Of a stretch of DNA of 64,000 nt, positions 1 to 64,000 are shown piece after piece. The notes under the pieces are model-generated. The model was not told the DNA's origin and did no database searches. It saw only the letters and a program-made list of their open reading frames with translations. Every line of letters starts with the position of its first letter. The stretch's first letter is position 1. Made by a program: the position numbers and the translations under genes. The stretch is from Escherichia coli (GTDB taxonomy: Bacteria; Pseudomonadota; Gammaproteobacteria; Enterobacterales; Enterobacteriaceae), in NCBI GenBank assembly GCA_902500055.1, contig GCA_902500055.1_4131.1; one strand, written 5' to 3'.

Positions 1-343
1 CAATGATTTCCATATCATATTCTTTTTCTGTAATAACTCCAATACTTAGTTTTGCATCAAGAACTTTAACATCATACTGTTCACGAGTAATTTTAGAATA
101 TTTTAGTTCAACATCAAGTACAGCAATTAGATATTCCAAATCTCCAATTACGCTATATTTCTTTTTAATATCCAATTGGGCCACTTCAACTTCATATGGA
201 GTTAGATATGTCAATTCAGCAACTTTCATATCAGCTTCATAATCATCATTGTAGTAATATGCTTTAGCTATCTCTTTTGCCTTTCCAGAAAGTCCCCAGT
301 GAGCAGGGACCATCCAAAATGGAATAAATTTCTTTTTAGCCAT
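1..343 (-). CDS. hypothetical protein, partial (C-terminus beyond window start); N-terminus MAKKKFIPFWMVPAHWGLSGKAKEIAKAYYYNDDYE
   Basis: Manual translation of the minus strand from ATG at 343-341 stays open to position 1; start overlaps the stop of the GroES-like gene (ATGGCTAA). Absent from ORF track because it has no stop in the window. Confidence 0.5.
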   Translation of the reverse strand, partial: MAKKKFIPFWMVPAHWGLSGKAKEIAKAYYYNDDYEADMKVAELTYLTPYEVEVAQLDIKKKYSVIGDLEYLIAVLDVELKYSKITREQYDVKVLDAKLSIGVITEKEYDMEII

Positions 344-635
344 TTTTCTTACCAAAAATCTCTTCGATTTTCATTACATAATATGTATCTTCGCCGCCAC
401 CAAGATCTTCAGTCAGTGGTGTGTTCAAAGATGAACGACCAAACACAACCATATCACCTTCTTTAATATTATGTTCTGCAAGTTGTCCGTTCGGAAGAAT
501 TTTACCTGGACCAACGGAAATTACCATCCCAATACATGGTGGTTCAACATTACCTAGAATAATACCACCAGTACTTTTATTCTGTGCTTCAATTTGTCGA
601 ACAAGAACGTAATCATTAATCATTTTAATTTTCAT
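336..635 (-). CDS. groES: GroES-like co-chaperonin (cpn10 family)
   Basis: Translation MKIKMINDYVLVRQIEAQNKSTGGIILGNVEPP...GDMVVFGRSS resembles bacterial GroES (VxV...K(S/T)xGGIxL mobile loop, ~99 aa). Start moved from track start 698 to ATG at 635, which has GGAGGT 5 nt upstream. Confidence 0.7.
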   Translation of the reverse strand: MKIKMINDYVLVRQIEAQNKSTGGIILGNVEPPCIGMVISVGPGKILPNGQLAEHNIKEGDMVVFGRSSLNTPLTEDLGGGEDTYYVMKIEEIFGKKNG

Positions 636-636
636 A

Positions 637-843
637 TTAGTAACCTCCAGTATTTGCAAACCATTTTCCACGGAAATAAAGATTAGCACCCTTATCACCT
701 GGAGTGAACACTTCCAACTTCATAGTTTTTTCACCATTACATTTAGGACAATCATGAGGTTCATCACGATTTGCAATTTTAACAATTTTTTCCATGCTAT
801 GTTTGCATTCTTCTTTTTCACAACGATATGTATATAATGGCAT
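637..843 (-). CDS. small zinc-ribbon protein (CxxC...CxxC, FmdB-like)
   Basis: 68-aa ORF with two Cys pairs (CEKEECKH ... CPKCNG). Confidence 0.45.
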   Translation of the reverse strand: MPLYTYRCEKEECKHSMEKIVKIANRDEPHDCPKCNGEKTMKLEVFTPGDKGANLYFRGKWFANTGGY

Positions 844-870
844 TTTGTATTCCTTTACTTTTTAAATCAA

Positions 871-889
871 ACTAATTTGGGGAACATAG
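871..889. other. perfect inverted repeat (GGGGAACA-tag-TGTTCCCC) between two minus-strand genes
   Basis: Hairpin seen directly; no strong T-run on the minus strand, so either a weak terminator or an RNA processing/regulatory hairpin. Confidence 0.3.
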
Positions 890-907
890 TGTTCCCCGTT
901 ATTTATA

Positions 908-1639
908 TTAGCAGCCTGTTACGTAAAATTTGTATACTGCAATTCCAGTATCTAGTGTTACATTTAGCATACCAGTTTTAGTAATACCAAGTGATACTGA
1001 TTCGGCATTAGATACGCGAGATAATGCTTGAAGTACGCGATCAATATTATAACCAAAACCAAGACCTAATTCACCTTCAGTTTTAGAAAAAGCTAGAGAA
1101 CCAACGTGGTTACTTTTGTTTTTCTCACCAACGTGAAAGTATAGGGTGTCGCCTTCAGTATACGGAGTTACAAGAGAACTAAAAGATTTAAATACACCAG
1201 AAAAACTCTTTAGTTCCTGAACTTTTGCTGCACTAGGAATAACCTGTACGTCATATGGTTGTTCATGAAAACGTGGTTGAACTGGAATAAGTTTTTCAGC
1301 TTGTACCATAAATGTAGTGCTTGCATCTTCAGATTTAAATGCCAGACTTTTAACTGAACCATCTTTAACATTTGATGTGATTGTGGTTCCTTCGGTACTG
1401 TATGTTTTTAGAGACATTAGACCCTGAAGAAGACCTAGATTACCTAAGCCAAAACGACCCTGAACTTCAGGAACATCTTCTTTAGTATATGCTCGCATTA
1501 CAAGAGTTCGGTCATCTGTGTACGCTTCTAGATATACACGTTGTCCTTCACCACGGTCTTCACTGCTTACTGCAATACAAGAGAAGTCAATACCACTGGT
1601 TGTGTTTACGAGGTCACGTAGTACGTTGCGTAGATCCAT
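908..1639 (-). CDS. putative sliding clamp (T4 gp45-like)
   Basis: 243 aa; N-terminus LRDLVNTTSGIDFS resembles T4 gp45 LKNFATINSGIMLKS, and the central GLGNLGLLQGLMSL segment resembles gp45 LNGFLGILSLV; size and position downstream of the polymerase fit. RBS GGAGA upstream of ATG. By-eye similarity only. Confidence 0.5.
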   Translation of the reverse strand: MDLRNVLRDLVNTTSGIDFSCIAVSSEDRGEGQRVYLEAYTDDRTLVMRAYTKEDVPEVQGRFGLGNLGLLQGLMSLKTYSTEGTTITSNVKDGSVKSLAFKSEDASTTFMVQAEKLIPVQPRFHEQPYDVQVIPSAAKVQELKSFSGVFKSFSSLVTPYTEGDTLYFHVGEKNKSNHVGSLAFSKTEGELGLGFGYNIDRVLQALSRVSNAESVSLGITKTGMLNVTLDTGIAVYKFYVTGC

Positions 1640-1740
1640 TATATAATTCTCCGTTTTATTTGTTAATCAAAAAATGTTTTTATGTAAGATTACTACAAGC
1701 ACCATTATATCTCAAAAATGATGCTTGTCTCAATTTTTTA

Positions 1741-2040
1741 TCAGTATTTTGTATTCCAACGTTGAAGATAAGGCTTATCAATTGTAGAACTCATGCCAAT
1801 TTTATCTCGTAATTTTTTCAAGTCTTTTAATGTATGTACATCATCGACAAAAACAACTTTACGCTTTTTCACAAGAGTGTAAACATCAGCAATCTCTCCG
1901 TCAACTTCCACTGAACCAGTGCGAGTAAAACCCGCACCAATTAGAACTACTTCTTCATCATTATCATATGCTAGTACAGAATTAATGATGCCATTACCTT
2001 CTAATACTTCACCAATACGCTTATATATATTACTCATCAT
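1741..2040 (-). CDS. hypothetical protein
   Basis: 99-aa ORF between polymerase and clamp-like gene; no recognisable motif. Confidence 0.4.
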   Translation of the reverse strand: MMSNIYKRIGEVLEGNGIINSVLAYDNDEEVVLIGAGFTRTGSVEVDGEIADVYTLVKKRKVVFVDDVHTLKDLKKLRDKIGMSSTIDKPYLQRWNTKY

Positions 2041-2190
2041 TTTTACCTTGTAATGAAGTCCATTCTACATATTTTTCCCATGCCTCATTTACACTTTCTT
2101 CAGTAAGATTCAACATCTCATTAGTGAAAGTATCGTTTACTTCGTCATAGTTTAGTTCAATTTCATTTACAATAACCATATTATTACTCC

Positions 2191-5100
2191 TTACCAAGTG
2201 AAGAATCCATTGTTTACTGACGCAGTACTTTTTTCATGAATACCAATATCCATATCCAAAATACCAAAAATATTCTCTAATTTTTTAGTTAGAACAATCT
2301 CTTCCATTTTTTCAGTATCAAATGGTAGTTCCAAGAACCATTCTGGAAGATACTCAACACAGTCAATTGGATAACCAACTGCTTTAATTCCCATAGGATT
2401 ATCTTTTAAGTTACAGACAATTACTTTTGTTCCATCTGTTACTTCTGGAACAGATTTATCATCATAAACTTCACGTAGACGGTTCCATTGGATACCAGCA
2501 AGAACGTGACCAACTTTACACTTACCAGTTAGCTGATATTCAGCCTCTAAATTAGTGTAGTTTTTTACAGTTTTTGGTGAACCTTTTTCATGTACAGGCA
2601 TATCCTTAAATACGTCCTTAAACTCACGTACACGCTGTTTTAGCTGTTGTTCACTCTCACCTACCAGTAATGCGATTAGAGTCTCTTCTAGGAAGTTCTG
2701 GATGTATTTTGGCGTGTCTGAGCGTTTAATTTCAAGACCCATCGCTTTGATTTCACCTGGTTTACCATCAATATCTTTACGGAACCCATCTTCCCAGTAC
2801 TTCAGAATTGCATAACGTTTTTTCTTCAAGAATAGGCCACGCGAACCAACCATCTCAAGGTCTGCACCAACAATCTTACCTTTTTCAATACCAGTGTTGA
2901 ACATCTCATGCATAAATGATGGGAAAGATTCACCAACTTCTTCACCAATTTTAATATACATATCAACAATCTCTTCTTTAGATAGATTATATGGAATACC
3001 TTGTTCTTTCAGATAATGAGTTACACTAAAGTAAACTGAGTCAGTATCACCATAAATTACTGAACCACCTTGGTGGTTATATACACCAGTAGTAATTTCA
3101 TTGATACGACTTGCCATATGTTTGGTCATAGAACGTCCAGTTAATGTTACGGATTGACCTAAACGTTTGTCAAAAAAACGAGAACCTTTGTTCAATAGTG
3201 CACCATATAGACTGTTTAGAAGAATCTTACGAATCTGTTGGTTCTGTTTCCAGAAAGCACTACGTTGTTTGAAGTAATCTTTTTCTTCTTTAGGACAGAA
3301 AATACGACCATCTTTTAGTACTAATCCGTTTTCTACAATCAACTTAGCAACTTCATCCCACTGTCCTTTACCAATTTCTTTACGAAGTAAGTATACAGGA
3401 TCATTATCATGAATATTAGTTCTAAACATTGTACCAGGGGTATAGTTTGATAGTAGTGGTTCGACTTTTTCATAGCCATTAAACTCCCAACCATCAGTAT
3501 ACATATGTTTGTAGTCAATGACCATTTTTTGCTGTGCTTTACGTTCAGAATACCATTGAGTTAGAATGTCAGGAATTACACCAGACTTAGACTTATCAAA
3601 AAGTGTTCCGTTTGCACTAAGTACAATAGTACTATCTTCTGCAAAAATAATATCATATAGCTCTTTGCCCGTTGCTTTAAAAGAACTCCCATCTTCTAAA
3701 TCAACAATCAATGTTTCTTCTGACTTTTCATGAACCATTGTAAATTCAACAGCAGCAAATAAACCATGCCATGCCGCAGTCCAATCTGGTTCAAATGATT
3801 TAGATTTAGATTTGTTCTTCTGTTCTTGGATTTTAGCTGCAAGATACGCATCGGTGTAATCTTGACGTAATTGACCAAGAATACATTCAGTACTCATACC
3901 CAAAGTACGTAGAACAGTAGGGTAAAGAGAGTTAAAGTCAGTACACCCAAGGTCACTTACAAGTCCTAGTACTGGATCTTGTACCCATGCACCTGCTGCT
4001 TTTGCACTAATTTTCTCATCTTCATCTTCACCATCTTCACCATAATATTCCATTTCTGGATCAAACTCAAGATCATCTTTCGGTGCTTTGTTGAAAACAA
4101 CTTCACCACGAGTATGTGCTAAGTTGATAATAGCAGTGTCGATTAGTGCTACTGAACCCATTGTTGTACTGATAAGTACACATTCTTTGTGTGCAAGTCG
4201 ATTGTGTAGGTTGATATAGTCACATTTAGCATCAATCTTTTTAAGAAGAATACTATCCTGTTTAGAATAACGCAAGAAAGTAATGTAATCCTCTCTGTAA
4301 AGTTTATCCAATGAACCTTCATATGATACTTTATTTTCTTTAGTTACTTTTTCAGCAATATAATCTAGTTTATAAGATTGTTCAACTTGACCAGCATGTT
4401 TCTTATACAAAGCCAAATAATCAAGATGGACGCGACCTACCAGATCATATGTTTGAACAGTTTTACCAAAGTTGTCTGCTTCACGTGAATTTGGTTTTTT
4501 ATTCCATAAACACCAACGAGCAGTTGTTGCTTCATTGAAGATTTTTTTAGTTCGATTGATCATATATGGAATATCAAAGAATTCACTATTCCATCCTGAA
4601 ATAACATCAGAATCATCAATTAAACTAAAGAATTCCATAAACATTTCCTTTTCGTCTGTATATAAAATTACAGTACTGTTAGGATCGTTTGTTTCTTCAT
4701 TTAGTTGGCGAACAATATCTTGTGCTTCATAAATTTCCATATCAGCAGGTGGTAAAGTAAGTACATAATCCTTTCCAGTCCATGATTGATATAGAGAAAT
4801 AGCGGTTACTCGGTTAAACGGGTCTGATGGTGGAGCATAACCAAATTTCTTATGGAAATCAGTCTCGATATCGAAGAACACGATGTTCAAATCGGGTGAA
4901 CCTTTTCCCATATATTCTTTAGCTAATGTTTTAAATGTAATGTTACAATCACTTTCAAAAATACGTAGACCTTCACTTTTGTGTTGCTCTACACTTTTAT
5001 TCATTTGAGCTTGAGTTTGAAACTCAAAATGTTTAGCCATTGTACCATAAACAGTTTTATGTGTTCCTTGTGGGGATTCAACATAATATTCATATACTGG

Positions 5101-5196
5101 TTCTAATTCGCGTAGAATACGTTTACCATTCTTACGTTCAACTACATGAAGAATATCACCAGTACGTTTACGTTCCATATAAGCATCGATATACAT
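2191..5196 (-). CDS. 43: DNA polymerase, family B (T4 gp43-like)
   Basis: 1001 aa; exonuclease motif FFDIETD, polymerase motif A (DxxSLYPT) and motif C YGDTDS all present; RBS AAGGGA upstream of ATG at 5196. Confidence 0.95.
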   Translation of the reverse strand: MYIDAYMERKRTGDILHVVERKNGKRILRELEPVYEYYVESPQGTHKTVYGTMAKHFEFQTQAQMNKSVEQHKSEGLRIFESDCNITFKTLAKEYMGKGSPDLNIVFFDIETDFHKKFGYAPPSDPFNRVTAISLYQSWTGKDYVLTLPPADMEIYEAQDIVRQLNEETNDPNSTVILYTDEKEMFMEFFSLIDDSDVISGWNSEFFDIPYMINRTKKIFNEATTARWCLWNKKPNSREADNFGKTVQTYDLVGRVHLDYLALYKKHAGQVEQSYKLDYIAEKVTKENKVSYEGSLDKLYREDYITFLRYSKQDSILLKKIDAKCDYINLHNRLAHKECVLISTTMGSVALIDTAIINLAHTRGEVVFNKAPKDDLEFDPEMEYYGEDGEDEDEKISAKAAGAWVQDPVLGLVSDLGCTDFNSLYPTVLRTLGMSTECILGQLRQDYTDAYLAAKIQEQKNKSKSKSFEPDWTAAWHGLFAAVEFTMVHEKSEETLIVDLEDGSSFKATGKELYDIIFAEDSTIVLSANGTLFDKSKSGVIPDILTQWYSERKAQQKMVIDYKHMYTDGWEFNGYEKVEPLLSNYTPGTMFRTNIHDNDPVYLLRKEIGKGQWDEVAKLIVENGLVLKDGRIFCPKEEKDYFKQRSAFWKQNQQIRKILLNSLYGALLNKGSRFFDKRLGQSVTLTGRSMTKHMASRINEITTGVYNHQGGSVIYGDTDSVYFSVTHYLKEQGIPYNLSKEEIVDMYIKIGEEVGESFPSFMHEMFNTGIEKGKIVGADLEMVGSRGLFLKKKRYAILKYWEDGFRKDIDGKPGEIKAMGLEIKRSDTPKYIQNFLEETLIALLVGESEQQLKQRVREFKDVFKDMPVHEKGSPKTVKNYTNLEAEYQLTGKCKVGHVLAGIQWNRLREVYDDKSVPEVTDGTKVIVCNLKDNPMGIKAVGYPIDCVEYLPEWFLELPFDTEKMEEIVLTKKLENIFGILDMDIGIHEKSTASVNNGFFTW

Positions 5197-5233
5197 CGTT
5201 TGTATTCCCTTACGTTTATTAAGTTAAAAAGAA

Positions 5234-5253
5234 AGCCTCCGTCATTGGAGGCT
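5234..5253 (-). terminator. rho-independent terminator (stem AGCCTCC / GGAGGCT, T-run on minus strand)
   Basis: Hairpin followed on the minus strand by TTCTTTTT, immediately downstream of the 5276-5578 gene and upstream of the polymerase start. Confidence 0.5.
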
Positions 5254-5275
5254 ATTTAATATATTTTAGTACTAA

Positions 5276-5578
5276 TTAGTAATCATCTGCTTGTGGAAGA
5301 TTATTAGTAACACTAAGAATAGTTTCGATATTATCGAGTTTATTTTGTTTGTCAAAGTAATCACCTTTGTACATACGTTGTGCAGCTTGTTTGATATCAG
5401 ATGCATCGATACCAAGTTCATCAGAAACACTAGAAACAAAATCAGATAAGGATGCTTTGGTATCATCAATGAAAGTTAGTTGTACAACAATGTTGTTAAG
5501 TGCGTCACCGAGACGTTTACGTTGTTCATCGTTTAGATCACGAATTTCAACTTTAACTTCTTTTTTAGATTTAGCCAT
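5276..5578 (-). CDS. hypothetical protein
   Basis: ORF track 5276..5605; start moved to ATG at 5578 (MAKSKKEVKVEIRDL...) which has GGAGA 8-9 nt upstream. Confidence 0.4.
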   Translation of the reverse strand: MAKSKKEVKVEIRDLNDEQRKRLGDALNNIVVQLTFIDDTKASLSDFVSSVSDELGIDASDIKQAAQRMYKGDYFDKQNKLDNIETILSVTNNLPQADDY

Positions 5579-5668
5579 TTTGTATTTCTCCATGTGTGTT
5601 TTCAAAAAAATGTCACCTCACCACAATCGGTGAGATGACTTAATTGTATCACGTCTTTACGTGTTGTC

Positions 5669-6184
5669 TCATTTTTTTTCCGGTTTAACTGGAAATGAAA
5701 ATGTTTTCTTGATCATGTCTGCTGGTTTGATTGAATTCAATTGCGTTACATAATCTTTCAATTTTACAAACAATACAGCTTCTTCATCAGTTGCTAACTC
5801 AAGATCCATAGCAGTTTTTAAGTGTCCAAGTTCTTGAATTGCAATGTATTTCAAATTAGATAATTCATTTTTTAGGCGTTCAATTTTTTCTTCTTTAGTT
5901 TCAATATAGTCATGAATAGTATTTCCATCGTAAACCATACCATAAAGTTTGTTAATATCACCATCATATTCAATTTCAGAAACACTAAAACCTAAAGGTA
6001 CTAGATCATAAATGTTATATGATGCTGAAACAATTAAACCGTTAATATCATACATAAATTTTGCTTTATTAATGTCAAACAATTCACGAGATTCATACCA
6101 ATCCATACCTTCATCGGACATCATATACAAAGAATTAGGATTACCACCTTCTTTTTCATACATCTTAAAATTTGTTAGTTGCAT
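5669..6184 (-). CDS. putative tail fibre assembly chaperone (Tfa/gp38-like)
   Basis: Immediately downstream of the tail-fibre gene; size and position typical of fibre chaperones. Start at ATG 6184 (MQLTNFKMYEKEGG...) with AAGGA upstream, avoiding overlap with the fibre gene. Functional call is positional. Confidence 0.4.
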   Translation of the reverse strand: MQLTNFKMYEKEGGNPNSLYMMSDEGMDWYESRELFDINKAKFMYDINGLIVSASYNIYDLVPLGFSVSEIEYDGDINKLYGMVYDGNTIHDYIETKEEKIERLKNELSNLKYIAIQELGHLKTAMDLELATDEEAVLFVKLKDYVTQLNSIKPADMIKKTFSFPVKPEKK

Positions 6185-6194
6185 TACACATTCC

Positions 6195-7805
6195 TTATTG
6201 TTGACGTACTGTTTCCCAGTTACCATTTATTTGCATTTGAACATAGCGATAACTAATTCGTTCTAAGTGAGTGCCTGAACTACCATTAACAGAAATCCAT
6301 ACGCCATCCATAAATGCACCTTCTGGTGTATATGTCCATGAAGAATCAGGTATTTTACGTGTTTCAATACGTGCACTCAAACGAATACTTTGTACGTTAT
6401 TAGTACTAATTTGCAAAGTAACGTTGCCACTAGCATCAGCAGCAGTACCGTTAATTGAACGAACAATATTTTTACCACCAACAGTAGCTGAGTTGTTAGA
6501 AACAGTTAATGATGGAGCAGCTAAAGTACCAGAAGAGTTTACAGTAACTTCTGCTCCACCGGAACGCAATCTCAATGTATTATTTGAAGAGTTATGATAC
6601 ACTGCCGCACGCTCACCACCGCTTGCGTTACGGAAATATAGAACTAATGATGTATCATTTGACTTAATTGACGCACTGTTTGCAATAGTCAATGAACCAG
6701 TCATTGTATCACCAGTTTTTAGTACATAACGAGTGTTTGCAACTTTTTCACTCAATGCAACGTTAGATTCAGCAATGTTATATAGATATGCAACGTTAAA
6801 GTGTTCCACATCAATGTTACTAATACCATGATAGTGTGGTTGGTTTCCACCAAGTGTGTTAGTGTTTCCACTAAATGAGTGAATGTGGTCTGGTGCTTCG
6901 TTAATGTTATTGATTACAGTTGGTATACCGTTATCATTACTTGAAGTTATCGCATTTAGACCACTACGGTCCATACCTTTTAGTGCTTGACTATGACCAT
7001 GACGACCAGCAGCCCCTGTGGTCCCACTAAAACTAAATGAGTGTGATGGTAATTGGGCAACACTTAATACTGTGCCGCTAATATTACCGCTACTACCAAT
7101 AACACTATCAGTTTTAGTTACACCAGATGTAGATATACCTTTTAAGTACGCTTTTTGGTTAAGGTTTGGTACTTGTTTAGTAATTGTACCATTTTCCCCC
7201 TCCCATTGCCACCACATACCATCAGCAAAACACCAACCGTCAGACGTTTTCCACGGAGCACCTTGTGAACCGTTTCTCCCACTTTGTCCATTCGATTGTC
7301 CTGACATTTGTTCACGTATACTAGCAACAGATTGACCAGAAGTCAATGAATATTGTGTAATAGCACCAGGTTTAAGTGAAGTGTAAAGACCAGTTGGACC
7401 AGAACCACCACTAGAAGCAGTAGGGAATACAATGTTTAAGGTTGTTCCACTAATACTTGCACTAGGAACAGTACTACTACTGTATGTTACACTTTCTACT
7501 TTTAAATTTAATTTTCGGTTTACTTCATCTAATGAAATTCTAATTGGTTCCAAAATAGTATCAGTATCATATACTGCAACCCAACTTGTACCGTTATGAT
7601 ACTTCAAAACTAATTCGCTTCGATCAAAAACCATTGCACCTTGTTCACCAGTAGGTAAAGTTTGTACTGGTATAATAACTGATGACGAATTAAAACGAAT
7701 AGGTCTTGGGTTAGTTGGTGTACCACCAAGCACTATTAGTTCTAAAGATCCATTAGCACCAGTACTGGTCATTGTATCCAATGGGTTATTAAAACTTATG
7801 CTCAT
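6195..7805 (-). CDS. tail fibre / receptor-binding protein (gp37/gp12-like distal fibre)
   Basis: 536 aa, Ser/Gly/Thr-rich, with His-x-His motifs (RHGHSQ, PDHIHSF, PHYHGISNIDVEH) characteristic of T-even fibre tips; followed by a chaperone-like gene. Confidence 0.6.
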   Translation of the reverse strand: MSISFNNPLDTMTSTGANGSLELIVLGGTPTNPRPIRFNSSSVIIPVQTLPTGEQGAMVFDRSELVLKYHNGTSWVAVYDTDTILEPIRISLDEVNRKLNLKVESVTYSSSTVPSASISGTTLNIVFPTASSGGSGPTGLYTSLKPGAITQYSLTSGQSVASIREQMSGQSNGQSGRNGSQGAPWKTSDGWCFADGMWWQWEGENGTITKQVPNLNQKAYLKGISTSGVTKTDSVIGSSGNISGTVLSVAQLPSHSFSFSGTTGAAGRHGHSQALKGMDRSGLNAITSSNDNGIPTVINNINEAPDHIHSFSGNTNTLGGNQPHYHGISNIDVEHFNVAYLYNIAESNVALSEKVANTRYVLKTGDTMTGSLTIANSASIKSNDTSLVLYFRNASGGERAAVYHNSSNNTLRLRSGGAEVTVNSSGTLAAPSLTVSNNSATVGGKNIVRSINGTAADASGNVTLQISTNNVQSIRLSARIETRKIPDSSWTYTPEGAFMDGVWISVNGSSGTHLERISYRYVQMQINGNWETVRQQ

Positions 7806-7845
7806 GTATAAATCCCTTTATGATTAATATATACTATATTTATTC

Positions 7846-8172
7846 CTATAGCAAGTCGTTATCCATATCATCCCACACAGAATCAATGATGTTTGCTGCT
7901 ATCTTTTTAGACATTTTAAACCACTCCGTGTTTGGTTGTCTAGTTGCATTCATTTGTTTAAGCCTTTTATGTATCTCTTTTTCAGCTAAACGTGCGTCTT
8001 CAAAGTGAACTTCATGATAAACTTCAAAATCACGAAACGGGGTAGCTGTCTGATACGTTCTCAAACGCTCTGTCATTTCAGATTTAGAAGTGAAACCAAT
8101 CTTAACATAGTCAGGCCATGCAGAGTTTATTATAACATAACATATCTGTGACATAGATTCAATCTCCATCAT
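7846..8172 (-). CDS. T5orf172 (GIY-YIG-like) domain protein
   Basis: Motif CYVIINSAWPDYVKIGFT...RLRTYQTATPFRDFEVYHEVHFEDARLAEKEIHKRL...EWF matches the T5orf172/MUG113 signature. Confidence 0.55.
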   Translation of the reverse strand: MMEIESMSQICYVIINSAWPDYVKIGFTSKSEMTERLRTYQTATPFRDFEVYHEVHFEDARLAEKEIHKRLKQMNATRQPNTEWFKMSKKIAANIIDSVWDDMDNDLL

Positions 8173-8193
8173 TAATATGGAGATATTTATCTA

Positions 8194-8553
8194 TCAATTA
8201 ATAGTGAATTTTAAACCAATATCAATTAAACGTTGAAAAGGATTATGTGGCTGAAATTCCGAGGGTTCTTGTGCAATGTTTAGCACAGGAGCATCAGAAT
8301 GCAGCAGCGACATACGTTCTCTATAATGATCGATGTATTCTTCATACAACATATCTTCAGTATGTGTATTAAGTATATCTTCTATGAAAGAATCTAAACT
8401 ATAATCTAATCTATCATCATTATAATACAATGTTTCAGTGGCTTCATCGTATCCAACTAACGTACCATAAGGAACATTTATTTCTATATTTGAGTACTGG
8501 CTCTTTAAGTACTCTTCTCTTTTAAATTTGTATACAGTTAACATCCGTGTCAA
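8194..8553 (-). CDS. hypothetical protein
   Basis: 119-aa ORF; no motif recognised. Confidence 0.4.
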   Translation of the reverse strand: MTRMLTVYKFKREEYLKSQYSNIEINVPYGTLVGYDEATETLYYNDDRLDYSLDSFIEDILNTHTEDMLYEEYIDHYRERMSLLHSDAPVLNIAQEPSEFQPHNPFQRLIDIGLKFTIN

Positions 8554-8567
8554 CTCCTTTAGATTGT

Positions 8568-9722
8568 TTACTTAAAGGTATTTACAATTTCCAGTACAGA
8601 TTTTAGATACTTTTCATCAAACGTTTCAGTAAATCCTGACGGCAACTCTTCAGTACTTACTACTCCACTTTCAATGTACTGCTTGATAAACTTTTCCAGT
8701 AAGAGGGGTTTATTACCATCTTCGAAGAAACGTTCTACTAGTACTTCATGGACGAATTCAGAATCACGACTCTGTTCGTTCACTCTACGTTTCATATCAC
8801 CAGTGATTCCATATTTGTAAACGGTTTTATCTTTATTAGTTAGTTTCTGTACATAAAAATATCCAGGCTTGGAAGTCTGATAACCATACTTACCGCATTT
8901 TGGACAACCACGACCTGTCAAATGTGCTTTAGGTTGCTGATGAAAAATATTTTTACAATTGTTGCATTTTATCTCGACCATTTTTTCACTATGCTCATAC
9001 ATAACAGATGAGTAATCATAATTATTGTTATGAACTTTTACAGCTTCTGCAATAAATTGCTCGGTTGTTCTCCCACCTTTACCTGAACATATACCACATC
9101 CTGACTTCCCAAGTATCAATGTTTTTGGATCAACTTCCCAATCATGATTTCCTTCATTGCAATGCACTGTGACTTTTGTTGTTCTGTTAATATAGTTGGT
9201 TTTTTGGAAACTAAATTTATCACCATAATTACGTTTAACAATTTTTATAAATTCATTATTCGTATGCACTACATTAATATTACAAACGTTACATCCAGCA
9301 CCAGTTAATAACTTATTTGGTGTTATGTGAAAATAACCATTATGTTTAGTGCAGAATATTGTAACTGGAGTTTTTGCATTAACATAAACCAATTTATCAA
9401 ATTTAAATTTTTCAGTCCCGAATTTCTTTTCAACTTTTAAAATGAAATCATCATTATTGGAACGCTGGGACATGTTACTATAACAGTTAGAGCAAGTACA
9501 TGAGATATGACGAATTGCAGACTTTGTATTTTCAATACCACATTTGTTACATTTCAAGGTAGTTTTGCTAGATTTAAAAATCATCGAATTAAAATCAAAC
9601 TCACCATACATTCCATATTTTTCATTCATTTTCTTTTTGAAATTTTCAATTAACATTTTCAATTTACTCAACTTGGTTTCGATTTGATAATTATATATAA
9701 TTAAAAATATTCTGTCAAGCAT
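8568..9722 (-). CDS. homing-endonuclease-like protein: tandem zinc-ribbon repeats plus C-terminal GIY-YIG-like module
   Basis: At least three repeats of the type VTIFCTKHNGYFHITPNKLLTGAGCNVC / VTVHCNEGNHDWEVDPKTLILGKSGCGIC / VEIKCNNCKNIFHQQPKAHLTGRGCPKCG (DUF4379-like ribbons); C-terminus GYFYVQKL...VYKYGITGDMKRR resembles GIY-YIG. Start set to ATG 9722, downstream of the terminator hairpin; track start 9863 would overlap the capsid gene. Confidence 0.5.
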   Translation of the reverse strand: MLDRIFLIIYNYQIETKLSKLKMLIENFKKKMNEKYGMYGEFDFNSMIFKSSKTTLKCNKCGIENTKSAIRHISCTCSNCYSNMSQRSNNDDFILKVEKKFGTEKFKFDKLVYVNAKTPVTIFCTKHNGYFHITPNKLLTGAGCNVCNINVVHTNNEFIKIVKRNYGDKFSFQKTNYINRTTKVTVHCNEGNHDWEVDPKTLILGKSGCGICSGKGGRTTEQFIAEAVKVHNNNYDYSSVMYEHSEKMVEIKCNNCKNIFHQQPKAHLTGRGCPKCGKYGYQTSKPGYFYVQKLTNKDKTVYKYGITGDMKRRVNEQSRDSEFVHEVLVERFFEDGNKPLLLEKFIKQYIESGVVSTEELPSGFTETFDEKYLKSVLEIVNTFK

Positions 9723-9743
9723 TTTTTTAACACAAAAGAAAAG

Positions 9744-9760
9744 GGACTCCGAAGAGTCCC
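9744..9760 (-). terminator. rho-independent terminator hairpin (GGGACTC-cgaa-GAGTCCC) downstream of capsid gene
   Basis: Perfect 7-bp stem; A-run on plus side (T-run on minus) and T-run on plus, so potentially bidirectional. Confidence 0.55.
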
Positions 9761-9804
9761 TATTGTTTTTATATTCTTGATTAAATCTTTTAAATCGTTT
9801 ATAA

Positions 9805-10980
9805 TTACATGAAAGTAACGTTTTTGATAGCGATTTTGCTGTAGTAGTCAGCAGCGTTACCAAGAGATGAAGTACTGTCGGTTAGCTGAACGTAGCCATA
9901 GCGTGTTAAAAATGTGGTCACGAGTTCACCAGTGTTAGGGTCCATTACAGTACCAGAAGCCATTAGTGGGATGTATGGGCAATAGAATACACCAGCATCA
10001 GTTTCCGCATTACCTTTATAACCAATTAGAATATCTTCTGCATCACTAGCATAGGTATCAACGAAAATACGCATAGTGCTGTTTAGAGTACCTACAAACT
10101 TAACGTTAGTTGGTGCTTCAAAAGTACCTTCAGTGGTACGTGCAAAGCTAGAAGTAGTAGCAGATTGTAGAATGGTTAGTGCAGTTGGGGAAACAACAGC
10201 CCAGTTTGCAGCACCACGCTTAGTACGACGAGCAACTTCGTTTGCTTGACGGTTAATTAGAGTAGCTAGAGCAGCGTGCTCATCACCAACGAAGGTTGCA
10301 ACACCAGTAACTTTAGATTGGTCATAAGTTACAGCAGCAGCACCAGGTAGTGCACGTAGACGGCTTAGTAGCTCTTGGTCGATTTCTACAGTAACTTCTT
10401 GAGCGATTGCAGCCATTAGTTCTGCTTCAACGTCAACACCATGTTGGGATTGAGCATCTTGTGCAGATTCAACAGTCCAACGTGCAGATAGACGACGAGA
10501 TTTCGCTTCAACAGTTTCACGTAGAATACGGATGTTAACGCGACGACCCATAGTACCTTCTAGTTGGCTAGTAGGAGCAGCTTGTGGGTTGCTATTATCC
10601 GCATTTAGATCACCAGAGTAGGATTTAGCGATTTTGTATGGAGAAAGCATTTCTTCACCAGCGATTACACCAGGTGCGTTATCAGCATATTGTACACGTA
10701 GGGTGTGGATCTGACCAACTGGACCAGTCATAGGTTGAACACCGATGATTTCGTTAGCAATAACGGTTGGCATTACACGACGCATAATTGGTAGAATCAC
10801 TTTGTTTAGAGTAGCGATGTTACCAGCGGTAGTTGCACCAGAAGTTGCGGATTCAGTTAGCATAACTTTACGATGGTTATCAAGAACAGTTTCCATTACA
10901 GACTTACGAGTACCCTGTAGACCTTCAACTAGTTTCTCTTTTACTGCTACCCATTTGGATTCATTTAGTAGTTGTGACAT
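9805..10980 (-). CDS. 23: major capsid protein (T4 gp23-like; gp24-like vertex paralog not excluded)
   Basis: IIGVQPMTGPVGQIHTLRVQY matches T4 gp23 ICGVQPMNSPTGQVFALRAVY; EAKSRRLSARWTVESAQDAQSQHGVDVEAEL matches EAKSRQLKAAYSIELAQDLRAVHGMDADAEL; lies after the scaffold gene as in T4. RBS AAGGAG. Confidence 0.8.
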   Translation of the reverse strand: MSQLLNESKWVAVKEKLVEGLQGTRKSVMETVLDNHRKVMLTESATSGATTAGNIATLNKVILPIMRRVMPTVIANEIIGVQPMTGPVGQIHTLRVQYADNAPGVIAGEEMLSPYKIAKSYSGDLNADNSNPQAAPTSQLEGTMGRRVNIRILRETVEAKSRRLSARWTVESAQDAQSQHGVDVEAELMAAIAQEVTVEIDQELLSRLRALPGAAAVTYDQSKVTGVATFVGDEHAALATLINRQANEVARRTKRGAANWAVVSPTALTILQSATTSSFARTTEGTFEAPTNVKFVGTLNSTMRIFVDTYASDAEDILIGYKGNAETDAGVFYCPYIPLMASGTVMDPNTGELVTTFLTRYGYVQLTDSTSSLGNAADYYSKIAIKNVTFM

Positions 10981-11026
10981 TATATATCTCCTTAAAGATG
11001 TTATATTCGTTTTTCAGTATGATATT

Positions 11027-11034
11027 ATTTATAG
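11027..11034 (-). promoter_or_regulatory. T4-type late promoter TATAAATA (minus strand) upstream of capsid gene
   Basis: Exact TATAAATA on the minus strand ~47 nt upstream of the capsid ATG; a gp55-like sigma factor is encoded in the window. Confidence 0.5.
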
Positions 11035-11071
11035 AACTGAAAAATTTGATTATTAAAATGCTTTAAAATGT

Positions 11072-12187
11072 TTATTTTTTATTGATACCTGAAAGAACAT
11101 CGAGTTCTTTTAGGAATGCCATATCGTCAGCGGTCATTTCTTCGCTTTCAACAATAGCCTGACGGTTGCCAGTGATTACTTTACCTTCTGCAAGAGTTTT
11201 CTTAGCGGAAGACTGAACTGCTTGACGAGTGGTAGCAGATTCATTTACTTTAGTACCGTTAAGTACTGACTTATGGTACTTGCTGAAATCTTCTTTAAGC
11301 TTTTCAGTAGGTGAAGTAGCTAGAAGAGATTCCATAATTTGTTTTTGCTGTGCAGTTAGTGGTTTTACTAGTTCAGACATAATCGCATTACGTGCTTGTG
11401 CATCTTCCATAATACGTAGTTTGGTTTTAGCAGCTTTAACCGCATTAGCAGTTTCATGTAGTTCTTGCTTAACTTGAGCAATTTCATCTTCTTTAGATTT
11501 AATTGATTCAGTTAGGGAACGTAGCAATGAGTTTTCATTAAATTGTTTGACATTAAACTCTTGAGCAAATGCTTCAAAGATTTTACGACCAAACATATTT
11601 TGTTTTGCTTCCACTAGATCTTGTTTCAACGCATATAGATTCTTCTGAGTGGTTTCTGCAATATATTTAGCAGCACTTTCAGATGTACGTTTGATGAAGT
11701 TATTACGAGCTTCAGCAATTTGACGTGAACCTTCAGCAAGTAGTTTAACGCGAGTTTCAACTAGTTGACGTTTTTCAGTGTGGAATTCTTTTAGCTCTTC
11801 TGCTAGGATACCGTTAGAAAAATTAACGAATTTACCCATGCATTCATGAAGATGCTTACGTTCTTTACGCATTTGTTTAACTTCTTCAGCCAAAACAGAG
11901 TTTGAAAACGCAGAGAAATTGCTTAGTGTTTTACGTAGAGTTACACGATCTTCAACAAGACGTTTTTTCTCTTCATATACAGCACCCATTTCTTCAGCAA
12001 TGACTTGAGTAACCATAGTGTTCAAACCTTCGGTTAGTTCAGCCAAATCTTGCTGATAACGGCCTTTCATTTCTTCACGCATCTCTGCGGCTAGTGTGTT
12101 CTTTTCTTCATTCCATGCTTCCTGAATTAGCTGTTTTGCCTCATCAGAAAGAGATGATTCTTTTAGAAGCTTTTCTAATTTAGACAT
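11072..12187 (-). CDS. 22: prohead core scaffold protein (gp22-like)
   Basis: 371 aa, Glu/Lys/Ala/Gln-rich with coiled-coil character; positioned between protease and capsid genes as in T4; RBS AAAGGAGAG. Confidence 0.6.
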   Translation of the reverse strand: MSKLEKLLKESSLSDEAKQLIQEAWNEEKNTLAAEMREEMKGRYQQDLAELTEGLNTMVTQVIAEEMGAVYEEKKRLVEDRVTLRKTLSNFSAFSNSVLAEEVKQMRKERKHLHECMGKFVNFSNGILAEELKEFHTEKRQLVETRVKLLAEGSRQIAEARNNFIKRTSESAAKYIAETTQKNLYALKQDLVEAKQNMFGRKIFEAFAQEFNVKQFNENSLLRSLTESIKSKEDEIAQVKQELHETANAVKAAKTKLRIMEDAQARNAIMSELVKPLTAQQKQIMESLLATSPTEKLKEDFSKYHKSVLNGTKVNESATTRQAVQSSAKKTLAEGKVITGNRQAIVESEEMTADDMAFLKELDVLSGINKK

Positions 12188-12234
12188 TCGTTCTCTCCTT
12201 TAAGTACTGAAATATCTGTACTTCAACATACAGA

Positions 12235-12242
12235 TATTTATA
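12235..12242 (-). promoter_or_regulatory. T4-type late promoter TATAAATA (minus strand) upstream of scaffold gene
   Basis: Exact TATAAATA on the minus strand ~45 nt upstream of ATG at 12187. Confidence 0.45.
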
Positions 12243-12253
12243 TTTTTAAAATG

Positions 12254-12877
12254 TTAACCTTTTAATTTCTTGAAAAAATCGTATATTTCAGAATCTAAAT
12301 TATTTACTTTTTTAGATTCAGTGATTTTTTTAGAACTATTACAAGGTGATCCGTACTTACTCATCAGAGATTCAAATACCGCTGTTGGGTATGCTTCTGG
12401 AGCACTAGGTTGAGCAACAATATCAATAGTGATAATTTCAAAATCAGAAACTATTCCATTATAATCAACGTTACCGGAACCGCGAGAACTTACACCAAGT
12501 TTTACACCAGCCTCTAGCATTTTACGGATATTTTGACCATGTGCAGTATCAAGTAGTTTGATTTCTGCCATACCATTAGCACCTTCCATCCAAACCTTAG
12601 TAATCATTGCTGCTACTCGGTCTAGGTTAATAGTTAGTGTTTCTGGATGGTCACATTCAACAAGAATGCTTTCACCTTTAGCTAAACGCTGGTTCATGTT
12701 ATTTACTGCCCTTGTAATTTCAGATAAAGGGTAAATTCTCTCGTTCAAATTTCGTTGGTCGGCTTGAATAGCAATACCACGAAGATAGCAGTCACGCCCA
12801 CCAAATCCATTATCACGATGTTCCAAAACAACTTTAGAATCATTGAATGAAGACCATTCACGAATCATACTACTCAT
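12254..12877 (-). CDS. 21: prohead core protease (gp21-like)
   Basis: RNLNERIYPLSEITRAVNN ... ECDHPE ... GVKLGVSSRGSGNV parallels T4 gp21 NRNKRLYPKRILEKAV ... LNHPP ... GWIPGVSSRGLGSL; RBS GGAGA. Confidence 0.8.
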   Translation of the reverse strand: MSSMIREWSSFNDSKVVLEHRDNGFGGRDCYLRGIAIQADQRNLNERIYPLSEITRAVNNMNQRLAKGESILVECDHPETLTINLDRVAAMITKVWMEGANGMAEIKLLDTAHGQNIRKMLEAGVKLGVSSRGSGNVDYNGIVSDFEIITIDIVAQPSAPEAYPTAVFESLMSKYGSPCNSSKKITESKKVNNLDSEIYDFFKKLKG

Positions 12878-12897
12878 AATGATCTCCTTTCAGATAT

Positions 12898-13722
12898 TTA
12901 TTTTAGTTTAGGTTGTGCTTTGCTTAGTGGTGATTTAGAATTAGATGCAGTAGTTTTTGGTGCTTTAACATCTTTCATTTCACCGCGAGCATTTTTACCA
13001 AGATCTAGACTATCTTTTGGTAGAACAGATTTATCATCTAGGTCTAGTAGTGGTGCTTGGTCAGTTTTCTTAGCGAATTTAACTGGCTCTGCTCCTGCTA
13101 CTGGAGATTTAGCTTCTGGTGCTACTGGAGATTTGGAATGAGTGCCAGCTTTTTCTTTCTTATCAACTGGAGCAACTTTTTCTAGTTTGAAGGATTCACC
13201 GAATTTTTCATCACCGAATTCAACATCAGCAAATTCGTCGTCACCGTCAACGCCAACTTCTTCTTCGCTATCTTCTACTTCTTCTTCAGAATCTAGATCA
13301 ACTTCACCGTCACCGATTTCATCAAACATTTGTTGTAGGCCACGGAAAGCATCTTGGATTGATTCCCATTGGTCTTCGGAAGGAACATCAGCATCAGCTT
13401 TCACTTCAACGTCAACATCGTCTTCACCGTCACCATCTTCATCAGCAGAGAATTCAACTTCTTCTTCTGCACTTTCATCTTCTTCACCAAGGGTGTATTC
13501 GATTTCAGCATTTAGACCTTCGTCTGGTTGTACATCAAAATCTTCGTCAAGCTTTTCTTCATCTTTGACTTCACAATCTTCATCTTCCATGCTTTCTTCT
13601 AGTTGTTTGTTAATTTCTTGAGCTTGCTCAACGAAATACTTACGCATTTTTTTATCAGCAATATCTTGTTCGCCATTTGCAAACGCCGCAATTGCTTCTT
13701 GTAGTAGTTTTAAATTCGCCAT
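12898..13722 (-). CDS. highly acidic prohead core / internal protein (gp68-like)
   Basis: Extremely Asp/Glu-rich low-complexity protein between portal and protease genes; start moved to ATG 13722 (MANLKLLQEA...) which has GGAGGA 5 nt upstream. Functional call is positional. Confidence 0.4.
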   Translation of the reverse strand: MANLKLLQEAIAAFANGEQDIADKKMRKYFVEQAQEINKQLEESMEDEDCEVKDEEKLDEDFDVQPDEGLNAEIEYTLGEEDESAEEEVEFSADEDGDGEDDVDVEVKADADVPSEDQWESIQDAFRGLQQMFDEIGDGEVDLDSEEEVEDSEEEVGVDGDDEFADVEFGDEKFGESFKLEKVAPVDKKEKAGTHSKSPVAPEAKSPVAGAEPVKFAKKTDQAPLLDLDDKSVLPKDSLDLGKNARGEMKDVKAPKTTASNSKSPLSKAQPKLK

Positions 13723-13823
13723 TATATCCTCCATAGATATATTACATTCGTATAAAGTATGATATTATTTAGTACTGAATAAAATCGCCTTTTTTAAAAG
13801 CTTTAAAAAGTGCGATTTTTGAT

Positions 13824-14051
13824 TTACATTAACCCAGAACCGTCACCTGTTGGTGCAGCGGCATAAACAACTGCAACCACATTTTTGCGGCGTTGTTCTT
13901 CATGTGCTTTAAATTCACGGTACTTTCTTAAGTTGTTTAATACTTGTAATGTTAGTTTCGGTTTTCTGGAATCAGTAATTTTATATACGTTCTGATCATC
14001 TTCAGGGTCGTACATTGAATCACTGCTAGATTCAAAGATGTCCTTTAACAT
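13824..14051 (-). CDS. small prohead core protein (gp67-like, positional)
   Basis: 75-aa ORF immediately downstream of the portal gene, as gp67 is in T4. Confidence 0.35.
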   Translation of the reverse strand: MLKDIFESSSDSMYDPEDDQNVYKITDSRKPKLTLQVLNNLRKYREFKAHEEQRRKNVVAVVYAAAPTGDGSGLM

Positions 14052-14123
14052 TTGATCTCCTTGAAATATGCATTATAAATGAGGGTAAAATAAACCCTCA
14101 TTCTTATACACTGTTATTTATGT

Positions 14124-15863
14124 TTAAAAAGAATTGCCTAAATTATTAGGGTCAAAACCACCACTTCCACTCTGTTGCTCTTGATATTCGGCATCAGCAC
14201 TTTCCAAATTACCTTCTCCATCAATACCAAGATCCATTCCAGGATCATTTGGAGCATCAATACCAACAGACTGCAATCCTGCGGAATCTTCTTCACCACC
14301 AGAAGGTTGGGAACCATCTTGTGGATTCTCTTGTAACCACATTTGTTCATTCTTAACAATATCAGCTTTAGAAAAGCCCATTTTTTCAAGAATTGTTTGT
14401 TTCGCCATATAAGGCAAGTCATTAAGAGGAAGATATGTATTAATTAGTTTAGCATCTAGTTCAGCTTTACGATAAGAAGCTAAGTTAATAGGTGGATTCA
14501 TAATAACTTCAAAAGATGAAGTACTAATGTTATATCCATTTTTAACCATAAATCTTTTGAATTCAGCATCAAAATGTTTTGCAACTAAACGTTGATAACG
14601 CATACATTGATTATTGAATCGCAATTCACTTGCCATAGCTTGTGTAGCACCATCACCAAATAATGAAACACCACCATCATCTGGACCTTGTGGTAGATAT
14701 GAAGCTGGTATTTGAAGACCACGAATCAATTTATTATTGAAATAACGTAAGTCATCAATTTGTCCTAAGTTATCACCGCCTGGTAATGTTTGAACATCTG
14801 AACCACGACCTTCAGAAGTTTGTGGGAAAAAGTAGTCTTCTAAAATGCTTAATGGATTATACGCTGCATCCATTAGTGAAGTACTTCCACCTTTGTTTGA
14901 AGGTATTCTACGCTGGTGGATTTCATTTTTAAATCTTTCAACATATGCCATTGCTTGGTGAGCTTGCATATCACCGACATCGATTTTAAATACGCGACGT
15001 TCCGGTGCACGTTGAACACGATAGATAATAATACTATCTTCCAGAAGTTCTTTTTGTTTATAGACTTTAAATACGTCCTCAAGTATACTAGTACCAAAGG
15101 GCCATACTCCATCTTGTCCTGTATTTAGTGTCAGGTGAATAACGTGTTCTGCACCTACTGGGATAACATCTAGTTGACCGTTAGTACTGAATGGATCAGC
15201 AGTATTTCCTTGACTTGTAAAACCAGATGCACCACCCGCAGCTACTGAACCACCACCACCCATTGTTGTCGGAATAGCTCCTGGATAAGCGGTTTTATCA
15301 AATCCTACTTGAAGGTTACTAAAAACTTTATCTTTCAAATTTAATGATACGTCACGTATATAATAAATTACTGGTGTTTTACCAGTGGCTTCGTTAACAA
15401 ATACTTGCTCAACATTTTTGGGACTTACCCAATACCAATCGAATGTTTCTGGATCTCGAATGAAAAATTGATCACCATATTTCAGAAGACCACGCACAAT
15501 TTCATACATTCGTGTTTTAAAATCATTTTGTTCAGTCCATGCATCTAAACGATCTTCAATAGTCGTTACTTCAGTATCACCAATATCATCTTTATATTTG
15601 ATTTTATATGGTAAACCAAAATCTTCAGTACTTTGGGTACAAAAGTCAGCAATTATATTCAATGCAGTTCTAATTTCAGGATCTTGGTCCATTTGCTCAT
15701 ACTGACTATAACGCTCAGTACGGTTTGCCAATCCATTATATACAACAGGAAGATAGGAAGCGAAATTTGTTTTCGTTCCTGTTGATTTATTGCTATTACT
15801 GGACTGATTTGGGATGGTCGATAGTTTAGACCTTCCCACTGTCATATGTCGTTTCCAACTCAT
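14124..15863 (-). CDS. 20: portal vertex protein (gp20-like)
   Basis: EDSIIIYRVQRAPERRVFKIDVGDM ... TLPGGDNLGQIDDLRYF matches T4 gp20 [25 protein letters not shown] ... TLPGADNTGNMEDIRWF; RBS AAGGA. Confidence 0.85.
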   Translation of the reverse strand: MSWKRHMTVGRSKLSTIPNQSSNSNKSTGTKTNFASYLPVVYNGLANRTERYSQYEQMDQDPEIRTALNIIADFCTQSTEDFGLPYKIKYKDDIGDTEVTTIEDRLDAWTEQNDFKTRMYEIVRGLLKYGDQFFIRDPETFDWYWVSPKNVEQVFVNEATGKTPVIYYIRDVSLNLKDKVFSNLQVGFDKTAYPGAIPTTMGGGGSVAAGGASGFTSQGNTADPFSTNGQLDVIPVGAEHVIHLTLNTGQDGVWPFGTSILEDVFKVYKQKELLEDSIIIYRVQRAPERRVFKIDVGDMQAHQAMAYVERFKNEIHQRRIPSNKGGSTSLMDAAYNPLSILEDYFFPQTSEGRGSDVQTLPGGDNLGQIDDLRYFNNKLIRGLQIPASYLPQGPDDGGVSLFGDGATQAMASELRFNNQCMRYQRLVAKHFDAEFKRFMVKNGYNISTSSFEVIMNPPINLASYRKAELDAKLINTYLPLNDLPYMAKQTILEKMGFSKADIVKNEQMWLQENPQDGSQPSGGEEDSAGLQSVGIDAPNDPGMDLGIDGEGNLESADAEYQEQQSGSGGFDPNNLGNSF

Positions 15864-15874
15864 TATTTTCGTCC

Positions 15875-18079
15875 TTAACTGTTTCTCTCACCTTGAGTGT
15901 TTTCAGAGATAGTTCTTAGATAGTTATTTGTCTGTTGCACAGCAGATAGAGATTGCTCATTAACATCAGCAAGTTTTTTAAGTAACTCTTTCATGTCTTC
16001 TGATATTGTGGCATTATTATTAGCATTTGCCATACTACTACCACTATTTATCATCGCTTTCATGGCCTCATAATCGTCCGGTTCAGCTTGAATTGGTGGT
16101 TCATTTGGACCCCATGCTGATTTATCAAAAGTTTTTGGAGTTATGGTAACATATGGTGCAACATGTTCAGATTTTTCGATTCTCGCAGTTGCTCTTGGCT
16201 TATTTTCAAGACCACTACTAATAAGTTTTTCAGCAACTGATTCATCAAGGGGTTTTGGTTGTTTAAAGTTTCTACTTGAATTCCATTTTAAAAAACCATC
16301 AAATGAACTAGAAATATAATCACCAAATGAATTCATTTTTTCTTCAAAATAATTATTAACTTTTTCTGCACCATCGGTAACAGAATTGTTTTCTACTTTT
16401 ACTTTGTCGTCTGATCCACCAAACCAACCTTTAACAGAATCCCAAAGTTTACCAGGAAGATCCATTAGGTTATTCATAAAGCTATCAAATGCTTCTGAAA
16501 CTTTATTATATCCACTACCAAAAATTTCAGTACCTAACCCTTCTAACCACTGCTCAAACTCACCACCAATCCTATCCAAATACGCAACTGCATCTTTCGC
16601 AATAGGAACCAAACCAAAACCATCAAGTGCTAACTCTCCGATGAATTCCCATGCACCATCAGTACGGTCTGCAATATCAGTAAGGTAATCCGCAATAGAA
16701 TTTTGTGTATCTGCATACATTTTATTAAATGGTTCAGTAAATTCTTTACTAATCCATCTATTGAATCTATCAGTGAATTGTGTTAGTTTATCTGCTGGTT
16801 GACTCTTAGGATCATTAATCGCAGCTTCCATATCAAGTAGTTGTTGGTTGAAGGTTGCTGCCGTAGTGTTTCCTAATTGTATTTGATTTAATAAATCTTG
16901 CTTTATTAGTTCTTTGTTCTTTTTAACAAATTCCAATTGTTGACGGCGAATTTCTTGTGAATCAGTAACACCACTACGTACCAAGTTCTCACCTAAATCA
17001 GCAAATTGGTTCAGTACTGGAGTCAATAAATCATCTGGTACTCCACCAATAGTTAAACGATGTGAAATTAAACGTAGAAAATCTGCACCAGCATCACCCA
17101 TACTGGCAGCAGCTTCGTTAAATGCTTTTGATGTTGCAACTGCTGCTTTACTAGATAATCCAGAATAGTTTTGTAATGCGATTTGCATTGAACGTGTGTC
17201 TAATGATTTATCTAAGTTTTGTGTTTTATTTAATAGTGCATCAACTGACTCACCCATACTTTTACTGAACTTAGTCATGCTCATGATAAACTGTTCAGTA
17301 CTTTTTGCTTGATCCATACTACGTAACATTTCTCTTCCACCAAATTGCTTTTGGAATTTAATATTACGTGCAGTTAAATCAGTTAATGTTTTTTGAGAAA
17401 CACCATATAAACCTAATTGATTTTGTGCTTGTTGCACAGTACCCAATAATTTACCAAATGTAGAAACACCATCACCATATGCACCATCTAATTGTGCAAC
17501 AACGGCACTATGAGTTTGTAATGCTTCACCAAATGCATCAATACTCATCATTGATGCACCAGCACCTTTTAATATGGAGCCGTAACCTTCAGATAGAGCG
17601 ACACCAGCACTGTTTATTCTATTATAAACTTCAAGCTGTGCATTTAACACATTATAAACTGCTAAACCAGCGTCAGCAACCAATTTGAATGCAGATGCTG
17701 CTGCACCAACTGGACCTGGGATCATTGCTAATGAACCAGCAAATGAAGATGCACTCATTCCTAGTGAGTTTACAACATTGCTAACGTTTGCAGACGTACT
17801 CATCATAGTTTTGCCGACATTCGATACTTCAGATGATAATGATTTGAATATTTTTCCAAATTCTTTACCATCATCAGCTTTGTTATTTGTTCGAGAGCCA
17901 CGGTTTCCAGTACTTGATGAATTACTTCCATTACGTTTTCCACTTTTAGAACCGGATTTCTTTCTATCATTTTTTATATTTTCAGCCAATAACTCACGTA
18001 TAGCACTCAAACTATCGTTGTTATCTTTAGTTTGATTAACCAACTGCTGGAGTAGGTAATCACTTGTATTTCCAGCCAT
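15875..18079 (-). CDS. tape-measure-like / internal virion protein (uncertain)
   Basis: 734 aa; low-complexity Ser/Asn/Gly/Lys-rich N-terminus, Gly/Ala-rich hydrophobic segment (MIPGPVGAAASAFKLVADAGLAV), long Gln/Leu-rich helical stretches. Sits directly upstream of the portal gene where T4 has the tail tube gene. Confidence 0.3.
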   Translation of the reverse strand: MAGNTSDYLLQQLVNQTKDNNDSLSAIRELLAENIKNDRKKSGSKSGKRNGSNSSSTGNRGSRTNNKADDGKEFGKIFKSLSSEVSNVGKTMMSTSANVSNVVNSLGMSASSFAGSLAMIPGPVGAAASAFKLVADAGLAVYNVLNAQLEVYNRINSAGVALSEGYGSILKGAGASMMSIDAFGEALQTHSAVVAQLDGAYGDGVSTFGKLLGTVQQAQNQLGLYGVSQKTLTDLTARNIKFQKQFGGREMLRSMDQAKSTEQFIMSMTKFSKSMGESVDALLNKTQNLDKSLDTRSMQIALQNYSGLSSKAAVATSKAFNEAAASMGDAGADFLRLISHRLTIGGVPDDLLTPVLNQFADLGENLVRSGVTDSQEIRRQQLEFVKKNKELIKQDLLNQIQLGNTTAATFNQQLLDMEAAINDPKSQPADKLTQFTDRFNRWISKEFTEPFNKMYADTQNSIADYLTDIADRTDGAWEFIGELALDGFGLVPIAKDAVAYLDRIGGEFEQWLEGLGTEIFGSGYNKVSEAFDSFMNNLMDLPGKLWDSVKGWFGGSDDKVKVENNSVTDGAEKVNNYFEEKMNSFGDYISSSFDGFLKWNSSRNFKQPKPLDESVAEKLISSGLENKPRATARIEKSEHVAPYVTITPKTFDKSAWGPNEPPIQAEPDDYEAMKAMINSGSSMANANNNATISEDMKELLKKLADVNEQSLSAVQQTNNYLRTISENTQGERNS

Positions 18080-18167
18080 AACATTCCCTTTTAATAGATG
18101 TATTATAGAAATATTTATGAAACTATAGAGAATATAAAAATTAGTTTAATTTAATCTTTTTTAGTCT

Positions 18168-18175
18168 TATAAATA
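18168..18175 (+). promoter_or_regulatory. T4-type late promoter TATAAATA (plus strand)
   Basis: Exact TATAAATA ~35 nt upstream of ATG 18210 in a divergent intergenic region. Confidence 0.5.
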
Positions 18176-18209
18176 CTAAAACACATTTATTACATGGAGA
18201 TTTAATAAA

Positions 18210-19046
18210 ATGGCTATGAATCCACTTGCTAAGTACACTAAAATTGAAGAGATCAGTACTAAGTTAGTTACAAACGGCGTTATTCCTTATAAAGAAGGAG
18301 TTCTAGGTCCAAAAGGTGTCAAATGTGGAGTTTGTGCACGTAGTGCACGTGATGAAATGACACTTAATACCCCCGATATGTTACTAAACGGAGATGCAGT
18401 ATCCCGTGTTATTGAAAACTGTGTTCCTAATGTAATTGACGCTGATGAGTTGTATGTAAATGACGTTGAAATGCTTCTTATTGCTATTAAAGTTGCTTCT
18501 AAAGAAGAAACATATGATATTAACGTTGTATGTCCTGAATGTGAAAAAGAAGGTCGATTTGAACGTAATCTATCATATCTTCTTGAAACTGCACAAGCAT
18601 TTGAAGAAATCCCATCAATTGATTTAGATAATGGACTCCGTTTAGAATTTAGACCACTGACATGGAAAGAATATTCATCGTTTGCTGAACGCATGTTCAG
18701 TGAGCAGCAGAAGACTAAGTTTCTTGAAACTGCTGATATTGATAAAGATGAAAAAGTAAAAATATTTTCTGAAGTATTTGAAAACATGGCTCAACTTAAC
18801 TTCGATATGATTGGTGGAGTTATTGCAAAAATTATAACACCAGATGGTGATGAAGTAGTTGAAAAAGAATTTATTAATGAATGGCTTGGACAACAATCGA
18901 AGGGAGTACTTAAACTAATTCGTGAAAAAATGGATGAAGTACTTGAAATTGGTGTATCTCATAGTATGGAAGTAGAATGTGATGGATGTAATCATCAATG
19001 GGAAATTGATGGACTAAAATATGATCCTAGTCATTTTTTCGAGTAA
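18210..19046 (+). CDS. zinc-binding hypothetical protein (three Cys pairs), likely late/structural
   Basis: 278 aa with CGVC, CPEC and CDGC motifs; late promoter and RBS GGAG upstream. Confidence 0.45.
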   Translation: MAMNPLAKYTKIEEISTKLVTNGVIPYKEGVLGPKGVKCGVCARSARDEMTLNTPDMLLNGDAVSRVIENCVPNVIDADELYVNDVEMLLIAIKVASKEETYDINVVCPECEKEGRFERNLSYLLETAQAFEEIPSIDLDNGLRLEFRPLTWKEYSSFAERMFSEQQKTKFLETADIDKDEKVKIFSEVFENMAQLNFDMIGGVIAKIITPDGDEVVEKEFINEWLGQQSKGVLKLIREKMDEVLEIGVSHSMEVECDGCNHQWEIDGLKYDPSHFFE

Positions 19047-19255
19047 TGCTTCTCCAGTCATCTCCTGAAGAAATACAAGAAGTACTGAAGGAGATAGAAC
19101 TGAATAAGTCAGAAATCAAAAATGCACTAATGGAATGTTCTGTATATATGGATAACATTGACTATGGAACACTCCTTAATATGCCATTAATAGATAGAGA
19201 CTTATTAGTTAAGTCTTTTAATAAAAAAATTAAAAAACAAAACGAGAAGCACTAA
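19046..19255 (+). CDS. hypothetical protein
   Basis: 69-aa ORF whose ATG overlaps the upstream stop (TAATG). Confidence 0.4.
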   Translation: MLLQSSPEEIQEVLKEIELNKSEIKNALMECSVYMDNIDYGTLLNMPLIDRDLLVKSFNKKIKKQNEKH

Positions 19256-19266
19256 TTTTCATATAG

Positions 19267-19292
19267 CCAGCACATTGTTGCTGGTTTTTTTT
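19267..19292 (+). terminator. rho-independent terminator (CCAGCA-cattgt-TGCTGG + T8)
   Basis: Perfect 6-bp stem followed by eight T immediately after the 19046-19255 gene. Confidence 0.65.
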
Positions 19293-19440
19293 GGTTTTAA
19301 ACTACAGAATTATTTGAATTGAATTATGAAAGGATTAATTTTAATATTATTGGATTCATCTAACTCATTTCATTCGTTAGCTGAAGAATATTCGTTACTA
19401 CGTAACTCATATTCATTTAATTAAATTAATTATAAAGAAC

Positions 19441-19920
19441 TTTAAAAGATTTAATACTTGACGGGATTTGTTGAGGACATTTTCATCCCCCCGCAGGGGA
19501 ATGAAGACAATAAAAAAGAGACAATGAAGTCTCTATTTCTTGACGCTGATGGTTTCAGCATTTATTGTATTGCGAATTTCTTAAAAATATATTAAGAACG
19601 AAAGCGGGTTGCTCTGTTTCTCTCTATCGCAGTCATGTGCAACGGTCGTCAGTCTTAATCATCCTGACACTCACCTGAAAGTCTATACAATCAAACTTCA
19701 GGCTGTTTATTAAAATCACTTAATAAACTCCCTTAGCAAATCTGGTAAGGTGCGATCCTTATATGTCTATCTAGGAACTCTCTGTATGCTTATCGGAGTT
19801 CTTTATTGAGCCGCATTGCCGTGAGGGGTTCAAACTATGCCCACATCTAACGGGTTTCTTTTGCTCATCGCACTGTTGAACTGCTCATCTGCCATCTACA
19901 TTTTCGATAGGATCAGGTTC
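19441..19920. ncRNA. candidate large structured non-coding RNA in an ORF-free region (strand and ends undetermined)
   Basis: ~840 bp (19256-20092) without any ORF of 60 aa or more in six frames; the core is visibly more GC-rich than flanks and contains multiple hairpins (TCATCCCC/GGGGAATGA, AGAGAC/GTCTCT, TAAGG/CCTTA, AGGAACTC/GAGTTCTT, GCTGA/TCAGC). No canonical tRNA T-loop found. Confidence 0.25.
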
Positions 19921-20092
19921 TAATTTATATGCATTTCTGCATTCAACAGGATTGTCATTACTACAACAAACATTATAGCACTATTTTTAAAATCTTCCCA
20001 CTAATATCATAAAAAAATAAAAAAGTACTTAGTACATTTTTGAAGTATAAAAAAACCAAGTAACAAAACATTACTTGGTTCATAAAAACTAT

Positions 20093-20644
20093 TCAATAAT
20101 TTATATTTTTTGATATGAAGTCTTTTATAATTTTAATGTGGTCATCTGAATACTTTATTCTAAGTAAAGTAATATTATTATCATAACAATACTTATTCTT
20201 AATTTCATCATTTCGTTGTTGTTCAGCTAAACCTTCTTCTCCACCGAAGTATTCTATTGGTTTGAAGTGTTGGATACCATCATATTCTATTAGTAGATTA
20301 AGTTCAGGAATATAAAAATCAAATGGTAAATGATTGATGTTTTTACAACTATCAAATTTCTTTTCCATTTCAAACATTATATCACACGTTTTTAAAAAAT
20401 TCTGAATTTCAATAACAGGTTTTGATTTTAGTTCTTGGTCTGAACAAACTGGACACCCTTGTTTTGCAGAAATGTGTTTATTAGGAACTACTGTGAAGTC
20501 ACCGTGAATGTTACACGTAACAGTTATTGGATGGTGTGCATTGACATATATTGTTTTATTGTATGTGTAAATACTACCATGAATATTCATTGATTTATCT
20601 ATGAATTGTTGTTGTGTAATTTTAGCTATTCTTGTGTACCTCAC
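20093..20644 (-). CDS. zinc-ribbon + PD-(D/E)xK (Vsr/DUF559-like) nuclease, homing-endonuclease-like
   Basis: N-terminus HHPITVTCNIHGDFTVVPNKHISAKQGCPVCS is the same ribbon type as in 8568-9722; C-terminus LPFDFYIPELNLLIEYDGIQHF...RDxxK fits the DUF559/Vsr-like PD-(D/E)xK core. Confidence 0.5.
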   Translation of the reverse strand: MRYTRIAKITQQQFIDKSMNIHGSIYTYNKTIYVNAHHPITVTCNIHGDFTVVPNKHISAKQGCPVCSDQELKSKPVIEIQNFLKTCDIMFEMEKKFDSCKNINHLPFDFYIPELNLLIEYDGIQHFKPIEYFGGEEGLAEQQRNDEIKNKYCYDNNITLLRIKYSDDHIKIIKDFISKNINY

Positions 20645-20689
20645 AAAACTTTTTAATATACATTATTTACAGAAACAGGACAAAACGCT

Positions 20690-21181
20690 ATGAAAAAGAG
20701 ATTGAAAAATCCCAATGAAGCAGCAGCTTACAGAAAAGAACTACTAAAAAAACAAAATGGTATTGACCCCATTATAGGAATAAAAATAACTAAACCAGTA
20801 CTTGACCACTATCATGGTGGAAATCAACATTGTAGACAGGTTCTTCAAAATGAGGTGAATGGATGGGAAGGAAGGGTCGCAAATTCATTTAAACGCTGTC
20901 TGGGCCATTTAACTGATAAACCTCTTCATGAAGTACTAAGAAATCTGGCAGATTATCTTGAAAAGAACAATAACATTCCACCTGAAGAGCAAGTCATACA
21001 TCACACAGCACTAACTGTGGATGTTAATAAGTTTAAAAGGCTTCCAGCAACACAGCAAAACGCGATTCTGGAAGGGTTAGGAGTTGTCCCTGGTAGTAAC
21101 ACTACTGCTCGTGTAAAGCAAGCTAGAAAGCTGATTAAGGACGGTAAATTAAATATGGTTGATATAAAAAAAGGGAGCTAA
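20690..21181 (+). CDS. endonuclease VII-like / His-Me finger nuclease (uncertain)
   Basis: PVLDHYHGGNQHCRQVLQNEVNGWEGRV loosely resembles T4 endonuclease VII HLDHDHELNGPKAGKVRGLLCNLCNAAEG; 163 aa versus 157 aa. Confidence 0.35.
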   Translation: MKKRLKNPNEAAAYRKELLKKQNGIDPIIGIKITKPVLDHYHGGNQHCRQVLQNEVNGWEGRVANSFKRCLGHLTDKPLHEVLRNLADYLEKNNNIPPEEQVIHHTALTVDVNKFKRLPATQQNAILEGLGVVPGSNTTARVKQARKLIKDGKLNMVDIKKGS

Positions 21182-21192
21182 GGCTCCCTTTA
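21174..21192. terminator. bidirectional terminator hairpin (GGGAGC...GCTCCC) between convergent genes
   Basis: Stem-loop with flanking A-run and T-run, between 20690-21181 (+) and 21200-23347 (-). Confidence 0.5.
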
Positions 21193-21199
21193 TCTTTAA

Positions 21200-23347
21200 T
21201 TAGAAAACATCGTCAAGGGTTGCATATTCAACAGTACTGAAACCGTCCTCTTTAACAACTTTGAGGATTTTTTCAGTCTTAGATAGTAACTCTTCTCTGT
21301 GGGAAATAGCATAAACGTTCTTACCACGTACAGCAGCCATATCTTGGAAGATAGACCACACACGTAGAACACCACTTGAGTCAAGACCTTGGTCAATCAT
21401 CTCATCAATGATAAGAATATTAATACTTTGGTATAATGACTCATATGTATCACGGAAAGCACAAGATAATGCGATGTTTACCCTTGTACGCTCACCTCTA
21501 CTAAGCTGTTTATAGTCAAAGTACTGTCCACTCTTCTCAATTTCAACACTCAAATCATTCAAAAACACAACATTATGCTCAGAACCGCACATATCGATAT
21601 AGTACTGAAGTCGTGTATTCAAATATGAGATATTTTGCTCAATAATACGTTTACGGACATAAGAATCCTTGTTTAAAAGTAATTTAACCAAGAAATCTTG
21701 GTGATTTGACATTTTATCAAGATTATTATAGTCGCTATAATCGATTGGTACTAAAGAATCAGTCTTCAGGGTATTAATTTGGCTAATAAATGTGTTAGTA
21801 GTCTTCAATTCACGATCTAATTGCTGTGATAATGAATTTACAGTCATTTCTAACTCTTTAACTTCATATTTGTTTAATGTATCTGGAACTTCCATTAGTT
21901 CATATGAGTTAAGTTCATCATATGATGACATAAGTTCATTTGCATAGATGTTTATTTGTTCTTCTTCACTCTTTCTGACCAATTCTTGAAGCTTATGTTC
22001 ATGCATTTGTGCTTCTGAAAGTGTATTATAATATGTCACAGGCTTAGGTGGCATATCAAAAATCTCAATACTATCAATTTCTTGAAGTAATGTTTCAATT
22101 TCCGAAGAAGAACTATCAATTTTAGCTTGAAGATCATTAATAGTACTTTGGATTTTGTCTTTAATTGAAGAAGTATGTTCGTTATGTTCTAATTCAGACA
22201 TACAAAGTGGACATTTGCTGTTTTCAACTGTTGATAATTTGTCAATTTCAGCATTAATTGAACATTCATATCCTTTTAAAGCTATTTTTAGTGAGTTTAG
22301 TTTTTGTTCTTTGAAACGTTTTTGGTTATTATTCTCTTTTAGAATACCCTCTAACTGTTTCCATATCTCCAACTCATTATGATTTTCCAATTCTGCACTA
22401 ATATCAATAGTTTTTAGCTTATCAATGCTTAGATTTAATGCTCTTTTAGATCTTTCAAGTTCACGGTCATATGCATCAAATTTTAAAGCCAACTCTTGTA
22501 CACGGCGTTCGATTTCACCACGCTTTGCGTTATGAATAAGAGCTTTCTCTTTTATGTCAGCAGCTTCATAGAGGTCATTAAAGTCTAAAGTTTTATATAT
22601 ATTCAACTCTTCATTTAACTTAGATACTCTATTATTTTTATCAATTTCAAACTGGTTTGCCTGTTCTTGTAGTGCCTCAATACTTTTTTGAATACGTTCA
22701 TTACTTGCAGCTACAGTTTCATTTTTGAACTTTTCTTGTTCGGCTAAACGTTTAGTATCCTTATACATCTCCTTTAGCATTTCAGCTTTTTCCGTCAACT
22801 GTGTTATTCCAAGAAGTTCTTCTATCATATCACGTTGTTTTTGTGTGGATAAAGCTAAGAAAGGTTCAACGTTAGCATTCAGTACTACAATATGTTCAAA
22901 TAATAATTGAGATATACCAAGAATTTCATTCAAATCTTCTTGTGTGTCTTTCTTTTCTCCCCTTGATTCATCTTCAATTTTATTATCTTTCCCTAAAGTA
23001 ACAAAATTGAAATACGTGGGACTTCTCCCACGTTCAACCAAATATTGTACACCATCTTTTTCAAACTCTACAACTACTTCACAATTTTTTCCATTAGTTT
23101 TATTGACTAGGTTAGGAATTTTAATATCGTTACCAATACTTTTACCAAATAATCCAAAAACTAATCCTTGAATAATAGCACTTTTCCCTACACCATTTCG
23201 ACGTCCGGTACTGTCACCACCTTCAATAACTGCATCATTATTTTGACCCAGTACTAATGAAATGTCGGAACCATTTAAATCAATTGATTGTGGTGCATTA
23301 CCAAATGAAAAGAAGTTCCTCATAGATATACGTGTAATGTTTAGCAT
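21200..23347 (-). CDS. 46: recombination endonuclease subunit gp46 (SbcC/Rad50-like ATPase)
   Basis: P-loop GRRNGVGKSAIIQGLVFGLFGK at N-terminus, long coiled-coil middle, C-terminus LSRGERTRVNIALSCAFRD...ILIIDE matching T4 gp46 FSEGEKARIDIALLFTWRD...LILDE. Confidence 0.85.
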   Translation of the reverse strand: MLNITRISMRNFFSFGNAPQSIDLNGSDISLVLGQNNDAVIEGGDSTGRRNGVGKSAIIQGLVFGLFGKSIGNDIKIPNLVNKTNGKNCEVVVEFEKDGVQYLVERGRSPTYFNFVTLGKDNKIEDESRGEKKDTQEDLNEILGISQLLFEHIVVLNANVEPFLALSTQKQRDMIEELLGITQLTEKAEMLKEMYKDTKRLAEQEKFKNETVAASNERIQKSIEALQEQANQFEIDKNNRVSKLNEELNIYKTLDFNDLYEAADIKEKALIHNAKRGEIERRVQELALKFDAYDRELERSKRALNLSIDKLKTIDISAELENHNELEIWKQLEGILKENNNQKRFKEQKLNSLKIALKGYECSINAEIDKLSTVENSKCPLCMSELEHNEHTSSIKDKIQSTINDLQAKIDSSSSEIETLLQEIDSIEIFDMPPKPVTYYNTLSEAQMHEHKLQELVRKSEEEQINIYANELMSSYDELNSYELMEVPDTLNKYEVKELEMTVNSLSQQLDRELKTTNTFISQINTLKTDSLVPIDYSDYNNLDKMSNHQDFLVKLLLNKDSYVRKRIIEQNISYLNTRLQYYIDMCGSEHNVVFLNDLSVEIEKSGQYFDYKQLSRGERTRVNIALSCAFRDTYESLYQSINILIIDEMIDQGLDSSGVLRVWSIFQDMAAVRGKNVYAISHREELLSKTEKILKVVKEDGFSTVEYATLDDVF

Positions 23348-23355
23348 ATAGTCCC

Positions 23356-24393
23356 TTATAACGATCTGTAAATTTGGATTAGAAGATTTTTATCAAACAT
23401 TGGTGAATCAATTTCCATAATTTGCTGTAAAACTATCTCATCAACTGATTCAGTACTTTCAAAACTAACACCATCTTCGATTAATTCTGAAATACTTTGC
23501 TTGCTAGTTACAACATTAAACTCCCTAATGTTATAAAGTTTAGTAAATGTATCACGAATAAAACTAATCTCATCAGTTGTTATTGATATATCAACTTGAA
23601 CTTTTGATATTGTGTTATCTTGTAGATAATAGCTTGGATCAGTCAACAATTCAGAAAGTGTGAATGTTCTATATTTTGGTGCATTATCCCATGACTTGAA
23701 AATAGGTTCTTTACCATGTTCAAGAATCATCACACCTCTTGCATCATCCCATGTATCGGAAAAATTATGTGGAAAACAATTACCAGTATAAACTACACGA
23801 GTTCCTTTTGAAGTTGTTTTTGACTGCCTTTTATGAAAATGCCCACTAAAAACATACTCACAACCACCAAAAGAACCTTCTGTTTCTTTTCCATGATCAG
23901 GCATTTCTACCATCTTGTTAAGCAAGTAACCTGGTAACTCTAAGTGACCAAAAACATACTTACTTTTTAGTTGAGGTAACAACTTATATTCATCTTCAAT
24001 CATAAATGGAATGAAAGTACAATCATCAAATGTTGTAATTTCATTAATGAATTCTATATTTTCATAAACTTGAGCCATATTGATACTTGTTATATCACGT
24101 TTGTTTTTATGATACATATCATGGTTGCCTACTAAAAAATATACTTTTTCAAAATTATCATTTAATAATTGAAGAATTTGTAAACCATAGTTTAGTGTTT
24201 GGATATTGATATTACTTCTATTATGAAAATAATCTCCCATAAAAACACAAACTTTGATATTATTTTTTTTAGCTACATCAATCATGAATTTAATGAAGTT
24301 TAAACAATCTTCATTGTGTTGCTTGCTGTTATTCTTTAAACCTAAGTGAATATCAGTGAATGTAATTGCTTTATCAAACAGAGCCATCTTCAT
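23356..24393 (-). CDS. 47: recombination endonuclease subunit gp47 (SbcD/Mre11-like metallophosphatase)
   Basis: Calcineurin-like motifs FTDIHLG, FMGDYFH, VGNHD, FGHLE, FSGHFH. Start chosen at ATG 24393 (MKMALFDK...) with AAAGGA upstream; track start 24405 is TTG. Confidence 0.85.
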   Translation of the reverse strand: MKMALFDKAITFTDIHLGLKNNSKQHNEDCLNFIKFMIDVAKKNNIKVCVFMGDYFHNRSNINIQTLNYGLQILQLLNDNFEKVYFLVGNHDMYHKNKRDITSINMAQVYENIEFINEITTFDDCTFIPFMIEDEYKLLPQLKSKYVFGHLELPGYLLNKMVEMPDHGKETEGSFGGCEYVFSGHFHKRQSKTTSKGTRVVYTGNCFPHNFSDTWDDARGVMILEHGKEPIFKSWDNAPKYRTFTLSELLTDPSYYLQDNTISKVQVDISITTDEISFIRDTFTKLYNIREFNVVTSKQSISELIEDGVSFESTESVDEIVLQQIMEIDSPMFDKNLLIQIYRSL

Positions 24394-25213
24394 TTTTCCT
24401 TTCAATCATGTTCAATTCAATTTCAATTTGACGTGTATGTGATGGCGTAAAGCCATGCATTTCAAGTAAATCATCACGTATATTTCGAACATTTTTCTCA
24501 CTATTCAATATAGAACGAAAACTATTGTTTACGAATGATGTATAGTAAGAGAAAGGATTTAGCTGAACTGCTGGTTTATCTTTTTTATAAAGAATGCTCT
24601 CTTTAAAGAGAAGTGCGTTTTTAACTAATTGTATTCTTGCATCACCCATCATTTCATCTAAGTATGTATAGTTTCTGTAATTAGATTTGTGTGAGATTTC
24701 CTCTGCAAGTTTAATGAACATCTTCCCAAGTTCATTTGTAATTTTACCATGAACAGTACTGAATTCACCAGTTTCAAGGTCGCCTTTCCAGTGAGAACGA
24801 CAAACTTCATAGAGAATACCTTCATTATCTACAATATAATGCTTGAATGGTTCAAAGTTAACTCTAGTATCTGGTGGAATATGTTCATCTGTAATAACAC
24901 GAATAACAACTTCATCAATTGGAACGTCAGTGATAACTAAATTGTGTTCATCTGCATATTCTTTAGCTTTTTTAGCACTCATATTTTCCTTTTCACGAAT
25001 ACTATCAAGCATTTCATTGTTCAGTCGTTTAATTCGGGCTGCCTTAGCTTTTTCTAGTAACTCAGCAGTAATTTCTGACTCATGAAAAACAATATAATCA
25101 TACATACTATATGATTTGTCTAATAACCAGCAATATGAAATTTTACTTTTTTGTATTTCACGCAGTAAATCAGCATTATTGAGATACTTTTTACGCTTTG
25201 GTCTATTTGTCAT
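24374..25213 (-). CDS. 55: putative late-transcription sigma factor (gp55-like)
   Basis: N-terminus KYLNNADLLREIQKSK resembles T4 gp55 KYNYVNNKELLQAIIDWK; adjacent to gene 47 as in T4; late TATAAATA promoters present. The protein is longer (279 aa) than T4 gp55. Confidence 0.5.
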   Translation of the reverse strand: MTNRPKRKKYLNNADLLREIQKSKISYCWLLDKSYSMYDYIVFHESEITAELLEKAKAARIKRLNNEMLDSIREKENMSAKKAKEYADEHNLVITDVPIDEVVIRVITDEHIPPDTRVNFEPFKHYIVDNEGILYEVCRSHWKGDLETGEFSTVHGKITNELGKMFIKLAEEISHKSNYRNYTYLDEMMGDARIQLVKNALLFKESILYKKDKPAVQLNPFSYYTSFVNNSFRSILNSEKNVRNIRDDLLEMHGFTPSHTRQIEIELNMIERKNEDGSV

Positions 25214-25301
25214 TGTATTTTACTCTCCATGTTTAAATCCAATAGGTACAATCCTTGTACCATCAATGTTATTATAGCACCAAAAAGCAGTTTGTCCCAC
25301 G

Positions 25302-25309
25302 TATAAATA
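25302..25309 (+). promoter_or_regulatory. T4-type late promoter TATAAATA (plus strand)
   Basis: Exact TATAAATA ~36 nt upstream of ATG 25345, with RBS GGAG in between. Confidence 0.5.
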
Positions 25310-25344
25310 CATCAAATGTTCCCTTATTATGGAGAATCAAAAAG

Positions 25345-26076
25345 ATGATTGATCGTAGAATTCGATTACGACCTAAAGCCGCAGGTGCTAACTATGTATA
25401 TGGTGATTTTGGAGATAGCTCCGAACCAACTCTACTTTCGTTTCTGCGTCCAACTAATGGGTTGGTTTGGACTGTAACACCAACAATTACTGAACAAAGG
25501 TCAATTCAGTATGAAACACAGTCCCCTATACATACTAACAGTAACTATAACAACTATAAGAACACTACTAATACAGTTTTCACGATTCAGGGTGAATTTT
25601 ATGCGAATACAGCAGCAGAAGCTATGTATGCGTTGGCATGTGTTCATTTTATACGTTCTGTTTCGTTGATGGATTTTGGTAGACAAGCTGCTTCGGCTAA
25701 TAACCCCGAACTCGCAATTGCAGGTGCACCACCACCAATCTTACTTCTAAGTGGATATGGTCGTTATACATATAATGATATTCCTGTTATTTTAAAATCT
25801 TATAATTTTACTTACCCAAATGATGTTTCTTATATTCAAGTTCCGTTGAATAGTAGCGATAGTACTTTTAATTTATCCGACATGGATAGTAGAAAATTCT
25901 TCGAACAACTTAGAAGTACTGGATATATGAACCCACAAGATGAAGTTTGGGTTCCACAAAAAATCTCAGTTATGTTACAACTTGAAGAACAACCAACATC
26001 GGATTATATGACTAAAACGTTCAACCTCAATGCATTCAAACGTGGTGAACTATTACGTAAAGGAGGATTCATTTAA
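25345..26076 (+). CDS. hypothetical baseplate/tail-associated structural protein
   Basis: ORF track 25255..26076; real start taken as ATG 25345 (MIDRRIRLRPK...) downstream of the late promoter and RBS. First gene of the long plus-strand structural operon. Confidence 0.4.
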   Translation: MIDRRIRLRPKAAGANYVYGDFGDSSEPTLLSFLRPTNGLVWTVTPTITEQRSIQYETQSPIHTNSNYNNYKNTTNTVFTIQGEFYANTAAEAMYALACVHFIRSVSLMDFGRQAASANNPELAIAGAPPPILLLSGYGRYTYNDIPVILKSYNFTYPNDVSYIQVPLNSSDSTFNLSDMDSRKFFEQLRSTGYMNPQDEVWVPQKISVMLQLEEQPTSDYMTKTFNLNAFKRGELLRKGGFI

Positions 26077-26390
26077 TGTCCAACTATAGTCAATACTCAC
26101 CTTACGCTAAGGTGAAACAAACATGGTATCTTGGGTATAATTTACCACGTGATATTGTTCCGGCTGATACTGATGATTTTTATGAGATCCCATTGAAATA
26201 TGAATATCAACCTTGGCGTTTAGCATACGAAATGTATGGTAATGAACGCTTATATTATATTTTCGCATTGTTAAATCCAGACATACTAGGAGAAGATCCT
26301 ATATATAATTTTAAAAGTGGAGTAACAATTAGAATACCAGCAAATCAAAGAGTACAAAATTATCTTAATGGTACTCGAAACATAGGCTAA
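26076..26390 (+). CDS. baseplate wedge protein, gp53-like
   Basis: LAYEMYGNERLYYIFALLNPDILGEDPIYNF resembles T4 gp53 ELANAIYGNPQLYWVLLMCNDNYDPYYGW; RBS GGAGG; start overlaps upstream stop. Confidence 0.45.
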   Translation: MSNYSQYSPYAKVKQTWYLGYNLPRDIVPADTDDFYEIPLKYEYQPWRLAYEMYGNERLYYIFALLNPDILGEDPIYNFKSGVTIRIPANQRVQNYLNGTRNIG

Positions 26391-26401
26391 TGGAGTAACG
26401 T

Positions 26402-28651
26402 ATGGCAGATTTACGAAGTACAGTTGATAATTTTCAAAATGATATTACAAGTATTACTGGTAAGGCTAAAACCACCACATCTAATGCACTTGATAGTTTG
26501 AAAGCTACAGCAAATACATTACAAAATGATGTGAAAACTATTACAAAAAATAATTACAAAGCAAATGTAAGTAATGTAGTATCATTACCAAAACAAAGTG
26601 CTAGTGTTGATCAAGTTTATGAAGATCTAGATTTAAGTCAGTTTGTAATACCGTATGACAATAAATTATTGAAATATGATAATCCAACATGGCACTTTTG
26701 TTTATTTGCCTTAGATAAAGATGATTTTAAAAACTTTTGGCTTTACCCAGATGCAGAAGTGCAACGACATGTGATATCAGAAAGTGGTGTTACTGGCAAA
26801 TATAATATCACTAGTGTACAAATGACACAAGCTGGACCTTCAACACCAGGAATGACAACAAACTATTGTTTTAATACAGCAGTACTTAATATGTCTGAAA
26901 ATAATAGTATGAGTCTTTATGATGAATTAATTTCGTTAAGTAACAAACTTAGATATCATAAATTTATGGACTTGCCATTGATCTTGGAATTAAAGTTTAT
27001 TGGCTTTAATAAAAATGGAATACCTGAAATTATCCCAGAAACAACAAGACGCTGGTCAGTTAAAATTAATAGTGTTACTGCAAGTGCTTCACAAAGTGGT
27101 AGTACTATGATGTATACTATGAACTTAGTTCATAATAGAGCAGCTTTAGTTGATAACATTGAATGGACCTTAAAAGAACCATTCAATTGTACTGCTGAAA
27201 ACTTTGGTGACTTCTGCTTTGATTTAGAAGATAAATTAAATCAGATGGCTGACCAACAATATGGTTATCTTAGATATAAATTTGGTGAATTATCCGAAGG
27301 TAAATTTTTCGAATTTAAAGTAGCACCTGATTTGCAAGATTTGTTTATAAACTATGATTCTAAACAAATGGCAGAGGCCGGAACAACTAAAAGTGGTGCA
27401 CAAGGTTCTAAAAACTTTTCATGGAACCCAAGTACTCCTATATCTCGAATTATTGATGACGTTATTGATACATGTACTGTACAAGCCGATGATAGTACTA
27501 GTGTGCGTCAATTTGTAAACATTATACCAGTTAAACAATACGTTGGTTTTGATAATTATCGTAATACTTCTGTTTATAAAGTAATTTTTTATATTGTTAG
27601 ATTTAAAATAGGTGATATTGTTCATGAATCGGATTTACAACCTGAAAATTTCACATTTGAGTACTTTTTCGAGAACGCAGAAAAATACGTAGATCCTAAT
27701 GATCAAAAACCAAAAATAAACATGAAAACTTATAATTATCAATTTAGTGGGCTTAATAGTGAGATACTTGATTTGGATTTGAAATTCGATCAGCAATTTT
27801 TCGTAGCCACTACACGTAACCCTGGTCCGATACAAGATGTAGCGAACCATGCAGGTACACATACATCCCAAGAACTCAATATTCAAGGTGTACAATACAA
27901 TAGTATACCAGACGCATGGGCAAAAACAAGTGATTTACGTGTAACTCGTGATTTAGGAGGGATGTTAACACAAGCCCAACAACAATTGTTAACTGAAGTT
28001 GAAACTTTAGCAAAAAATCAAATGCAGGTTGGTAACGCAGAAGAACAAGACCGTTATAATAACTATCAAGTCAATGTTTTACCTCAATATATTGAGGATT
28101 ATGTAACCACTTATGAAGAAAACGATGGCGGTACTGATGGTGTTGGTCACCGTTATGGTGAAGTGTTCACAATGCCAACCGAAGCAACTAACAATGAAAC
28201 AACTTTATCCGCTTCGTTAAACGATAACAGCAGCACATATGAAATGGATAGACGTAAAATACGTGACAACTATTACAATAGACCTTTTTTGTGTAAACTC
28301 GATATGCGTGTAGTAGGCGACCCGTACTGGTTAGGGTGGAGTGATTACTCTTACTTACAATATCTAGAACAAGTAATTAATGGTGAAGATATGGAAATTA
28401 ACCCAGATGATTATCATGTAGCAAATTATATAACATCTGAAGCGTATCTATTACTGAAATTACAACCAGTAATATCAATAAATGATAACACTGGTGTTTT
28501 GGATATTAATACACCAACCACATTTAACCAAACAATTTATCGTGTTAATAAAATTGTTCATGATTTTGGTGCAGGTGGTTCTTTTACACAACAAATTCAA
28601 GCTGCAATTGTAATTCGTGCACTCAAACGTCACGATAGTATAGTTGATTAA
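26402..28651 (+). CDS. large baseplate protein (possible hub component)
   Basis: 749-aa ORF immediately upstream of the gp5-like spike gene; RBS GGAG; function is positional inference. Confidence 0.3.
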   Translation: MADLRSTVDNFQNDITSITGKAKTTTSNALDSLKATANTLQNDVKTITKNNYKANVSNVVSLPKQSASVDQVYEDLDLSQFVIPYDNKLLKYDNPTWHFCLFALDKDDFKNFWLYPDAEVQRHVISESGVTGKYNITSVQMTQAGPSTPGMTTNYCFNTAVLNMSENNSMSLYDELISLSNKLRYHKFMDLPLILELKFIGFNKNGIPEIIPETTRRWSVKINSVTASASQSGSTMMYTMNLVHNRAALVDNIEWTLKEPFNCTAENFGDFCFDLEDKLNQMADQQYGYLRYKFGELSEGKFFEFKVAPDLQDLFINYDSKQMAEAGTTKSGAQGSKNFSWNPSTPISRIIDDVIDTCTVQADDSTSVRQFVNIIPVKQYVGFDNYRNTSVYKVIFYIVRFKIGDIVHESDLQPENFTFEYFFENAEKYVDPNDQKPKINMKTYNYQFSGLNSEILDLDLKFDQQFFVATTRNPGPIQDVANHAGTHTSQELNIQGVQYNSIPDAWAKTSDLRVTRDLGGMLTQAQQQLLTEVETLAKNQMQVGNAEEQDRYNNYQVNVLPQYIEDYVTTYEENDGGTDGVGHRYGEVFTMPTEATNNETTLSASLNDNSSTYEMDRRKIRDNYYNRPFLCKLDMRVVGDPYWLGWSDYSYLQYLEQVINGEDMEINPDDYHVANYITSEAYLLLKLQPVISINDNTGVLDINTPTTFNQTIYRVNKIVHDFGAGGSFTQQIQAAIVIRALKRHDSIVD

Positions 28652-28664
28652 GGAATAAAATATT

Positions 28665-31328
28665 ATGGCAGATACAAGTAAAAAGTATGCACAACAGCAG
28701 TTGGGTCGTTTTGACCCATCTTATCCGCAGTTAGCAACTGTTATGGATAACAGAGATCCAACTAAATCAGGAAAACTGAAAGTTTGGATACAAGGTTCTC
28801 AAAGTGATAAAAACTCAAAAGAATCATGGATAGAAGCATCTTACATGTCTCCTTTTGCTGGCAAAACACCAGGTATTCCAAGTGCTGATGCATATGGTCA
28901 ATATCCAAAAGGATATGGTTTTTGGGCAGTACCACCAGATGTAGGGTGTACAGTTGTTGTAATTTTTGCACAAGCCCGTACATTCCAAGCATATTGGATT
29001 GGTTGTGTATATGACCAGCGTATGAATACTATGGTTCCTGGTATGGCAACTGAAGTAAGTAATTATGGTGGAACTGATATGCCACTTCCTGTTACTGACT
29101 ATGATCGTAACACTATCACTACCGATATGCAAGACAAATATGCTAACGTTCCAATTATCGCAGGTCTTAAAAAGCAAAACCTTTTATATGACGAAGAAGC
29201 TGGGTTGGCGAATCGTAGTAGTACTCGTCAAACCACCAGTACTGTATATGGTATGTCTTCGCCACGTGGTAATAGTTTTATTATTGATGATGGATATACT
29301 GAAGAGGAATTAACAGCACCAACGTGGGATCAAGACCCAGATGGATATCAAGATACACAATTTAATAACCCAGTAAACGATACACGTGTTGGTTCTCGTA
29401 AAAATGAAGGTGTCGTAATAAAAACACGTAGTGGTGCACAACTTCTTTTATCAGAAGCTACTGGTGATGTTCTTTTAATTAACCGTGATGGCACTGCACG
29501 TATAAAATTCACTGGTGAAGGTGATATTGACATGCACTGTGATAAGAATATTAATATTCGTGCTGGTCAAGATATTAATATTACTGCTGGACGTTCATAT
29601 AATATTGAAACCGGACAAGATTTCAATGCACGAGTTGGTGCAAATACTAAATTAGATCTAATTGGTGCTCTTGATGCAAAAGTTGGTGGTCAAGTTGTTG
29701 TTAATTCTGGGGCAGACCTTCGTTTAGTTACTGCTGCATCATTACGTATGCAAAGTGGTAGCAGTACTGATATTACGGCTGGTTCAAATGCTTCTATTTC
29801 TGCCGCAACATCTGCAAACCTAATTGGATCATCATCAGCAATTATTAGTGGTGGTGGTCAAACATTAACAGTTAATAGTGGTGGTAATAGCGGTACTGCT
29901 GAATTTACTGCACCAAACTTTAGAACACCATCTGCTGGTCTTAATGAACACATTCATGATATTGCTGCATGGGTTAACGCTGAAAATCATGGTAGTTATG
30001 TTGAACCACCAAGACAAGGTGGTGGAAGTGGTTCTAGTGAATCACCAGTACAACCACAACCAGCAAATGATGTATCACCAGAATTACCCGTAGCACAAGA
30101 CACTGAAGCTGTTCAGTTTGTTAACTATACATCAGAAACTGAACAAGTTCAATCACAAGATTTGATGACATCTGATCCTGGGATGACTGGATATAGTATT
30201 ACATATGAAGGTTTACATATGTTAATGCCATGTAGCGGTACTATTCGCCAATATGGTTATTGGGGGAAAGGTGTTCCAACACAAAGTGGTGGGAAGTCAG
30301 ATCGTTCTGGATGGGAAATACAATGTAAAGGTGATGTAGTTGCACCAGATGGTGGTGTGGTAGTAATTACTAATGGTGCTCTTTTAATACAACATAAGTC
30401 TGGATATAAATCTATTTTTTATAATATTCAATCTGATTTATTAAACAAAGATGTTGTTCAAAAAGGTCAAGTTGTTGGAAAAGCAAATGGTGTCATACAG
30501 TTTGAAATTCGTGTTACATCAGCAAATGTTCTTGGATTCAGTGGTTCTGTTGACCCAGGATTATTTTATGCTTCACAAACAGGAACAGGGTCTGATGCGG
30601 CGAATAAAACATTAATTGGTGGTCAAGCAACTAATCAATCTGCTCCAAAAGCAGTTGTACAACCTTCAGTTGATAGTGATGAATTGGTAGTTACAACAAA
30701 AATCAAAACGATAGGTACTGGATATTCTCAACGTGGTTCTCGTCATGTGCCTCGTAGGAGAAGAACACAGAGAAGTGGAGCTTCAACAACTCCGGTGGAG
30801 CAACCTACCTATAATATTGGAAATGTTGATAAAACTGCAATCGATTGGAAAGTTGTTCCAGGTGATGCACAGTTTATTTCTGAATTAAAAGAATATGAAG
30901 GTACATTACAATACCAACAAGCAAAAGGATATTATCGTAATGGTAAATTCTGGCGTTATTTGGATAGTCGTGGGTATCCAACTATTGGTTATGGTCACTT
31001 GATTATTAGTGGTGAAAACTTTTCAGATGGAATAACTGAACAGCAAGCCAACGATATGTTAGTTCGTGATAGTAGTAAAGCAATTTATGATGCCAAATCA
31101 ATTTATGCATCATATAACATGAAAACTCCTTATCTTGCTCAACAAGTACTATGCCAAATGGTATTTCAGATGGGTAAAGGTGGTGTATTGAAATTTAAAA
31201 CTATGTTATCAGAAATGGCAAAAGGTAATTACAAACAAGCAGCGGCACAAATCCGTAATTCTGCTTGGTATCGCCAAACTACACGCCGTGCGGAGTTAAT
31301 GGCTCGTCGTTTGGAGGCATGTCAATAA
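28665..31328 (+). CDS. 5: baseplate central spike protein (gp5-like) with C-terminal T4-type lysozyme (GH24) domain
   Basis: C-terminal ~150 aa (YEGTLQYQQAKGYYRNGKFWRYLDSRGYPTIGYGHLI ... MVFQMGKGGVLKFKTML ... SAWYRQTTRRAELM) parallels T4 lysozyme ([23 protein letters not shown] ... MVFQMGETGVAGF ... SRWYNQTPNRAKRV); central region has beta-helix-like repeats (NINIRAGQDINITAGRSYNIETGQDFNARVGA...). Confidence 0.75.
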   Translation: MADTSKKYAQQQLGRFDPSYPQLATVMDNRDPTKSGKLKVWIQGSQSDKNSKESWIEASYMSPFAGKTPGIPSADAYGQYPKGYGFWAVPPDVGCTVVVIFAQARTFQAYWIGCVYDQRMNTMVPGMATEVSNYGGTDMPLPVTDYDRNTITTDMQDKYANVPIIAGLKKQNLLYDEEAGLANRSSTRQTTSTVYGMSSPRGNSFIIDDGYTEEELTAPTWDQDPDGYQDTQFNNPVNDTRVGSRKNEGVVIKTRSGAQLLLSEATGDVLLINRDGTARIKFTGEGDIDMHCDKNINIRAGQDINITAGRSYNIETGQDFNARVGANTKLDLIGALDAKVGGQVVVNSGADLRLVTAASLRMQSGSSTDITAGSNASISAATSANLIGSSSAIISGGGQTLTVNSGGNSGTAEFTAPNFRTPSAGLNEHIHDIAAWVNAENHGSYVEPPRQGGGSGSSESPVQPQPANDVSPELPVAQDTEAVQFVNYTSETEQVQSQDLMTSDPGMTGYSITYEGLHMLMPCSGTIRQYGYWGKGVPTQSGGKSDRSGWEIQCKGDVVAPDGGVVVITNGALLIQHKSGYKSIFYNIQSDLLNKDVVQKGQVVGKANGVIQFEIRVTSANVLGFSGSVDPGLFYASQTGTGSDAANKTLIGGQATNQSAPKAVVQPSVDSDELVVTTKIKTIGTGYSQRGSRHVPRRRRTQRSGASTTPVEQPTYNIGNVDKTAIDWKVVPGDAQFISELKEYEGTLQYQQAKGYYRNGKFWRYLDSRGYPTIGYGHLIISGENFSDGITEQQANDMLVRDSSKAIYDAKSIYASYNMKTPYLAQQVLCQMVFQMGKGGVLKFKTMLSEMAKGNYKQAAAQIRNSAWYRQTTRRAELMARRLEACQ

Positions 31329-31340
31329 ATATTTTAGCAC

Positions 31341-31348
31341 TATAAATA
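31341..31348 (+). promoter_or_regulatory. T4-type late promoter TATAAATA upstream of lysozyme gene
   Basis: Exact TATAAATA 17 nt upstream of ATG 31365. Confidence 0.5.
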
Positions 31349-31364
31349 AAACGAGGATATCTTT

Positions 31365-31853
31365 ATGAGTAAATGGGAAATTAAAAATACAGATGAGCAA
31401 TTTTTTAAGGAAATTAAAGAATTTGAAGGAACTATTGCTTATCAGAAAAAACTTGGTTATTTTAAAAATGATAAGTTTTGGGTATATAAAGACAGTTTAG
31501 GTCTTGATACTATTGGTTATGGTCATCTAGTTCTTCCTGGTGAAAATTTCAAGAATGGTTTGACCGAAGCTCAAGCTGACCAACTTCTTCTCAAAGATGC
31601 TCAAACTGCGTACAATGATGCAAAATCAATTTATGAACAATTCGGTATGACTGCACCAGTACAGGTACAACGTGTATTATGGTTAATGGTATTCCAAATG
31701 GGAAAAACCAAAGTTTTGAAATTTAAAAAAGCAATGACCGCATTAGGTAAAGCTGATTACAAAACTGCTGGTAAAGAATTGCGTGATAGTACATGGTATA
31801 AACAAACCACTTCACGAGCGGAAAAGATGGCACGTATCGTTGAATCCGTATAA
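31365..31853 (+). CDS. e: T4-type lysozyme / endolysin (glycoside hydrolase family 24)
   Basis: 162 aa; EGTIAYQKKLGYFKNDKFWVYKDSLGLDTIGYGHLV, MVFQMGKTKVLKFKKAM and STWYKQTTSRAEKM match the T4 lysozyme catalytic and core motifs; RBS GAGGA. Confidence 0.85.
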   Translation: MSKWEIKNTDEQFFKEIKEFEGTIAYQKKLGYFKNDKFWVYKDSLGLDTIGYGHLVLPGENFKNGLTEAQADQLLLKDAQTAYNDAKSIYEQFGMTAPVQVQRVLWLMVFQMGKTKVLKFKKAMTALGKADYKTAGKELRDSTWYKQTTSRAEKMARIVESV

Positions 31854-31868
31854 TAAAGGAAATAGACA

Positions 31869-32264
31869 ATGGCAGTTGTTTTTAAAGGGTTTTCTACCCC
31901 TGTAGTTGGTAGAACTGAAACATTGTATGATAGTGAATTGGTTCGCCAAGATTTAATGAATCATTTCAATACAAAAAAAGGTGAACGAGCATTTGATGCT
32001 GACTATGGGTTTATTGCATGGGATTTGCTATTTGAATTGGAAGGTTATAATACTATCAACCTTTTAGAAGCAGATGCCCGTAGAATAATTAGCTTAGACC
32101 CACGTTTAAATCTTAAAAAATTACAAATTTCAAGAATAGAATATGGATACCAAATGAATATTGTATTACAGTACGTAGTATTGGACACATTAGAAGAACT
32201 TACTATAGTATTTGATGCAAGAAGTAATAATCGAATGGCAACATATTCAGTTTCGTCTTTATAA
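31869..32264 (+). CDS. 25: baseplate wedge protein gp25-like (GPW/gp25 family)
   Basis: KGERAFDADYGFIAWDLLFE resembles T4 gp25 KGSRPFDPEFGCDLSDQLFE; size 131 aa versus 132 aa. Confidence 0.6.
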   Translation: MAVVFKGFSTPVVGRTETLYDSELVRQDLMNHFNTKKGERAFDADYGFIAWDLLFELEGYNTINLLEADARRIISLDPRLNLKKLQISRIEYGYQMNIVLQYVVLDTLEELTIVFDARSNNRMATYSVSSL

Positions 32265-32270
32265 TTATAA

Positions 32271-32298
32271 AAGCACTCTTCGGAGTGCTTTTCTTTTT
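32271..32298 (+). terminator. rho-independent terminator (AAGCACTC-ttcg-GAGTGCTT + T-run)
   Basis: Perfect 8-bp stem with tetraloop followed by TTCTTTTT, just after the gp25-like gene. Confidence 0.65.
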
Positions 32299-32333
32299 GA
32301 ATAAATATTTCTATATAAATCATGGAGTGATGT

Positions 32334-33041
32334 ATGAAAAGATATTATGGTTTCATTTATCAATGGGAAGATTGTTCCAATGGTATAAAATATATAGGTT
32401 CTCATTATGGAACAACTGATGACAAGTACGTGTCTTCTAATATTATAGTTAATCGCATTTATAAGAGTAGACCCCTTGATTTATCAAGAGTCGTTTTGGA
32501 ATATATTATTGTTAATGATAAGAATTTTTTATTGGAAAGAGAACAAAAATACTTAGATTTAATACTTCCGTCTGAATTGTATACTAGTACCAATAGAAAA
32601 AACAAAACCGTAAAATATTACAACATGAAAAAGAATGCATGTGGTGGTAACGGTGGTATTGGAAGTAATGGTATATTGAAAAATAAAATAAAATATTTTA
32701 ATAAAAATACTTTAGAACAGAAATTCTTTCATTATAATGATGACATATCGGATGATTGGATTAAAGGTGTACCCCCATCTAAGGTTAGTTGTTCAGGTAG
32801 TATTTGGTATCTAAATATACATACTGGAGAAAATAAAAGATTTAGACATAACCCTGGTATAGATTGGATTGAAGGAAAACGCAATACTTCAACAACACCA
32901 AAAAAGGTAAGCACACCATATGGGATTTTCGAAAGTGCATCTGAATGTAGTAGACAAACTGGAATAAAACAAGGAACTGTATCATTTAGGTGTCGTTCCA
33001 AATCAACTAATATGACAAATTGGTTTTATATAGAGGAATAA
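32334..33041 (+). CDS. GIY-YIG homing endonuclease (Seg-like)
   Basis: N-terminal YYGFIYQWEDCSNGIKYIGSHYG is a GIY-YIG motif; basic C-terminal half resembles the DNA-binding region of Seg endonucleases; inserted between gp25-like and gp6-like genes. Confidence 0.6.
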   Translation: MKRYYGFIYQWEDCSNGIKYIGSHYGTTDDKYVSSNIIVNRIYKSRPLDLSRVVLEYIIVNDKNFLLEREQKYLDLILPSELYTSTNRKNKTVKYYNMKKNACGGNGGIGSNGILKNKIKYFNKNTLEQKFFHYNDDISDDWIKGVPPSKVSCSGSIWYLNIHTGENKRFRHNPGIDWIEGKRNTSTTPKKVSTPYGIFESASECSRQTGIKQGTVSFRCRSKSTNMTNWFYIEE

Positions 33042-33044
33042 ATT

Positions 33045-36000
33045 ATGTCACAACAAAAAAGACAGTCTAATTTATATAGTGGTGAGGATTGGACCCAGGT
33101 ATATGAAAGTTTTTATAAGATCAATCTCACTGCATTTGATTTTGACACTATTCGTCAAAGTATGATTGATTATCTACGTGCAACTTACCCAGATTCATTT
33201 AACGACTGGATCGAAAACGATCAGTTTATTTTTATTTTAGATACGATTTCTATGCTAGGACAGAACTTGGCATTTCGTATGGATTTGAACACGCGTGAAA
33301 ACTTTTTAGATACTGCAACTCGTCGTGCGTCAGTACTAAAACTAGCTAAAATGATTTCTTACTCACCACGCCGCTCATATCCAGGTCGTGCAGTTGCTAA
33401 ATTAACCGAAATTAAAACAAACCAAGATGTTCGTAATAGTTTTAATGAATCATTAAAAGATAAAATCATTCGTTGGAATGACCCGATGGATGCTAACTGG
33501 TATGAAAACTTTATTCTAGTAATGAACAGTTCATTTGTCAGTACTAACCAATTTGGTAATCCAGTCAAGCGTATTGATGTTAATGGTGTCTCCCGCCAAC
33601 TATATCGAATGAACACCATCCCAATGACAGCACCCAGTATTCCATTTGTTGCAACTGTCAATGGTGAATCTATGACATTTGAAGTAGTGAATCCTGATAT
33701 TACGTCTGTTGGTGTTGAAGAACGACATCCAGAACCACAAGAGCAAAAATATATTGTTTATCAAAATGATGGTAATGGATTTAGCTCACCAAATACTGGG
33801 TTTTTTGTATATTTCGTACAAGGTACATTGACATATCAAGATTATCAATATGCTATCCGTGAAGAGAACCGTATACAAGATATTAACGTTGATAATATCA
33901 ACGAAACTGATGTATGGGTTCAAGAAATAAATGAAGATGGTATTGTTCGTACCAAATGGACAAAAGTTCCATCAATGGAAAGTATTGCATATAACACTGT
34001 TAATCGTCAATTAAAAACAATTTTTGCTGTTACTACTCGTGATAAAGACCAAATAACAATTAAGTACCCAGACTCAAGAAGTGGTGTTGTTCCCCGTGGG
34101 ACGTTCCGTGTATGGTATCGTGTTAGTAATGGTAAAACATATAACATTAAAACTTCTGAAATTCAAAATAAAAGCGTAAAATATACATATCGTACAAAAA
34201 CACAGTCAAGTTATGAATCTAGTACATTGGATATACGTTTTTCATTACAATATGAGTCCGACCGTGCACAAAGTGCAGAGACTATTGAGCAGATTAAAGC
34301 ACGTGCACCACAAATGTACTATACACAAAACCGTTTTGTCAATGGTGAAGATTATAATATTGCACCACTTAGTTTAGGCAATACTGTACTTAAATCTAAA
34401 GCTATTAATAGAATTTATAGTGGACAATCAAGATTTATTGATATTAATGATCCTACTGGTAAGTATCAAAATACCGATGTTTTTAGTGATGATGGTGCAT
34501 TATATCAAGAAAACACACAATTTAATAGATCATTATTGCTACCAACTACAAAAACAAATGCTAGTATTGTTATTGACAATATTCAACCATTGATTGGTGA
34601 AAATGCGGTAATACAACGTTACCAAGCGTTTCCATCAAATACAATTGGTATTGAAATACAACAAGCATGGACTCCGGTATACAATTCAAATTATACAACT
34701 AACACATATGGTAGAATTTTGGGTTCATCTGGTACAGTTTATGGTTCATATCAGGTTGGTACTCTAATTAAATTTTCTAATTCTGGAACTACTATATGGG
34801 CTAGTGTAGTTAGTGTATTGGATAATGGATTTTATGTACTGAGTACATCGGTTCCAAGTGGAATGCAAGCCATAGAGTACATTTTACCATATAGAACTAG
34901 ATTTAACTCGGTTGAAGTTCAAGCAATTTCTGCTATGCTAGATAAAAAAACTGATTTTGTTATTGTACATGACAAAGAAACGACATCATGGGTTCCTATT
35001 GAAGTAAGTACCAATGATGATACTATTGTATATAATGGAAATGAAGTTTTAATTATAATTAATGTAAAATATACAGCAGAAACTTGGGAATTTGATGCTA
35101 ACGGTATTGAATATATTTTTGTGGGTGGAGAAAAAGTAAGATTTTACTTTGTATCATCTAAAAAAATTACTGATATTAGTACTGGTACAGTTCAAAGTGA
35201 TAAGATTGAAATTTTATCATCTAACACTACTAGTAGTAGTAATTCAGGATTGACAAGTAATATAGATTTTCAAATTTATGACACAATTCAACAAGAGAAT
35301 GGCTATCTAGATGGTTCTCGTGTTATTGTTACATCTAGGAAAGTAGATAGTAATGGTATACCATTGGAACCAAACCAATTTAAAGAAATTGTTCCTACTT
35401 GGACTGGAACCGATGCATTAAAATATGGTGGTATTTTGGTATTTCAGGAAAATAGTGATTTCACTATATCAGTACTGTCGTTACCAAATGATACCTTCAC
35501 ACTTCTTGATTCATCGTGGTCTTATACAATGGAACAAGCCTTGGCAGAGCCGAATGCATATAAAAGAACTGAATTTGTTAGAAATAACGCAATTCGTTCA
35601 ACCACATTGAGTGGATTATATAGTAAAGGTTCTGGATTTTTAGTTGGTTTTAACTATGATGGTAAATATTATTTTATTGAACAAACAGTTGGTAATAACA
35701 ATGATCGTTTAGGACAGCTAATTAGTAATTTAACTTATTCCGATGATACTGGCACTGTTAGTCCTGAATTGGCTTTTTATCGTGCAATTAATAACATGGG
35801 AACTAATGCTGACGAGAATCAGAAGCTAGATTATTATGGATACAAAGATGTTACTTCACAGTACACTGTTAAAACTAATGCACGTACTAGTATAGACTTC
35901 CATTGGAAACACTATGCACCTGACGACAATCGCATTGATCCTAGTAGAACAAACTTAATTGATATGTATGTATTAACCAATTCATATAAAACTGAAGTTG

Positions 36001-36506
36001 ACGTTTGGTTGAAAAATAATGCTGTTGGTAGTATTCCTAAACCACCAACATCGGTTGAATTAAAAGATATGTTCAAAGATGTTGAACAAAAAATAGTCAT
36101 TAGTGATAGTATCATTTGGCATAGTGCTGAGTACTTACCTTTATTTGGAAACAGTGCTGCTGAAGATTACAAAGCTGATTTTAAAGTAGTGAAATTACCA
36201 AACAGCACAATGAGTGATGATGAAATTCGTCAAAATGTCATAGCATTAACTAATGAATACTTCAATGTTGATAACTGGGATTTCGGTGAAAGTTTCTATT
36301 ATACTGATTTGTGTACTTACATACACTCACAGTTAGGTAGACATATTAGTACTATTGTTATAGTTGCACAAAATCCAAATTCAAAATTTGGTTCTCTATT
36401 TGAAATCCCTTCACGTTCAGACCAAATATTCTTGAGTACTGCATCTGTTGAAAATGTTCAAATTGTTAACTCACTAGCTAAAAGTAATATTAATATCGGT
36501 TCTTAA
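33045..36506 (+). CDS. 6: baseplate wedge protein, gp6-like (enlarged, 1153 aa)
   Basis: N-terminal region (IDYLRATYPDSFNDWIENDQFIFILDTISMLGQNLAFRMDLNTRENFLDTATRRASVLKLAKMISY) resembles T4 gp6 (IEWLNGQNEFLDYDFEGSRLNVLCDLLAYNTLYIQQFGNAAVYESFMRTANLRSSVVQAAQ). Confidence 0.5.
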   Translation: MSQQKRQSNLYSGEDWTQVYESFYKINLTAFDFDTIRQSMIDYLRATYPDSFNDWIENDQFIFILDTISMLGQNLAFRMDLNTRENFLDTATRRASVLKLAKMISYSPRRSYPGRAVAKLTEIKTNQDVRNSFNESLKDKIIRWNDPMDANWYENFILVMNSSFVSTNQFGNPVKRIDVNGVSRQLYRMNTIPMTAPSIPFVATVNGESMTFEVVNPDITSVGVEERHPEPQEQKYIVYQNDGNGFSSPNTGFFVYFVQGTLTYQDYQYAIREENRIQDINVDNINETDVWVQEINEDGIVRTKWTKVPSMESIAYNTVNRQLKTIFAVTTRDKDQITIKYPDSRSGVVPRGTFRVWYRVSNGKTYNIKTSEIQNKSVKYTYRTKTQSSYESSTLDIRFSLQYESDRAQSAETIEQIKARAPQMYYTQNRFVNGEDYNIAPLSLGNTVLKSKAINRIYSGQSRFIDINDPTGKYQNTDVFSDDGALYQENTQFNRSLLLPTTKTNASIVIDNIQPLIGENAVIQRYQAFPSNTIGIEIQQAWTPVYNSNYTTNTYGRILGSSGTVYGSYQVGTLIKFSNSGTTIWASVVSVLDNGFYVLSTSVPSGMQAIEYILPYRTRFNSVEVQAISAMLDKKTDFVIVHDKETTSWVPIEVSTNDDTIVYNGNEVLIIINVKYTAETWEFDANGIEYIFVGGEKVRFYFVSSKKITDISTGTVQSDKIEILSSNTTSSSNSGLTSNIDFQIYDTIQQENGYLDGSRVIVTSRKVDSNGIPLEPNQFKEIVPTWTGTDALKYGGILVFQENSDFTISVLSLPNDTFTLLDSSWSYTMEQALAEPNAYKRTEFVRNNAIRSTTLSGLYSKGSGFLVGFNYDGKYYFIEQTVGNNNDRLGQLISNLTYSDDTGTVSPELAFYRAINNMGTNADENQKLDYYGYKDVTSQYTVKTNARTSIDFHWKHYAPDDNRIDPSRTNLIDMYVLTNSYKTEVDVWLKNNAVGSIPKPPTSVELKDMFKDVEQKIVISDSIIWHSAEYLPLFGNSAAEDYKADFKVVKLPNSTMSDDEIRQNVIALTNEYFNVDNWDFGESFYYTDLCTYIHSQLGRHISTIVIVAQNPNSKFGSLFEIPSRSDQIFLSTASVENVQIVNSLAKSNINIGS

Positions 36507-36513
36507 TATAACG

Positions 36514-36537
36514 GGCGTTCTTCGGAACGCCTTTTTT
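36514..36537 (+). terminator. rho-independent terminator (GGCGTTC-ttcg-GAACGCC + T6)
   Basis: Perfect 7-bp stem with tetraloop followed by TTTTTT, after the gp6-like gene. Confidence 0.65.
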
Positions 36538-36585
36538 ATATCATAAATAAATCAAATGAATGAACGAATTATATGGAGTCCAAAA

Positions 36586-39500
36586 ATGACTAATAATTTT
36601 AAGTTTCAACCTACACAGATGGCTGAAGCAGTACAGAAGAAGCTTTTTATTAAAAGATTGCCTGAGTGGATGCAAGGCTTAGAAGATATTCAAAAAGTCA
36701 GTGATGATGTTATTCAACAATGGTTTAATCCGGCTGAAAACGAATTAGTTGACGGCTATATTGGTGATATGGGTTCTCCTGCCGCTGCTGGTAATATCTT
36801 CTTACATGAAAGTACTGTAGCACGTCAACTTTATCAGTTGTCCACTGCTTACGTCTCAAAAAATGATGATTCGACAATTCGTTCAATTCAATTTTATGAT
36901 GATCTAGTTGGATACATGAATCATTATGGAGCACTAACCGATAATGAAAGCCGTTTGTTCAACGGTAAGTTTTATGCATGGACTCCAGCTATTAACCCAA
37001 ATAAAATGAACAATTTTAGCTCATATCTTTGGGATACTAAAAACTCTTATAATATTACTTCACCTGATTACATTGTAATGGAACGTGGAGCACTTAATGG
37101 TAATACATGGTCACTACAAAACTTTTGGTATACTTTAGGTGAAACATTAGAAGATGGCTCAATATTAACTGAAGAATTAATGCAAGATTCACGTTTTATT
37201 CGTGCACGTGCACCAATTATTGAATATAATAAAAATATTGAGCTAATTAACTACGGTACAAAATTCCGTGGAACTGTTGATCTGTTCTCTGATATTATTA
37301 AACCTGAAGATATCGTTCAAAAAGATATTAATAGTGGTATACGTATTGATGGTATTATTCCGCAAGATGGAATGCGTATTCTATTCACCAGTATTGGTAA
37401 CAATGGTGAAAACAATAGAATTTATAATGTATATGTGAAAAAAATGCAAGATGGTACTCGTGTTTATGGTTTAGCACTAGATCCAGAAGAAGAAACCGAA
37501 TCACGCCCAAGTGGTGAACCACAAGATGGTGATGTTGTTCTAATCACTAAAGGTAATGAGTATGGTAATAGTTCTATGTACTGGAATGGATCTTTGTGGG
37601 TTCGTGCACAATCAAAAACTAGTGTTAACGTATTCCCTAAATTCCAACTTTATGATCGTAATGGTATCAAACTTGACAACAGTACTACATATCCATCAAG
37701 TAACTTTAAAGGTTCAGAGTTGTTTGGTTTTAAAATAAATTACAACTATGCAACTGATAGTGTATATGGATATAACATTGAACTTGGTGATTATAATTAT
37801 TACATTTATGAAAACTTTTTACAATCCCAACGTTATACCTATGACCATCTTGGAAAAGAAGTTGAAATTGATGGTTTATACTATTATAACATTATTGATG
37901 AAAATAATGAAATGAATCTTCAAACCGATTGGGTTCGTTCAGAAGAGTACTCTAAACAATTTGTAAAACAAACTCCACAAGTCAAACGTACTGATATGTA
38001 TCGTGTATTCAGTACTGTTTATGATATGGAAGTTTTTAAAGAACCAGTTGATGGTATGTATGCATATGTTATTGAAGTTGATAGAACCTATCAGTACTAT
38101 AAAGCAGACCGCGAAACTTATCTAGACTGGCATCCAATCACTGGTGATGGTGTTCAGATTGTAAAATATGACCATACATTCGAATTGGCACAAAAAGTTT
38201 TAGATAATGATTCTGATATTATTGAAGTTGTGGTTGATGGTGTTGATGTGTCCAAATATACCAAAAATGTTTCAAAAGGTCAAGTACAAAGCATCACTCT
38301 AGATAGTACTGTAGATTTGGATGAAGATTCTGTTATTCAAATCAGAACTTATAGCAGTACTGTAACTCCTAATAAAGAATTAGGTGCATATGAAGTTCCA
38401 ATCAACCTACAAAATAACCCATATAATTCTAATATTATATACATTAACCAAGGTGACTACACTTTACATTTTCAGGATATTATTCAAAAGAACATTACAC
38501 GTGGTTCTTCTGATGATTTCAATGACTATGAAGAACGTTTGGCTAAAGGATTGGTTAATAATGGCGTAGGTACTAAAATTATCCAAAATGAAGCATCTAT
38601 GCTTCCATTGATGGCACATACTGCAAATGAAGATATTGATTTGTTTGAAGCAACTATGTTTATGCAATCTGAATATTTTAGATTCATTAATAAATTTAAT
38701 ACACAAATGCTTCGTATGTATGATGAAAATCCATCAGACTTTTTACAAAATAGTGCTGCAAACATTGTTGATGCAATTTTAACTACTATTAATATGGGAC
38801 GTGATAGTTCATTCCCATTCTATTATGATAATGTTGGAAGTACTTCTGGATTCATTCGTGCATTTATACCACCAACACCACAGTTCTTAGGTATTCTTCA
38901 AGCATATGTACCAGAAAAAGCGACATTCCTCACTGCTGGTAGTAAACCAAGCTGTTATAACATCAGTCATACTGGTATTATTTCCAAAGCATACCGTGTT
39001 ATCAATGGTGTTGATAAAATGGATGATGTTGTATATGAATTAGAAAATAGAATTTTTAATAGTATTGATAATAAATTCAAAGATGTTGATTACGTACCAG
39101 TATTGAATAGTGATGACCTTTTCCCTACACCATATTTCACTAAAACTGAATATAGTGCTGAAGAGAAACAAACATTATTACTACGTGGATACATTAACTT
39201 CACCGCAACTAATGGTATCAGTAATAGTACACATGATTATGATCCTAACAATTGGAGAACTTGGAACTATACTGGCACTTATTATGTAGTTAATGGTCAA
39301 AGTACTGAAATTCCTGCTCGTGGTTCATGGCGTGCAATTTATACTGACCAATATGGTACATATCGCCCTGCAACACATCCGTGGGAAATGTTTGGCTTTT
39401 CACAGCGTCCAACTTGGTGGAACCAAGAATATGAACCAACTGCTGTTCAAGTTGGTGAGCGTGATAGTGATGTGGTATATGTATATGAAGCACTTGTTAT

Positions 39501-42500
39501 GAATGAACAAGGAGATTTAGTTCCTAGTGGTCTATGGGATATCGACGGCACTATCGGAGATAGTAGTACTGGTACTATTTTGTCTGGTGATCGCCGTGGA
39601 CAGTATGACAAATATAAAAGATTTGGTGTACAGCCATTTAAAATCACAAAAACTGGTAATAAAACATCTTCCGGTATTGATATTTGTGTTGTTGAATATA
39701 TTGCACCTGAAATTTTAGGTTTAGTGTCTGGTTCTTTAAATCATAGAGCAGAACCTTGGGCATATGGTGACATGGGTGACATGGAATTTACATACATGAA
39801 CACTACATTGTTTGCATATGACCAAATGCTACTTTTGTATAAAGCTAAACCTGCACAATTTGCTAACTATTTTTGGGATACCCGAAATGACAATTTAAAA
39901 GAAGTATTCACTGATGGTTCACAATTCCTTTATGGTGATACACGTAAGCGTATTAATTTTGATAAAAACACTGTAGTTCATGGTGAAAATAACACAAGAA
40001 CAATTGGTTATCAAATGTTTGTTAGTGATTATTTGATGTATCAAAATAAAAACATTACAACCAAATATGGGGATGTAGTTCGTTCTTCTTATATAAATGT
40101 TGGTCATAAAATTGGTGGTTTTACTAAAGCAGATCAGCTAACATTCAATGCTAAATCATTTGGTCTTATTTCACAAGAAAACCAAACTATTGGTCTTGTT
40201 CGCTCGAATAATATTCGTGATGAACAAATGAGTGCTATCAAAATTACTTGGAATGGTAGTGCATATCAGATTGATGGATATGATTTAGTTGGTGCTAAAT
40301 TCAAATATAAACTGCCAGTGAAAAATGGTAGAAAAGTAACTCTTAAATTAGAAAACCGCAATGTTGTTCATTATAACGAATGGAAATCTGAAGCTTCCAT
40401 TGAATATGGTAAAGTTTTTAATAGTTACCAAGAAGTTTATACTTTTATTTGTGGTTATGGTGAATATCTTAAAGAACATGGCTGGATTTTTGAAGATGTA
40501 AATGATAGTGGTGCTCAACAAGATTGGAACACTATTGCTAAAGATTTTGTGATCTGGAGTCAGAATTCTCTGGTAACGGGTGAATTTATTTCTTGTACAC
40601 CAAGTGCAGCAAATGCTAAATTTGGTGCAGACTTTGGTTCAGTTCAATCTATTACACAAAATAACGGTGGTGTGTGGTCATTACTTGATGATAACAACCA
40701 AGGTATACGTCAATATGAAATTGAAACTTCTCGTATTGGTAATATCTTTACTGTTAGAACTTTAGAATCCAATAAACGTATAGCATTAATTCGTTTAAGT
40801 TTGTGTTCATATGAACATGCTGTTATTTTTGATGATAAGACTATTTTTGGTGATTATATCTATCAGCCAACTTATGGTTCTATTCAAGAATTAATTAAAA
40901 TGTATGGCTACATTACTGGTTCATGGACTGGTCGTCTACAAGCTCCTGGATTTATTATCTTGGAAGCTGGAACACTACCATCATTTGAAAAATTAGTGTC
41001 GGATTTCCAACATTATTATGATAGTGAAACTCCAGTAAGTGATGTACAATTACAAGAGTTGTCAAACCATTTGATTGGTTATCAATCTCGTGATTATCTA
41101 CAGCGTATGATTAGTAGTGATGTTAGTCGTGTTGATTTCTATAAAGGATTCATTCATGATAAAGGTACTAACCAAGTTTTAGAACGTGTACTTCGTGTTT
41201 CTAAATCATATGACACAGATGAATATAAAGCATTACAAGAATGGGCATTTAAAATTGGTACATATGGTAATATTGATGGTAAGAAAAACCTTCAATTTAA
41301 ACTAATCAATGACCAATTTAAACAACAACCACAAATGGTATCTTTTGATGTAAACGCTACTTCAAATGGAAATGGAAACAATATTGTATACTTCGGCGAA
41401 CAAGGTAAAGATCCTCGTTGGATTACACGTCCAAATGGTAAGTTCTCATTCCCGATGCGTAGTGGAAGAAGTGAAAACATTCAACTTCCAGATATTGGTC
41501 CAGTAACATTGGATGAAGTATCTTACACTACAAAAGATTTCAGTACTGCATATAATGACCGTATAACTTACACTAATGGTAAAGGTGAAAACCCTGAATC
41601 TGTTTGGATGTTTAAAGACGGAAATGGTTTATGGAATATTTTTGAATTAGTTGATACTAATGTGCAAATGGTTTCTATAACACCTATTGAAAATACCGAT
41701 GTGTATGCTGAACAATTTTGTAAAGTAACTTTAACTGATAATGTGCCACTTGAAGATGGTGATTATTATTATTTTGTTGATGAAACTAACTTTATGCCAG
41801 ATACTTTAACAGTAGAAAGTCAATATTATACTGCTGGTTCTGATCCTAAAGTTATGGTAGTTCCATTTGACACTTCTATTGATATTGAATTTACTGATCC
41901 AGATACACGTCCACGTTTGTATCGTTATGTATCACGTTTTGCCAGTGCAGAAGAGCGTCAAGCATATATTGACAAAAAGTATAGTTACAAAGCACCACAA
42001 AGTACTTTTTTTGACCGTCCAACTACATATGATGAACGTACTAACATTACTGCATTATATCTAAATGTGTATGACCCTATCAATGGGGTTATTCCTGGTG
42101 CAGCAATGCAAAACGTAACTTATACGTCACCAATAGACCCAGCACAATATAATAGCAATGGTGAATTAATTCAGGCTTGGGGTGCTGATAAAGTTGGTCA
42201 AGTATGGTGGAACACTAGCACTGCATTTTATTTGGATTATACTCGTGCAATTTATGACGCAGACGGTAATGTTGACATTGATGCAACCAATGAATACAAA
42301 CGTTACAACTGGGGTCGTTTATTACCACATAGTACAATTGATGTGTTAGAGTGGGTTTGTTCACCAGTTGAGCCATATAACTGGGACAAATACTGTAAAG
42401 ATGTTGCTAAGAAAAACAAAAATAATACTATGTATCTACCAAGTGGAACTGCACTTGAAGATAATTATAGTACATTTTTGGAATATGATAGTTCAACTGA

Positions 42501-45500
42501 TAGTTATGTGACAAAATACTATTTCTGGGTACGTGATACAATTTATGTACCACCACTACATACCAGAACAAAATCATGTACTGACATTGCTCGTATTATT
42601 AAAGATCCAACACAGCTAAACATTCCTTGGTTCGCTCCAATCAATGAAAACTCGTTTATTCTTAGTAATATGCAATTTAAAGTGAATGATGATACCAGTA
42701 TTTTAACTGTTTCTTATTACATGGATAGTACTGAAGTTGTTAAACATGACCAGTATCAACTATGTAAAGAAGGTGACAGCTATAACTTTAACCCACTAAT
42801 TTGGGATTCAATGTGGAACTCACTAATTGGTCAAGAAACAACTGAATCAGGTTCTGTGATTAATTTATTATATCCAGATGTTGATAACGGTTTAGGTTCA
42901 AACAAAACTTGGTTCCAAAATGTTATAGAAGCTCGTAGAAACTTTGTAGAAAGTGCTAATAATTATTATAGGTCACAAAACATAACCACTAATAGTGTTG
43001 TTATGAAAGATGTGTTTAATGTTAAAACCACTGAAGTTAACCCTAATGAAGTTTCTTTCCGTGTCTTGTCTTACAATAATGAATTAGTTATTGCAGTTGA
43101 AAGTGATAAATTTAAAGAAAATGACGCTGTTATTTTAAGTACTAGTGGATATCTACCAAATCCATTAACTTCTAGTGCTGTTTATTTTATTCACTTCGAC
43201 GAAAATGGATATATTCAGTTAATGAATAGTCCAGCAAACGCGGGTAGTGTTGTTACTATAACGTTAGAGAACAAAGGTGAGGGACAACATAAAATGATTA
43301 AGCAATCTGATTATGTTGAATCACTAGGAACTTCATTAGACATGACTCAGTACTGGTCATATGCTGATTGGTATGATGTTGGGTATGATAGTAACACGAC
43401 TTATACACAAGAGTCAAGCTTAGAAGATGCTAATACTAAAAACTACCAAGTTGGCGATATTATCAGAGTTACCGATAGTGAAAACATTTGGACATTGTAT
43501 ATTAAATCACAATCACGCGATTCAATTTATTGGAAAGCGATTGGTCGTGAAAACAGTACAGTTGAACTCAATGATATGCTTTACGCAGATTATAGTGTTC
43601 ATAATGATAATGGTTCACTAAGCAATCGTGAAATCAACGTTCGTAAAGCACTAGCTTTACTCAAAAATTCTTTCGATTTACATCAAAGCGAAATTGTTTT
43701 TGATATGGTCAAATATGTACATGTTGAACAAAGTGTTGTGGATTGGGTATTTAAAACATCATATATCTATATTGTTGGTTTGGAACAATCATTAGTTCAA
43801 AACTATTCAAACGATAATTTGATTAATCAAATTGTTGAATATTTTGAAGAAGTTAAACCTTATAGAACTAAAATTCGTTCACAAATAGAGCAAAAGACAT
43901 CTGATGATGATTTAATAAAAGGTCTATGTAATGATTTAGATCCTAATGGATATATTTTCGTTGATGGTTCTTGGATCAAAACTGAAAAAGATATTTGGGA
44001 TTATGAGTACGCTCAATTTAATGAAATTACCCAAAAATGGGAACAGGTAGGTTCACTACCAAGTGATTTCGTTACACCAAATAGAAGATTCCAAGAAATT
44101 GATATTATTATGCATTATGATAATATTCAGTGTAAACCAAATGAAGATTTGGCAAGCATAAATGAATTAGTAAGTGTTAATAACAAATATCAATCCAATG
44201 AAAAGGATGCTGTTAGTAACTATGAATTACAACGTTATATATATTCTTTCCCAGAATATAGTGAAGAAACTTTCGATCTTCTTATTGCTTATCAAATGCA
44301 AATCTACTATCCAGAATTGGATGTAACACTAGGAACAGCATATGGCGTTAACCAGTGGTATAAAGACCATGCGGAAGATTTAGAAGCAACTGATGAATTC
44401 ACTGCTACATTGGAACGTGTTTATAAAGAATCAACGCATAACGATATGTTTACTGACCTTAGACAATATGTTCAGTATAACACATTGGCAAACCGTTTGA
44501 AACTTTATAAAGATATAAGTGATGAGAAAATTCACGATGAAGTTGGATGTGGATTTAGTGGACTTACTTATAATGACAATCCTAGTACTAGACTTCCATT
44601 AGGCTTTTCTTCTAGTAATGATTATAACTATGGATATTTTGAAATAAGCAGTGAATTGTATCAAAAATACATTTCATTAATTAAAGATAAAAATCCTGAC
44701 GCATCAGACTATGAAGTAAAAGTTAAACTTGAAGTTGAGTATGGTGTATATGTTTATCGTTATGATGAAGTAGGTGGTGATACCCGTTTCTATACTGATG
44801 CTATTCACGTATTAGCAGGTATGAGAGGGTTATTCGACAAAGACGCTACTGATAAGTACGAAAAAGCTGAAGAGATTCTTAGTAAGACCCCAATTGATAT
44901 CTATGCAATTACAATGATTCCACGAAAATATGTTTACTTAAATGTTAACGGTGTATATCAAAGTATACCTGATGAACAAAGTATTGATGATTTCATGGAA
45001 GATTATTTTATCACAAATGGTGAAATGGTTGAACTAGCTGAAATAAATCTTGATGATTTACCACTAGATCAAAATAATCCAATGTATTCTGATTATCAAT
45101 ATATACTTGATAGTATTACTGAAGCTAAGTACTTCAATGATATGAATGCATTTGATAACCTAGCATTAGAATCTCAAACTTCTTCAATAAAATGGGAAGT
45201 TAAAGATGATGAGGTTGATCCTTATATTGTGGATATATCTGACATAAACCCTTCTGGGCGTGATGTTGGTCAAATTAGATTTACAGTTGATGGATATGGG
45301 TTTGACAATGTATCTCTTGTACAATTACGTGATAACAGCAGATATCAAACTGAAGGTATGGCAATTATCAATCCATATAAACATACAGAAGCAATTGTTA
45401 GTATTCCTTCATATGCTAAGATTGAAAATGATATTAATAAAACAACATCGAAGTTTGATGAAAAATATTTCTATCGTGTGAGATCTATTAATAGCTTAAC

Positions 45501-46557
45501 TGAAGCAGAAATAGTTGACAATGACCTATCTGATGGTGATAAGGTGATGATTTTCACTCCTGATGGTGAAGATTTTGTGAGATATCAAAATCACACATGG
45601 GAAACAATCTTGCGTGTATCTAACATCAAAAACAATACAACTCCGATCCTATTCACTGTAAGAAATACAGGTAAGGAAACGATTGAATTGATTGATGAGA
45701 GTACTGGTGCAGTTCTCCGTTATGATAACATCACTCTTGCACAACAAAATGAGCCAGTACAGCCTCTAGCATTGAACATTGTTCGTGTTAGAACATTTGC
45801 TGACCCTGAATTTGTCAAGAATGGTATTAAATTGTATGAACAAAATAGAAATTACACCATTGATGTAATTAATTATGATGTTTTCTACGATACTACTTTA
45901 AATGGTGGTAAGTACAATGACGGAATAACACCAGATGACGTTGACGTTTGGATAATCTCTAATGAAATATTTGATGTTGATGGAATTACTATCGATAACG
46001 GTTATAACTTACCAATTACGGGTGCGGGAGTTCTTAGTGAATTGGCAAGAACTAAAATGACTGATAGTTTAGAAATCAACGTTATCGAATATGATTCAAG
46101 TGTTATTCAACCGTTTAGAAATAATGAAGGGATATGGGTTTATGGATTCCCAATGGTTGACGGTATGTATATCGGTGTTGTTGGTGGTACTGTTACTAAC
46201 ATCACAACCATTAGTGAAGAAAATACAACCTATGTTTCTCAACCTAAATCAATAAGTCCTTATAGTATTAGAAATAATGTTTTATCCGGTTCAGCCGCAA
46301 ACATGAATGATATTATATCGATTGGATATGAAAAAGTTGAAGTTAGAAATGCAAATAATTTACTCCGTGGTGTAATGTATAGTGCAGAACATGATTTTAA
46401 ACTTAATACTACATATTCTTTCAATGGAATTAATTTAGGTAATTATGATATGTTAAAACGTTACACACAAAATAGTTACACTATAGATCTTTCAGTATAC
46501 ACTGATAGTCTACAAGTTAGTGGTAATGATATTAAAAATATATTATTAGTTAAGTAA
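36586..46557 (+). CDS. giant virion structural protein (~3,320 aa), positional analogue of baseplate gp7
   Basis: Uninterrupted ~10-kb reading frame in the baseplate module; start set to ATG 36586 (GGAG 8 nt upstream) rather than track start 36556, which lacks an RBS. Non-repetitive, Asn/Tyr/Asp/Thr-rich. No catalytic motif recognised by eye. Confidence 0.6.
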   Translation: MTNNFKFQPTQMAEAVQKKLFIKRLPEWMQGLEDIQKVSDDVIQQWFNPAENELVDGYIGDMGSPAAAGNIFLHESTVARQLYQLSTAYVSKNDDSTIRSIQFYDDLVGYMNHYGALTDNESRLFNGKFYAWTPAINPNKMNNFSSYLWDTKNSYNITSPDYIVMERGALNGNTWSLQNFWYTLGETLEDGSILTEELMQDSRFIRARAPIIEYNKNIELINYGTKFRGTVDLFSDIIKPEDIVQKDINSGIRIDGIIPQDGMRILFTSIGNNGENNRIYNVYVKKMQDGTRVYGLALDPEEETESRPSGEPQDGDVVLITKGNEYGNSSMYWNGSLWVRAQSKTSVNVFPKFQLYDRNGIKLDNSTTYPSSNFKGSELFGFKINYNYATDSVYGYNIELGDYNYYIYENFLQSQRYTYDHLGKEVEIDGLYYYNIIDENNEMNLQTDWVRSEEYSKQFVKQTPQVKRTDMYRVFSTVYDMEVFKEPVDGMYAYVIEVDRTYQYYKADRETYLDWHPITGDGVQIVKYDHTFELAQKVLDNDSDIIEVVVDGVDVSKYTKNVSKGQVQSITLDSTVDLDEDSVIQIRTYSSTVTPNKELGAYEVPINLQNNPYNSNIIYINQGDYTLHFQDIIQKNITRGSSDDFNDYEERLAKGLVNNGVGTKIIQNEASMLPLMAHTANEDIDLFEATMFMQSEYFRFINKFNTQMLRMYDENPSDFLQNSAANIVDAILTTINMGRDSSFPFYYDNVGSTSGFIRAFIPPTPQFLGILQAYVPEKATFLTAGSKPSCYNISHTGIISKAYRVINGVDKMDDVVYELENRIFNSIDNKFKDVDYVPVLNSDDLFPTPYFTKTEYSAEEKQTLLLRGYINFTATNGISNSTHDYDPNNWRTWNYTGTYYVVNGQSTEIPARGSWRAIYTDQYGTYRPATHPWEMFGFSQRPTWWNQEYEPTAVQVGERDSDVVYVYEALVMNEQGDLVPSGLWDIDGTIGDSSTGTILSGDRRGQYDKYKRFGVQPFKITKTGNKTSSGIDICVVEYIAPEILGLVSGSLNHRAEPWAYGDMGDMEFTYMNTTLFAYDQMLLLYKAKPAQFANYFWDTRNDNLKEVFTDGSQFLYGDTRKRINFDKNTVVHGENNTRTIGYQMFVSDYLMYQNKNITTKYGDVVRSSYINVGHKIGGFTKADQLTFNAKSFGLISQENQTIGLVRSNNIRDEQMSAIKITWNGSAYQIDGYDLVGAKFKYKLPVKNGRKVTLKLENRNVVHYNEWKSEASIEYGKVFNSYQEVYTFICGYGEYLKEHGWIFEDVNDSGAQQDWNTIAKDFVIWSQNSLVTGEFISCTPSAANAKFGADFGSVQSITQNNGGVWSLLDDNNQGIRQYEIETSRIGNIFTVRTLESNKRIALIRLSLCSYEHAVIFDDKTIFGDYIYQPTYGSIQELIKMYGYITGSWTGRLQAPGFIILEAGTLPSFEKLVSDFQHYYDSETPVSDVQLQELSNHLIGYQSRDYLQRMISSDVSRVDFYKGFIHDKGTNQVLERVLRVSKSYDTDEYKALQEWAFKIGTYGNIDGKKNLQFKLINDQFKQQPQMVSFDVNATSNGNGNNIVYFGEQGKDPRWITRPNGKFSFPMRSGRSENIQLPDIGPVTLDEVSYTTKDFSTAYNDRITYTNGKGENPESVWMFKDGNGLWNIFELVDTNVQMVSITPIENTDVYAEQFCKVTLTDNVPLEDGDYYYFVDETNFMPDTLTVESQYYTAGSDPKVMVVPFDTSIDIEFTDPDTRPRLYRYVSRFASAEERQAYIDKKYSYKAPQSTFFDRPTTYDERTNITALYLNVYDPINGVIPGAAMQNVTYTSPIDPAQYNSNGELIQAWGADKVGQVWWNTSTAFYLDYTRAIYDADGNVDIDATNEYKRYNWGRLLPHSTIDVLEWVCSPVEPYNWDKYCKDVAKKNKNNTMYLPSGTALEDNYSTFLEYDSSTDSYVTKYYFWVRDTIYVPPLHTRTKSCTDIARIIKDPTQLNIPWFAPINENSFILSNMQFKVNDDTSILTVSYYMDSTEVVKHDQYQLCKEGDSYNFNPLIWDSMWNSLIGQETTESGSVINLLYPDVDNGLGSNKTWFQNVIEARRNFVESANNYYRSQNITTNSVVMKDVFNVKTTEVNPNEVSFRVLSYNNELVIAVESDKFKENDAVILSTSGYLPNPLTSSAVYFIHFDENGYIQLMNSPANAGSVVTITLENKGEGQHKMIKQSDYVESLGTSLDMTQYWSYADWYDVGYDSNTTYTQESSLEDANTKNYQVGDIIRVTDSENIWTLYIKSQSRDSIYWKAIGRENSTVELNDMLYADYSVHNDNGSLSNREINVRKALALLKNSFDLHQSEIVFDMVKYVHVEQSVVDWVFKTSYIYIVGLEQSLVQNYSNDNLINQIVEYFEEVKPYRTKIRSQIEQKTSDDDLIKGLCNDLDPNGYIFVDGSWIKTEKDIWDYEYAQFNEITQKWEQVGSLPSDFVTPNRRFQEIDIIMHYDNIQCKPNEDLASINELVSVNNKYQSNEKDAVSNYELQRYIYSFPEYSEETFDLLIAYQMQIYYPELDVTLGTAYGVNQWYKDHAEDLEATDEFTATLERVYKESTHNDMFTDLRQYVQYNTLANRLKLYKDISDEKIHDEVGCGFSGLTYNDNPSTRLPLGFSSSNDYNYGYFEISSELYQKYISLIKDKNPDASDYEVKVKLEVEYGVYVYRYDEVGGDTRFYTDAIHVLAGMRGLFDKDATDKYEKAEEILSKTPIDIYAITMIPRKYVYLNVNGVYQSIPDEQSIDDFMEDYFITNGEMVELAEINLDDLPLDQNNPMYSDYQYILDSITEAKYFNDMNAFDNLALESQTSSIKWEVKDDEVDPYIVDISDINPSGRDVGQIRFTVDGYGFDNVSLVQLRDNSRYQTEGMAIINPYKHTEAIVSIPSYAKIENDINKTTSKFDEKYFYRVRSINSLTEAEIVDNDLSDGDKVMIFTPDGEDFVRYQNHTWETILRVSNIKNNTTPILFTVRNTGKETIELIDESTGAVLRYDNITLAQQNEPVQPLALNIVRVRTFADPEFVKNGIKLYEQNRNYTIDVINYDVFYDTTLNGGKYNDGITPDDVDVWIISNEIFDVDGITIDNGYNLPITGAGVLSELARTKMTDSLEINVIEYDSSVIQPFRNNEGIWVYGFPMVDGMYIGVVGGTVTNITTISEENTTYVSQPKSISPYSIRNNVLSGSAANMNDIISIGYEKVEVRNANNLLRGVMYSAEHDFKLNTTYSFNGINLGNYDMLKRYTQNSYTIDLSVYTDSLQVSGNDIKNILLVK

Positions 46558-46565
46558 TAAAAAAA

Positions 46566-46597
46566 GGAGAGCATTATGCTCTCCTTTTCTTTTTTTA
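46566..46597. terminator. bidirectional terminator (GGAGAGCAT/ATGCTCTCC, A-run upstream, T-run downstream)
   Basis: Perfect hairpin between convergent giant structural gene (+) and ClpA-like gene (-). Confidence 0.65.
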
Positions 46598-48883
46598 TAC
46601 TAGTGCTTTATCTACAGCTTTGGTACGTTTCGGCTTAATACCGATTTTACCATCAATAACATCAAATGTAATGTTACCACCATTCACAAGTGAACCACAC
46701 AACATTTCTTTAGCTAGTGGTACACGAATGTTTTGTTCAATGGTACGTTTCATTGGACGTGCACCCATGCCAACTTTTACCCCATTTTTCGCAAGCCATT
46801 CACGTGCAGCTTTTGTTAATGTAACTTTAACATTACGGTCTTTGACTTGTTCATTCAAACCACCCATGAACTTATCAATGATGCTGTCAATAGCTTCACT
46901 GCTTAGGTCTTTAAACGTAACGATACTATCAATACGGTTAATAAACTCTGGTGGCAAGAATGCTTTAATTGCCTTGTCCTGTGCAGTGTCACTACCGCTC
47001 ATACCAATGCTACGCTTTGTTGAATCAGCCGCACCAAGGTTTGTAGTCATAATAACAGTTACGTTATTAAAATATACAGTTTTACCTTGAGAACCAGTCA
47101 GACGACCTTCATCCAAAACCTGTAGGAAGGTTAGTAGTACTTTACGATCTGCTTTTTCAATTTCATCAAGTAACAGTACTGCATTAGGGAACTGCTCAAT
47201 TTTATCCAACAGTAAACCGTTACCAGAATCATGACCAACATAACCTGGAGGTGAACCAATTAGTTTAGAAACAGTATGTTCTTGAGAAAATTCTGACATA
47301 TCAAAGCGAATCAGTTCCGCACCAGTTGCATCTGCTAATGCTTTGGTAATTTCTGTTTTACCAGTACCAGATGGTCCAACAAACATAAATGCACCCTGAA
47401 CACTAGATTTGTCACGCAGTCCTGCACGAGCTACCATCACGTTATCAACTAATTTTTGAATAGCTTCCTCTTGACCGTATACACGTGAGCGTAGTGCATC
47501 TGGTAGATTACGCATACGATCACTTTCAGTACATGCAACCACGTTGATATCCAAATTGGCAATACCAGCAACAACTTCTTGAATCAAATTGGCAGTAATA
47601 AGCTTACTATTGTTGTCACGTGAACGAACTTTTGCAGCGGCAGCGTCCATTAGATCAATTGCTTTATCTGGGAAGTGCTTATTCTTCAGGAATTTATCAC
47701 TGAGAGAAATTACAGCATCCATTGCATCAGTTGTGAACTCAACATTATGGAATTTTTCATAAGTTGGTTTCAAACCATTAACAATTGCACGAGTTTCATC
47801 AATTGACGGCTCAACTACATCAATTTTCATAAAACGACGAGTTAATGCACTATCTTTCTCGATATTTTTACGATATTCATCATATGTTGTTGCACCAATT
47901 ACACGAATCTCACCACGTGAAAGTGCTGGCTTAAGCATATTGCTCATGTCCATAGAACCATTACTTGCGGAACCAGCCCCAACCATAATATGAATTTCAT
48001 CAATGAAAACAATAGTATTTTCACGTTTCTTTAGTTCTTTTAGCAAATTGTCGATGCGTTCTTCAAACTCACCACGATACTTAGTACCAGCAGTCAATGC
48101 ACCAACATTTAGTGAAAGAATTTCAACGTCTTTCAGGTGTTCAGGTACGTTGCCGTCAGCAATAGCTTGTGCAAGACCGTCGATGATTTGTGTTTTACCT
48201 ACACCAGCTTCACCAGTAAGAATAGCATTCTTTTTGGTTTTGCGAGCAAGAGTCTCAATCAATGCAGACAATTCTTTCTGGCGACCAATCATAGGATCTA
48301 GTTTGCCTTCTTTTGCAAGAGCAGTTAGATTCGTTGTATAGTCTTCCAAACCTTTTTGTTTAGATGATTGCTGCTGTTGGGCCACTTTTTTATCTCCAAT
48401 CGGTTCGTCATTAATACTTTGTAAGTTGATACCCTTATCAAGTGACTCAACGTGTTTTTGCAATGCACGTGCAGCTTCAGTACAGCTAACACCTTCTTCT
48501 TTCAACGCAGCTTCTAGTGCTGTGTTAGGGAAAGACAGACATTCGAATAGAACAAAATATGCATCAATCGAAAAATCATCACTTTTTAGTTGTTCAATAA
48601 CTGATTTTTTAGAAAGCTCATGTACAACGCGATTCACTAGAAGTGAAGTGCGATTCGCGTCTTCATCTTTAACACTTTTTGGTGCATGTGGAACTGTTGT
48701 ATTTTTAAGATAGTTCATCAGGCGGTTGTGCAGTTTGTCTGCATCAATGTTCATATCTTCAAATACGTTCTTGATGCTATCAATAGTCAGTACTGTGGCA
48801 CTTACGTGGTCAATAGTCAAGAATGTATGACCTAGAGATGTTGCCAGTTCGTCGCTTTTTTTGAACAATTGAGTAAGATTCAT
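46595..48883 (-). CDS. clpA: ClpA-like double-ring AAA+ unfoldase (Clp/Hsp100 family)
   Basis: Two nucleotide-binding domains: Walker [10 protein letters not shown] and Walker B VFIDEIH; second Walker [10 protein letters not shown] and Walker [10 protein letters not shown]; KRSIGM loop and [12 protein letters not shown]-terminus closely parallel E. coli ClpA (RKSIGL ClpP-docking loop, AMGARPMARVI); no long ClpB-type middle domain. Start set to ATG 48883 with AGGAGA upstream (track start 48904 is GTG). Confidence 0.85.
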
Positions 48884-48993
48884 GTATTCTCCTATGTGAT
48901 TCACGTCACTCTAATTAATAAACATTATATCACATTCTTACGGTTTGTCTACAAGGTAAATAAAGATATACCCGATTTATTTTGGAGACAAAC

Positions 48994-50487
48994 ATGACAT
49001 ATAGAATGTGGAAAAAAGGTAGAACCAATGATTACAAGTTCATTGATTCTGCCATTGCTGAACAATACAACATTGGTGGAGTTGACATGTGGCTTTATGC
49101 ATATGTCGGTCCAAAACAAGTTGCTGACAACACTGACTTATCCTATGGAGGTGATTATACATCTTCAGGATCAGTTGTGTCAAGTATTGGCGATTTAATT
49201 TTTGGTGACACACCAAACAGAAACTACAACCTTGAAGCTATCACACTTAGTTGTGTCTATCAAGTTCAAGAAGCAACTCCAGACTTGAAAATCCCAGGAT
49301 TGTTCTTTAATTTCAACACTATGGACATCACAATCCATTATAATACAATGATGCAGCGTTTAGGTAGAAAAATCATGCCAGGGGATGTGATAGAACTACC
49401 AAATTTACGTGATTTTGATGTATTGGGTAAAGATACAGGTCTAAACCGCTTCTATGTCGTCCAAGATGCATTTCGTACATCTGAGGGATACTCGGTTACG
49501 TGGCAACATCACATTTATAAACTTAGAGTTAAACCGCTAACCGACTCACCTGAGTACTCCGATTTACTCGGTAACAATAATTATCCTGATAATCCAGATG
49601 ACCCTAATAATGGTAATGGAAATACCGATGATGGTTCGTCGGAAAACAGTAACTATGGCAATGAAATGGATATCATGAACCGTATCATCATGCAAGCTGA
49701 TGATGAAGTACCCTATATTCATTATACAAATGAACATTTGTATGATGATCGACCTGATACAGTAGATTTATCAAAATATATGCTTAACGGTTATGATTTT
49801 CCAGAAGAACCTGCCGATGGAATGTATTTTTTGAAAAAAACATACCCAGTACTCAAAGAGTTTGTTAATGATACATGGATTTCTGTGGAAGTCAAGCGTG
49901 GAACCATCTTTCCCAGAAAACCAATGGATGGTGACTTCTTCTTTAAAGAAAATGACGCAGATGTGACAGGTTATACGTTGTATCAATATGATAAAAGTGC
50001 TAAAAAATGGTTAAATTGTGATGTAGAATATACTACCAGTGATGTTCCACCAGAAGATGTGGAAGATTTTTGTATTTTTTATAAAGAACCACACATTTAT
50101 CAGTATAATGATGACAAGTGGGGGGAACCAAAGGTAACTTATGTCAATGAACCATTCACGTCCAATTGTGTATATGGTAATATTGATTCGCAACAAGATT
50201 ATCGTCCTAAAATTCCACCAGCACGAGGTACAGTCCCTGAAGGAAATATGTTCCCAACTGATGCAGTAGATGGTGACTATTTCTATCGCACCGATTATAC
50301 TCCAGTTACGTTATGGGAATTCAATGCAACTAAGAATTCATGGGTTATTTTTGATTATGGTGGAAGAAAACCGTGGGAAGGTGCAGACTTAGCACTTACA
50401 CAGTTTGTAAATAGTGATAACAAAGTTCCATTACATGACGCAGTTAAACCTAATACTGTTTATCGCATACATAAGGACACAGAATGA
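48994..50487 (+). CDS. hypothetical virion structural protein
   Basis: Track ORF starts at TTG 48982; ATG 48994 with GGAG upstream preferred. 498 aa; lies in the structural cluster; contains Asn/Asp/Gly-rich linker (NNYPDNPDDPNNGNGNTDDGSSENSNYG). Confidence 0.4.
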   Translation: MTYRMWKKGRTNDYKFIDSAIAEQYNIGGVDMWLYAYVGPKQVADNTDLSYGGDYTSSGSVVSSIGDLIFGDTPNRNYNLEAITLSCVYQVQEATPDLKIPGLFFNFNTMDITIHYNTMMQRLGRKIMPGDVIELPNLRDFDVLGKDTGLNRFYVVQDAFRTSEGYSVTWQHHIYKLRVKPLTDSPEYSDLLGNNNYPDNPDDPNNGNGNTDDGSSENSNYGNEMDIMNRIIMQADDEVPYIHYTNEHLYDDRPDTVDLSKYMLNGYDFPEEPADGMYFLKKTYPVLKEFVNDTWISVEVKRGTIFPRKPMDGDFFFKENDADVTGYTLYQYDKSAKKWLNCDVEYTTSDVPPEDVEDFCIFYKEPHIYQYNDDKWGEPKVTYVNEPFTSNCVYGNIDSQQDYRPKIPPARGTVPEGNMFPTDAVDGDYFYRTDYTPVTLWEFNATKNSWVIFDYGGRKPWEGADLALTQFVNSDNKVPLHDAVKPNTVYRIHKDTE

Positions 50488-51827
50488 AAATAGATTATTA
50501 TTATGACGGTCAATTTCGCAGAGTACTGAAACATCTTATCAGAGTTTTTGGTGAATTTCAAGTACAAAATGGTATTGATGCTAATGGAAACCCAAAATAC
50601 AAAAAGGTTCCATGTCGCTATGCCGATATTTCAAGAATGGCAGCAGCAATTATAAATGGGAATAGTGAAAATGTTCTCCCATCAGCACCTATAATGACCA
50701 TAAGTGTTAATCAACTAAAGTTGGATCGTAAAAATATTCGTTCTAATGCCAACGAAACTATAGTAATGGGGTCTAACAAGTCCCCTGCTATTAATGAGTA
50801 CACAAAAGATCTTGACACACAATACAAAATTGTAAGACATAACCCAGTACCTTGGACTTTTACGTTTGATTTGAATATTTGGGTAACTCAAACTCAAACT
50901 AAAATGGAATTATTCGAACAAATCTCAACTTTGTTTGCACCTAGTATACAACTTCAATTATCTGATAACCCGTTAGATTGGACATCGCTTAGTGATGTTG
51001 AACTAATAGATTGTCAGTTTTCTACTCGTGGTTTTCCACAAGGAACTGACCCAGATTTGGATATAATGGTTTTAACATTTGAAACGACAATATGGTTTTC
51101 TTTACCAGCTATTGTTGAAAAACCAAAATTAATCCAACAGATTACTACAAATATTAAAGGTGCTCGTGACGAATTTGATTTTGAAATGGGAAATTATTCA
51201 GATATAATAACAGATGTTTTTACACCCAAGAATTTATGCATTAAAGTTGAAGAAATTACTAATTCCAAGTATAATTTACCTGATACATACCAACTTACCT
51301 TGGTTAGCCAATCGCTATCTGCGGTTTCTCCCAACGGTGGAATATATTCATGGGAAAAATATCTTAAATATCTAGAACCAAATTTTGATGACAAAAAAGT
51401 AGGGATTAAATTTCAACAATCTATTGAAGAAGACAACCCACTAAAAGGTCATATAGCGTCGTATGGTGAAAATGAAGATGCCAACAAAATTATAGTACAG
51501 CTTGATAATACCAATTATACTGTTGATTACACTATACATGGGTTTGTGCAGAAAGATTCAGTACTTTCAAGTGCATTACCTGAACAATATTATGTAAATA
51601 ACAGTATACATAACATCATTTATAAAGAAACCGAAATCCCATCAAATTATTTGTTTAAAATTACAAATGATGGTGCACAATTAATTGATCCATCTACTGT
51701 ACGAAATTACATTTATAATAAAGAAGACAATGGTTATTATAGATATAATGACAAATTTAAATGGCATAAAAGTATCATGCCTGTGTATCGTCAGGGATAT
51801 TGGAAAATAACTTTCACTGACAAATAA
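50484..51827 (+). CDS. hypothetical structural protein (possible tail-tube-fold protein)
   Basis: 447 aa; start overlaps upstream stop (ATGA); functional call is weak positional inference. Confidence 0.3.
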   Translation: MKIDYYYDGQFRRVLKHLIRVFGEFQVQNGIDANGNPKYKKVPCRYADISRMAAAIINGNSENVLPSAPIMTISVNQLKLDRKNIRSNANETIVMGSNKSPAINEYTKDLDTQYKIVRHNPVPWTFTFDLNIWVTQTQTKMELFEQISTLFAPSIQLQLSDNPLDWTSLSDVELIDCQFSTRGFPQGTDPDLDIMVLTFETTIWFSLPAIVEKPKLIQQITTNIKGARDEFDFEMGNYSDIITDVFTPKNLCIKVEEITNSKYNLPDTYQLTLVSQSLSAVSPNGGIYSWEKYLKYLEPNFDDKKVGIKFQQSIEEDNPLKGHIASYGENEDANKIIVQLDNTNYTVDYTIHGFVQKDSVLSSALPEQYYVNNSIHNIIYKETEIPSNYLFKITNDGAQLIDPSTVRNYIYNKEDNGYYRYNDKFKWHKSIMPVYRQGYWKITFTDK

Positions 51828-51840
51828 AGGAGGTGTTGTT

Positions 51841-52305
51841 ATGAATGAAGCGGTTGGTGCTATATTTTTATCAAAAAGTACTGGACATATGATGTTAAAC
51901 TTGCGTTCTGAAAGAAGTACCTATTCTAACAACTGGGCATTTGTTGGTGGAAAGCTTGAACATAACGAAACACCACTACAAGGTCTGATGAGAGAAATTA
52001 AAGAAGAGTTGGGCAACTCAATACCTAACATTATTGATATTATACCGTTTGATGTATTTTGTACAAAAAATGGTAAATTTAAATATTATTCATTTGTTAT
52101 TGTAGTTGAGAATGAATTTGTACCAACTTTAAATCATGAAAGCTCTGGTTATGCTTGGGTTAGAATTGGTTCTTGGCCTAAACCATTACACCCTGGTGCT
52201 AAAAATACTTTACTTAACACAAACTTAATGAAAGATTTTTACTCACTATGGGAAAGTATACGTGAAGGTACACAGTTTGTCAACAGTTTACCATATAGAT
52301 ATTAA
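51841..52305 (+). CDS. Nudix hydrolase
   Basis: Nudix box GGKLEHNETPLQGLMREIKEELG (Gx5Ex7REUxEExGU). Confidence 0.8.
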   Translation: MNEAVGAIFLSKSTGHMMLNLRSERSTYSNNWAFVGGKLEHNETPLQGLMREIKEELGNSIPNIIDIIPFDVFCTKNGKFKYYSFVIVVENEFVPTLNHESSGYAWVRIGSWPKPLHPGAKNTLLNTNLMKDFYSLWESIREGTQFVNSLPYRY

Positions 52306-52313
52306 AACAAAAA

Positions 52314-52336
52314 GGAGCCGTGTGGCTCCTTTTTTT
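52314..52336. terminator. bidirectional terminator (GGAGCC-gtgt-GGCTCC + T7)
   Basis: Perfect 6-bp stem followed by TTTTTTT, between convergent Nudix (+) and 52335-53435 (-) genes. Confidence 0.65.
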
Positions 52337-53435
52337 ATACTCCAATAATCGGAATACCTGTAATATTTAACAACACGGATGCTTGTAGTTTAACGGATTC
52401 ACCAGCAGTTAGATTACTAATGCTACCATCAACTCGAAAACCTAAATTTTTATTTGAGTTTAGAGAATTGATAACCCAATTTTCATAATCAGCTTTAGAT
52501 GTTCCATTAGGATTTGGGATAGATGGATCTACACCATTAATAACAATATTTACGTCCCAGTTTGGGCGACTACTGGTAATAACATCTTTTATGGATTCTA
52601 ATTGTGTAATCCTACGTGGGTCTGGCATTTGACTTGCCCCCACCGAACCAGGAACAAAAGTTCCTTGATTATCTACATAAAATTGCCCTTTTATAAAAAA
52701 GGTTTTTGAATTGTATGGAAGAGAAACTATCTCACCAGAAGAATCATTTACTTCTCTAATCATAATTTTTAATTCATAGAAATAGTTGCTACCAAATTCA
52801 AAGACACCAGTACCATTAGTTAATGTTGTCCAGTTATTTGTATCTACTTGTGAAGTACCACCTAAGTTAAAATACGCAATTGGTTTAGTACTGTTACTTT
52901 GTGTGAACTCTATATATTTTTTACCATTATCATAGTTAATATCTAATAATGATGAATACTCTTTGTTTTCTGGTCTAGATGTTTGAATTTCACGCCATTC
53001 TTTGTTTTTCATTAACACACGAAGAGAATCACCGTTACTAGTTAATACCATACGACCCATAACACTATTTTCACCATCAGGTACTGTGTTAAAAACAGTA
53101 ATCATAGGGATAGCCGCCCATTCAGCTTCACTTACCATATCAGCAGGTTGTCTAGCATTATCAACTAATGATATCAATAACTCACCAGTACTACCAGTGT
53201 TTCTATACCAAAGTTGACCATTGACGTTGCCACGTGGTGCAGATGCTGAACTGAAATTTTCAACTAAATGTAAAAAGTTTTCGTTCCATGCTTGACCGTA
53301 ACTTACTTTATTTCTACCAACTAAATTTAACGGAACTGGGTTACTTCCGGGCTGGTTTGGTCCTAAAATAACATTATTTGGAATGGTAGCATAAACACTA
53401 CCATTACTTCTATAAATTGTATAATTAACACTCAT
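52335..53435 (-). CDS. hypothetical protein, probably tail/fibre-associated
   Basis: 366 aa, Asn/Gly/Ser/Thr-rich; last gene of an inverted three-gene block; RBS GGGGA. Confidence 0.35.
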   Translation of the reverse strand: MSVNYTIYRSNGSVYATIPNNVILGPNQPGSNPVPLNLVGRNKVSYGQAWNENFLHLVENFSSASAPRGNVNGQLWYRNTGSTGELLISLVDNARQPADMVSEAEWAAIPMITVFNTVPDGENSVMGRMVLTSNGDSLRVLMKNKEWREIQTSRPENKEYSSLLDINYDNGKKYIEFTQSNSTKPIAYFNLGGTSQVDTNNWTTLTNGTGVFEFGSNYFYELKIMIREVNDSSGEIVSLPYNSKTFFIKGQFYVDNQGTFVPGSVGASQMPDPRRITQLESIKDVITSSRPNWDVNIVINGVDPSIPNPNGTSKADYENWVINSLNSNKNLGFRVDGSISNLTAGESVKLQASVLLNITGIPIIGV

Positions 53436-53447
53436 TATATGTCCCCA

Positions 53448-54056
53448 TTATTGTAATTGTACACGAACTGTGTATTTAATTTGTAAGACACGGTTTGCAC
53501 TTTTCTCAACTGGGTGAAAAATGATATGGGTTAAAGGAATACCACTATCGCCATCCGTGTATAATCCCAATTCATCAAACACATAAGTTCCATCCATGCT
53601 TGTCCCTGAGCTTACACCTTGGTCGGATGGTTCACCTAACCCTAGAGTACAAATACATACAATATCAGTATAGGACTGTCCTGGTATATGTACAGTTGTA
53701 ATATTATTGTATTGTGAATCAATACCTGCCGTAATTCGTGGGTTGATTTTTTTCAAATATGTTTGTGAATACAAACCACCAAATGATGTAACACGTGGTT
53801 TTTTATAAGTAACACGACCAGTACTTAAAACTACTGTACCACCATTACCAAAACGCATCTCGCTAATAGAACCAATAGGAATACCAGTACTGTCTTGATT
53901 ATATGCTAACGCATTAGCAATGGCAGTACTCATATTTTCAGGGTGAATAGCGTTAGATTTATCTAAAACGATTTTTTGATTTGATGGATCAGTAACGTCA
54001 GTAATTAGGACATGACCTTTAACAAATAGTTTTGGTTGTTCTGTTTCTAATTTCAT
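53448..54056 (-). CDS. hypothetical protein, probably tail/fibre-associated
   Basis: 202-aa ORF with RBS AAGGA; middle gene of the inverted block. Confidence 0.35.
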   Translation of the reverse strand: MKLETEQPKLFVKGHVLITDVTDPSNQKIVLDKSNAIHPENMSTAIANALAYNQDSTGIPIGSISEMRFGNGGTVVLSTGRVTYKKPRVTSFGGLYSQTYLKKINPRITAGIDSQYNNITTVHIPGQSYTDIVCICTLGLGEPSDQGVSSGTSMDGTYVFDELGLYTDGDSGIPLTHIIFHPVEKSANRVLQIKYTVRVQLQ

Positions 54057-54065
54057 TTCTAATCC

Positions 54066-54563
54066 TTAGTAGTTAATTAAAATTTGTTCTAACTTCCCAG
54101 CTAAACTTTTTTGGACATCTGATGGATACTTACTAATATAATCACGGTCTATACCAACTTTAAGGTAAGTAAAATTACCAGTTACTGTTTCAGCAAATGT
54201 TCCGGTAGTTCCTTGTTGTCTAATTAAATCTCCACCATTTGGATTTAAAATAACCATATCAGTAAATTCAAGATAATAATTACAACTTTCAGTGAATTTA
54301 ATTGGAAACCAATCATCATCAGTAGGATTACTAGCTAATGTAGCTAACACATAAATTCTACCAATAAAATTACGTAGTGTAAATGAAATCGTATGTAAAC
54401 CTGTAGTACAGCCATAGTAGCCACCACTTGCTAGTGGTAACGTTTGTTCATTCCAGTGATAATCCAAGTTAGCTGGATACCAGCTATCAGATTCAGGAAA
54501 ATCTTGCCATGAACCATCTTTTGTTTTTCTTCTGAAGAGAAAGTCTTTTGATCTTAATGCCAT
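54066..54563 (-). CDS. hypothetical protein
   Basis: 165-aa ORF with RBS AAGGG; first gene of the inverted block. Confidence 0.35.
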   Translation of the reverse strand: MALRSKDFLFRRKTKDGSWQDFPESDSWYPANLDYHWNEQTLPLASGGYYGCTTGLHTISFTLRNFIGRIYVLATLASNPTDDDWFPIKFTESCNYYLEFTDMVILNPNGGDLIRQQGTTGTFAETVTGNFTYLKVGIDRDYISKYPSDVQKSLAGKLEQILINY

Positions 54564-54673
54564 TGTTTAAGCCCTTTTAGTAGTGAACTTTCATTTATTT
54601 ATTAATGATAACGAAATGTATTTTGTACTGATAAATATTGGTATATGACATTAACTCATACAAGGGAAATATT

Positions 54674-55801
54674 ATGACAATTTCATTTAACAATGGGTCC
54701 AGTGGTTCATGTAATAACTCCGGCATCAAAAGTCTAGTTATTAATGGTGCTGGGCATTTAATTGTAACCTATGCAGATAACACAATTCAAGATTTAGGTC
54801 TTGTTGTAGGACAGAATGGCGAGAATGGTAAAAACTTTTATCCTAATGAGATTGGTTTTGAAATTCCTTCCGAACAATTTAAAGTTGGTGAACCACTTGG
54901 GTGGTGCTACTTAAGCTTGGCTAACAACACCAGTACTCTATACTTTAAATCAAACGATGCACAAGATCCGACAAGTACATGGATTAGTGTTGAGTTTGGT
55001 AAAGGTGATACTGGTGAAGCGGGTAAGCCGTTCCACATTGATAGTGCTGGGACTACTTTCCCAACAACTGGTCTTTTTAATAACTATACATTTTATAATA
55101 CTCAAGATGGTAAGCTTTATTTCTATCAAAGTGTAACTGCCACTTGGAGTGATGGTATCCCTTTCCGTGGTGAACAAGGTCCGCGTGGTCGTTTCCATAT
55201 TGATAGTAGTGGTGATCAATTTCCAAGTATTGAAAATCTTCCAGTTGATTATTGTTTTTATAACAACACTGATGGAAAACTATATTATGTTGATGAAGTA
55301 ACTACAACTACCCCTCCTTCAAAAGAGTGGAGTGATGGTATTCTATTCCGTGGTAAAGAAGGTCAGCAAGGTATTCAAGGTATACAAGGCGAACCAGGTG
55401 CACCAGGTAAAGATACAATTTCTATTAGAAATACAATAGATAGCTCATGGACTAACGCACTATTAGTTATTGGTACGTGTCCTGCTGGATATGTAGTTTC
55501 TAATATTGATGTAAACGTTATACAACCTTATTCTCTTCCTGTAACTGATATGTTTGTACGTTTTGGTGGTGAAGCACAAGAAGATATTGGTGGGACTGTA
55601 ATTGCACCAACTTCCTACTTTGATATCAATCGTCAGATGCGTTTTATTGTTAATGAAACTAATCATGCAGCATCCGATGTTGATGAAATTATTTCATGTG
55701 TATTCAACGATTCTGTTAACAACAGTCCTTATGGAAAAATGGAAATTATTTGTACTCTTTCATGGCAAGCTCCTATCCAACCGATTCAAGATAATATTTA
55801 A
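54674..55801 (+). CDS. collagen-like repeat tail fibre protein
   Basis: Three copies of a ~45-aa motif (G-x-x-G-x-P-F-H-I-D-S-x-G-x-x-F-P ... Y-x-F-Y-N-x-x-D-G-K-L-Y-(F/Y)) each preceded by Gly-X-Y collagen-like tracts (GEQGPRGR; GKEGQQGIQGIQGEPGAPGKD). Start set to ATG 54674 (track start 54638 is TTG). Confidence 0.55.
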   Translation: MTISFNNGSSGSCNNSGIKSLVINGAGHLIVTYADNTIQDLGLVVGQNGENGKNFYPNEIGFEIPSEQFKVGEPLGWCYLSLANNTSTLYFKSNDAQDPTSTWISVEFGKGDTGEAGKPFHIDSAGTTFPTTGLFNNYTFYNTQDGKLYFYQSVTATWSDGIPFRGEQGPRGRFHIDSSGDQFPSIENLPVDYCFYNNTDGKLYYVDEVTTTTPPSKEWSDGILFRGKEGQQGIQGIQGEPGAPGKDTISIRNTIDSSWTNALLVIGTCPAGYVVSNIDVNVIQPYSLPVTDMFVRFGGEAQEDIGGTVIAPTSYFDINRQMRFIVNETNHAASDVDEIISCVFNDSVNNSPYGKMEIICTLSWQAPIQPIQDNI

Positions 55802-55815
55802 GGGAGGATGTCATA

Positions 55816-57957
55816 ATGGCAGTATTTTCTAATTTTGAAGGAACTATGCAGCCCAAATTCATATTGGGGAAAAAAGGTGCTTCAATAAATTTTATCAATG
55901 ATTCAGTTTCTATAAAAGATTATCTAGGAGAACAGTTCCTACCACTGAAGGTAGGAACTTCATCTGATCCTAATTCAGCAGTTAACGTAAAATATCTTGA
56001 AGATAACCCTAATGCATTATTTGGTGTTGTACCACCTACCGATGATATAGGAAAGAACAATAATACGTATTTTCAAATTGATGAAGATGGTATTGTTGAT
56101 ATTTTTGCAAAAAGCAATGGTACATGGGTAAAATCATTATACATTAATAAAAAAGTTCTATCCAGTAAAAATGGTGGAGATTTCATCGGACTTATTACTG
56201 GAGGTACAGTTCAACAGGCACAGTTTTATATAACACCAGAAGAATTTGGTGCTAAAGGTGATGGCGAAACTGATGACACTGCTGCTGTAAATTTATGTGC
56301 TGCTTATGCTAAAGAAAATAAAATCCAAATTCAGGCTGGTGGTAATTACCGTATCAAAACTGCAATATATCTGGAAGATGTAACTTGGTTTGGGGGAACT
56401 ATTACTGGTAACGGTGGTACTATGGTATCCGTTATTAATTCCCAAATACAATTTGCAACACTTACTGGATGTTATTTAAAATTCTTCGGCGGCGATGGTA
56501 AGTTTTATTTTAATAAATTTATAAACATCACAAGTACTGCTGCATTTTTAATGCAAGGTATGACACAACCAGGTACAATAGATTTTTGCTTTAATGAAAT
56601 GACCCAATGTAAGTATGGCGTTCTTCAACAAGGTACTGGTGAGAAAATGAAGGTTGGTAGATATTCATATAACCACATACATGATATATATGGTGATGCA
56701 ATTGAACTAAACGTAATTAACTCACACTATCCTGATGGTTTTGTTATTGAAGGGAACATAATTGAAAACGTTGATGGTTCTAACGCTCCAATCCCACTTT
56801 CAAACTGGGGTATTGGTATTGGAGTTGCTGGTTCTGGACCTTATGGTTTAGATGCACCAGACACACAATATGTAAGAAACTTTGTTATTAAAAATAACAG
56901 ACTATATAATGTTAGACAATGTATCCACGTTGAATTAGGCATGGACTTTAAAATACTTAATAATGAAGTTTATCCATCATCTTTAGTTTCTGTCGGTACT
57001 GGATTAACCACTGCTGGTGTTATAACTTATGGTTCTAAAGAATTCATTATTGATGGGTTGACTGGTCATTTGCTTAATGATCCTTCTATCACAAATAGAA
57101 TGGTTTCAATAAACTGGGGTGTAACTTCTGGTCGTTTTGCTGGACCACCTAGAAACTTTAAAATTTCTAATCTCTATATTCCAGAGTCTTCTATACTTGT
57201 TTATACTTCCGGTTCTGATAATTGGTTAAATAATACAGAATTGAGCAATATCACCTGTTCTAAAATTCTTTGGCGTGGTTTGCCATCATCATCTAAATTT
57301 AGTGATATTAGAACTAAAGAATTAGATGTAATTGGTCAACACCTCTCTACAGAAGGCGAAGGTGGTGGTATATATACTCGCTCTAAATATACTTATACTA
57401 ATTGGACTAACTGTGTTGTTCAAGATGATTGTAATGTTTCAAAATATAGTTTTTCTAAAATGTATGTAGACAGAATAGACCAATCATCTAATAACTTTAA
57501 AGTTACAACTGCAATCGATGGTACAGGTCACCGTGGCCCAGTACTGATACCTGTAGTTGAACAATATTATATTCCATATGATACTTTTCCAGGGGGACGC
57601 TATTTCTCTGAAGGCACGATTATTCATAAACAATCGGGTGGAAAATATATTGTAACTGTTGGTGGTTCTTTTTTCGGAAAATATGACACAATTAGACAAA
57701 CGGTAGCAGGACAAACATACATAGAAGCATTGGGTGTGTCATGGGGTGAAAACCAATATGCAAAAGCTGCTGGTACTGAGATTATTATATCTGGTGCTGG
57801 TGAAAATGGTGGTGATTTGAGAACGTATATAACTCGTGCAGTGTATGTTGTAAACAACGTATATAGAATTGATATTGCAGATCCTATCATAACAGCAACT
57901 GCCGCTGGTGCAGCATTAAAAGCCGCCCAACCCGTAACTTACATAACCCTACCATAA
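55816..57957 (+). CDS. tailspike with pectate-lyase-fold (right-handed beta-helix) polysaccharide depolymerase domain
   Basis: Signature ITPEEFGAKGDGETDDTAAVNLCAAYA typical of the pectate lyase superfamily N-terminal cap in phage depolymerases; N-terminal ~55 aa shared with the next gene; RBS GGGAGG. Confidence 0.7.
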   Translation: MAVFSNFEGTMQPKFILGKKGASINFINDSVSIKDYLGEQFLPLKVGTSSDPNSAVNVKYLEDNPNALFGVVPPTDDIGKNNNTYFQIDEDGIVDIFAKSNGTWVKSLYINKKVLSSKNGGDFIGLITGGTVQQAQFYITPEEFGAKGDGETDDTAAVNLCAAYAKENKIQIQAGGNYRIKTAIYLEDVTWFGGTITGNGGTMVSVINSQIQFATLTGCYLKFFGGDGKFYFNKFINITSTAAFLMQGMTQPGTIDFCFNEMTQCKYGVLQQGTGEKMKVGRYSYNHIHDIYGDAIELNVINSHYPDGFVIEGNIIENVDGSNAPIPLSNWGIGIGVAGSGPYGLDAPDTQYVRNFVIKNNRLYNVRQCIHVELGMDFKILNNEVYPSSLVSVGTGLTTAGVITYGSKEFIIDGLTGHLLNDPSITNRMVSINWGVTSGRFAGPPRNFKISNLYIPESSILVYTSGSDNWLNNTELSNITCSKILWRGLPSSSKFSDIRTKELDVIGQHLSTEGEGGGIYTRSKYTYTNWTNCVVQDDCNVSKYSFSKMYVDRIDQSSNNFKVTTAIDGTGHRGPVLIPVVEQYYIPYDTFPGGRYFSEGTIIHKQSGGKYIVTVGGSFFGKYDTIRQTVAGQTYIEALGVSWGENQYAKAAGTEIIISGAGENGGDLRTYITRAVYVVNNVYRIDIADPIITATAAGAALKAAQPVTYITLP

Positions 57958-57973
57958 AGGAGATTATATTAAA

Positions 57974-58870
57974 ATGGCAGTTTTTTCTAATTTAGAAGGA
58001 ACCATGAAGAAGTCCTTCATTCTTGGGAAGAATGGTGCACAGATTACCACAAATGGTAGTGTTGTGCAAATTCAAAACTACTCAGGAACACAACTTCTTC
58101 CAATTTCAGCAGGTGAACCAACTGCAAACACACACTTGGTTACATTGGGATATTTAAACGCACACAGTGGTGGTGGTAGTTCTGGTATCTTACGTGGAAC
58201 AACAGCACCATCCGATTCTATTGGTCTAGATGGTGACGTTTACTTTTTGGTTGATAGTACTAATGTTCTTCAAATTTATATTAAAGATCTTGGTATTTGG
58301 AAACCATTTAAAGGTAGCTCACCGGGAACTGATAGCTCATATGTAACTACTGAAATAGTTCCTGTTTCTGCATTTACATTAGTACCAGATACTACTGATC
58401 ATTATACTTACACACTACCAGAATCAGTTCATGGTAGAGGTTCTGATATTATGATTCAACTACAAGGTGACCCAGGTAATGTTGCATTGGAATCAGTATT
58501 CCAAACCACAGTAACAGTTAGTGGTATTGGGGATATAACAATTGATGTGATTGGTCAAATCACAGATTATGCAAGTGTTAAAGTAAACATTATAGGAGCA
58601 ACAACAATGACAGTACCTTATAGTAAATTAGTAAACCAAGCCGATTGGGTTTCTAGTGCTGGTGATTTCACAATCACTATTCCAGCATCCGAACACAATC
58701 AAACCCCAGATAATTTGTATATTTCAATTTATGCAAATAAAACACCTGGAAGTGTTGCGTCATCTCCATTCGAGTTGGTAGTGACTGATACACAAATTAG
58801 TAGTACTGGTGATGTAATCTTCACTTCTGATATTTCTTTCAGTGGTAAGATTGTCATCTCCGGTAAGTAA
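57974..58870 (+). CDS. tail fibre / receptor-binding protein paralog sharing the tailspike N-terminal anchor
   Basis: N-terminus MAVFSNLEGTMKKSFILGKNGAQI... parallels MAVFSNFEGTMQPKFILGKKGASI... of the preceding gene; C-terminal region diverges. Confidence 0.55.
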   Translation: MAVFSNLEGTMKKSFILGKNGAQITTNGSVVQIQNYSGTQLLPISAGEPTANTHLVTLGYLNAHSGGGSSGILRGTTAPSDSIGLDGDVYFLVDSTNVLQIYIKDLGIWKPFKGSSPGTDSSYVTTEIVPVSAFTLVPDTTDHYTYTLPESVHGRGSDIMIQLQGDPGNVALESVFQTTVTVSGIGDITIDVIGQITDYASVKVNIIGATTMTVPYSKLVNQADWVSSAGDFTITIPASEHNQTPDNLYISIYANKTPGSVASSPFELVVTDTQISSTGDVIFTSDISFSGKIVISGK

Positions 58871-58878
58871 CAAATTAA

Positions 58879-58909
58879 CCAGGCTTGTTCTAAATAAGTC
58901 TGGTTTTTT
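58879..58909 (+). terminator. rho-independent terminator (CCAGGCTT...AAGTCTGG + T6)
   Basis: 8-bp stem with one G-U pair, followed by TTTTTT, after the 57974-58870 gene. Confidence 0.5.
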
Positions 58910-59007
58910 ATTATATTTGCTTTTGTCAAATAATGTATTAATTGTTGGATAACAGCATAATAAAACTAAATATATACATATTAACAAGGTTATAATGGAG
59001 GGTATAA

Positions 59008-62000
59008 ATGTACTCAATAAAAACTGACTTAGATATTACTGGTGCTGGTACGGTTGGTAAGGATCTTTTAGTCAAAGGAAATGCTGTTTTCAATAATAAC
59101 CTAACTGTAAATGGTACTGTAACTTTTGCAAATGCAACTTTTACTGCCATTGAATCATCAACTGCCAATATTACATCTACTTTAGATGTAGGTGGCAAAG
59201 CAACACTTTCTGGTGGTCTTGGTGTTGAGGGTAATACTACAATCGGTAGTGCAGTGGTCGGGTCTGATACAGCAACAATTAATTCAAACGCTACCTTTAA
59301 CGGTACTGTATCAGTTGGTTCTGATTTTACACAAACTGCTGGTACAACCACTCTACAAGCAACTAAAGTTAAAAACTTAGAAGTTGCTGAAACAACAGCA
59401 TTTAAAGGTAATATTACTGCTGATGTTGGTACTACTGCTGCATTTGATAAAATTACTGCTAATACCGCAGAAATTACTAATGTAAGTACAACCGATATTA
59501 GTAGTACTGGTACTGCTACATTTAAAGATGTGACAATTAGTGGTACACTTGGTGGTGAGTTTAATCTATCTGACTTAAATGCAGTAACATTGAACGTTAC
59601 TGGTGCATCTAACCAACAAGGTGCAGTAACTTTCGGTGCTAACGTAACTGGTATTAACAGTACTGCTACTTTTAAAGACATTCGTATTGGTTCTAACTCT
59701 GAATCTCAAACCTTCAGATTAAGCTTCCCTTACACTGCTCCTGGTAAACGCCCAACTGTTATTCTACAAAACGAAATTCAGTCCGAGTTAATGTCACCTG
59801 CAAACTTAACAGTTTTGACATCTGCTTCTTTTGGTAATGCGTCATTATCTTCTTATGGTATTACTGGTAATGGTCTAAACAAATTAGATTATCTAACAGT
59901 TTCTGGTAACAATACACAATCACCAGACACCCCACTATTAGAAGTTCAAAAAGGAAAAACCAAAGTTGCCGATTTTGAAGTTACAGGAACCGCAACTATA
60001 CCAAATATTGAAAGTACTGGAACTGCTAATTTTAATAATATTAATATTTCTGGTGTTCTTGGTGGAACATTCCAACTAGATGATATTAATGCAGTAACAT
60101 TGAACGTTACTGGGGCCACTTCGTTAGTTGGTGGTGTTACTCTTGGTTCTAATATTACTGGTTATAATAGTACTGCTACCTTTAAAGCTATTAGCTTAGG
60201 TCAAAATAGTCAAGATGCAGCAGTGAAACTAGGTTTTGGATATACTGCACCCGGTCAACGCCCAACAGTTATTCTACCTAATGAAGTTCAATCAGAAGTA
60301 GTTTCTCCTTCTACATTGAACGTTCTTAAAACTGCAACTTTTGGTAATGCGTCATTATCGTCTTATGGCATTACTGGTAATGGCCTAAACAAATTAGATT
60401 ATCTAACAGTTTCTGGTAACGAAACACAAGCTCCAGATACACCACTATTAGAAGTTCAAAAAGGAAAAACCAAAGTTGCTGACTTTGAAGTCACCGGAAC
60501 TGCAACTATACCAAATATTGAAAGTACTGGAACTGCTAATTTTAATAATATTAATATTTCTGGTGTTCTTGGTGGAACATTCCAATTAGACGATATTAAT
60601 GCAGCATCTTTGAACGTTACTGGTGCAACTTCATTAGTTGGTGGTGTTACTCTTGGTTCTAATATTACTGGTTATAACAGTACTGCATCATTTAAAGCTA
60701 TCAGCTTAGGCCAAAGTAGTCAAGATTCTGCTGTAAAACTTGGATTTGGATATACTGCACCAAGTCAACGTCCAACCGTGATTTTACCTAACGAAGTTCA
60801 ATCAGAATTAGTTTCTCCTTCAACACTGAACGTTCTAAAAACGGCAACTTTTGGTAATGCTGCACTTTCTACGTATGGTATTACTGGTAATGGCCTAAAC
60901 AAATTAGATTACCTAACCATTACAGGTAACGCAACACAAGACCCTAGTACACCATTCCTACAAGTTGGTGGTAAAGCAATTCTTAATGATGTTGAATTTA
61001 CTGGAACAGTAACTGGGTTAACTGTTGATGTAAGTGGTCAGGATCTAACACCAAACTCAGTTGTTGCTGCGACAAATATTAAAGGTGCAACCCTTGAAAG
61101 TACTGGTAACACTACTGTGGGTGCTAAACTAACTGTTACTGGTGATATTGCTGGTACAACTGCAACTCTTTCTGGTGCATTATCTGCTGGTTCAATAAGT
61201 TCTGGTGTTATTACTGGTACAACTTCAGTTTCAGCACCAACAATTAGTGCATCTACTGAAGTAACTGCTCCTACTATCACTGCTAGTGGGACTTTAAGTG
61301 GTCAAACTATTAACGGAACTAATATTAGTGCAACAACTCTTACTGCACCAACTATTAGTGGTAATACAAACTTTACAGAAAATGTTGATATTACTGGCAA
61401 CCTAACCGTTACTGGCACAGTAACGCCAGGTACGATTGATTTGAGCACAACTGATGTAAGTGCGAAATCTATTACTACTACCGCTGGTGCAAATATTGGT
61501 GGTGATCTTGTGGTTCAAGGTTCTTTTGATTTATCATCAGCAGACATTAGCGTTAAATCACTAACTGCTTCTGGTATTGTTAAAAGTAATGATCTTGTTA
61601 ATGCTAACGTACTTCCAGTACTTAATAGTACTACTGCAACAATTAATACTGTTAATGCAACTGAACTTGCGGTAACAGGTCCATCCAATCTAGCATCTGT
61701 TCGTACAAGTGCTGATGTTGTAGTCGGAACAACTTTAAATGTAAGTGGTGAAACAACAACTGCATCTCTAGTTACTCCATCTATTTCCAATGCAACTGGT
61801 GTTACAATTGGTAATAATACTTCTATCACTGGTGACTTAACTGTTAGTGGTGCTGTGATTCCTGGATCTATCGACCTAGCATCAACTGATGTTAACGCTA
61901 AATCAATCACAACAACTGCTGGTGCAACAATTGGTGGAAACTTAACCGTTAACGGTACAGTAGACCTAACTGCTGCTGATGTAACAGTTAAATCTCTAAC

Positions 62001-64000
62001 CAGTACTGGTGCAATCATTAGTAATGAATCAACTATTAGTAGTGTTCTACCTAAACTACAAAGTACTGATGCGACAATTGCAACTCTAGGTTCTACTACT
62101 GCGAATATTACTAATTTGAATGTAACTGGTGCAACTTCTGTTGCTGATGTAACATCTTCTGGTAAAGTTACAGCAGTTTCTATTGAAGTTCCAACCATTG
62201 GTAATACTGCGGGTGTATCTATTGCTAATAATACATCTATTACTGGTGACCTAACAGTTTCTGGTACAGTGACACCAGGTGCTATTGATTTAACAACAAC
62301 TGATGTTAATGCTAAATCAATCACAACAACTGCTGGTGCGACTATTGGTGGTGATCTTGTTGTTTCTGGTACAGTTGATTTAAGTGGTTCTGATGTATCT
62401 GTTAAATCTCTAACAAGTACTGGTATTATTACAGTTAGTAGTGCAGAAGGTATTAACGTTCTACCTAAAGTTCAAAGTACTGAAGTTACAGTGTCTGCTC
62501 TAAATGCAACAAATGCAGTAGTTTCTGGTGATGTTTCAGCAGCAACAGCTTCAATCTCAGGTGCAGTTACTGGTGGTTCAGCAACGCTATCTGGTGCTGG
62601 AACTGCTCTAAATGTAACTAATAATGCAACTGTCGGCGGTACACTTACTGTTGGTTCTATTACTTCAGCGGCAGAAAATGTATCCATTACTAAAAATACC
62701 GCTGTCACTGGTAATTTAGCAGTATCTGGAACTCTAACTGCTGGTGTTATTGATTTGAGCACAACTGATGTGTCTGTGAAGACATTAACTTCTCTAGGTG
62801 ATGCAACCGTTCAAGGTAACTTAACTGTTGATGGTTCTATTGACCTAAGTTCTGCAAACATCGTCGGTGTAACACTAGAAAGTACTGGCTCTACCACTGT
62901 AGGTACTGATTTGATTCTAACTACAGGTAACATTACAGGTAGTCCATCTATTTCTGGTAACTTGGGTGTTACTGGAACCACAACGTTAACTGGTGCAACT
63001 ACAGTTTCAAACACATTGTCAACTGGTGGTAAACTAACAGTTAATACTGGTGGTATTCAAGTAGTTGATGGTGGTATTCAAGTTGATGCAGGAACTATTA
63101 CCGCACCAAGTGCTAATATTTCTGGTGACTCTACCCTTAATAGTGCAACTGTAACTACTACCCTTGGTGTTACTGGTGCAGCTAGTATGAATGGTGGCCT
63201 TACAGCATCTACTCTAGATGTAACTGGTGACAGTACTGTACAAAAACTAACTGTTAAGGGTGCATTTATTCCTGAAGGTGGTTTGGACCTATCCGGTGCT
63301 GATCTTAACGTGAATAGCGTAACTGCTGCAACCACATTAAGTGTTACTGGTGCAAGTACTCTAACTGGTGGTGTTTCCACTTCAACTGTTACTGCATCCG
63401 GTAAGGTAACCTCACAAGAACTAAGTACTGGTACATTGGCAGTAACCACAAATGGAACAGTTGGTGGTACTTTAGATGTAACTGGAAAGGCAACAGTCGG
63501 TTCACTAGATTCAGGTGCAATATCTGCAACTTCTGGTACATTTAGTACTACACTAGGTGTAACAGGTGCAGCAACATTTGGTAACAATGTTAATATTACT
63601 GGCACGTTAACCCCAGGTGCATTGGATTTATCTAGTACTGATGTAGATGCTAACAGTCTTTCTGTTGCAACAACCCTACATTCAAACGGCAATGCAACAA
63701 TCGGTGGTACACTAGGTGTAACTGGTGCAGCAACTGCTCCATCAATCGCTCTTAATGGTGAAGGAACTGCATTAGCAGTTACTAACAATGCAACAATTGG
63801 TGGTACACTAGGTGTAACTGGAAAGGCAACTGTCGGTTCACTAGATTCAGGTGCAATATCTGCCACATCTGGTACATTTAGTACTACACTGGATGTAACT
63901 GGAGCAGCAACATTTGGTAACAATGTTAACATTACTGGCACATTAACACCAGGTGCATTGGATTTAACTAGTACTGATGTAGTTGCTAACAGTCTTTCTG
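59008..64000 (+). CDS. giant repetitive Thr/Gly/Ser/Asn-rich fibre-like protein, partial (at least 1,660 aa, continues past window end)
   Basis: Manual codon-by-codon translation from ATG 59008 (RBS GGAGGG at 58997-59002) shows no stop up to 64000: MYSIKTDLDITGAGTVGKDLLVKGNAVFNNNLTVNGTVTFANATFTAIESS... Contains three tandem ~170-aa repeats and many copies of motifs such as TPG(A/T)IDL(S/T)TTDV(N/S)AKSITTTAGA(T/N)IGG. Missing from ORF track because no stop lies in the window. Confidence 0.75.
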   Translation, partial: MYSIKTDLDITGAGTVGKDLLVKGNAVFNNNLTVNGTVTFANATFTAIESSTANITSTLDVGGKATLSGGLGVEGNTTIGSAVVGSDTATINSNATFNGTVSVGSDFTQTAGTTTLQATKVKNLEVAETTAFKGNITADVGTTAAFDKITANTAEITNVSTTDISSTGTATFKDVTISGTLGGEFNLSDLNAVTLNVTGASNQQGAVTFGANVTGINSTATFKDIRIGSNSESQTFRLSFPYTAPGKRPTVILQNEIQSELMSPANLTVLTSASFGNASLSSYGITGNGLNKLDYLTVSGNNTQSPDTPLLEVQKGKTKVADFEVTGTATIPNIESTGTANFNNINISGVLGGTFQLDDINAVTLNVTGATSLVGGVTLGSNITGYNSTATFKAISLGQNSQDAAVKLGFGYTAPGQRPTVILPNEVQSEVVSPSTLNVLKTATFGNASLSSYGITGNGLNKLDYLTVSGNETQAPDTPLLEVQKGKTKVADFEVTGTATIPNIESTGTANFNNINISGVLGGTFQLDDINAASLNVTGATSLVGGVTLGSNITGYNSTASFKAISLGQSSQDSAVKLGFGYTAPSQRPTVILPNEVQSELVSPSTLNVLKTATFGNAALSTYGITGNGLNKLDYLTITGNATQDPSTPFLQVGGKAILNDVEFTGTVTGLTVDVSGQDLTPNSVVAATNIKGATLESTGNTTVGAKLTVTGDIAGTTATLSGALSAGSISSGVITGTTSVSAPTISASTEVTAPTITASGTLSGQTINGTNISATTLTAPTISGNTNFTENVDITGNLTVTGTVTPGTIDLSTTDVSAKSITTTAGANIGGDLVVQGSFDLSSADISVKSLTASGIVKSNDLVNANVLPVLNSTTATINTVNATELAVTGPSNLASVRTSADVVVGTTLNVSGETTTASLVTPSISNATGVTIGNNTSITGDLTVSGAVIPGSIDLASTDVNAKSITTTAGATIGGNLTVNGTVDLTAADVTVKSLTSTGAIISNESTISSVLPKLQSTDATIATLGSTTANITNLNVTGATSVADVTSSGKVTAVSIEVPTIGNTAGVSIANNTSITGDLTVSGTVTPGAIDLTTTDVNAKSITTTAGATIGGDLVVSGTVDLSGSDVSVKSLTSTGIITVSSAEGINVLPKVQSTEVTVSALNATNAVVSGDVSAATASISGAVTGGSATLSGAGTALNVTNNATVGGTLTVGSITSAAENVSITKNTAVTGNLAVSGTLTAGVIDLSTTDVSVKTLTSLGDATVQGNLTVDGSIDLSSANIVGVTLESTGSTTVGTDLILTTGNITGSPSISGNLGVTGTTTLTGATTVSNTLSTGGKLTVNTGGIQVVDGGIQVDAGTITAPSANISGDSTLNSATVTTTLGVTGAASMNGGLTASTLDVTGDSTVQKLTVKGAFIPEGGLDLSGADLNVNSVTAATTLSVTGASTLTGGVSTSTVTASGKVTSQELSTGTLAVTTNGTVGGTLDVTGKATVGSLDSGAISATSGTFSTTLGVTGAATFGNNVNITGTLTPGALDLSSTDVDANSLSVATTLHSNGNATIGGTLGVTGAATAPSIALNGEGTALAVTNNATIGGTLGVTGKATVGSLDSGAISATSGTFSTTLDVTGAATFGNNVNITGTLTPGALDLTSTDVVANSLS
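59581..60960 (+). repeat. direct tandem repeat, period 510 bp (170 codons), about 2.7 copies, inside the giant fibre gene
   Basis: Copies begin at 59581, 60091 and 60601 (each starts GCAG(T/C)A...TTGAACGTTACTGG); copies 2 and 3 are near-identical over long stretches. Confidence 0.8.
63481..64000 (+). repeat. direct repeat, period ~340 bp, within the giant fibre gene
   Basis: ACTGGAAAGGCAAC(A/T)GTCGGTTCACTAGATTCAGGTGCAATATCTGC...GGTACATTTAGTACTACACT... occurs at 63481 and again at 63821 with few substitutions. Confidence 0.7.

Follow-up and report, generated by a model that had tools for sequence, protein, structure and literature searches.

What does the end of the 64,000-nt stretch of DNA analysed here (the window) encode, when the list of open reading frames (ORFs) across it holds 6-7 minus-strand ORFs of at least 60 aa and no plus-strand gene? 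The preliminary description had claimed a plus-strand frame open from ATG 59008 for at least 1,660 codons and running off the window end, and had named in-frame stops as its possible refutation. Translation of positions 59008-64000 gave 1,664 codons with 0 stops, a run expected by chance with a probability of ~10^-48.9 at the local base composition, and the same interval contains 134 and 197 stops in the other plus frames and 134, 26 and 196 in the minus frames. The open frame, alignment to the orthologue of phage CRJP21, a match to PHROG 4549 and the codon-position pattern together define the 5′ part of a long tail-fibre coding sequence (59008..64000, plus strand; codons 1-1664 and the first base of codon 1665). 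Substitutions relative to the CRJP21 orthologue numbered 150, 48 and 24 at codon positions 3, 1 and 2, and the differing codons comprised 132 synonymous and 56 non-synonymous changes; this concentration on the third position and the excess of synonymous changes identify the plus frame as coding.

A Shine-Dalgarno sequence, GGAGGG (58997..59002, plus strand), was read directly 5 nt before the ATG. A terminator-like hairpin with a 13-bp stem and a T-run (58877..58905, plus strand) lies 3′ of the preceding structural gene, where one such site was found against 0.1 expected in shuffled sequence. No sigma-70-like promoter was found upstream of the fibre gene on the plus strand, a result from which nothing follows in a phage of this kind. 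The gene is indeed absent from the ORF list, as had been described, because ORFs running past the sequence end go unlisted; it was missed solely through the window edge and is a genuine fibre gene.

The window shares 92–96% DNA identity with Asteriusvirus genomes and, judged by this similarity, is from an Asteriusvirus jumbo coliphage (PBECO4/121Q/phAPEC6 group). Its product aligned without gaps to CRJP21 gp_304 (WIL00823.1, 2,129 aa) over residues 1-1664 at 96.6% identity, hence ~465 residues lie past the window. With the length taken from this orthologue, the full gene is expected to span ~6,390 nt and encode ~2,129 aa, the window holding the first 78%. The PHROG 4549 ‘tail fiber’ profile matched most of the window protein in 9 stretches (E = 2.6e-190), and a homologue search recovered 21 homologues with identity down to 27%. 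The gene is already known as the long tail-fibre gene of PBECO4/121Q-type phages and is annotated in most relatives, with phAPEC6 gp256, 121Q gp571, CRJP21 gp_304, CBB_226 and fENko-Kae01 gp255c as its orthologues. We therefore consider it likely that the region is the 5′ 4,993 nt of an Asteriusvirus long tail-fibre gene, encoding a long, probably trimeric fibre for primary adsorption, a function that we infer.

The composition of the product agreed with the Thr/Gly/Ser/Asn/Val richness described previously (T 18.5%, G 12.1%, S 11.1%, A 9.7%, V 9.7%, L 8.4%, N 7.6%; Cys 0, Trp 0), and the short motifs quoted at that time, such as LTVNGTV, are present in the translation. The suggestion of a beta-roll was rejected, as GGxGxD motifs number 0 and the whole-protein periodicity is ~2 (alternating, beta-strand) and ~6 residues, not 9. 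Homologue alignment and periodicity (lags 6/12/24) delimit an N-terminal region of hexapeptide-periodic beta repeats (aa 1-140; 59008..59427, plus strand). It opens with the peptide MYSIKTDL.V.G...KDLLVKGNAV, columns 1-8 of which are at least 90% conserved across jumbo-phage homologues, and the same N-terminus occurs in homologues P0001-P0004 and CBB_226. This region is the candidate virion-attachment end.

Three units of a 170-aa module, termed A, follow on the plus strand; at least two units of ~170 aa after the N-terminal region are a feature of the fibre family. Unit 1 (aa 141-310; 59428..59937) was matched over aa 139-310 by an HMM derived from all three copies (i-E 8.5e-94). Unit 2 (aa 311-480; 59938..60447), detected by chunked BLAST and the HMM, shares 88% DNA identity with unit 3 (aa 481-650; 60448..60957), which HMM and allele comparison identify as an extra copy missing from the 1,959- and 1,841-aa alleles. 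A linker shaft (aa 651-796; 60958..61395, plus strand) resembling residues ~305-512 of the phiTE fibre in alignment domains 1 and 2 leads to four B units of ~140–155 aa (61396..63177, plus strand; starts at aa 797, 942, 1080 and 1235), which were located by chunked BLAST and share a core motif (TGDLTVSGTVTPGAIDL..TDV.AKSITTTAGA.IGG.L.V.G.VDLS..DV.VKSLTS.G.). Chunked BLAST and allele comparison place a C-unit region at aa 1391-1664 (63178..63999, plus strand), within which the clearest 112-aa copies (aa 1441-1552 and 1553-1664) are 69–94% identical. These units emerged from BLAST of protein chunks, the whole-protein self-BLAST giving the identity match alone. Tandem Repeats Finder reported two trivial 15-nt arrays and none of the large units, owing to unit lengths of 336–510 nt and identities of 66–88%. 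No paralogue of the fibre gene was found elsewhere in the 64,000 nt.

The Asteriusvirus fibres of phAPEC6 (gp256, QDF13883.1, 1,841 aa), 121Q (gp571, AIT14461.1), UB (AXC36801.1, 1,959 aa), CRJP21 (gp_304) and JP4 are 88–96% identical and share with the window the start, the N-terminus, the A, B and C units and the flanking genes. None matched the window allele exactly (best 96% DNA identity), and a search for an identical allele or 3′ end via contigs encoding an identical upstream protein gave 8 loci, the best at 96% and 0 identical. The size differences among the natural alleles (2,129, 1,959 and 1,841 aa) come in complete A and C units. There are three A units in the window, CRJP21, JP4 and P0002 and two in UB, P0001, P0003 and P0004; UB and 121Q are missing exactly 170 aa, or one A unit, and the 121Q/phAPEC6 alleles are without one C unit. 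Allele comparison also revealed a mosaic patch of ~1.5 kb (aa ~701-1200; 61108..62607, plus strand) with 81–93% identity to 2,129-aa alleles that elsewhere match at 99–100%, and 96% identity to the 1,841-aa allele of another locus (L015). By this sequence pattern, alleles swap the central B block through recombination.

Three plus-strand genes precede the fibre gene. The first, an orthologue of phAPEC6 gp253, encodes a 387-aa tail protein (54638..55801) with a short collagen-like stretch and a weak tail-fibre profile match, and is conserved even in Rak2; phAPEC6 gp253 reached 65.6% coverage in mass spectrometry (MS) (PMC7247149). The second encodes a 713-aa WcaM-like/pectate-lyase-like protein (‘colanic acid degradation’; 55816..57957; PF27800 WcaM), a candidate depolymerase spike. 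The third encodes a 298-aa virion structural protein (57974..58870; PHROG 10468), assigned by profile match and synteny, which is always directly 5′ of the fibre gene in the relatives compared and is a candidate adaptor. All three had been described as receptor-binding genes; the 387- and 713-aa products have such features, but for the 298-aa product the annotation goes no further than ‘virion structural protein’. The cassette order is tail protein, (WcaM-like), ~290-aa structural protein, fibre and DUF4376 protein, upstream of thymidylate synthase, its upstream half being seen in the window and its downstream half in relatives alone. A conserved pairing of fibre tip and DUF4376 partner was considered and dropped, as rV5 gp028 has no such gene after it.

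Proteomic evidence places the fibre in the particle. In virion MS, phAPEC6 gp256 (180.4 kDa) was represented by 15 unique peptides at 15.9% coverage (PMC7247149) and CBB_226 by 10 peptides (PMC5259590), and the GenBank entry of fENko-Kae01 gp255c (WNV47359.1) carries the note ‘identified with LC-MS/MS’. The fibre is therefore a virion protein in close relatives and, by orthology, presumably so for the window allele. The central claim of the preliminary description, a very long, repetitive, beta-rich fibre gene, is thus borne out by orthologues that are annotated as tail fibres and were detected in purified virions. The chain would join the tail via its conserved N-terminus, probably through the small structural proteins next to it, and its C-terminal domain would lie at the distal end of the fibre.

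This distal end, which lies beyond the window in the present allele, is a ~100-residue all-beta PF26209 domain (...GTWTPDG...FIAQR) in CRJP21 and all 2,129-aa alleles, located on a 184-aa C-terminal fragment. Its structural model (pLDDT 90–96) gave 148 viral tail-fibre matches in Foldseek, including phiTE K9L5R6 (E = 4.5e-11), and nothing in the PDB at E < 1e-3. Sequence searches with the tip returned 1 match when word-indexed and 186 clusters when exhaustive, many of the latter via the low-complexity part alone. The domain is likewise found in ~145-kb K. pneumoniae phages and throughout rV5-like phages.

AlphaFold, proposed earlier as a check on the repeats, was run as an AF2 monomer on aa 481-1200 and gave no confident fold (pLDDT 54.7, pTM 0.24), as expected for a fibre that would be intertwined. 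By analogy with the phiTE fibre, the chain would form an intertwined trimer. The phiTE fibre measures 512 Å for 793 aa (PMC11972413); scaled from this, the length would be ~137 nm for 2,129 aa and ~100 nm for CBB_226 (1,553 aa), for which a trimeric beta-helix would reach 100–124 nm, and we expect a fibre length of roughly 100–140 nm, set by the number of repeats. Bactofilin (PF04519) scored 17.8 bits on aa 1-183 against a gathering threshold of 27.9, and 27.7 bits in the distant homologue P0006. Given these weak signals a single-chain beta-helix is possible, which would be ~55–60 nm long. The ~6-residue periodicity is common to the fibre and bactofilin, a resemblance only.

Which appendage could this be? 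CBB carries ‘hairs’ of 119 ± 10 nm and baseplate fibres of 28.6 nm (PMC5259590), and the hair length fits the 100–124 nm expected from its 1,553-aa fibre. Hairs are seen in phAPEC6, CBB and fEgEco12, each of which encodes a fibre homologue, and no other appendage of hair-like length has been described for these three phages. Their attachment points are three rings along the sheath, not the baseplate. No hairs were reported for GAP32, which has a fibre homologue (PMC5259590), and the Eneladusvirus paper makes no mention of hairs or flagella. By this comparison the fibre may form the tail hairs of Rak2-like jumbo phages, a tentative assignment that we hold at rather below even confidence.

Such a fibre would act as a long flexible organelle with which the phage first, and reversibly, touches its host. 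The fibre's most likely target, to our minds somewhat short of an even chance, would be the flagellar filament. Indeed, phiTE is flagellotropic, and fENko-Kae01, whose only annotated long fibre is gp255c, needs flagella for adsorption; the Asteriusvirus SHEFM2K is reported to be flagellotropic. K. pneumoniae is non-motile. Rak2-type phages of this host keep the flanking genes and are without the fibre cassette. The tip itself is not flagellum-specific, since it is also found in the ~145-kb phages of this non-motile host and in rV5-like phages. Swaps of the B block would vary the specificity of the fibre. Combining these points, the fibre might be the hair or whisker of phAPEC6, CBB and fEgEco12 that catches rotating flagella, binding multivalently via the exchangeable B block and not the conserved tip, with its reach tuned by gain and loss of 170-aa and 112-aa units; we put this fuller picture forward as a possibility, more doubtful than either of its parts.

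A possible but likewise doubtful alternative is a classical T4-like long tail fibre, anchored at the baseplate periphery and folded along the sheath, whose tip reads LPS, an outer-membrane protein or capsule and which is unrelated to hairs or flagella. [quoted passage not shown] However, electron microscopy of phAPEC6, CBB and fEgEco12 shows six short baseplate fibres only (~29 nm in CBB), and hairs are the sole appendages of at least ~100 nm. Sequence homology to T4 gp34 was not found (Pfam; PDB sequence search at E ≤ 1). Furthermore, the tip is most conserved across hosts and the middle is variable and exchanged, the opposite of a fibre with tip specificity.

Less probable, and in our view unlikely, is a fibre that passively decorates the tail or capsid and serves, for example, mucus or biofilm adherence or virion stability, with no role as receptor binder or infection trigger. 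The phAPEC6 authors propose ‘entanglement’ by hairy fibres and mention unassigned fibres on the capsid as well (PMC7247149), which together with the low-complexity composition and a tip conserved across hosts would suit such a role. Yet the gene has tail proteins and a depolymerase-like protein as its cassette neighbours, the cassette is missing in phages of non-motile K. pneumoniae, and allele exchange in the central block, with many non-synonymous changes, is what host-range determinants typically show. At one copy in each capsid hexamer the protein would also rank among the most abundant in the virion, and the 15.9% MS coverage does not point that way. An adsorption fibre, possibly the hair, remains the reading that we prefer.

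It is very improbable that the gene is an assembly artefact or pseudogene, with collapsed or expanded repeats and no full-length protein. Such an origin might be suspected from the internal DNA repeats of 88% identity, from one short-read (Logan) assembly that splits the gene into 323 + 1,522 aa, and from the PBECO4 record, which ends within the fibre gene and whose two ends join out of frame. However, an uninterrupted frame of 1,664 codons, the signature of purifying selection, a three-A-unit layout that recurs unchanged in five or more independent assemblies and GenBank genomes, and orthologue peptides in three virion proteomes all argue for an intact gene.

Even less credible is that the phage carries a surface adhesin of bacterial type or a homologue of a cytoskeletal protein (a YadA-like trimeric autotransporter, an RTX beta-roll, FliK or a bactofilin). 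Depositors have used the names ‘YadA domain protein’, ‘autotransporter’, ‘flagellar hook-length control protein’ and ‘polymer-forming cytoskeletal protein’, and the weak bactofilin matches point the same way; against this, orthologues are virion components, the RTX-type GGxGxD motif is lacking, and no membrane anchor, secretion domain or YadA head/stalk match (Pfam E ≤ 1) was detected. No Pfam family reached threshold on the whole protein or pieces, and none appeared at E ≤ 1 on the window or full CRJP21 protein in a Pfam copy without PF26209, PF26208 and PF27800.

The minus-strand ORFs comprise one of 247 aa (58938..59681), which equals gp549 of the PBECO4 RefSeq record, and five of 80, 269, 96, 67 and 287 aa within 61038..63941 (61038-61280, 61515-62324, 62472-62762, 62811-63014 and 63078-63941). 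The ORF list, the stop analysis and the CRJP21 comparison mark all as artefacts. They had been attributed to the repeats; their artefactual nature stands, but the cause is amino-acid composition. All share one frame, in which the 26 stops all lie opposite sense Gln/Tyr codons, and long ORFs arise there because stops need sense Gln/Tyr, residues nearly absent from the fibre. That these ORFs are real genes and the plus frame fortuitous is hardly conceivable: three are called as hypothetical proteins (gp549-551) in PBECO4 (NC_027364.1), but their Val/Leu/Pro/Ala-rich products mirror the sense protein, the 269-aa ORF (61515-62324) has two stops in the CRJP21 version, and they are unannotated in CRJP21, UB, 121Q, phAPEC6, CBB and fENko-Kae01. 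In the PBECO4 record the fibre gene is unannotated and its 3′ remainder goes under the name ‘YadA domain protein’; the antisense calls there result from the record ending inside the gene. More generally, a gene truncated by the end of a window or record drops from ORF lists and compositional antisense ORFs take its place, as in this reference genome.

The gene is the best candidate for the protein forming the ~120-nm hairs on Rak2-like jumbo phages and for how Asteriusviruses engage flagella. The alleles of 1,841, 1,959 and 2,129 aa are a ready-made test of appendage length against allele length, and the mosaic central block probably determines host range, a point relevant to phage therapy with these coliphages.

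Beyond Asteriusvirus, the fibre can be compared with several known systems. Its homologues in other Rak2-like jumbo phages, CBB_226 (1,553 aa), fENko-Kae01 gp255c (1,560 aa) and the fibres of GAP32, Serratia BF and Erwinia Eneladusvirus, have its N-terminal peptide, carry two A units, possess the tip domain and lie in a syntenic cassette; they are only 30–35% identical to it, have different shaft repeats and are shorter. The annotation of many relatives, ‘long tail fiber proximal subunit’, goes back to T4 gp34, which is likewise longer than 1,200 aa, trimeric, beta-rich and built of repeated modules in a contractile-tailed phage. A further counterpart is the phiTE long fibre (K9L5R6, 793 aa; PDB 9CUY/9MJN chain g), whose chain 9CUY_g was the sole phmmer match in the PDB at E ≤ 1 (E = 5e-28), with query residues 550-776 aligned to chain residues 205-512 as domains 1-2. 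It is a trimer by cryo-EM and a predicted extended beta-helix, with residues 14-171 built (PMC11972413); the region homologous to the jumbo fibre falls outside these experimentally built residues. The phiTE and rV5-like (Vequintavirinae) fibres, the latter 26–28% identical to the jumbo fibre, share with it an A-like module, the PF26209 tip and the shaft motifs ‘V.V.G.DI.P.SV’ and ‘DLS..D...KSL’. They differ, however, at the N-terminus: the phiTE fibre has a helical ‘rip-cord’ bundle and a globular domain docking on the wedge and sheath initiator, and the rV5-like homologue P0021 a different, alpha-rich N-terminus, whereas the jumbo fibre starts with beta repeats (MYSIKTDL...), is without the helical-bundle anchor and resembles the phiTE chain only from residue ~205 onwards. 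The jumbo fibre is also 2–2.7 times longer than that of phiTE, with 2–3 A units instead of one and with the B and C arrays added.

Translation of the plus strand from ATG 59008 found the frame open to the end of the window, as first described (59008-64000; 1,664 codons, no stops), with 134 and 197 stops in the other plus-strand frames of the same interval and 134, 26 and 196 in the antisense frames. At the local base composition, an open frame of this length would be expected by chance with a probability of ~10^-48.9. The ATG is preceded by GGAGGG (58997-59002, plus strand), and a terminator-like hairpin with a T-run lies at the end of the upstream gene (58877-58905). Substitutions relative to the closest full-length relative, CRJP21 gp_304, numbered 150, 48 and 24 at codon positions 3, 1 and 2, and the differing codons comprised 132 synonymous and 56 non-synonymous changes, hence the plus frame is coding and under purifying selection. 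The gene is indeed missing from the ORF track, because only ORFs which do not run off a source end are listed. Its product, which lacks Cys and Trp, has the reported Thr/Gly/Ser/Asn/Val-rich composition (T 18.5%, G 12.1%, S 11.1%, A 9.7%, V 9.7%, L 8.4%, N 7.6%). The finding is real, and the preliminary description had interpreted it essentially correctly.

The region shows 92–96% nucleotide identity to the Asteriusvirus jumbo coliphages CRJP21, JP4, PBECO4, UB, G17, phAPEC6 and 121Q, and a gp15-like tail-completion protein near the fibre gene recurs unchanged (100% identity) in about 20 records. Annotated orthologues of the fibre include CRJP21 gp_304 (2,129 aa), UB AXC36801.1 (1,959 aa), 121Q gp571 (1,841 aa) and phAPEC6 gp256 (1,841 aa). 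The window protein aligns to residues 1-1664 of gp_304 at 96.6% identity with no gaps, leaving ~465 residues outside the window. Profile searches placed it in PHROG 4549 “tail fiber” (E = 2.6e-190) and in none of the families of a local Pfam copy. Orthologues were detected in virions of phAPEC6 (gp256, 180.4 kDa, 15 unique peptides, 15.9% coverage; PMC7247149) and CBB (CBB_226, 10 peptides; PMC5259590), and fENko-Kae01 ENKO_255c (WNV47359.1) is marked “identified with LC-MS/MS”. The gene is already known: close relatives have it annotated and verified by proteomics. New here are its unit-level architecture, whole-unit length polymorphism and mosaic B block, a precise account of its antisense ORFs, the mis-annotation of a reference genome, and a testable link to virion hairs and flagella.

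The layout of the fibre was derived from chunked self-comparison and unit HMMs. An N-terminal region (residues 1-140), whose first residues (MYSIKTDL...) are near-invariant across all jumbo-phage homologues, is followed by three A units of 170 aa (141-310, 311-480 and 481-650; A2 and A3 share 88% DNA identity), a linker (651-796), four B units of about 140–155 aa (starting at 797, 942, 1080 and 1235) and C units of 112 aa, the clearest at 1441-1552 and 1553-1664. Hydrophobic residues alternate with a period of ~2 and recur with a period of ~6 (lags 6/12/18/24), and the protein contains neither RTX GGxGxD motifs nor octapeptide repeats. Of the two folds originally offered, beta-helical or beta-roll, these periodicities argue for a shaft of the hexapeptide-sided beta-helix type, and the complete lack of GGxGxD motifs argues against a beta-roll. 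A bactofilin profile scored 17.8 bits, below its 27.9-bit threshold. The AF2 monomer model of residues 481-1200 (22-sequence alignment) was of low confidence (pLDDT 54.7, pTM 0.24), as might be expected of an obligate intertwined oligomer, and proves nothing.

The minus-strand ORFs all lie in a single antisense frame in which wobble faces wobble. Stops in such a frame are possible only opposite sense TAY (Tyr) or CAN (Gln/His) codons after a suitable third base, and all 26 antisense stops occupy exactly these contexts (18 Gln, 8 Tyr). These residues are scarce in the protein (12 Tyr, 1 His, 33 Gln), so the long antisense ORFs arise from its composition; they are artefacts, as proposed, but not of the repeats. 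The PBECO4 RefSeq record (NC_027364.1) is linearised inside the fibre gene (343121-348113 and 1-1620), which it leaves unannotated, listing three antisense ORFs as hypothetical proteins (gp549-551) and naming the 3' remainder “YadA domain protein” (gp001). Joining the record ends did not restore the reading frame. The phAPEC6 record (MK817115.1) lacks CDS features at 185866-189071 and 194598-197524 for gp254, gp255, gp257 and gp258, which flank the fibre gene on both sides; the DNA there is conserved, and relatives have these genes annotated.

Fibre alleles differ in length even on contigs encoding an identical 298-aa upstream protein (2,129 aa, n = 4; 1,959 aa, n = 1; 1,841 aa, n = 2). The UB fibre equals that of CRJP21 less exactly one A unit, and the 121Q and phAPEC6 fibres are shorter by an A unit, 6 aa and precisely one C unit, the rest being 93–100% identical. 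Two A units are the rule among the distant homologues, most of which have that number, so the third was gained recently in tandem. None of the contigs compared carried the window's allele (best 96% identical). Its divergence from the 2,129-aa alleles is concentrated at residues ~700-1200 (81–93% identity, against 99–100% elsewhere), a patch 96% identical to the 1,841-aa allele of contig L015, which is otherwise more distant; the gene is therefore a recombinational mosaic, with conserved ends and an exchangeable B-unit block. A short-read assembly (L014, Logan SRR12907740, 11038-16564) splits the gene into 323 and 1,522 aa, either by a frameshift or by an assembly error inside the repeat region, indicating that it is error-prone in such data. 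Near-complete Asteriusvirus genomes also occurred inside bacterial assemblies (L010-L013 and L015-L017, NCBI GCA; contigs of 343–350 kb, one of 229 kb), which fits reports of hidden lytic phages.

Three plus-strand genes precede the fibre: a 387-aa tail protein (54638-55801; phAPEC6 gp253, 65.6% MS coverage), kept even in Rak2, a 713-aa WcaM-like/pectate-lyase-like protein (55816-57957; precomputed Pfam WcaM PF27800), and a 298-aa structural protein (57974-58870). The 713-aa protein, with a sub-threshold pectate-lyase-like match and ~100–230 N-terminal residues resembling tail-spike and tail-fibre N-termini (PHROGs), is a likely depolymerase spike; its “MutT/NUDIX” label in the CRJP21 record is apparently a shifted annotation. 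Both the 387-aa and 298-aa proteins carry a “G-D/N-x-Y-F...G-x-W” type motif, one with a short collagen-like G-x-y run, features frequent in the N-terminal parts of short phage fibres, and they may be adaptors holding the giant fibre. Downstream in relatives are a DUF4376 structural protein, a variable slot, a 654-aa protein and thymidylate synthase. The slot (about 17,450-19,700 in loci L010-L017) is empty in some genomes and elsewhere holds a 455-aa, a 496-aa or a 291-aa protein, the last with a Phage_tail_NK match, and has the look of a further receptor-binding module open to exchange. Further upstream is the largest gene in these phages, a 3,333-aa ORF (36556-46557, plus strand) with no Pfam domain and a full-length match to PHROG 10938 “virion structural protein”; the proteome of phAPEC6 virions includes its orthologue gp245 (381.9 kDa), and Rak2 has a conserved counterpart (ORF070w). 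The ORF is flanked by a baseplate wedge gene and, at 46595-48904 on the minus strand, a full two-ring ClpA/ClpB-type AAA+ gene (Clp_N, AAA, AAA_lid_9, AAA_2, ClpB_D2-small), also conserved in Rak2, which lies on the opposite strand amid the baseplate/tail structural module and could encode a chaperone for giant structural proteins.

The full-length orthologues close with a module free of repeats (...GTWTPDGTSNVY...FIAQRTA). It is the one part of the fibre with a sequence relative in the PDB, the “putative tail fiber protein” of phiTE (793 aa; 9CUY/9MJN chain g, E = 5e-28), which also shares an A-like module. Pfam PF26209 sits on a 184-aa C-terminal fragment, tying that family to the tip, and the last ~100 residues of the fragment are confidently predicted as an all-beta domain (pLDDT 90–96). 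Foldseek of this model against the PDB gave no solid match; in BFVD it returned 148 viral matches at E ≤ 1e-3, including phiTE K9L5R6 and further tail fibres as well as fibres with collagen repeats, which marks it as a generic fibre-terminal domain. The module was present in 341 phage records (tblastn), including all rV5-like phages and ~145-kb K. pneumoniae phages, hence the tip itself is not host-specific.

We propose a trimeric beta-structured fibre, attached by its conserved N-terminus, probably via the small structural proteins encoded next to it, and carrying the tip domain at its far end. The phiTE long fibre is a trimer, docked on the wedge and sheath initiator by an N-terminal helical bundle; only residues 14-171 were modelled, with the remainder AF3-predicted as a “highly extended beta-helix” and a total length of 512 Å (PMC11972413). 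Scaling from phiTE at 0.65 Å per residue, fibres of 2,129 aa and 1,841 aa would measure ~137 nm and 119 nm, and CBB_226 100 nm. The hairs of CBB measure 119 ± 10 nm (PMC5259590) and baseplate fibres about 29 nm, hairs being the only appendages of the scaled size described for these virions. They are anchored on the sheath in three rings in phAPEC6 and also noted for fEgEco12, and the papers on hairy phages explicitly assign them no gene. That the fibre forms the hairs is possible, if somewhat doubtful; counting against it, GAP32 has a fibre homologue and hairs were not reported (PMC5259590). Flagella are the most likely target, a tentative assignment, and the generic tip domain, also found in phages of non-motile hosts, counts against it. 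The Rak2-type phages of K. pneumoniae, a non-motile host, lack the fibre cassette; no match to the fibre was found in them, and between the retained flanks only two small genes separate the tail protein from thymidylate synthase. Three carriers of this fibre family are flagellum-dependent, namely phiTE, fENko-Kae01, whose fibre homologue is its only annotated long fibre, and, going by a title cited in PMC11895373, Asteriusvirus SHEFM2K. The size match to hairs, these three flagellum-dependent phages and the absence of the cassette from the K. pneumoniae phages therefore favour a long-reach primary-adsorption organelle.

Follow-up and report, generated by a model that had tools for sequence, protein, structure and literature searches.

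The 64,000-nt stretch of DNA analysed here (the window) comes from a phage of the genus Asteriusvirus, and its positions 40000–59000 are 98–99% identical to more than 20 such genomes. Asteriusviruses are E. coli jumbo myoviruses of about 350 kb whose members include PBECO4 and 121Q. The last part of the window is taken up by the 5′ part of a fibre gene on the plus strand (59008–64000; 4993 nt, at least 1664 aa). The ORF starts with an ATG at 59008, just after a GGAGGG motif, and its frame is open up to the window end, where it is cut. It aligns without gaps over all 4993 nt, at 95.6% identity, to gp_304 of phage CRJP21 and CDS0665 of phage JP4, both of which are 2129 aa at full length. Further orthologues are 121Q gp571 (1841 aa, annotated as ‘long tail fiber proximal subunit’), a 1959-aa protein of phage UB, and phAPEC6 Gp256. 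When the colinear, full-length CRJP21 orthologue is used as the query, it matches the PHROG family phrog_4549, ‘tail fiber protein’, with an E-value of 9e-263; no Pfam family is matched at E ≤ 0.1 by either the ORF or the full-length CRJP21 orthologue. The composition of the protein is that of a fibrous protein, with 19% Thr, 12% Gly and 10% Ser. The initial annotation had placed a repeat array inside a fibre gene, and this assignment is supported by mass spectrometry of purified virions, in which phAPEC6 Gp256 (180 kDa, 15 peptides) and the more distantly related CBB_226 (10 peptides) were detected (PMC7247149, PMC5259590).

The position of the gene is conserved as well. In CRJP21, 121Q, UB, G17, A4, fEgEco12, CBB and GAP32, it follows the genes of a 298-aa virion protein and a colanic-acid-degradation-like protein, and the window ORFs at 55816–57957 and 57974–58870 match the families of these two neighbours. 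After the gene of the 298-aa virion protein lies a terminator-like hairpin with a T-tract on the plus strand (58877–58915), which has a 13-pair stem (one found versus 0.1 expected), and a terminator is annotated at the same site in phage G17. The fibre gene is a unit of its own downstream of this terminator-like hairpin. Three minus-strand ORFs inside or overlapping the fibre gene (58938–59681, 61515–62324 and 63078–63941) were taken to be spurious by-products of its biased codon content; the PBECO4 record annotates such antisense ORFs.

The encoded protein is built of an N-terminal region followed by several kinds of repeated module. The N-terminal region (aa 1–159; 59008–59484, plus strand) begins with MYSIKTDL and is conserved across the phage group; presumably it is the end by which the fibre is attached. 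Four diverged units of 138–155 aa are found at aa 785–1351 (61360–63060, plus strand), and their number is constant in all 10 of the 10 genes compared. Close to the window end, units of 112 aa (336 nt) with about 90% DNA identity occupy 63367–64000 on the plus strand, the second being cut by the window end. This 112-aa module is the second module of the fibre gene that varies in copy number, as two strong copies or one are found depending on the phage. The first such module is the subject of the rest of this analysis.

Directly after the N-terminal region, the gene contains a direct repeat with a period of 510 nt. Positions 59495–60456 match the gene itself at an offset of 510 nt over 962 nt with 81% identity, and the best diagonal scores 509.5, while none of 20 codon-shuffled versions of the gene exceeds 20.5. 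Using the unit HMM, exactly three full units of this 170-residue module (U170) are identified, at aa 160–329, 330–499 and 500–668, which corresponds to window positions 59485–61014. The units lie head to tail and in frame within one ORF, and each of them is 510 nt or 170 codons long. With its period limit of 500, Tandem Repeats Finder did not pick up the array, which came to light through a repeat search and an offset-identity scan. The three consecutive 170-codon units proposed in the initial annotation are therefore borne out by the HMM, and the interval that it gave, 59581–60960, does fall on the array, although it leaves out about 97 nt at the start and about 54 nt at the end.

The three units are not equally related to one another. 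Units 2 and 3 had been described as almost identical in their DNA and not just in their protein, and the comparison gives the reverse: they share 88.4% DNA identity over 450 nt, with 52 differences, and 90.7% protein identity. The differences are of all substitution types, and 33 of the 52 fall at third codon positions. Divided by their effect on the protein, 36 are synonymous and 16 are non-synonymous, which gives a dS of 0.41 and a dN/dS of 0.12. Between these two units, the protein has been kept while the DNA has drifted. The best local alignment of units 2 and 3 has 87% identity over 714 nt, and the longest exact run that they have in common is 84 nt. Over the same 450 nt, unit 1 shares 74.5% DNA and 71% protein identity with unit 2, and 66% DNA and 61% protein identity with unit 3. 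All three U170 units are under purifying selection.

Comparison with related phages, which the initial annotation had proposed as a check, shows that relatives differ in having three units or two. Three U170 units are present in the window, CRJP21 and JP4. Two are present in 12 other genes, namely those of PBECO4, UB, 121Q, G17, slurp01, UE-S1, ph0011, A4, fEgEco12 (both fibre genes), CBB and GAP32, the last two of which are phages of the genus Mimasvirus. The copy differences between relatives are of whole units, with the junctions in register: the CRJP21 and JP4 genes are 6390 nt long and the UB gene is 5880 nt long, a gap of exactly 510 nt. Among the 32 phage records that match closely, the three-unit form occurs in only 2. 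An exhaustive search of 1.84 billion representative proteins finds the module in only 11 proteins, too few for a deep alignment, and a word-indexed protein search finds only 6–9 relatives. Two units, here called a and b (about 67% DNA identity), are the ancestral state in the genus.

Other changes in copy number are found as well. In phages Turkey5 and JNE01, which have two tandem fibre genes, the second gene, a paralogue, encodes a 2120-aa protein with three U170 units. In this array the similar pair is units 1 and 2, and the expansion is therefore separate from that in the window. Conversely, two ph0011-like Logan contigs from different sequencing runs have an exact deletion of 510 nt that leaves one unit. 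The deletion junction lies at the unit head with only short matches, so a k-mer collapse is unlikely; these copies may be of low quality or defective, because both contigs have a stop or a frameshift farther downstream. Among more distant relatives, one U170 unit is found in Serratia phage BF, in Yersinia phage fHe-Yen9-04 and in several metagenomic contigs. The initial annotation saw in the repeats a ready mechanism for variation in fibre length by unequal recombination. On an evolutionary scale this idea is right in kind, given length steps in multiples of 510 nt, independent gains and one-unit forms.

The three-unit array is shared closely by the phages that have it. From gene nt 1 to 1950, the window differs from CRJP21 by 7 nt and from JP4 by 8 nt (99.6% identity), and its occurrence in three phages that were sequenced independently marks the array as a stable allele. 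This bears on the concern that the repeats could be an artefact, in which a two-unit gene was misassembled with a spurious extra copy. Repeats of 510 nt with exact runs of 84 nt can mislead short-read assemblers, and several public records end in or beside the fibre gene. The hazard that the initial annotation pointed out is real to that extent, but it is only moderate because the longest exact repeat is 84 nt. Moreover, the extra unit differs by about 12% or more from both of its neighbours and so is no read pile-up that was copied, the reading frame is uninterrupted, and the same array was recovered in two independent GenBank genomes, CRJP21 and JP4, from different laboratories. The probability that the extra copy is spurious is accordingly close to negligible.

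The stability of the allele also weighs against the array being a programmed device for high-frequency variation, such as a contingency locus or the target of a diversity-generating retroelement. The array does sit in a host-interaction gene, where such a device might be expected, but its unit is 510 nt long and is no short repeat, the differences between copies are of all base types, lie mostly at third codon positions and do not fall specifically at adenines, and the allele is fixed across three phages. A retroelement target in particular was rejected, as the 52 differences between units 2 and 3 span all substitution types and are not confined to template adenines. We regard a programmed device as highly improbable.

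The origin of the extra unit can be approached through the type of each unit. Unit 1 (59485–59994, plus strand) is of type a and shares 99.6% identity with the a units of PBECO4 and CRJP21. Unit 3 (aa 500–669; 60505–61014, plus strand) is of type b and shares 99.3% identity with unit b, the second one, of PBECO4. Unit 2 (59995–60504, plus strand) is the extra unit, and both the HMM and the unit comparisons were used to define it. Its closest matches are found in other phages: it is 94.3% identical to unit b of UB and 93.4% identical to unit b of 121Q, whereas its identity to its own neighbour, unit 3, is only 88–90%. In a neighbour-joining tree of units, unit 3 groups with PBECO4 and UB, and unit 2 groups with the 121Q group.

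These relationships speak to the explanation offered in the initial annotation, a recent tandem duplication of one unit in place, with the copies possibly kept alike by ongoing gene conversion. Units 2 and 3 are indeed the most similar pair in the array (87% over 714 nt, with exact runs of at most 84 nt), as a duplication of this kind would predict. However, a dS of 0.41 is not that of recent copies, each of the two units has nearer relatives among the orthologous units of other phages than in its neighbour, and an array that is 99.6% identical in three phages is not changing fast. The identity of the two b bodies over their first 64 nt arises only from the fact that both resemble PBECO4 in this stretch. 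Duplication in place is thus very unlikely to have produced the extra unit.

A base-level, three-way comparison with PBECO4 reveals how unit 2 is put together. Gene nt 1–1050 of the window are about 100% identical to nt 1–1050 of the PBECO4 gene. From gene nt 1441 onward, the window corresponds to PBECO4 from nt 931 onward, again at about 100% for the stretch of some 550 nt that was profiled, and beyond gene nt ~1950 the two diverge to 87–93%. Between these parts, at gene nt ~1330–1440, the window changes from a match to the b unit to a match to the a unit of the two-unit alleles. This makes the middle unit a hybrid, whose body (b*) is of type b and whose tail is of type a. The zone that would hold the junction of an unequal crossover (60337–60447, plus strand) coincides with the patch of highest similarity between the old a and b units, which reaches 83–90% identity in 30-nt windows. 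Because this zone is similar in both parents, the crossover can be placed in the zone and not at an exact point.

A b-type body with an a-type tail is what one would expect from a pairing between two molecules in which unit b of the first is aligned with unit a of the second. We thus consider it probable that a two-unit ancestor acquired its third copy by unequal homologous recombination between diverged alleles, followed by inheritance or exchange of the array as a block. In this scenario, a mixed infection of two phages would have been the setting of the recombination, and unit b of one fibre allele would have been aligned with unit a of another, diverged one along the short segment in which the two unit types resemble each other most. 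The resulting gene would carry a, then the b*/a hybrid, then b, and would be exactly 510 nt longer than its parents. The b* body would come from an allele whose b unit differs by about 6% from that of UB and 121Q. Among the sequenced two-unit phages, no b unit is identical to b* and the closest is 94% identical; the existence of two diverged parents is for this reason inferred. Since its formation, the three-unit allele would have been inherited or exchanged as a block.

Exchange as a block fits the mosaic context of the array. Immediately upstream, positions 57501–59007 are 99.87% identical to slurp01, a two-unit phage, and 98.1% identical to CRJP21. In the array itself the order is reversed, with 99.6% identity to CRJP21 and JP4 and 95.9% to slurp01. 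Farther downstream, positions 60958–62007 have at most 87.6% identity to any record and positions 62008–63007 at most 93.1%, and the last 1 kb of the window is 98.4% identical to PBECO4, JP4 and CRJP21. Because the upstream region, the array, the middle of the gene and its last kilobase differ in their identities from partner to partner, the fibre gene is a patchwork, in which the three-unit array moves as a block in a backbone otherwise closest to a two-unit phage.

The main competing account of the hybrid unit is an old triplication that predates the split between the PBECO4 and 121Q alleles and that was kept here and deleted elsewhere. The depth at which units 2 and 3 coalesce is similar to that of the b alleles of PBECO4 and 121Q, as this account would require, and exact deletions of one unit do happen. 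On the other hand, every more distant Asteriusvirus or Mimasvirus gene has two units, so several independent losses would be needed, and a recent recombinant fits better with the near identity of units 3 and 1 to the b (99.3%) and a (99.6%) units of PBECO4. An old triplication is therefore unlikely, though less so than a duplication in place. Strictly, the data could also be accommodated by an older duplication whose copies diverged and were later replaced in part by another allele. If unequal recombination between diverged alleles is the correct reading, the locus is a clean example, at the level of sequence, of how misaligned recombination between relatives that infect the same cell adds whole modules to a very long phage fibre or removes them. 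The process is an ordinary one in evolution, here found in a new place, and not a new kind of system.

One gene thus exists in one-, two- and three-unit states, with two independent expansions, and this accounts for the three length classes (1841, 1959 and 2129 aa) into which the fibre gene falls in the public genomes of the genus. The three-unit allele is already in GenBank, and neither it nor these internal repeats are mentioned in the publications on JP4, Sharanji, fEgEco12, phAPEC6 and CBB. The fibre-gene region also deserves a flag for those who work with these phages, as assemblies and annotations often go wrong there. As the protein is modular and has the composition of a fibre, the extra unit would be expected to lengthen the fibre shaft, adding 170 residues per chain or about 8% of the protein. 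The number of U170 units may even act as a selected ‘length dial’ for fibres or whiskers, by which their reach or the number of docking sites for accessory fibres is tuned to the thickness of the host surface, such as its capsule or O-antigen. This idea is prompted by the recurrence of independent gains (in this lineage and in Turkey5/JNE01) and of losses under purifying selection, and we regard it as a speculative and rather doubtful possibility. If it were true, adsorption or host range could be altered by engineering fibres with more or fewer modules.

The U170 unit is proposed to be an all-beta shaft module. An AlphaFold2 (AF2) monomer model of units 1 and 2, made with eight sequences, is all-beta but unreliable (pLDDT 46.6). 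No solved structure of the module was found when the full-length orthologue was searched against all PDB chain sequences at E ≤ 1, where the fibre of Pectobacterium phage phiTE was the sole match. A profile match to TamB (E 1e-4) and sub-threshold matches to Bactofilin in relatives were set aside as a resemblance of beta-rich repeats or composition and not as homology.

Among known systems, the window gene is an orthologue in the group of Rak2-like long fibres (121Q gp571, phAPEC6 Gp256, CRJP21 gp_304, JP4 CDS0665, CBB_226 and GAP32_220; PHROG 4549). It has in common with them the N-terminus, the U170 modules and, going by the colinear protein of CRJP21, the C-terminal domain. It differs in having three U170 units where two are usual, and its positions 60958–63007 are a version that is absent from the phage collection, with at most 88–93% identity to any record. 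In phAPEC6 and CBB, six baseplate fibres as well as ‘hairy’ tail whiskers have been described, and this protein may form one or the other. The sole PDB relative is the putative tail fibre protein of phiTE (PDB 9CUY/9MJN chain g, 793 aa), whose C-terminal ~180 residues are homologous (i-Evalue 4.9e-13). It matches one U170-like segment and the shaft that follows more weakly, and it contains no more than one segment of this kind. In the cryo-EM map of phiTE, the short and the long tail fibres were modelled in their N-terminal residues only (PMC11972413), so that the PDB entries provide no structure of the module.

The label ‘long tail fiber proximal subunit’ invites comparison with gp34 of phage T4. 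Like the window fibre, T4 gp34 is a very long, Thr/Gly/Ser-rich fibrous virion protein of a contractile-tailed phage. Homology to gp34 was not detected when the full-length orthologue was searched with phmmer against all PDB sequences at E ≤ 1, which include T4 gp34 fragments, or against Pfam at E ≤ 0.1. The label, which many records bear, is an annotation carried over from GAP32, and ‘gp34-like’ should be read as ‘long fibre’, without detectable gp34 homology.

Changes in repeated or shared segments are familiar from other phage tail genes. The distal fibre genes of T-even phages recombine at conserved motifs, the host-range proteins of Streptococcus thermophilus phages undergo changes in collagen-like repeats, and duplications in tape-measure genes lengthen tails. 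The U170 array differs from these systems in that its module is large, with 170 residues, and lies in the proximal shaft. What it shares with them is the presence of in-frame internal repeats, the gain and loss of integer numbers of units and, if the origin proposed here is correct, misaligned homologous recombination as the process behind both.

The fibre gene of the window is mosaic at its 5' end and divergent in its middle. Over the region compared (window 57501-59700), a recombination boundary was found near the 5' end of the gene: 5' of this boundary the window is 99.87% slurp01-like, and from ~59169 on it carries bases of the CRJP21/PBECO4 type. Farther into the gene, window 60958-63007, which encodes a linker and four modules of 138-155 aa, holds a version of the fibre gene that is not represented in the phage collection. 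The best identity to any record in that collection is at most 87.6% for window 60958-62007 and at most 93.1% for 62008-63007, and both flanks share 98-99.9% identity with known phages. Relative to phage JP4, dN/dS across this middle segment is ~0.15-0.17.

A second tandem module, built of 112-aa (336-nt) units with ~90% DNA identity to each other, lies inside the fibre gene at window 63367-64000 and runs past the window end. Two strong copies of this module are found in the window, PBECO4, UB, JP4, and CRJP21, and a single strong copy is found in 121Q, G17, slurp01, ph0011, and UE-S1. The two length classes of the fibre protein (1841 versus 1959 aa) are explained by this copy number (one versus two) together with a 6-aa indel. 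Loss of a 170-residue unit was observed in two Logan contigs (SRR20818753 and ERR13965906), whose ph0011-like fibre genes lack exactly 510 nt and retain one hybrid unit. Farther downstream, the fibre gene of the former carries a TCA>TAA stop and that of the latter a frameshift; thus, these genes are either errors from low coverage or genes in decay.

Records of relatives suggest that the fibre-gene region often disrupts assemblies or annotations. The PBECO4 record (KC295538/NC_027364) was opened within the fibre gene, and in KC295538 three antisense ORFs are annotated in its place. Among the "Salmonella phage SD-" records at this locus (SD-15_S21, SD-2_S15, SD-1_S14, and SD-6_S16), three stop no more than 7 nt from the position that corresponds to window ~59000, and the fourth stops inside the fibre gene. 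In the window, the minus strand of the fibre gene holds long antisense ORFs (58938-59681, 61515-62324, and 63078-63941; 247-287 aa each), which most likely arise as a side effect of the biased, repeat-rich codon usage of the fibre gene rather than being true genes. In JP4, the "colanic acid degradation" gene 5' of the fibre gene is annotated at just 606 nt (positions 1344-1949 of the JP4 sequence), whereas its length is 2142 nt in other relatives and in the window. The short annotation points to either a deletion or faulty sequencing in the JP4 record.

A 3333-aa ORF on the plus strand at window 36556-46557 is probably the counterpart, matched on size, of phAPEC6 Gp245, which is listed as a virion protein of 382 kDa. 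In phage Turkey5, a second, paralogous fibre gene (2120 aa; positions 7491-13853 of the Turkey5 sequence), also present in JNE01 and ENA contigs, lies directly 3' of the first. This gene carries its own three-unit array, in which the similar pair is units 1 and 2, and the array formed independently; the second fibre gene of fEgEco12 has two units.
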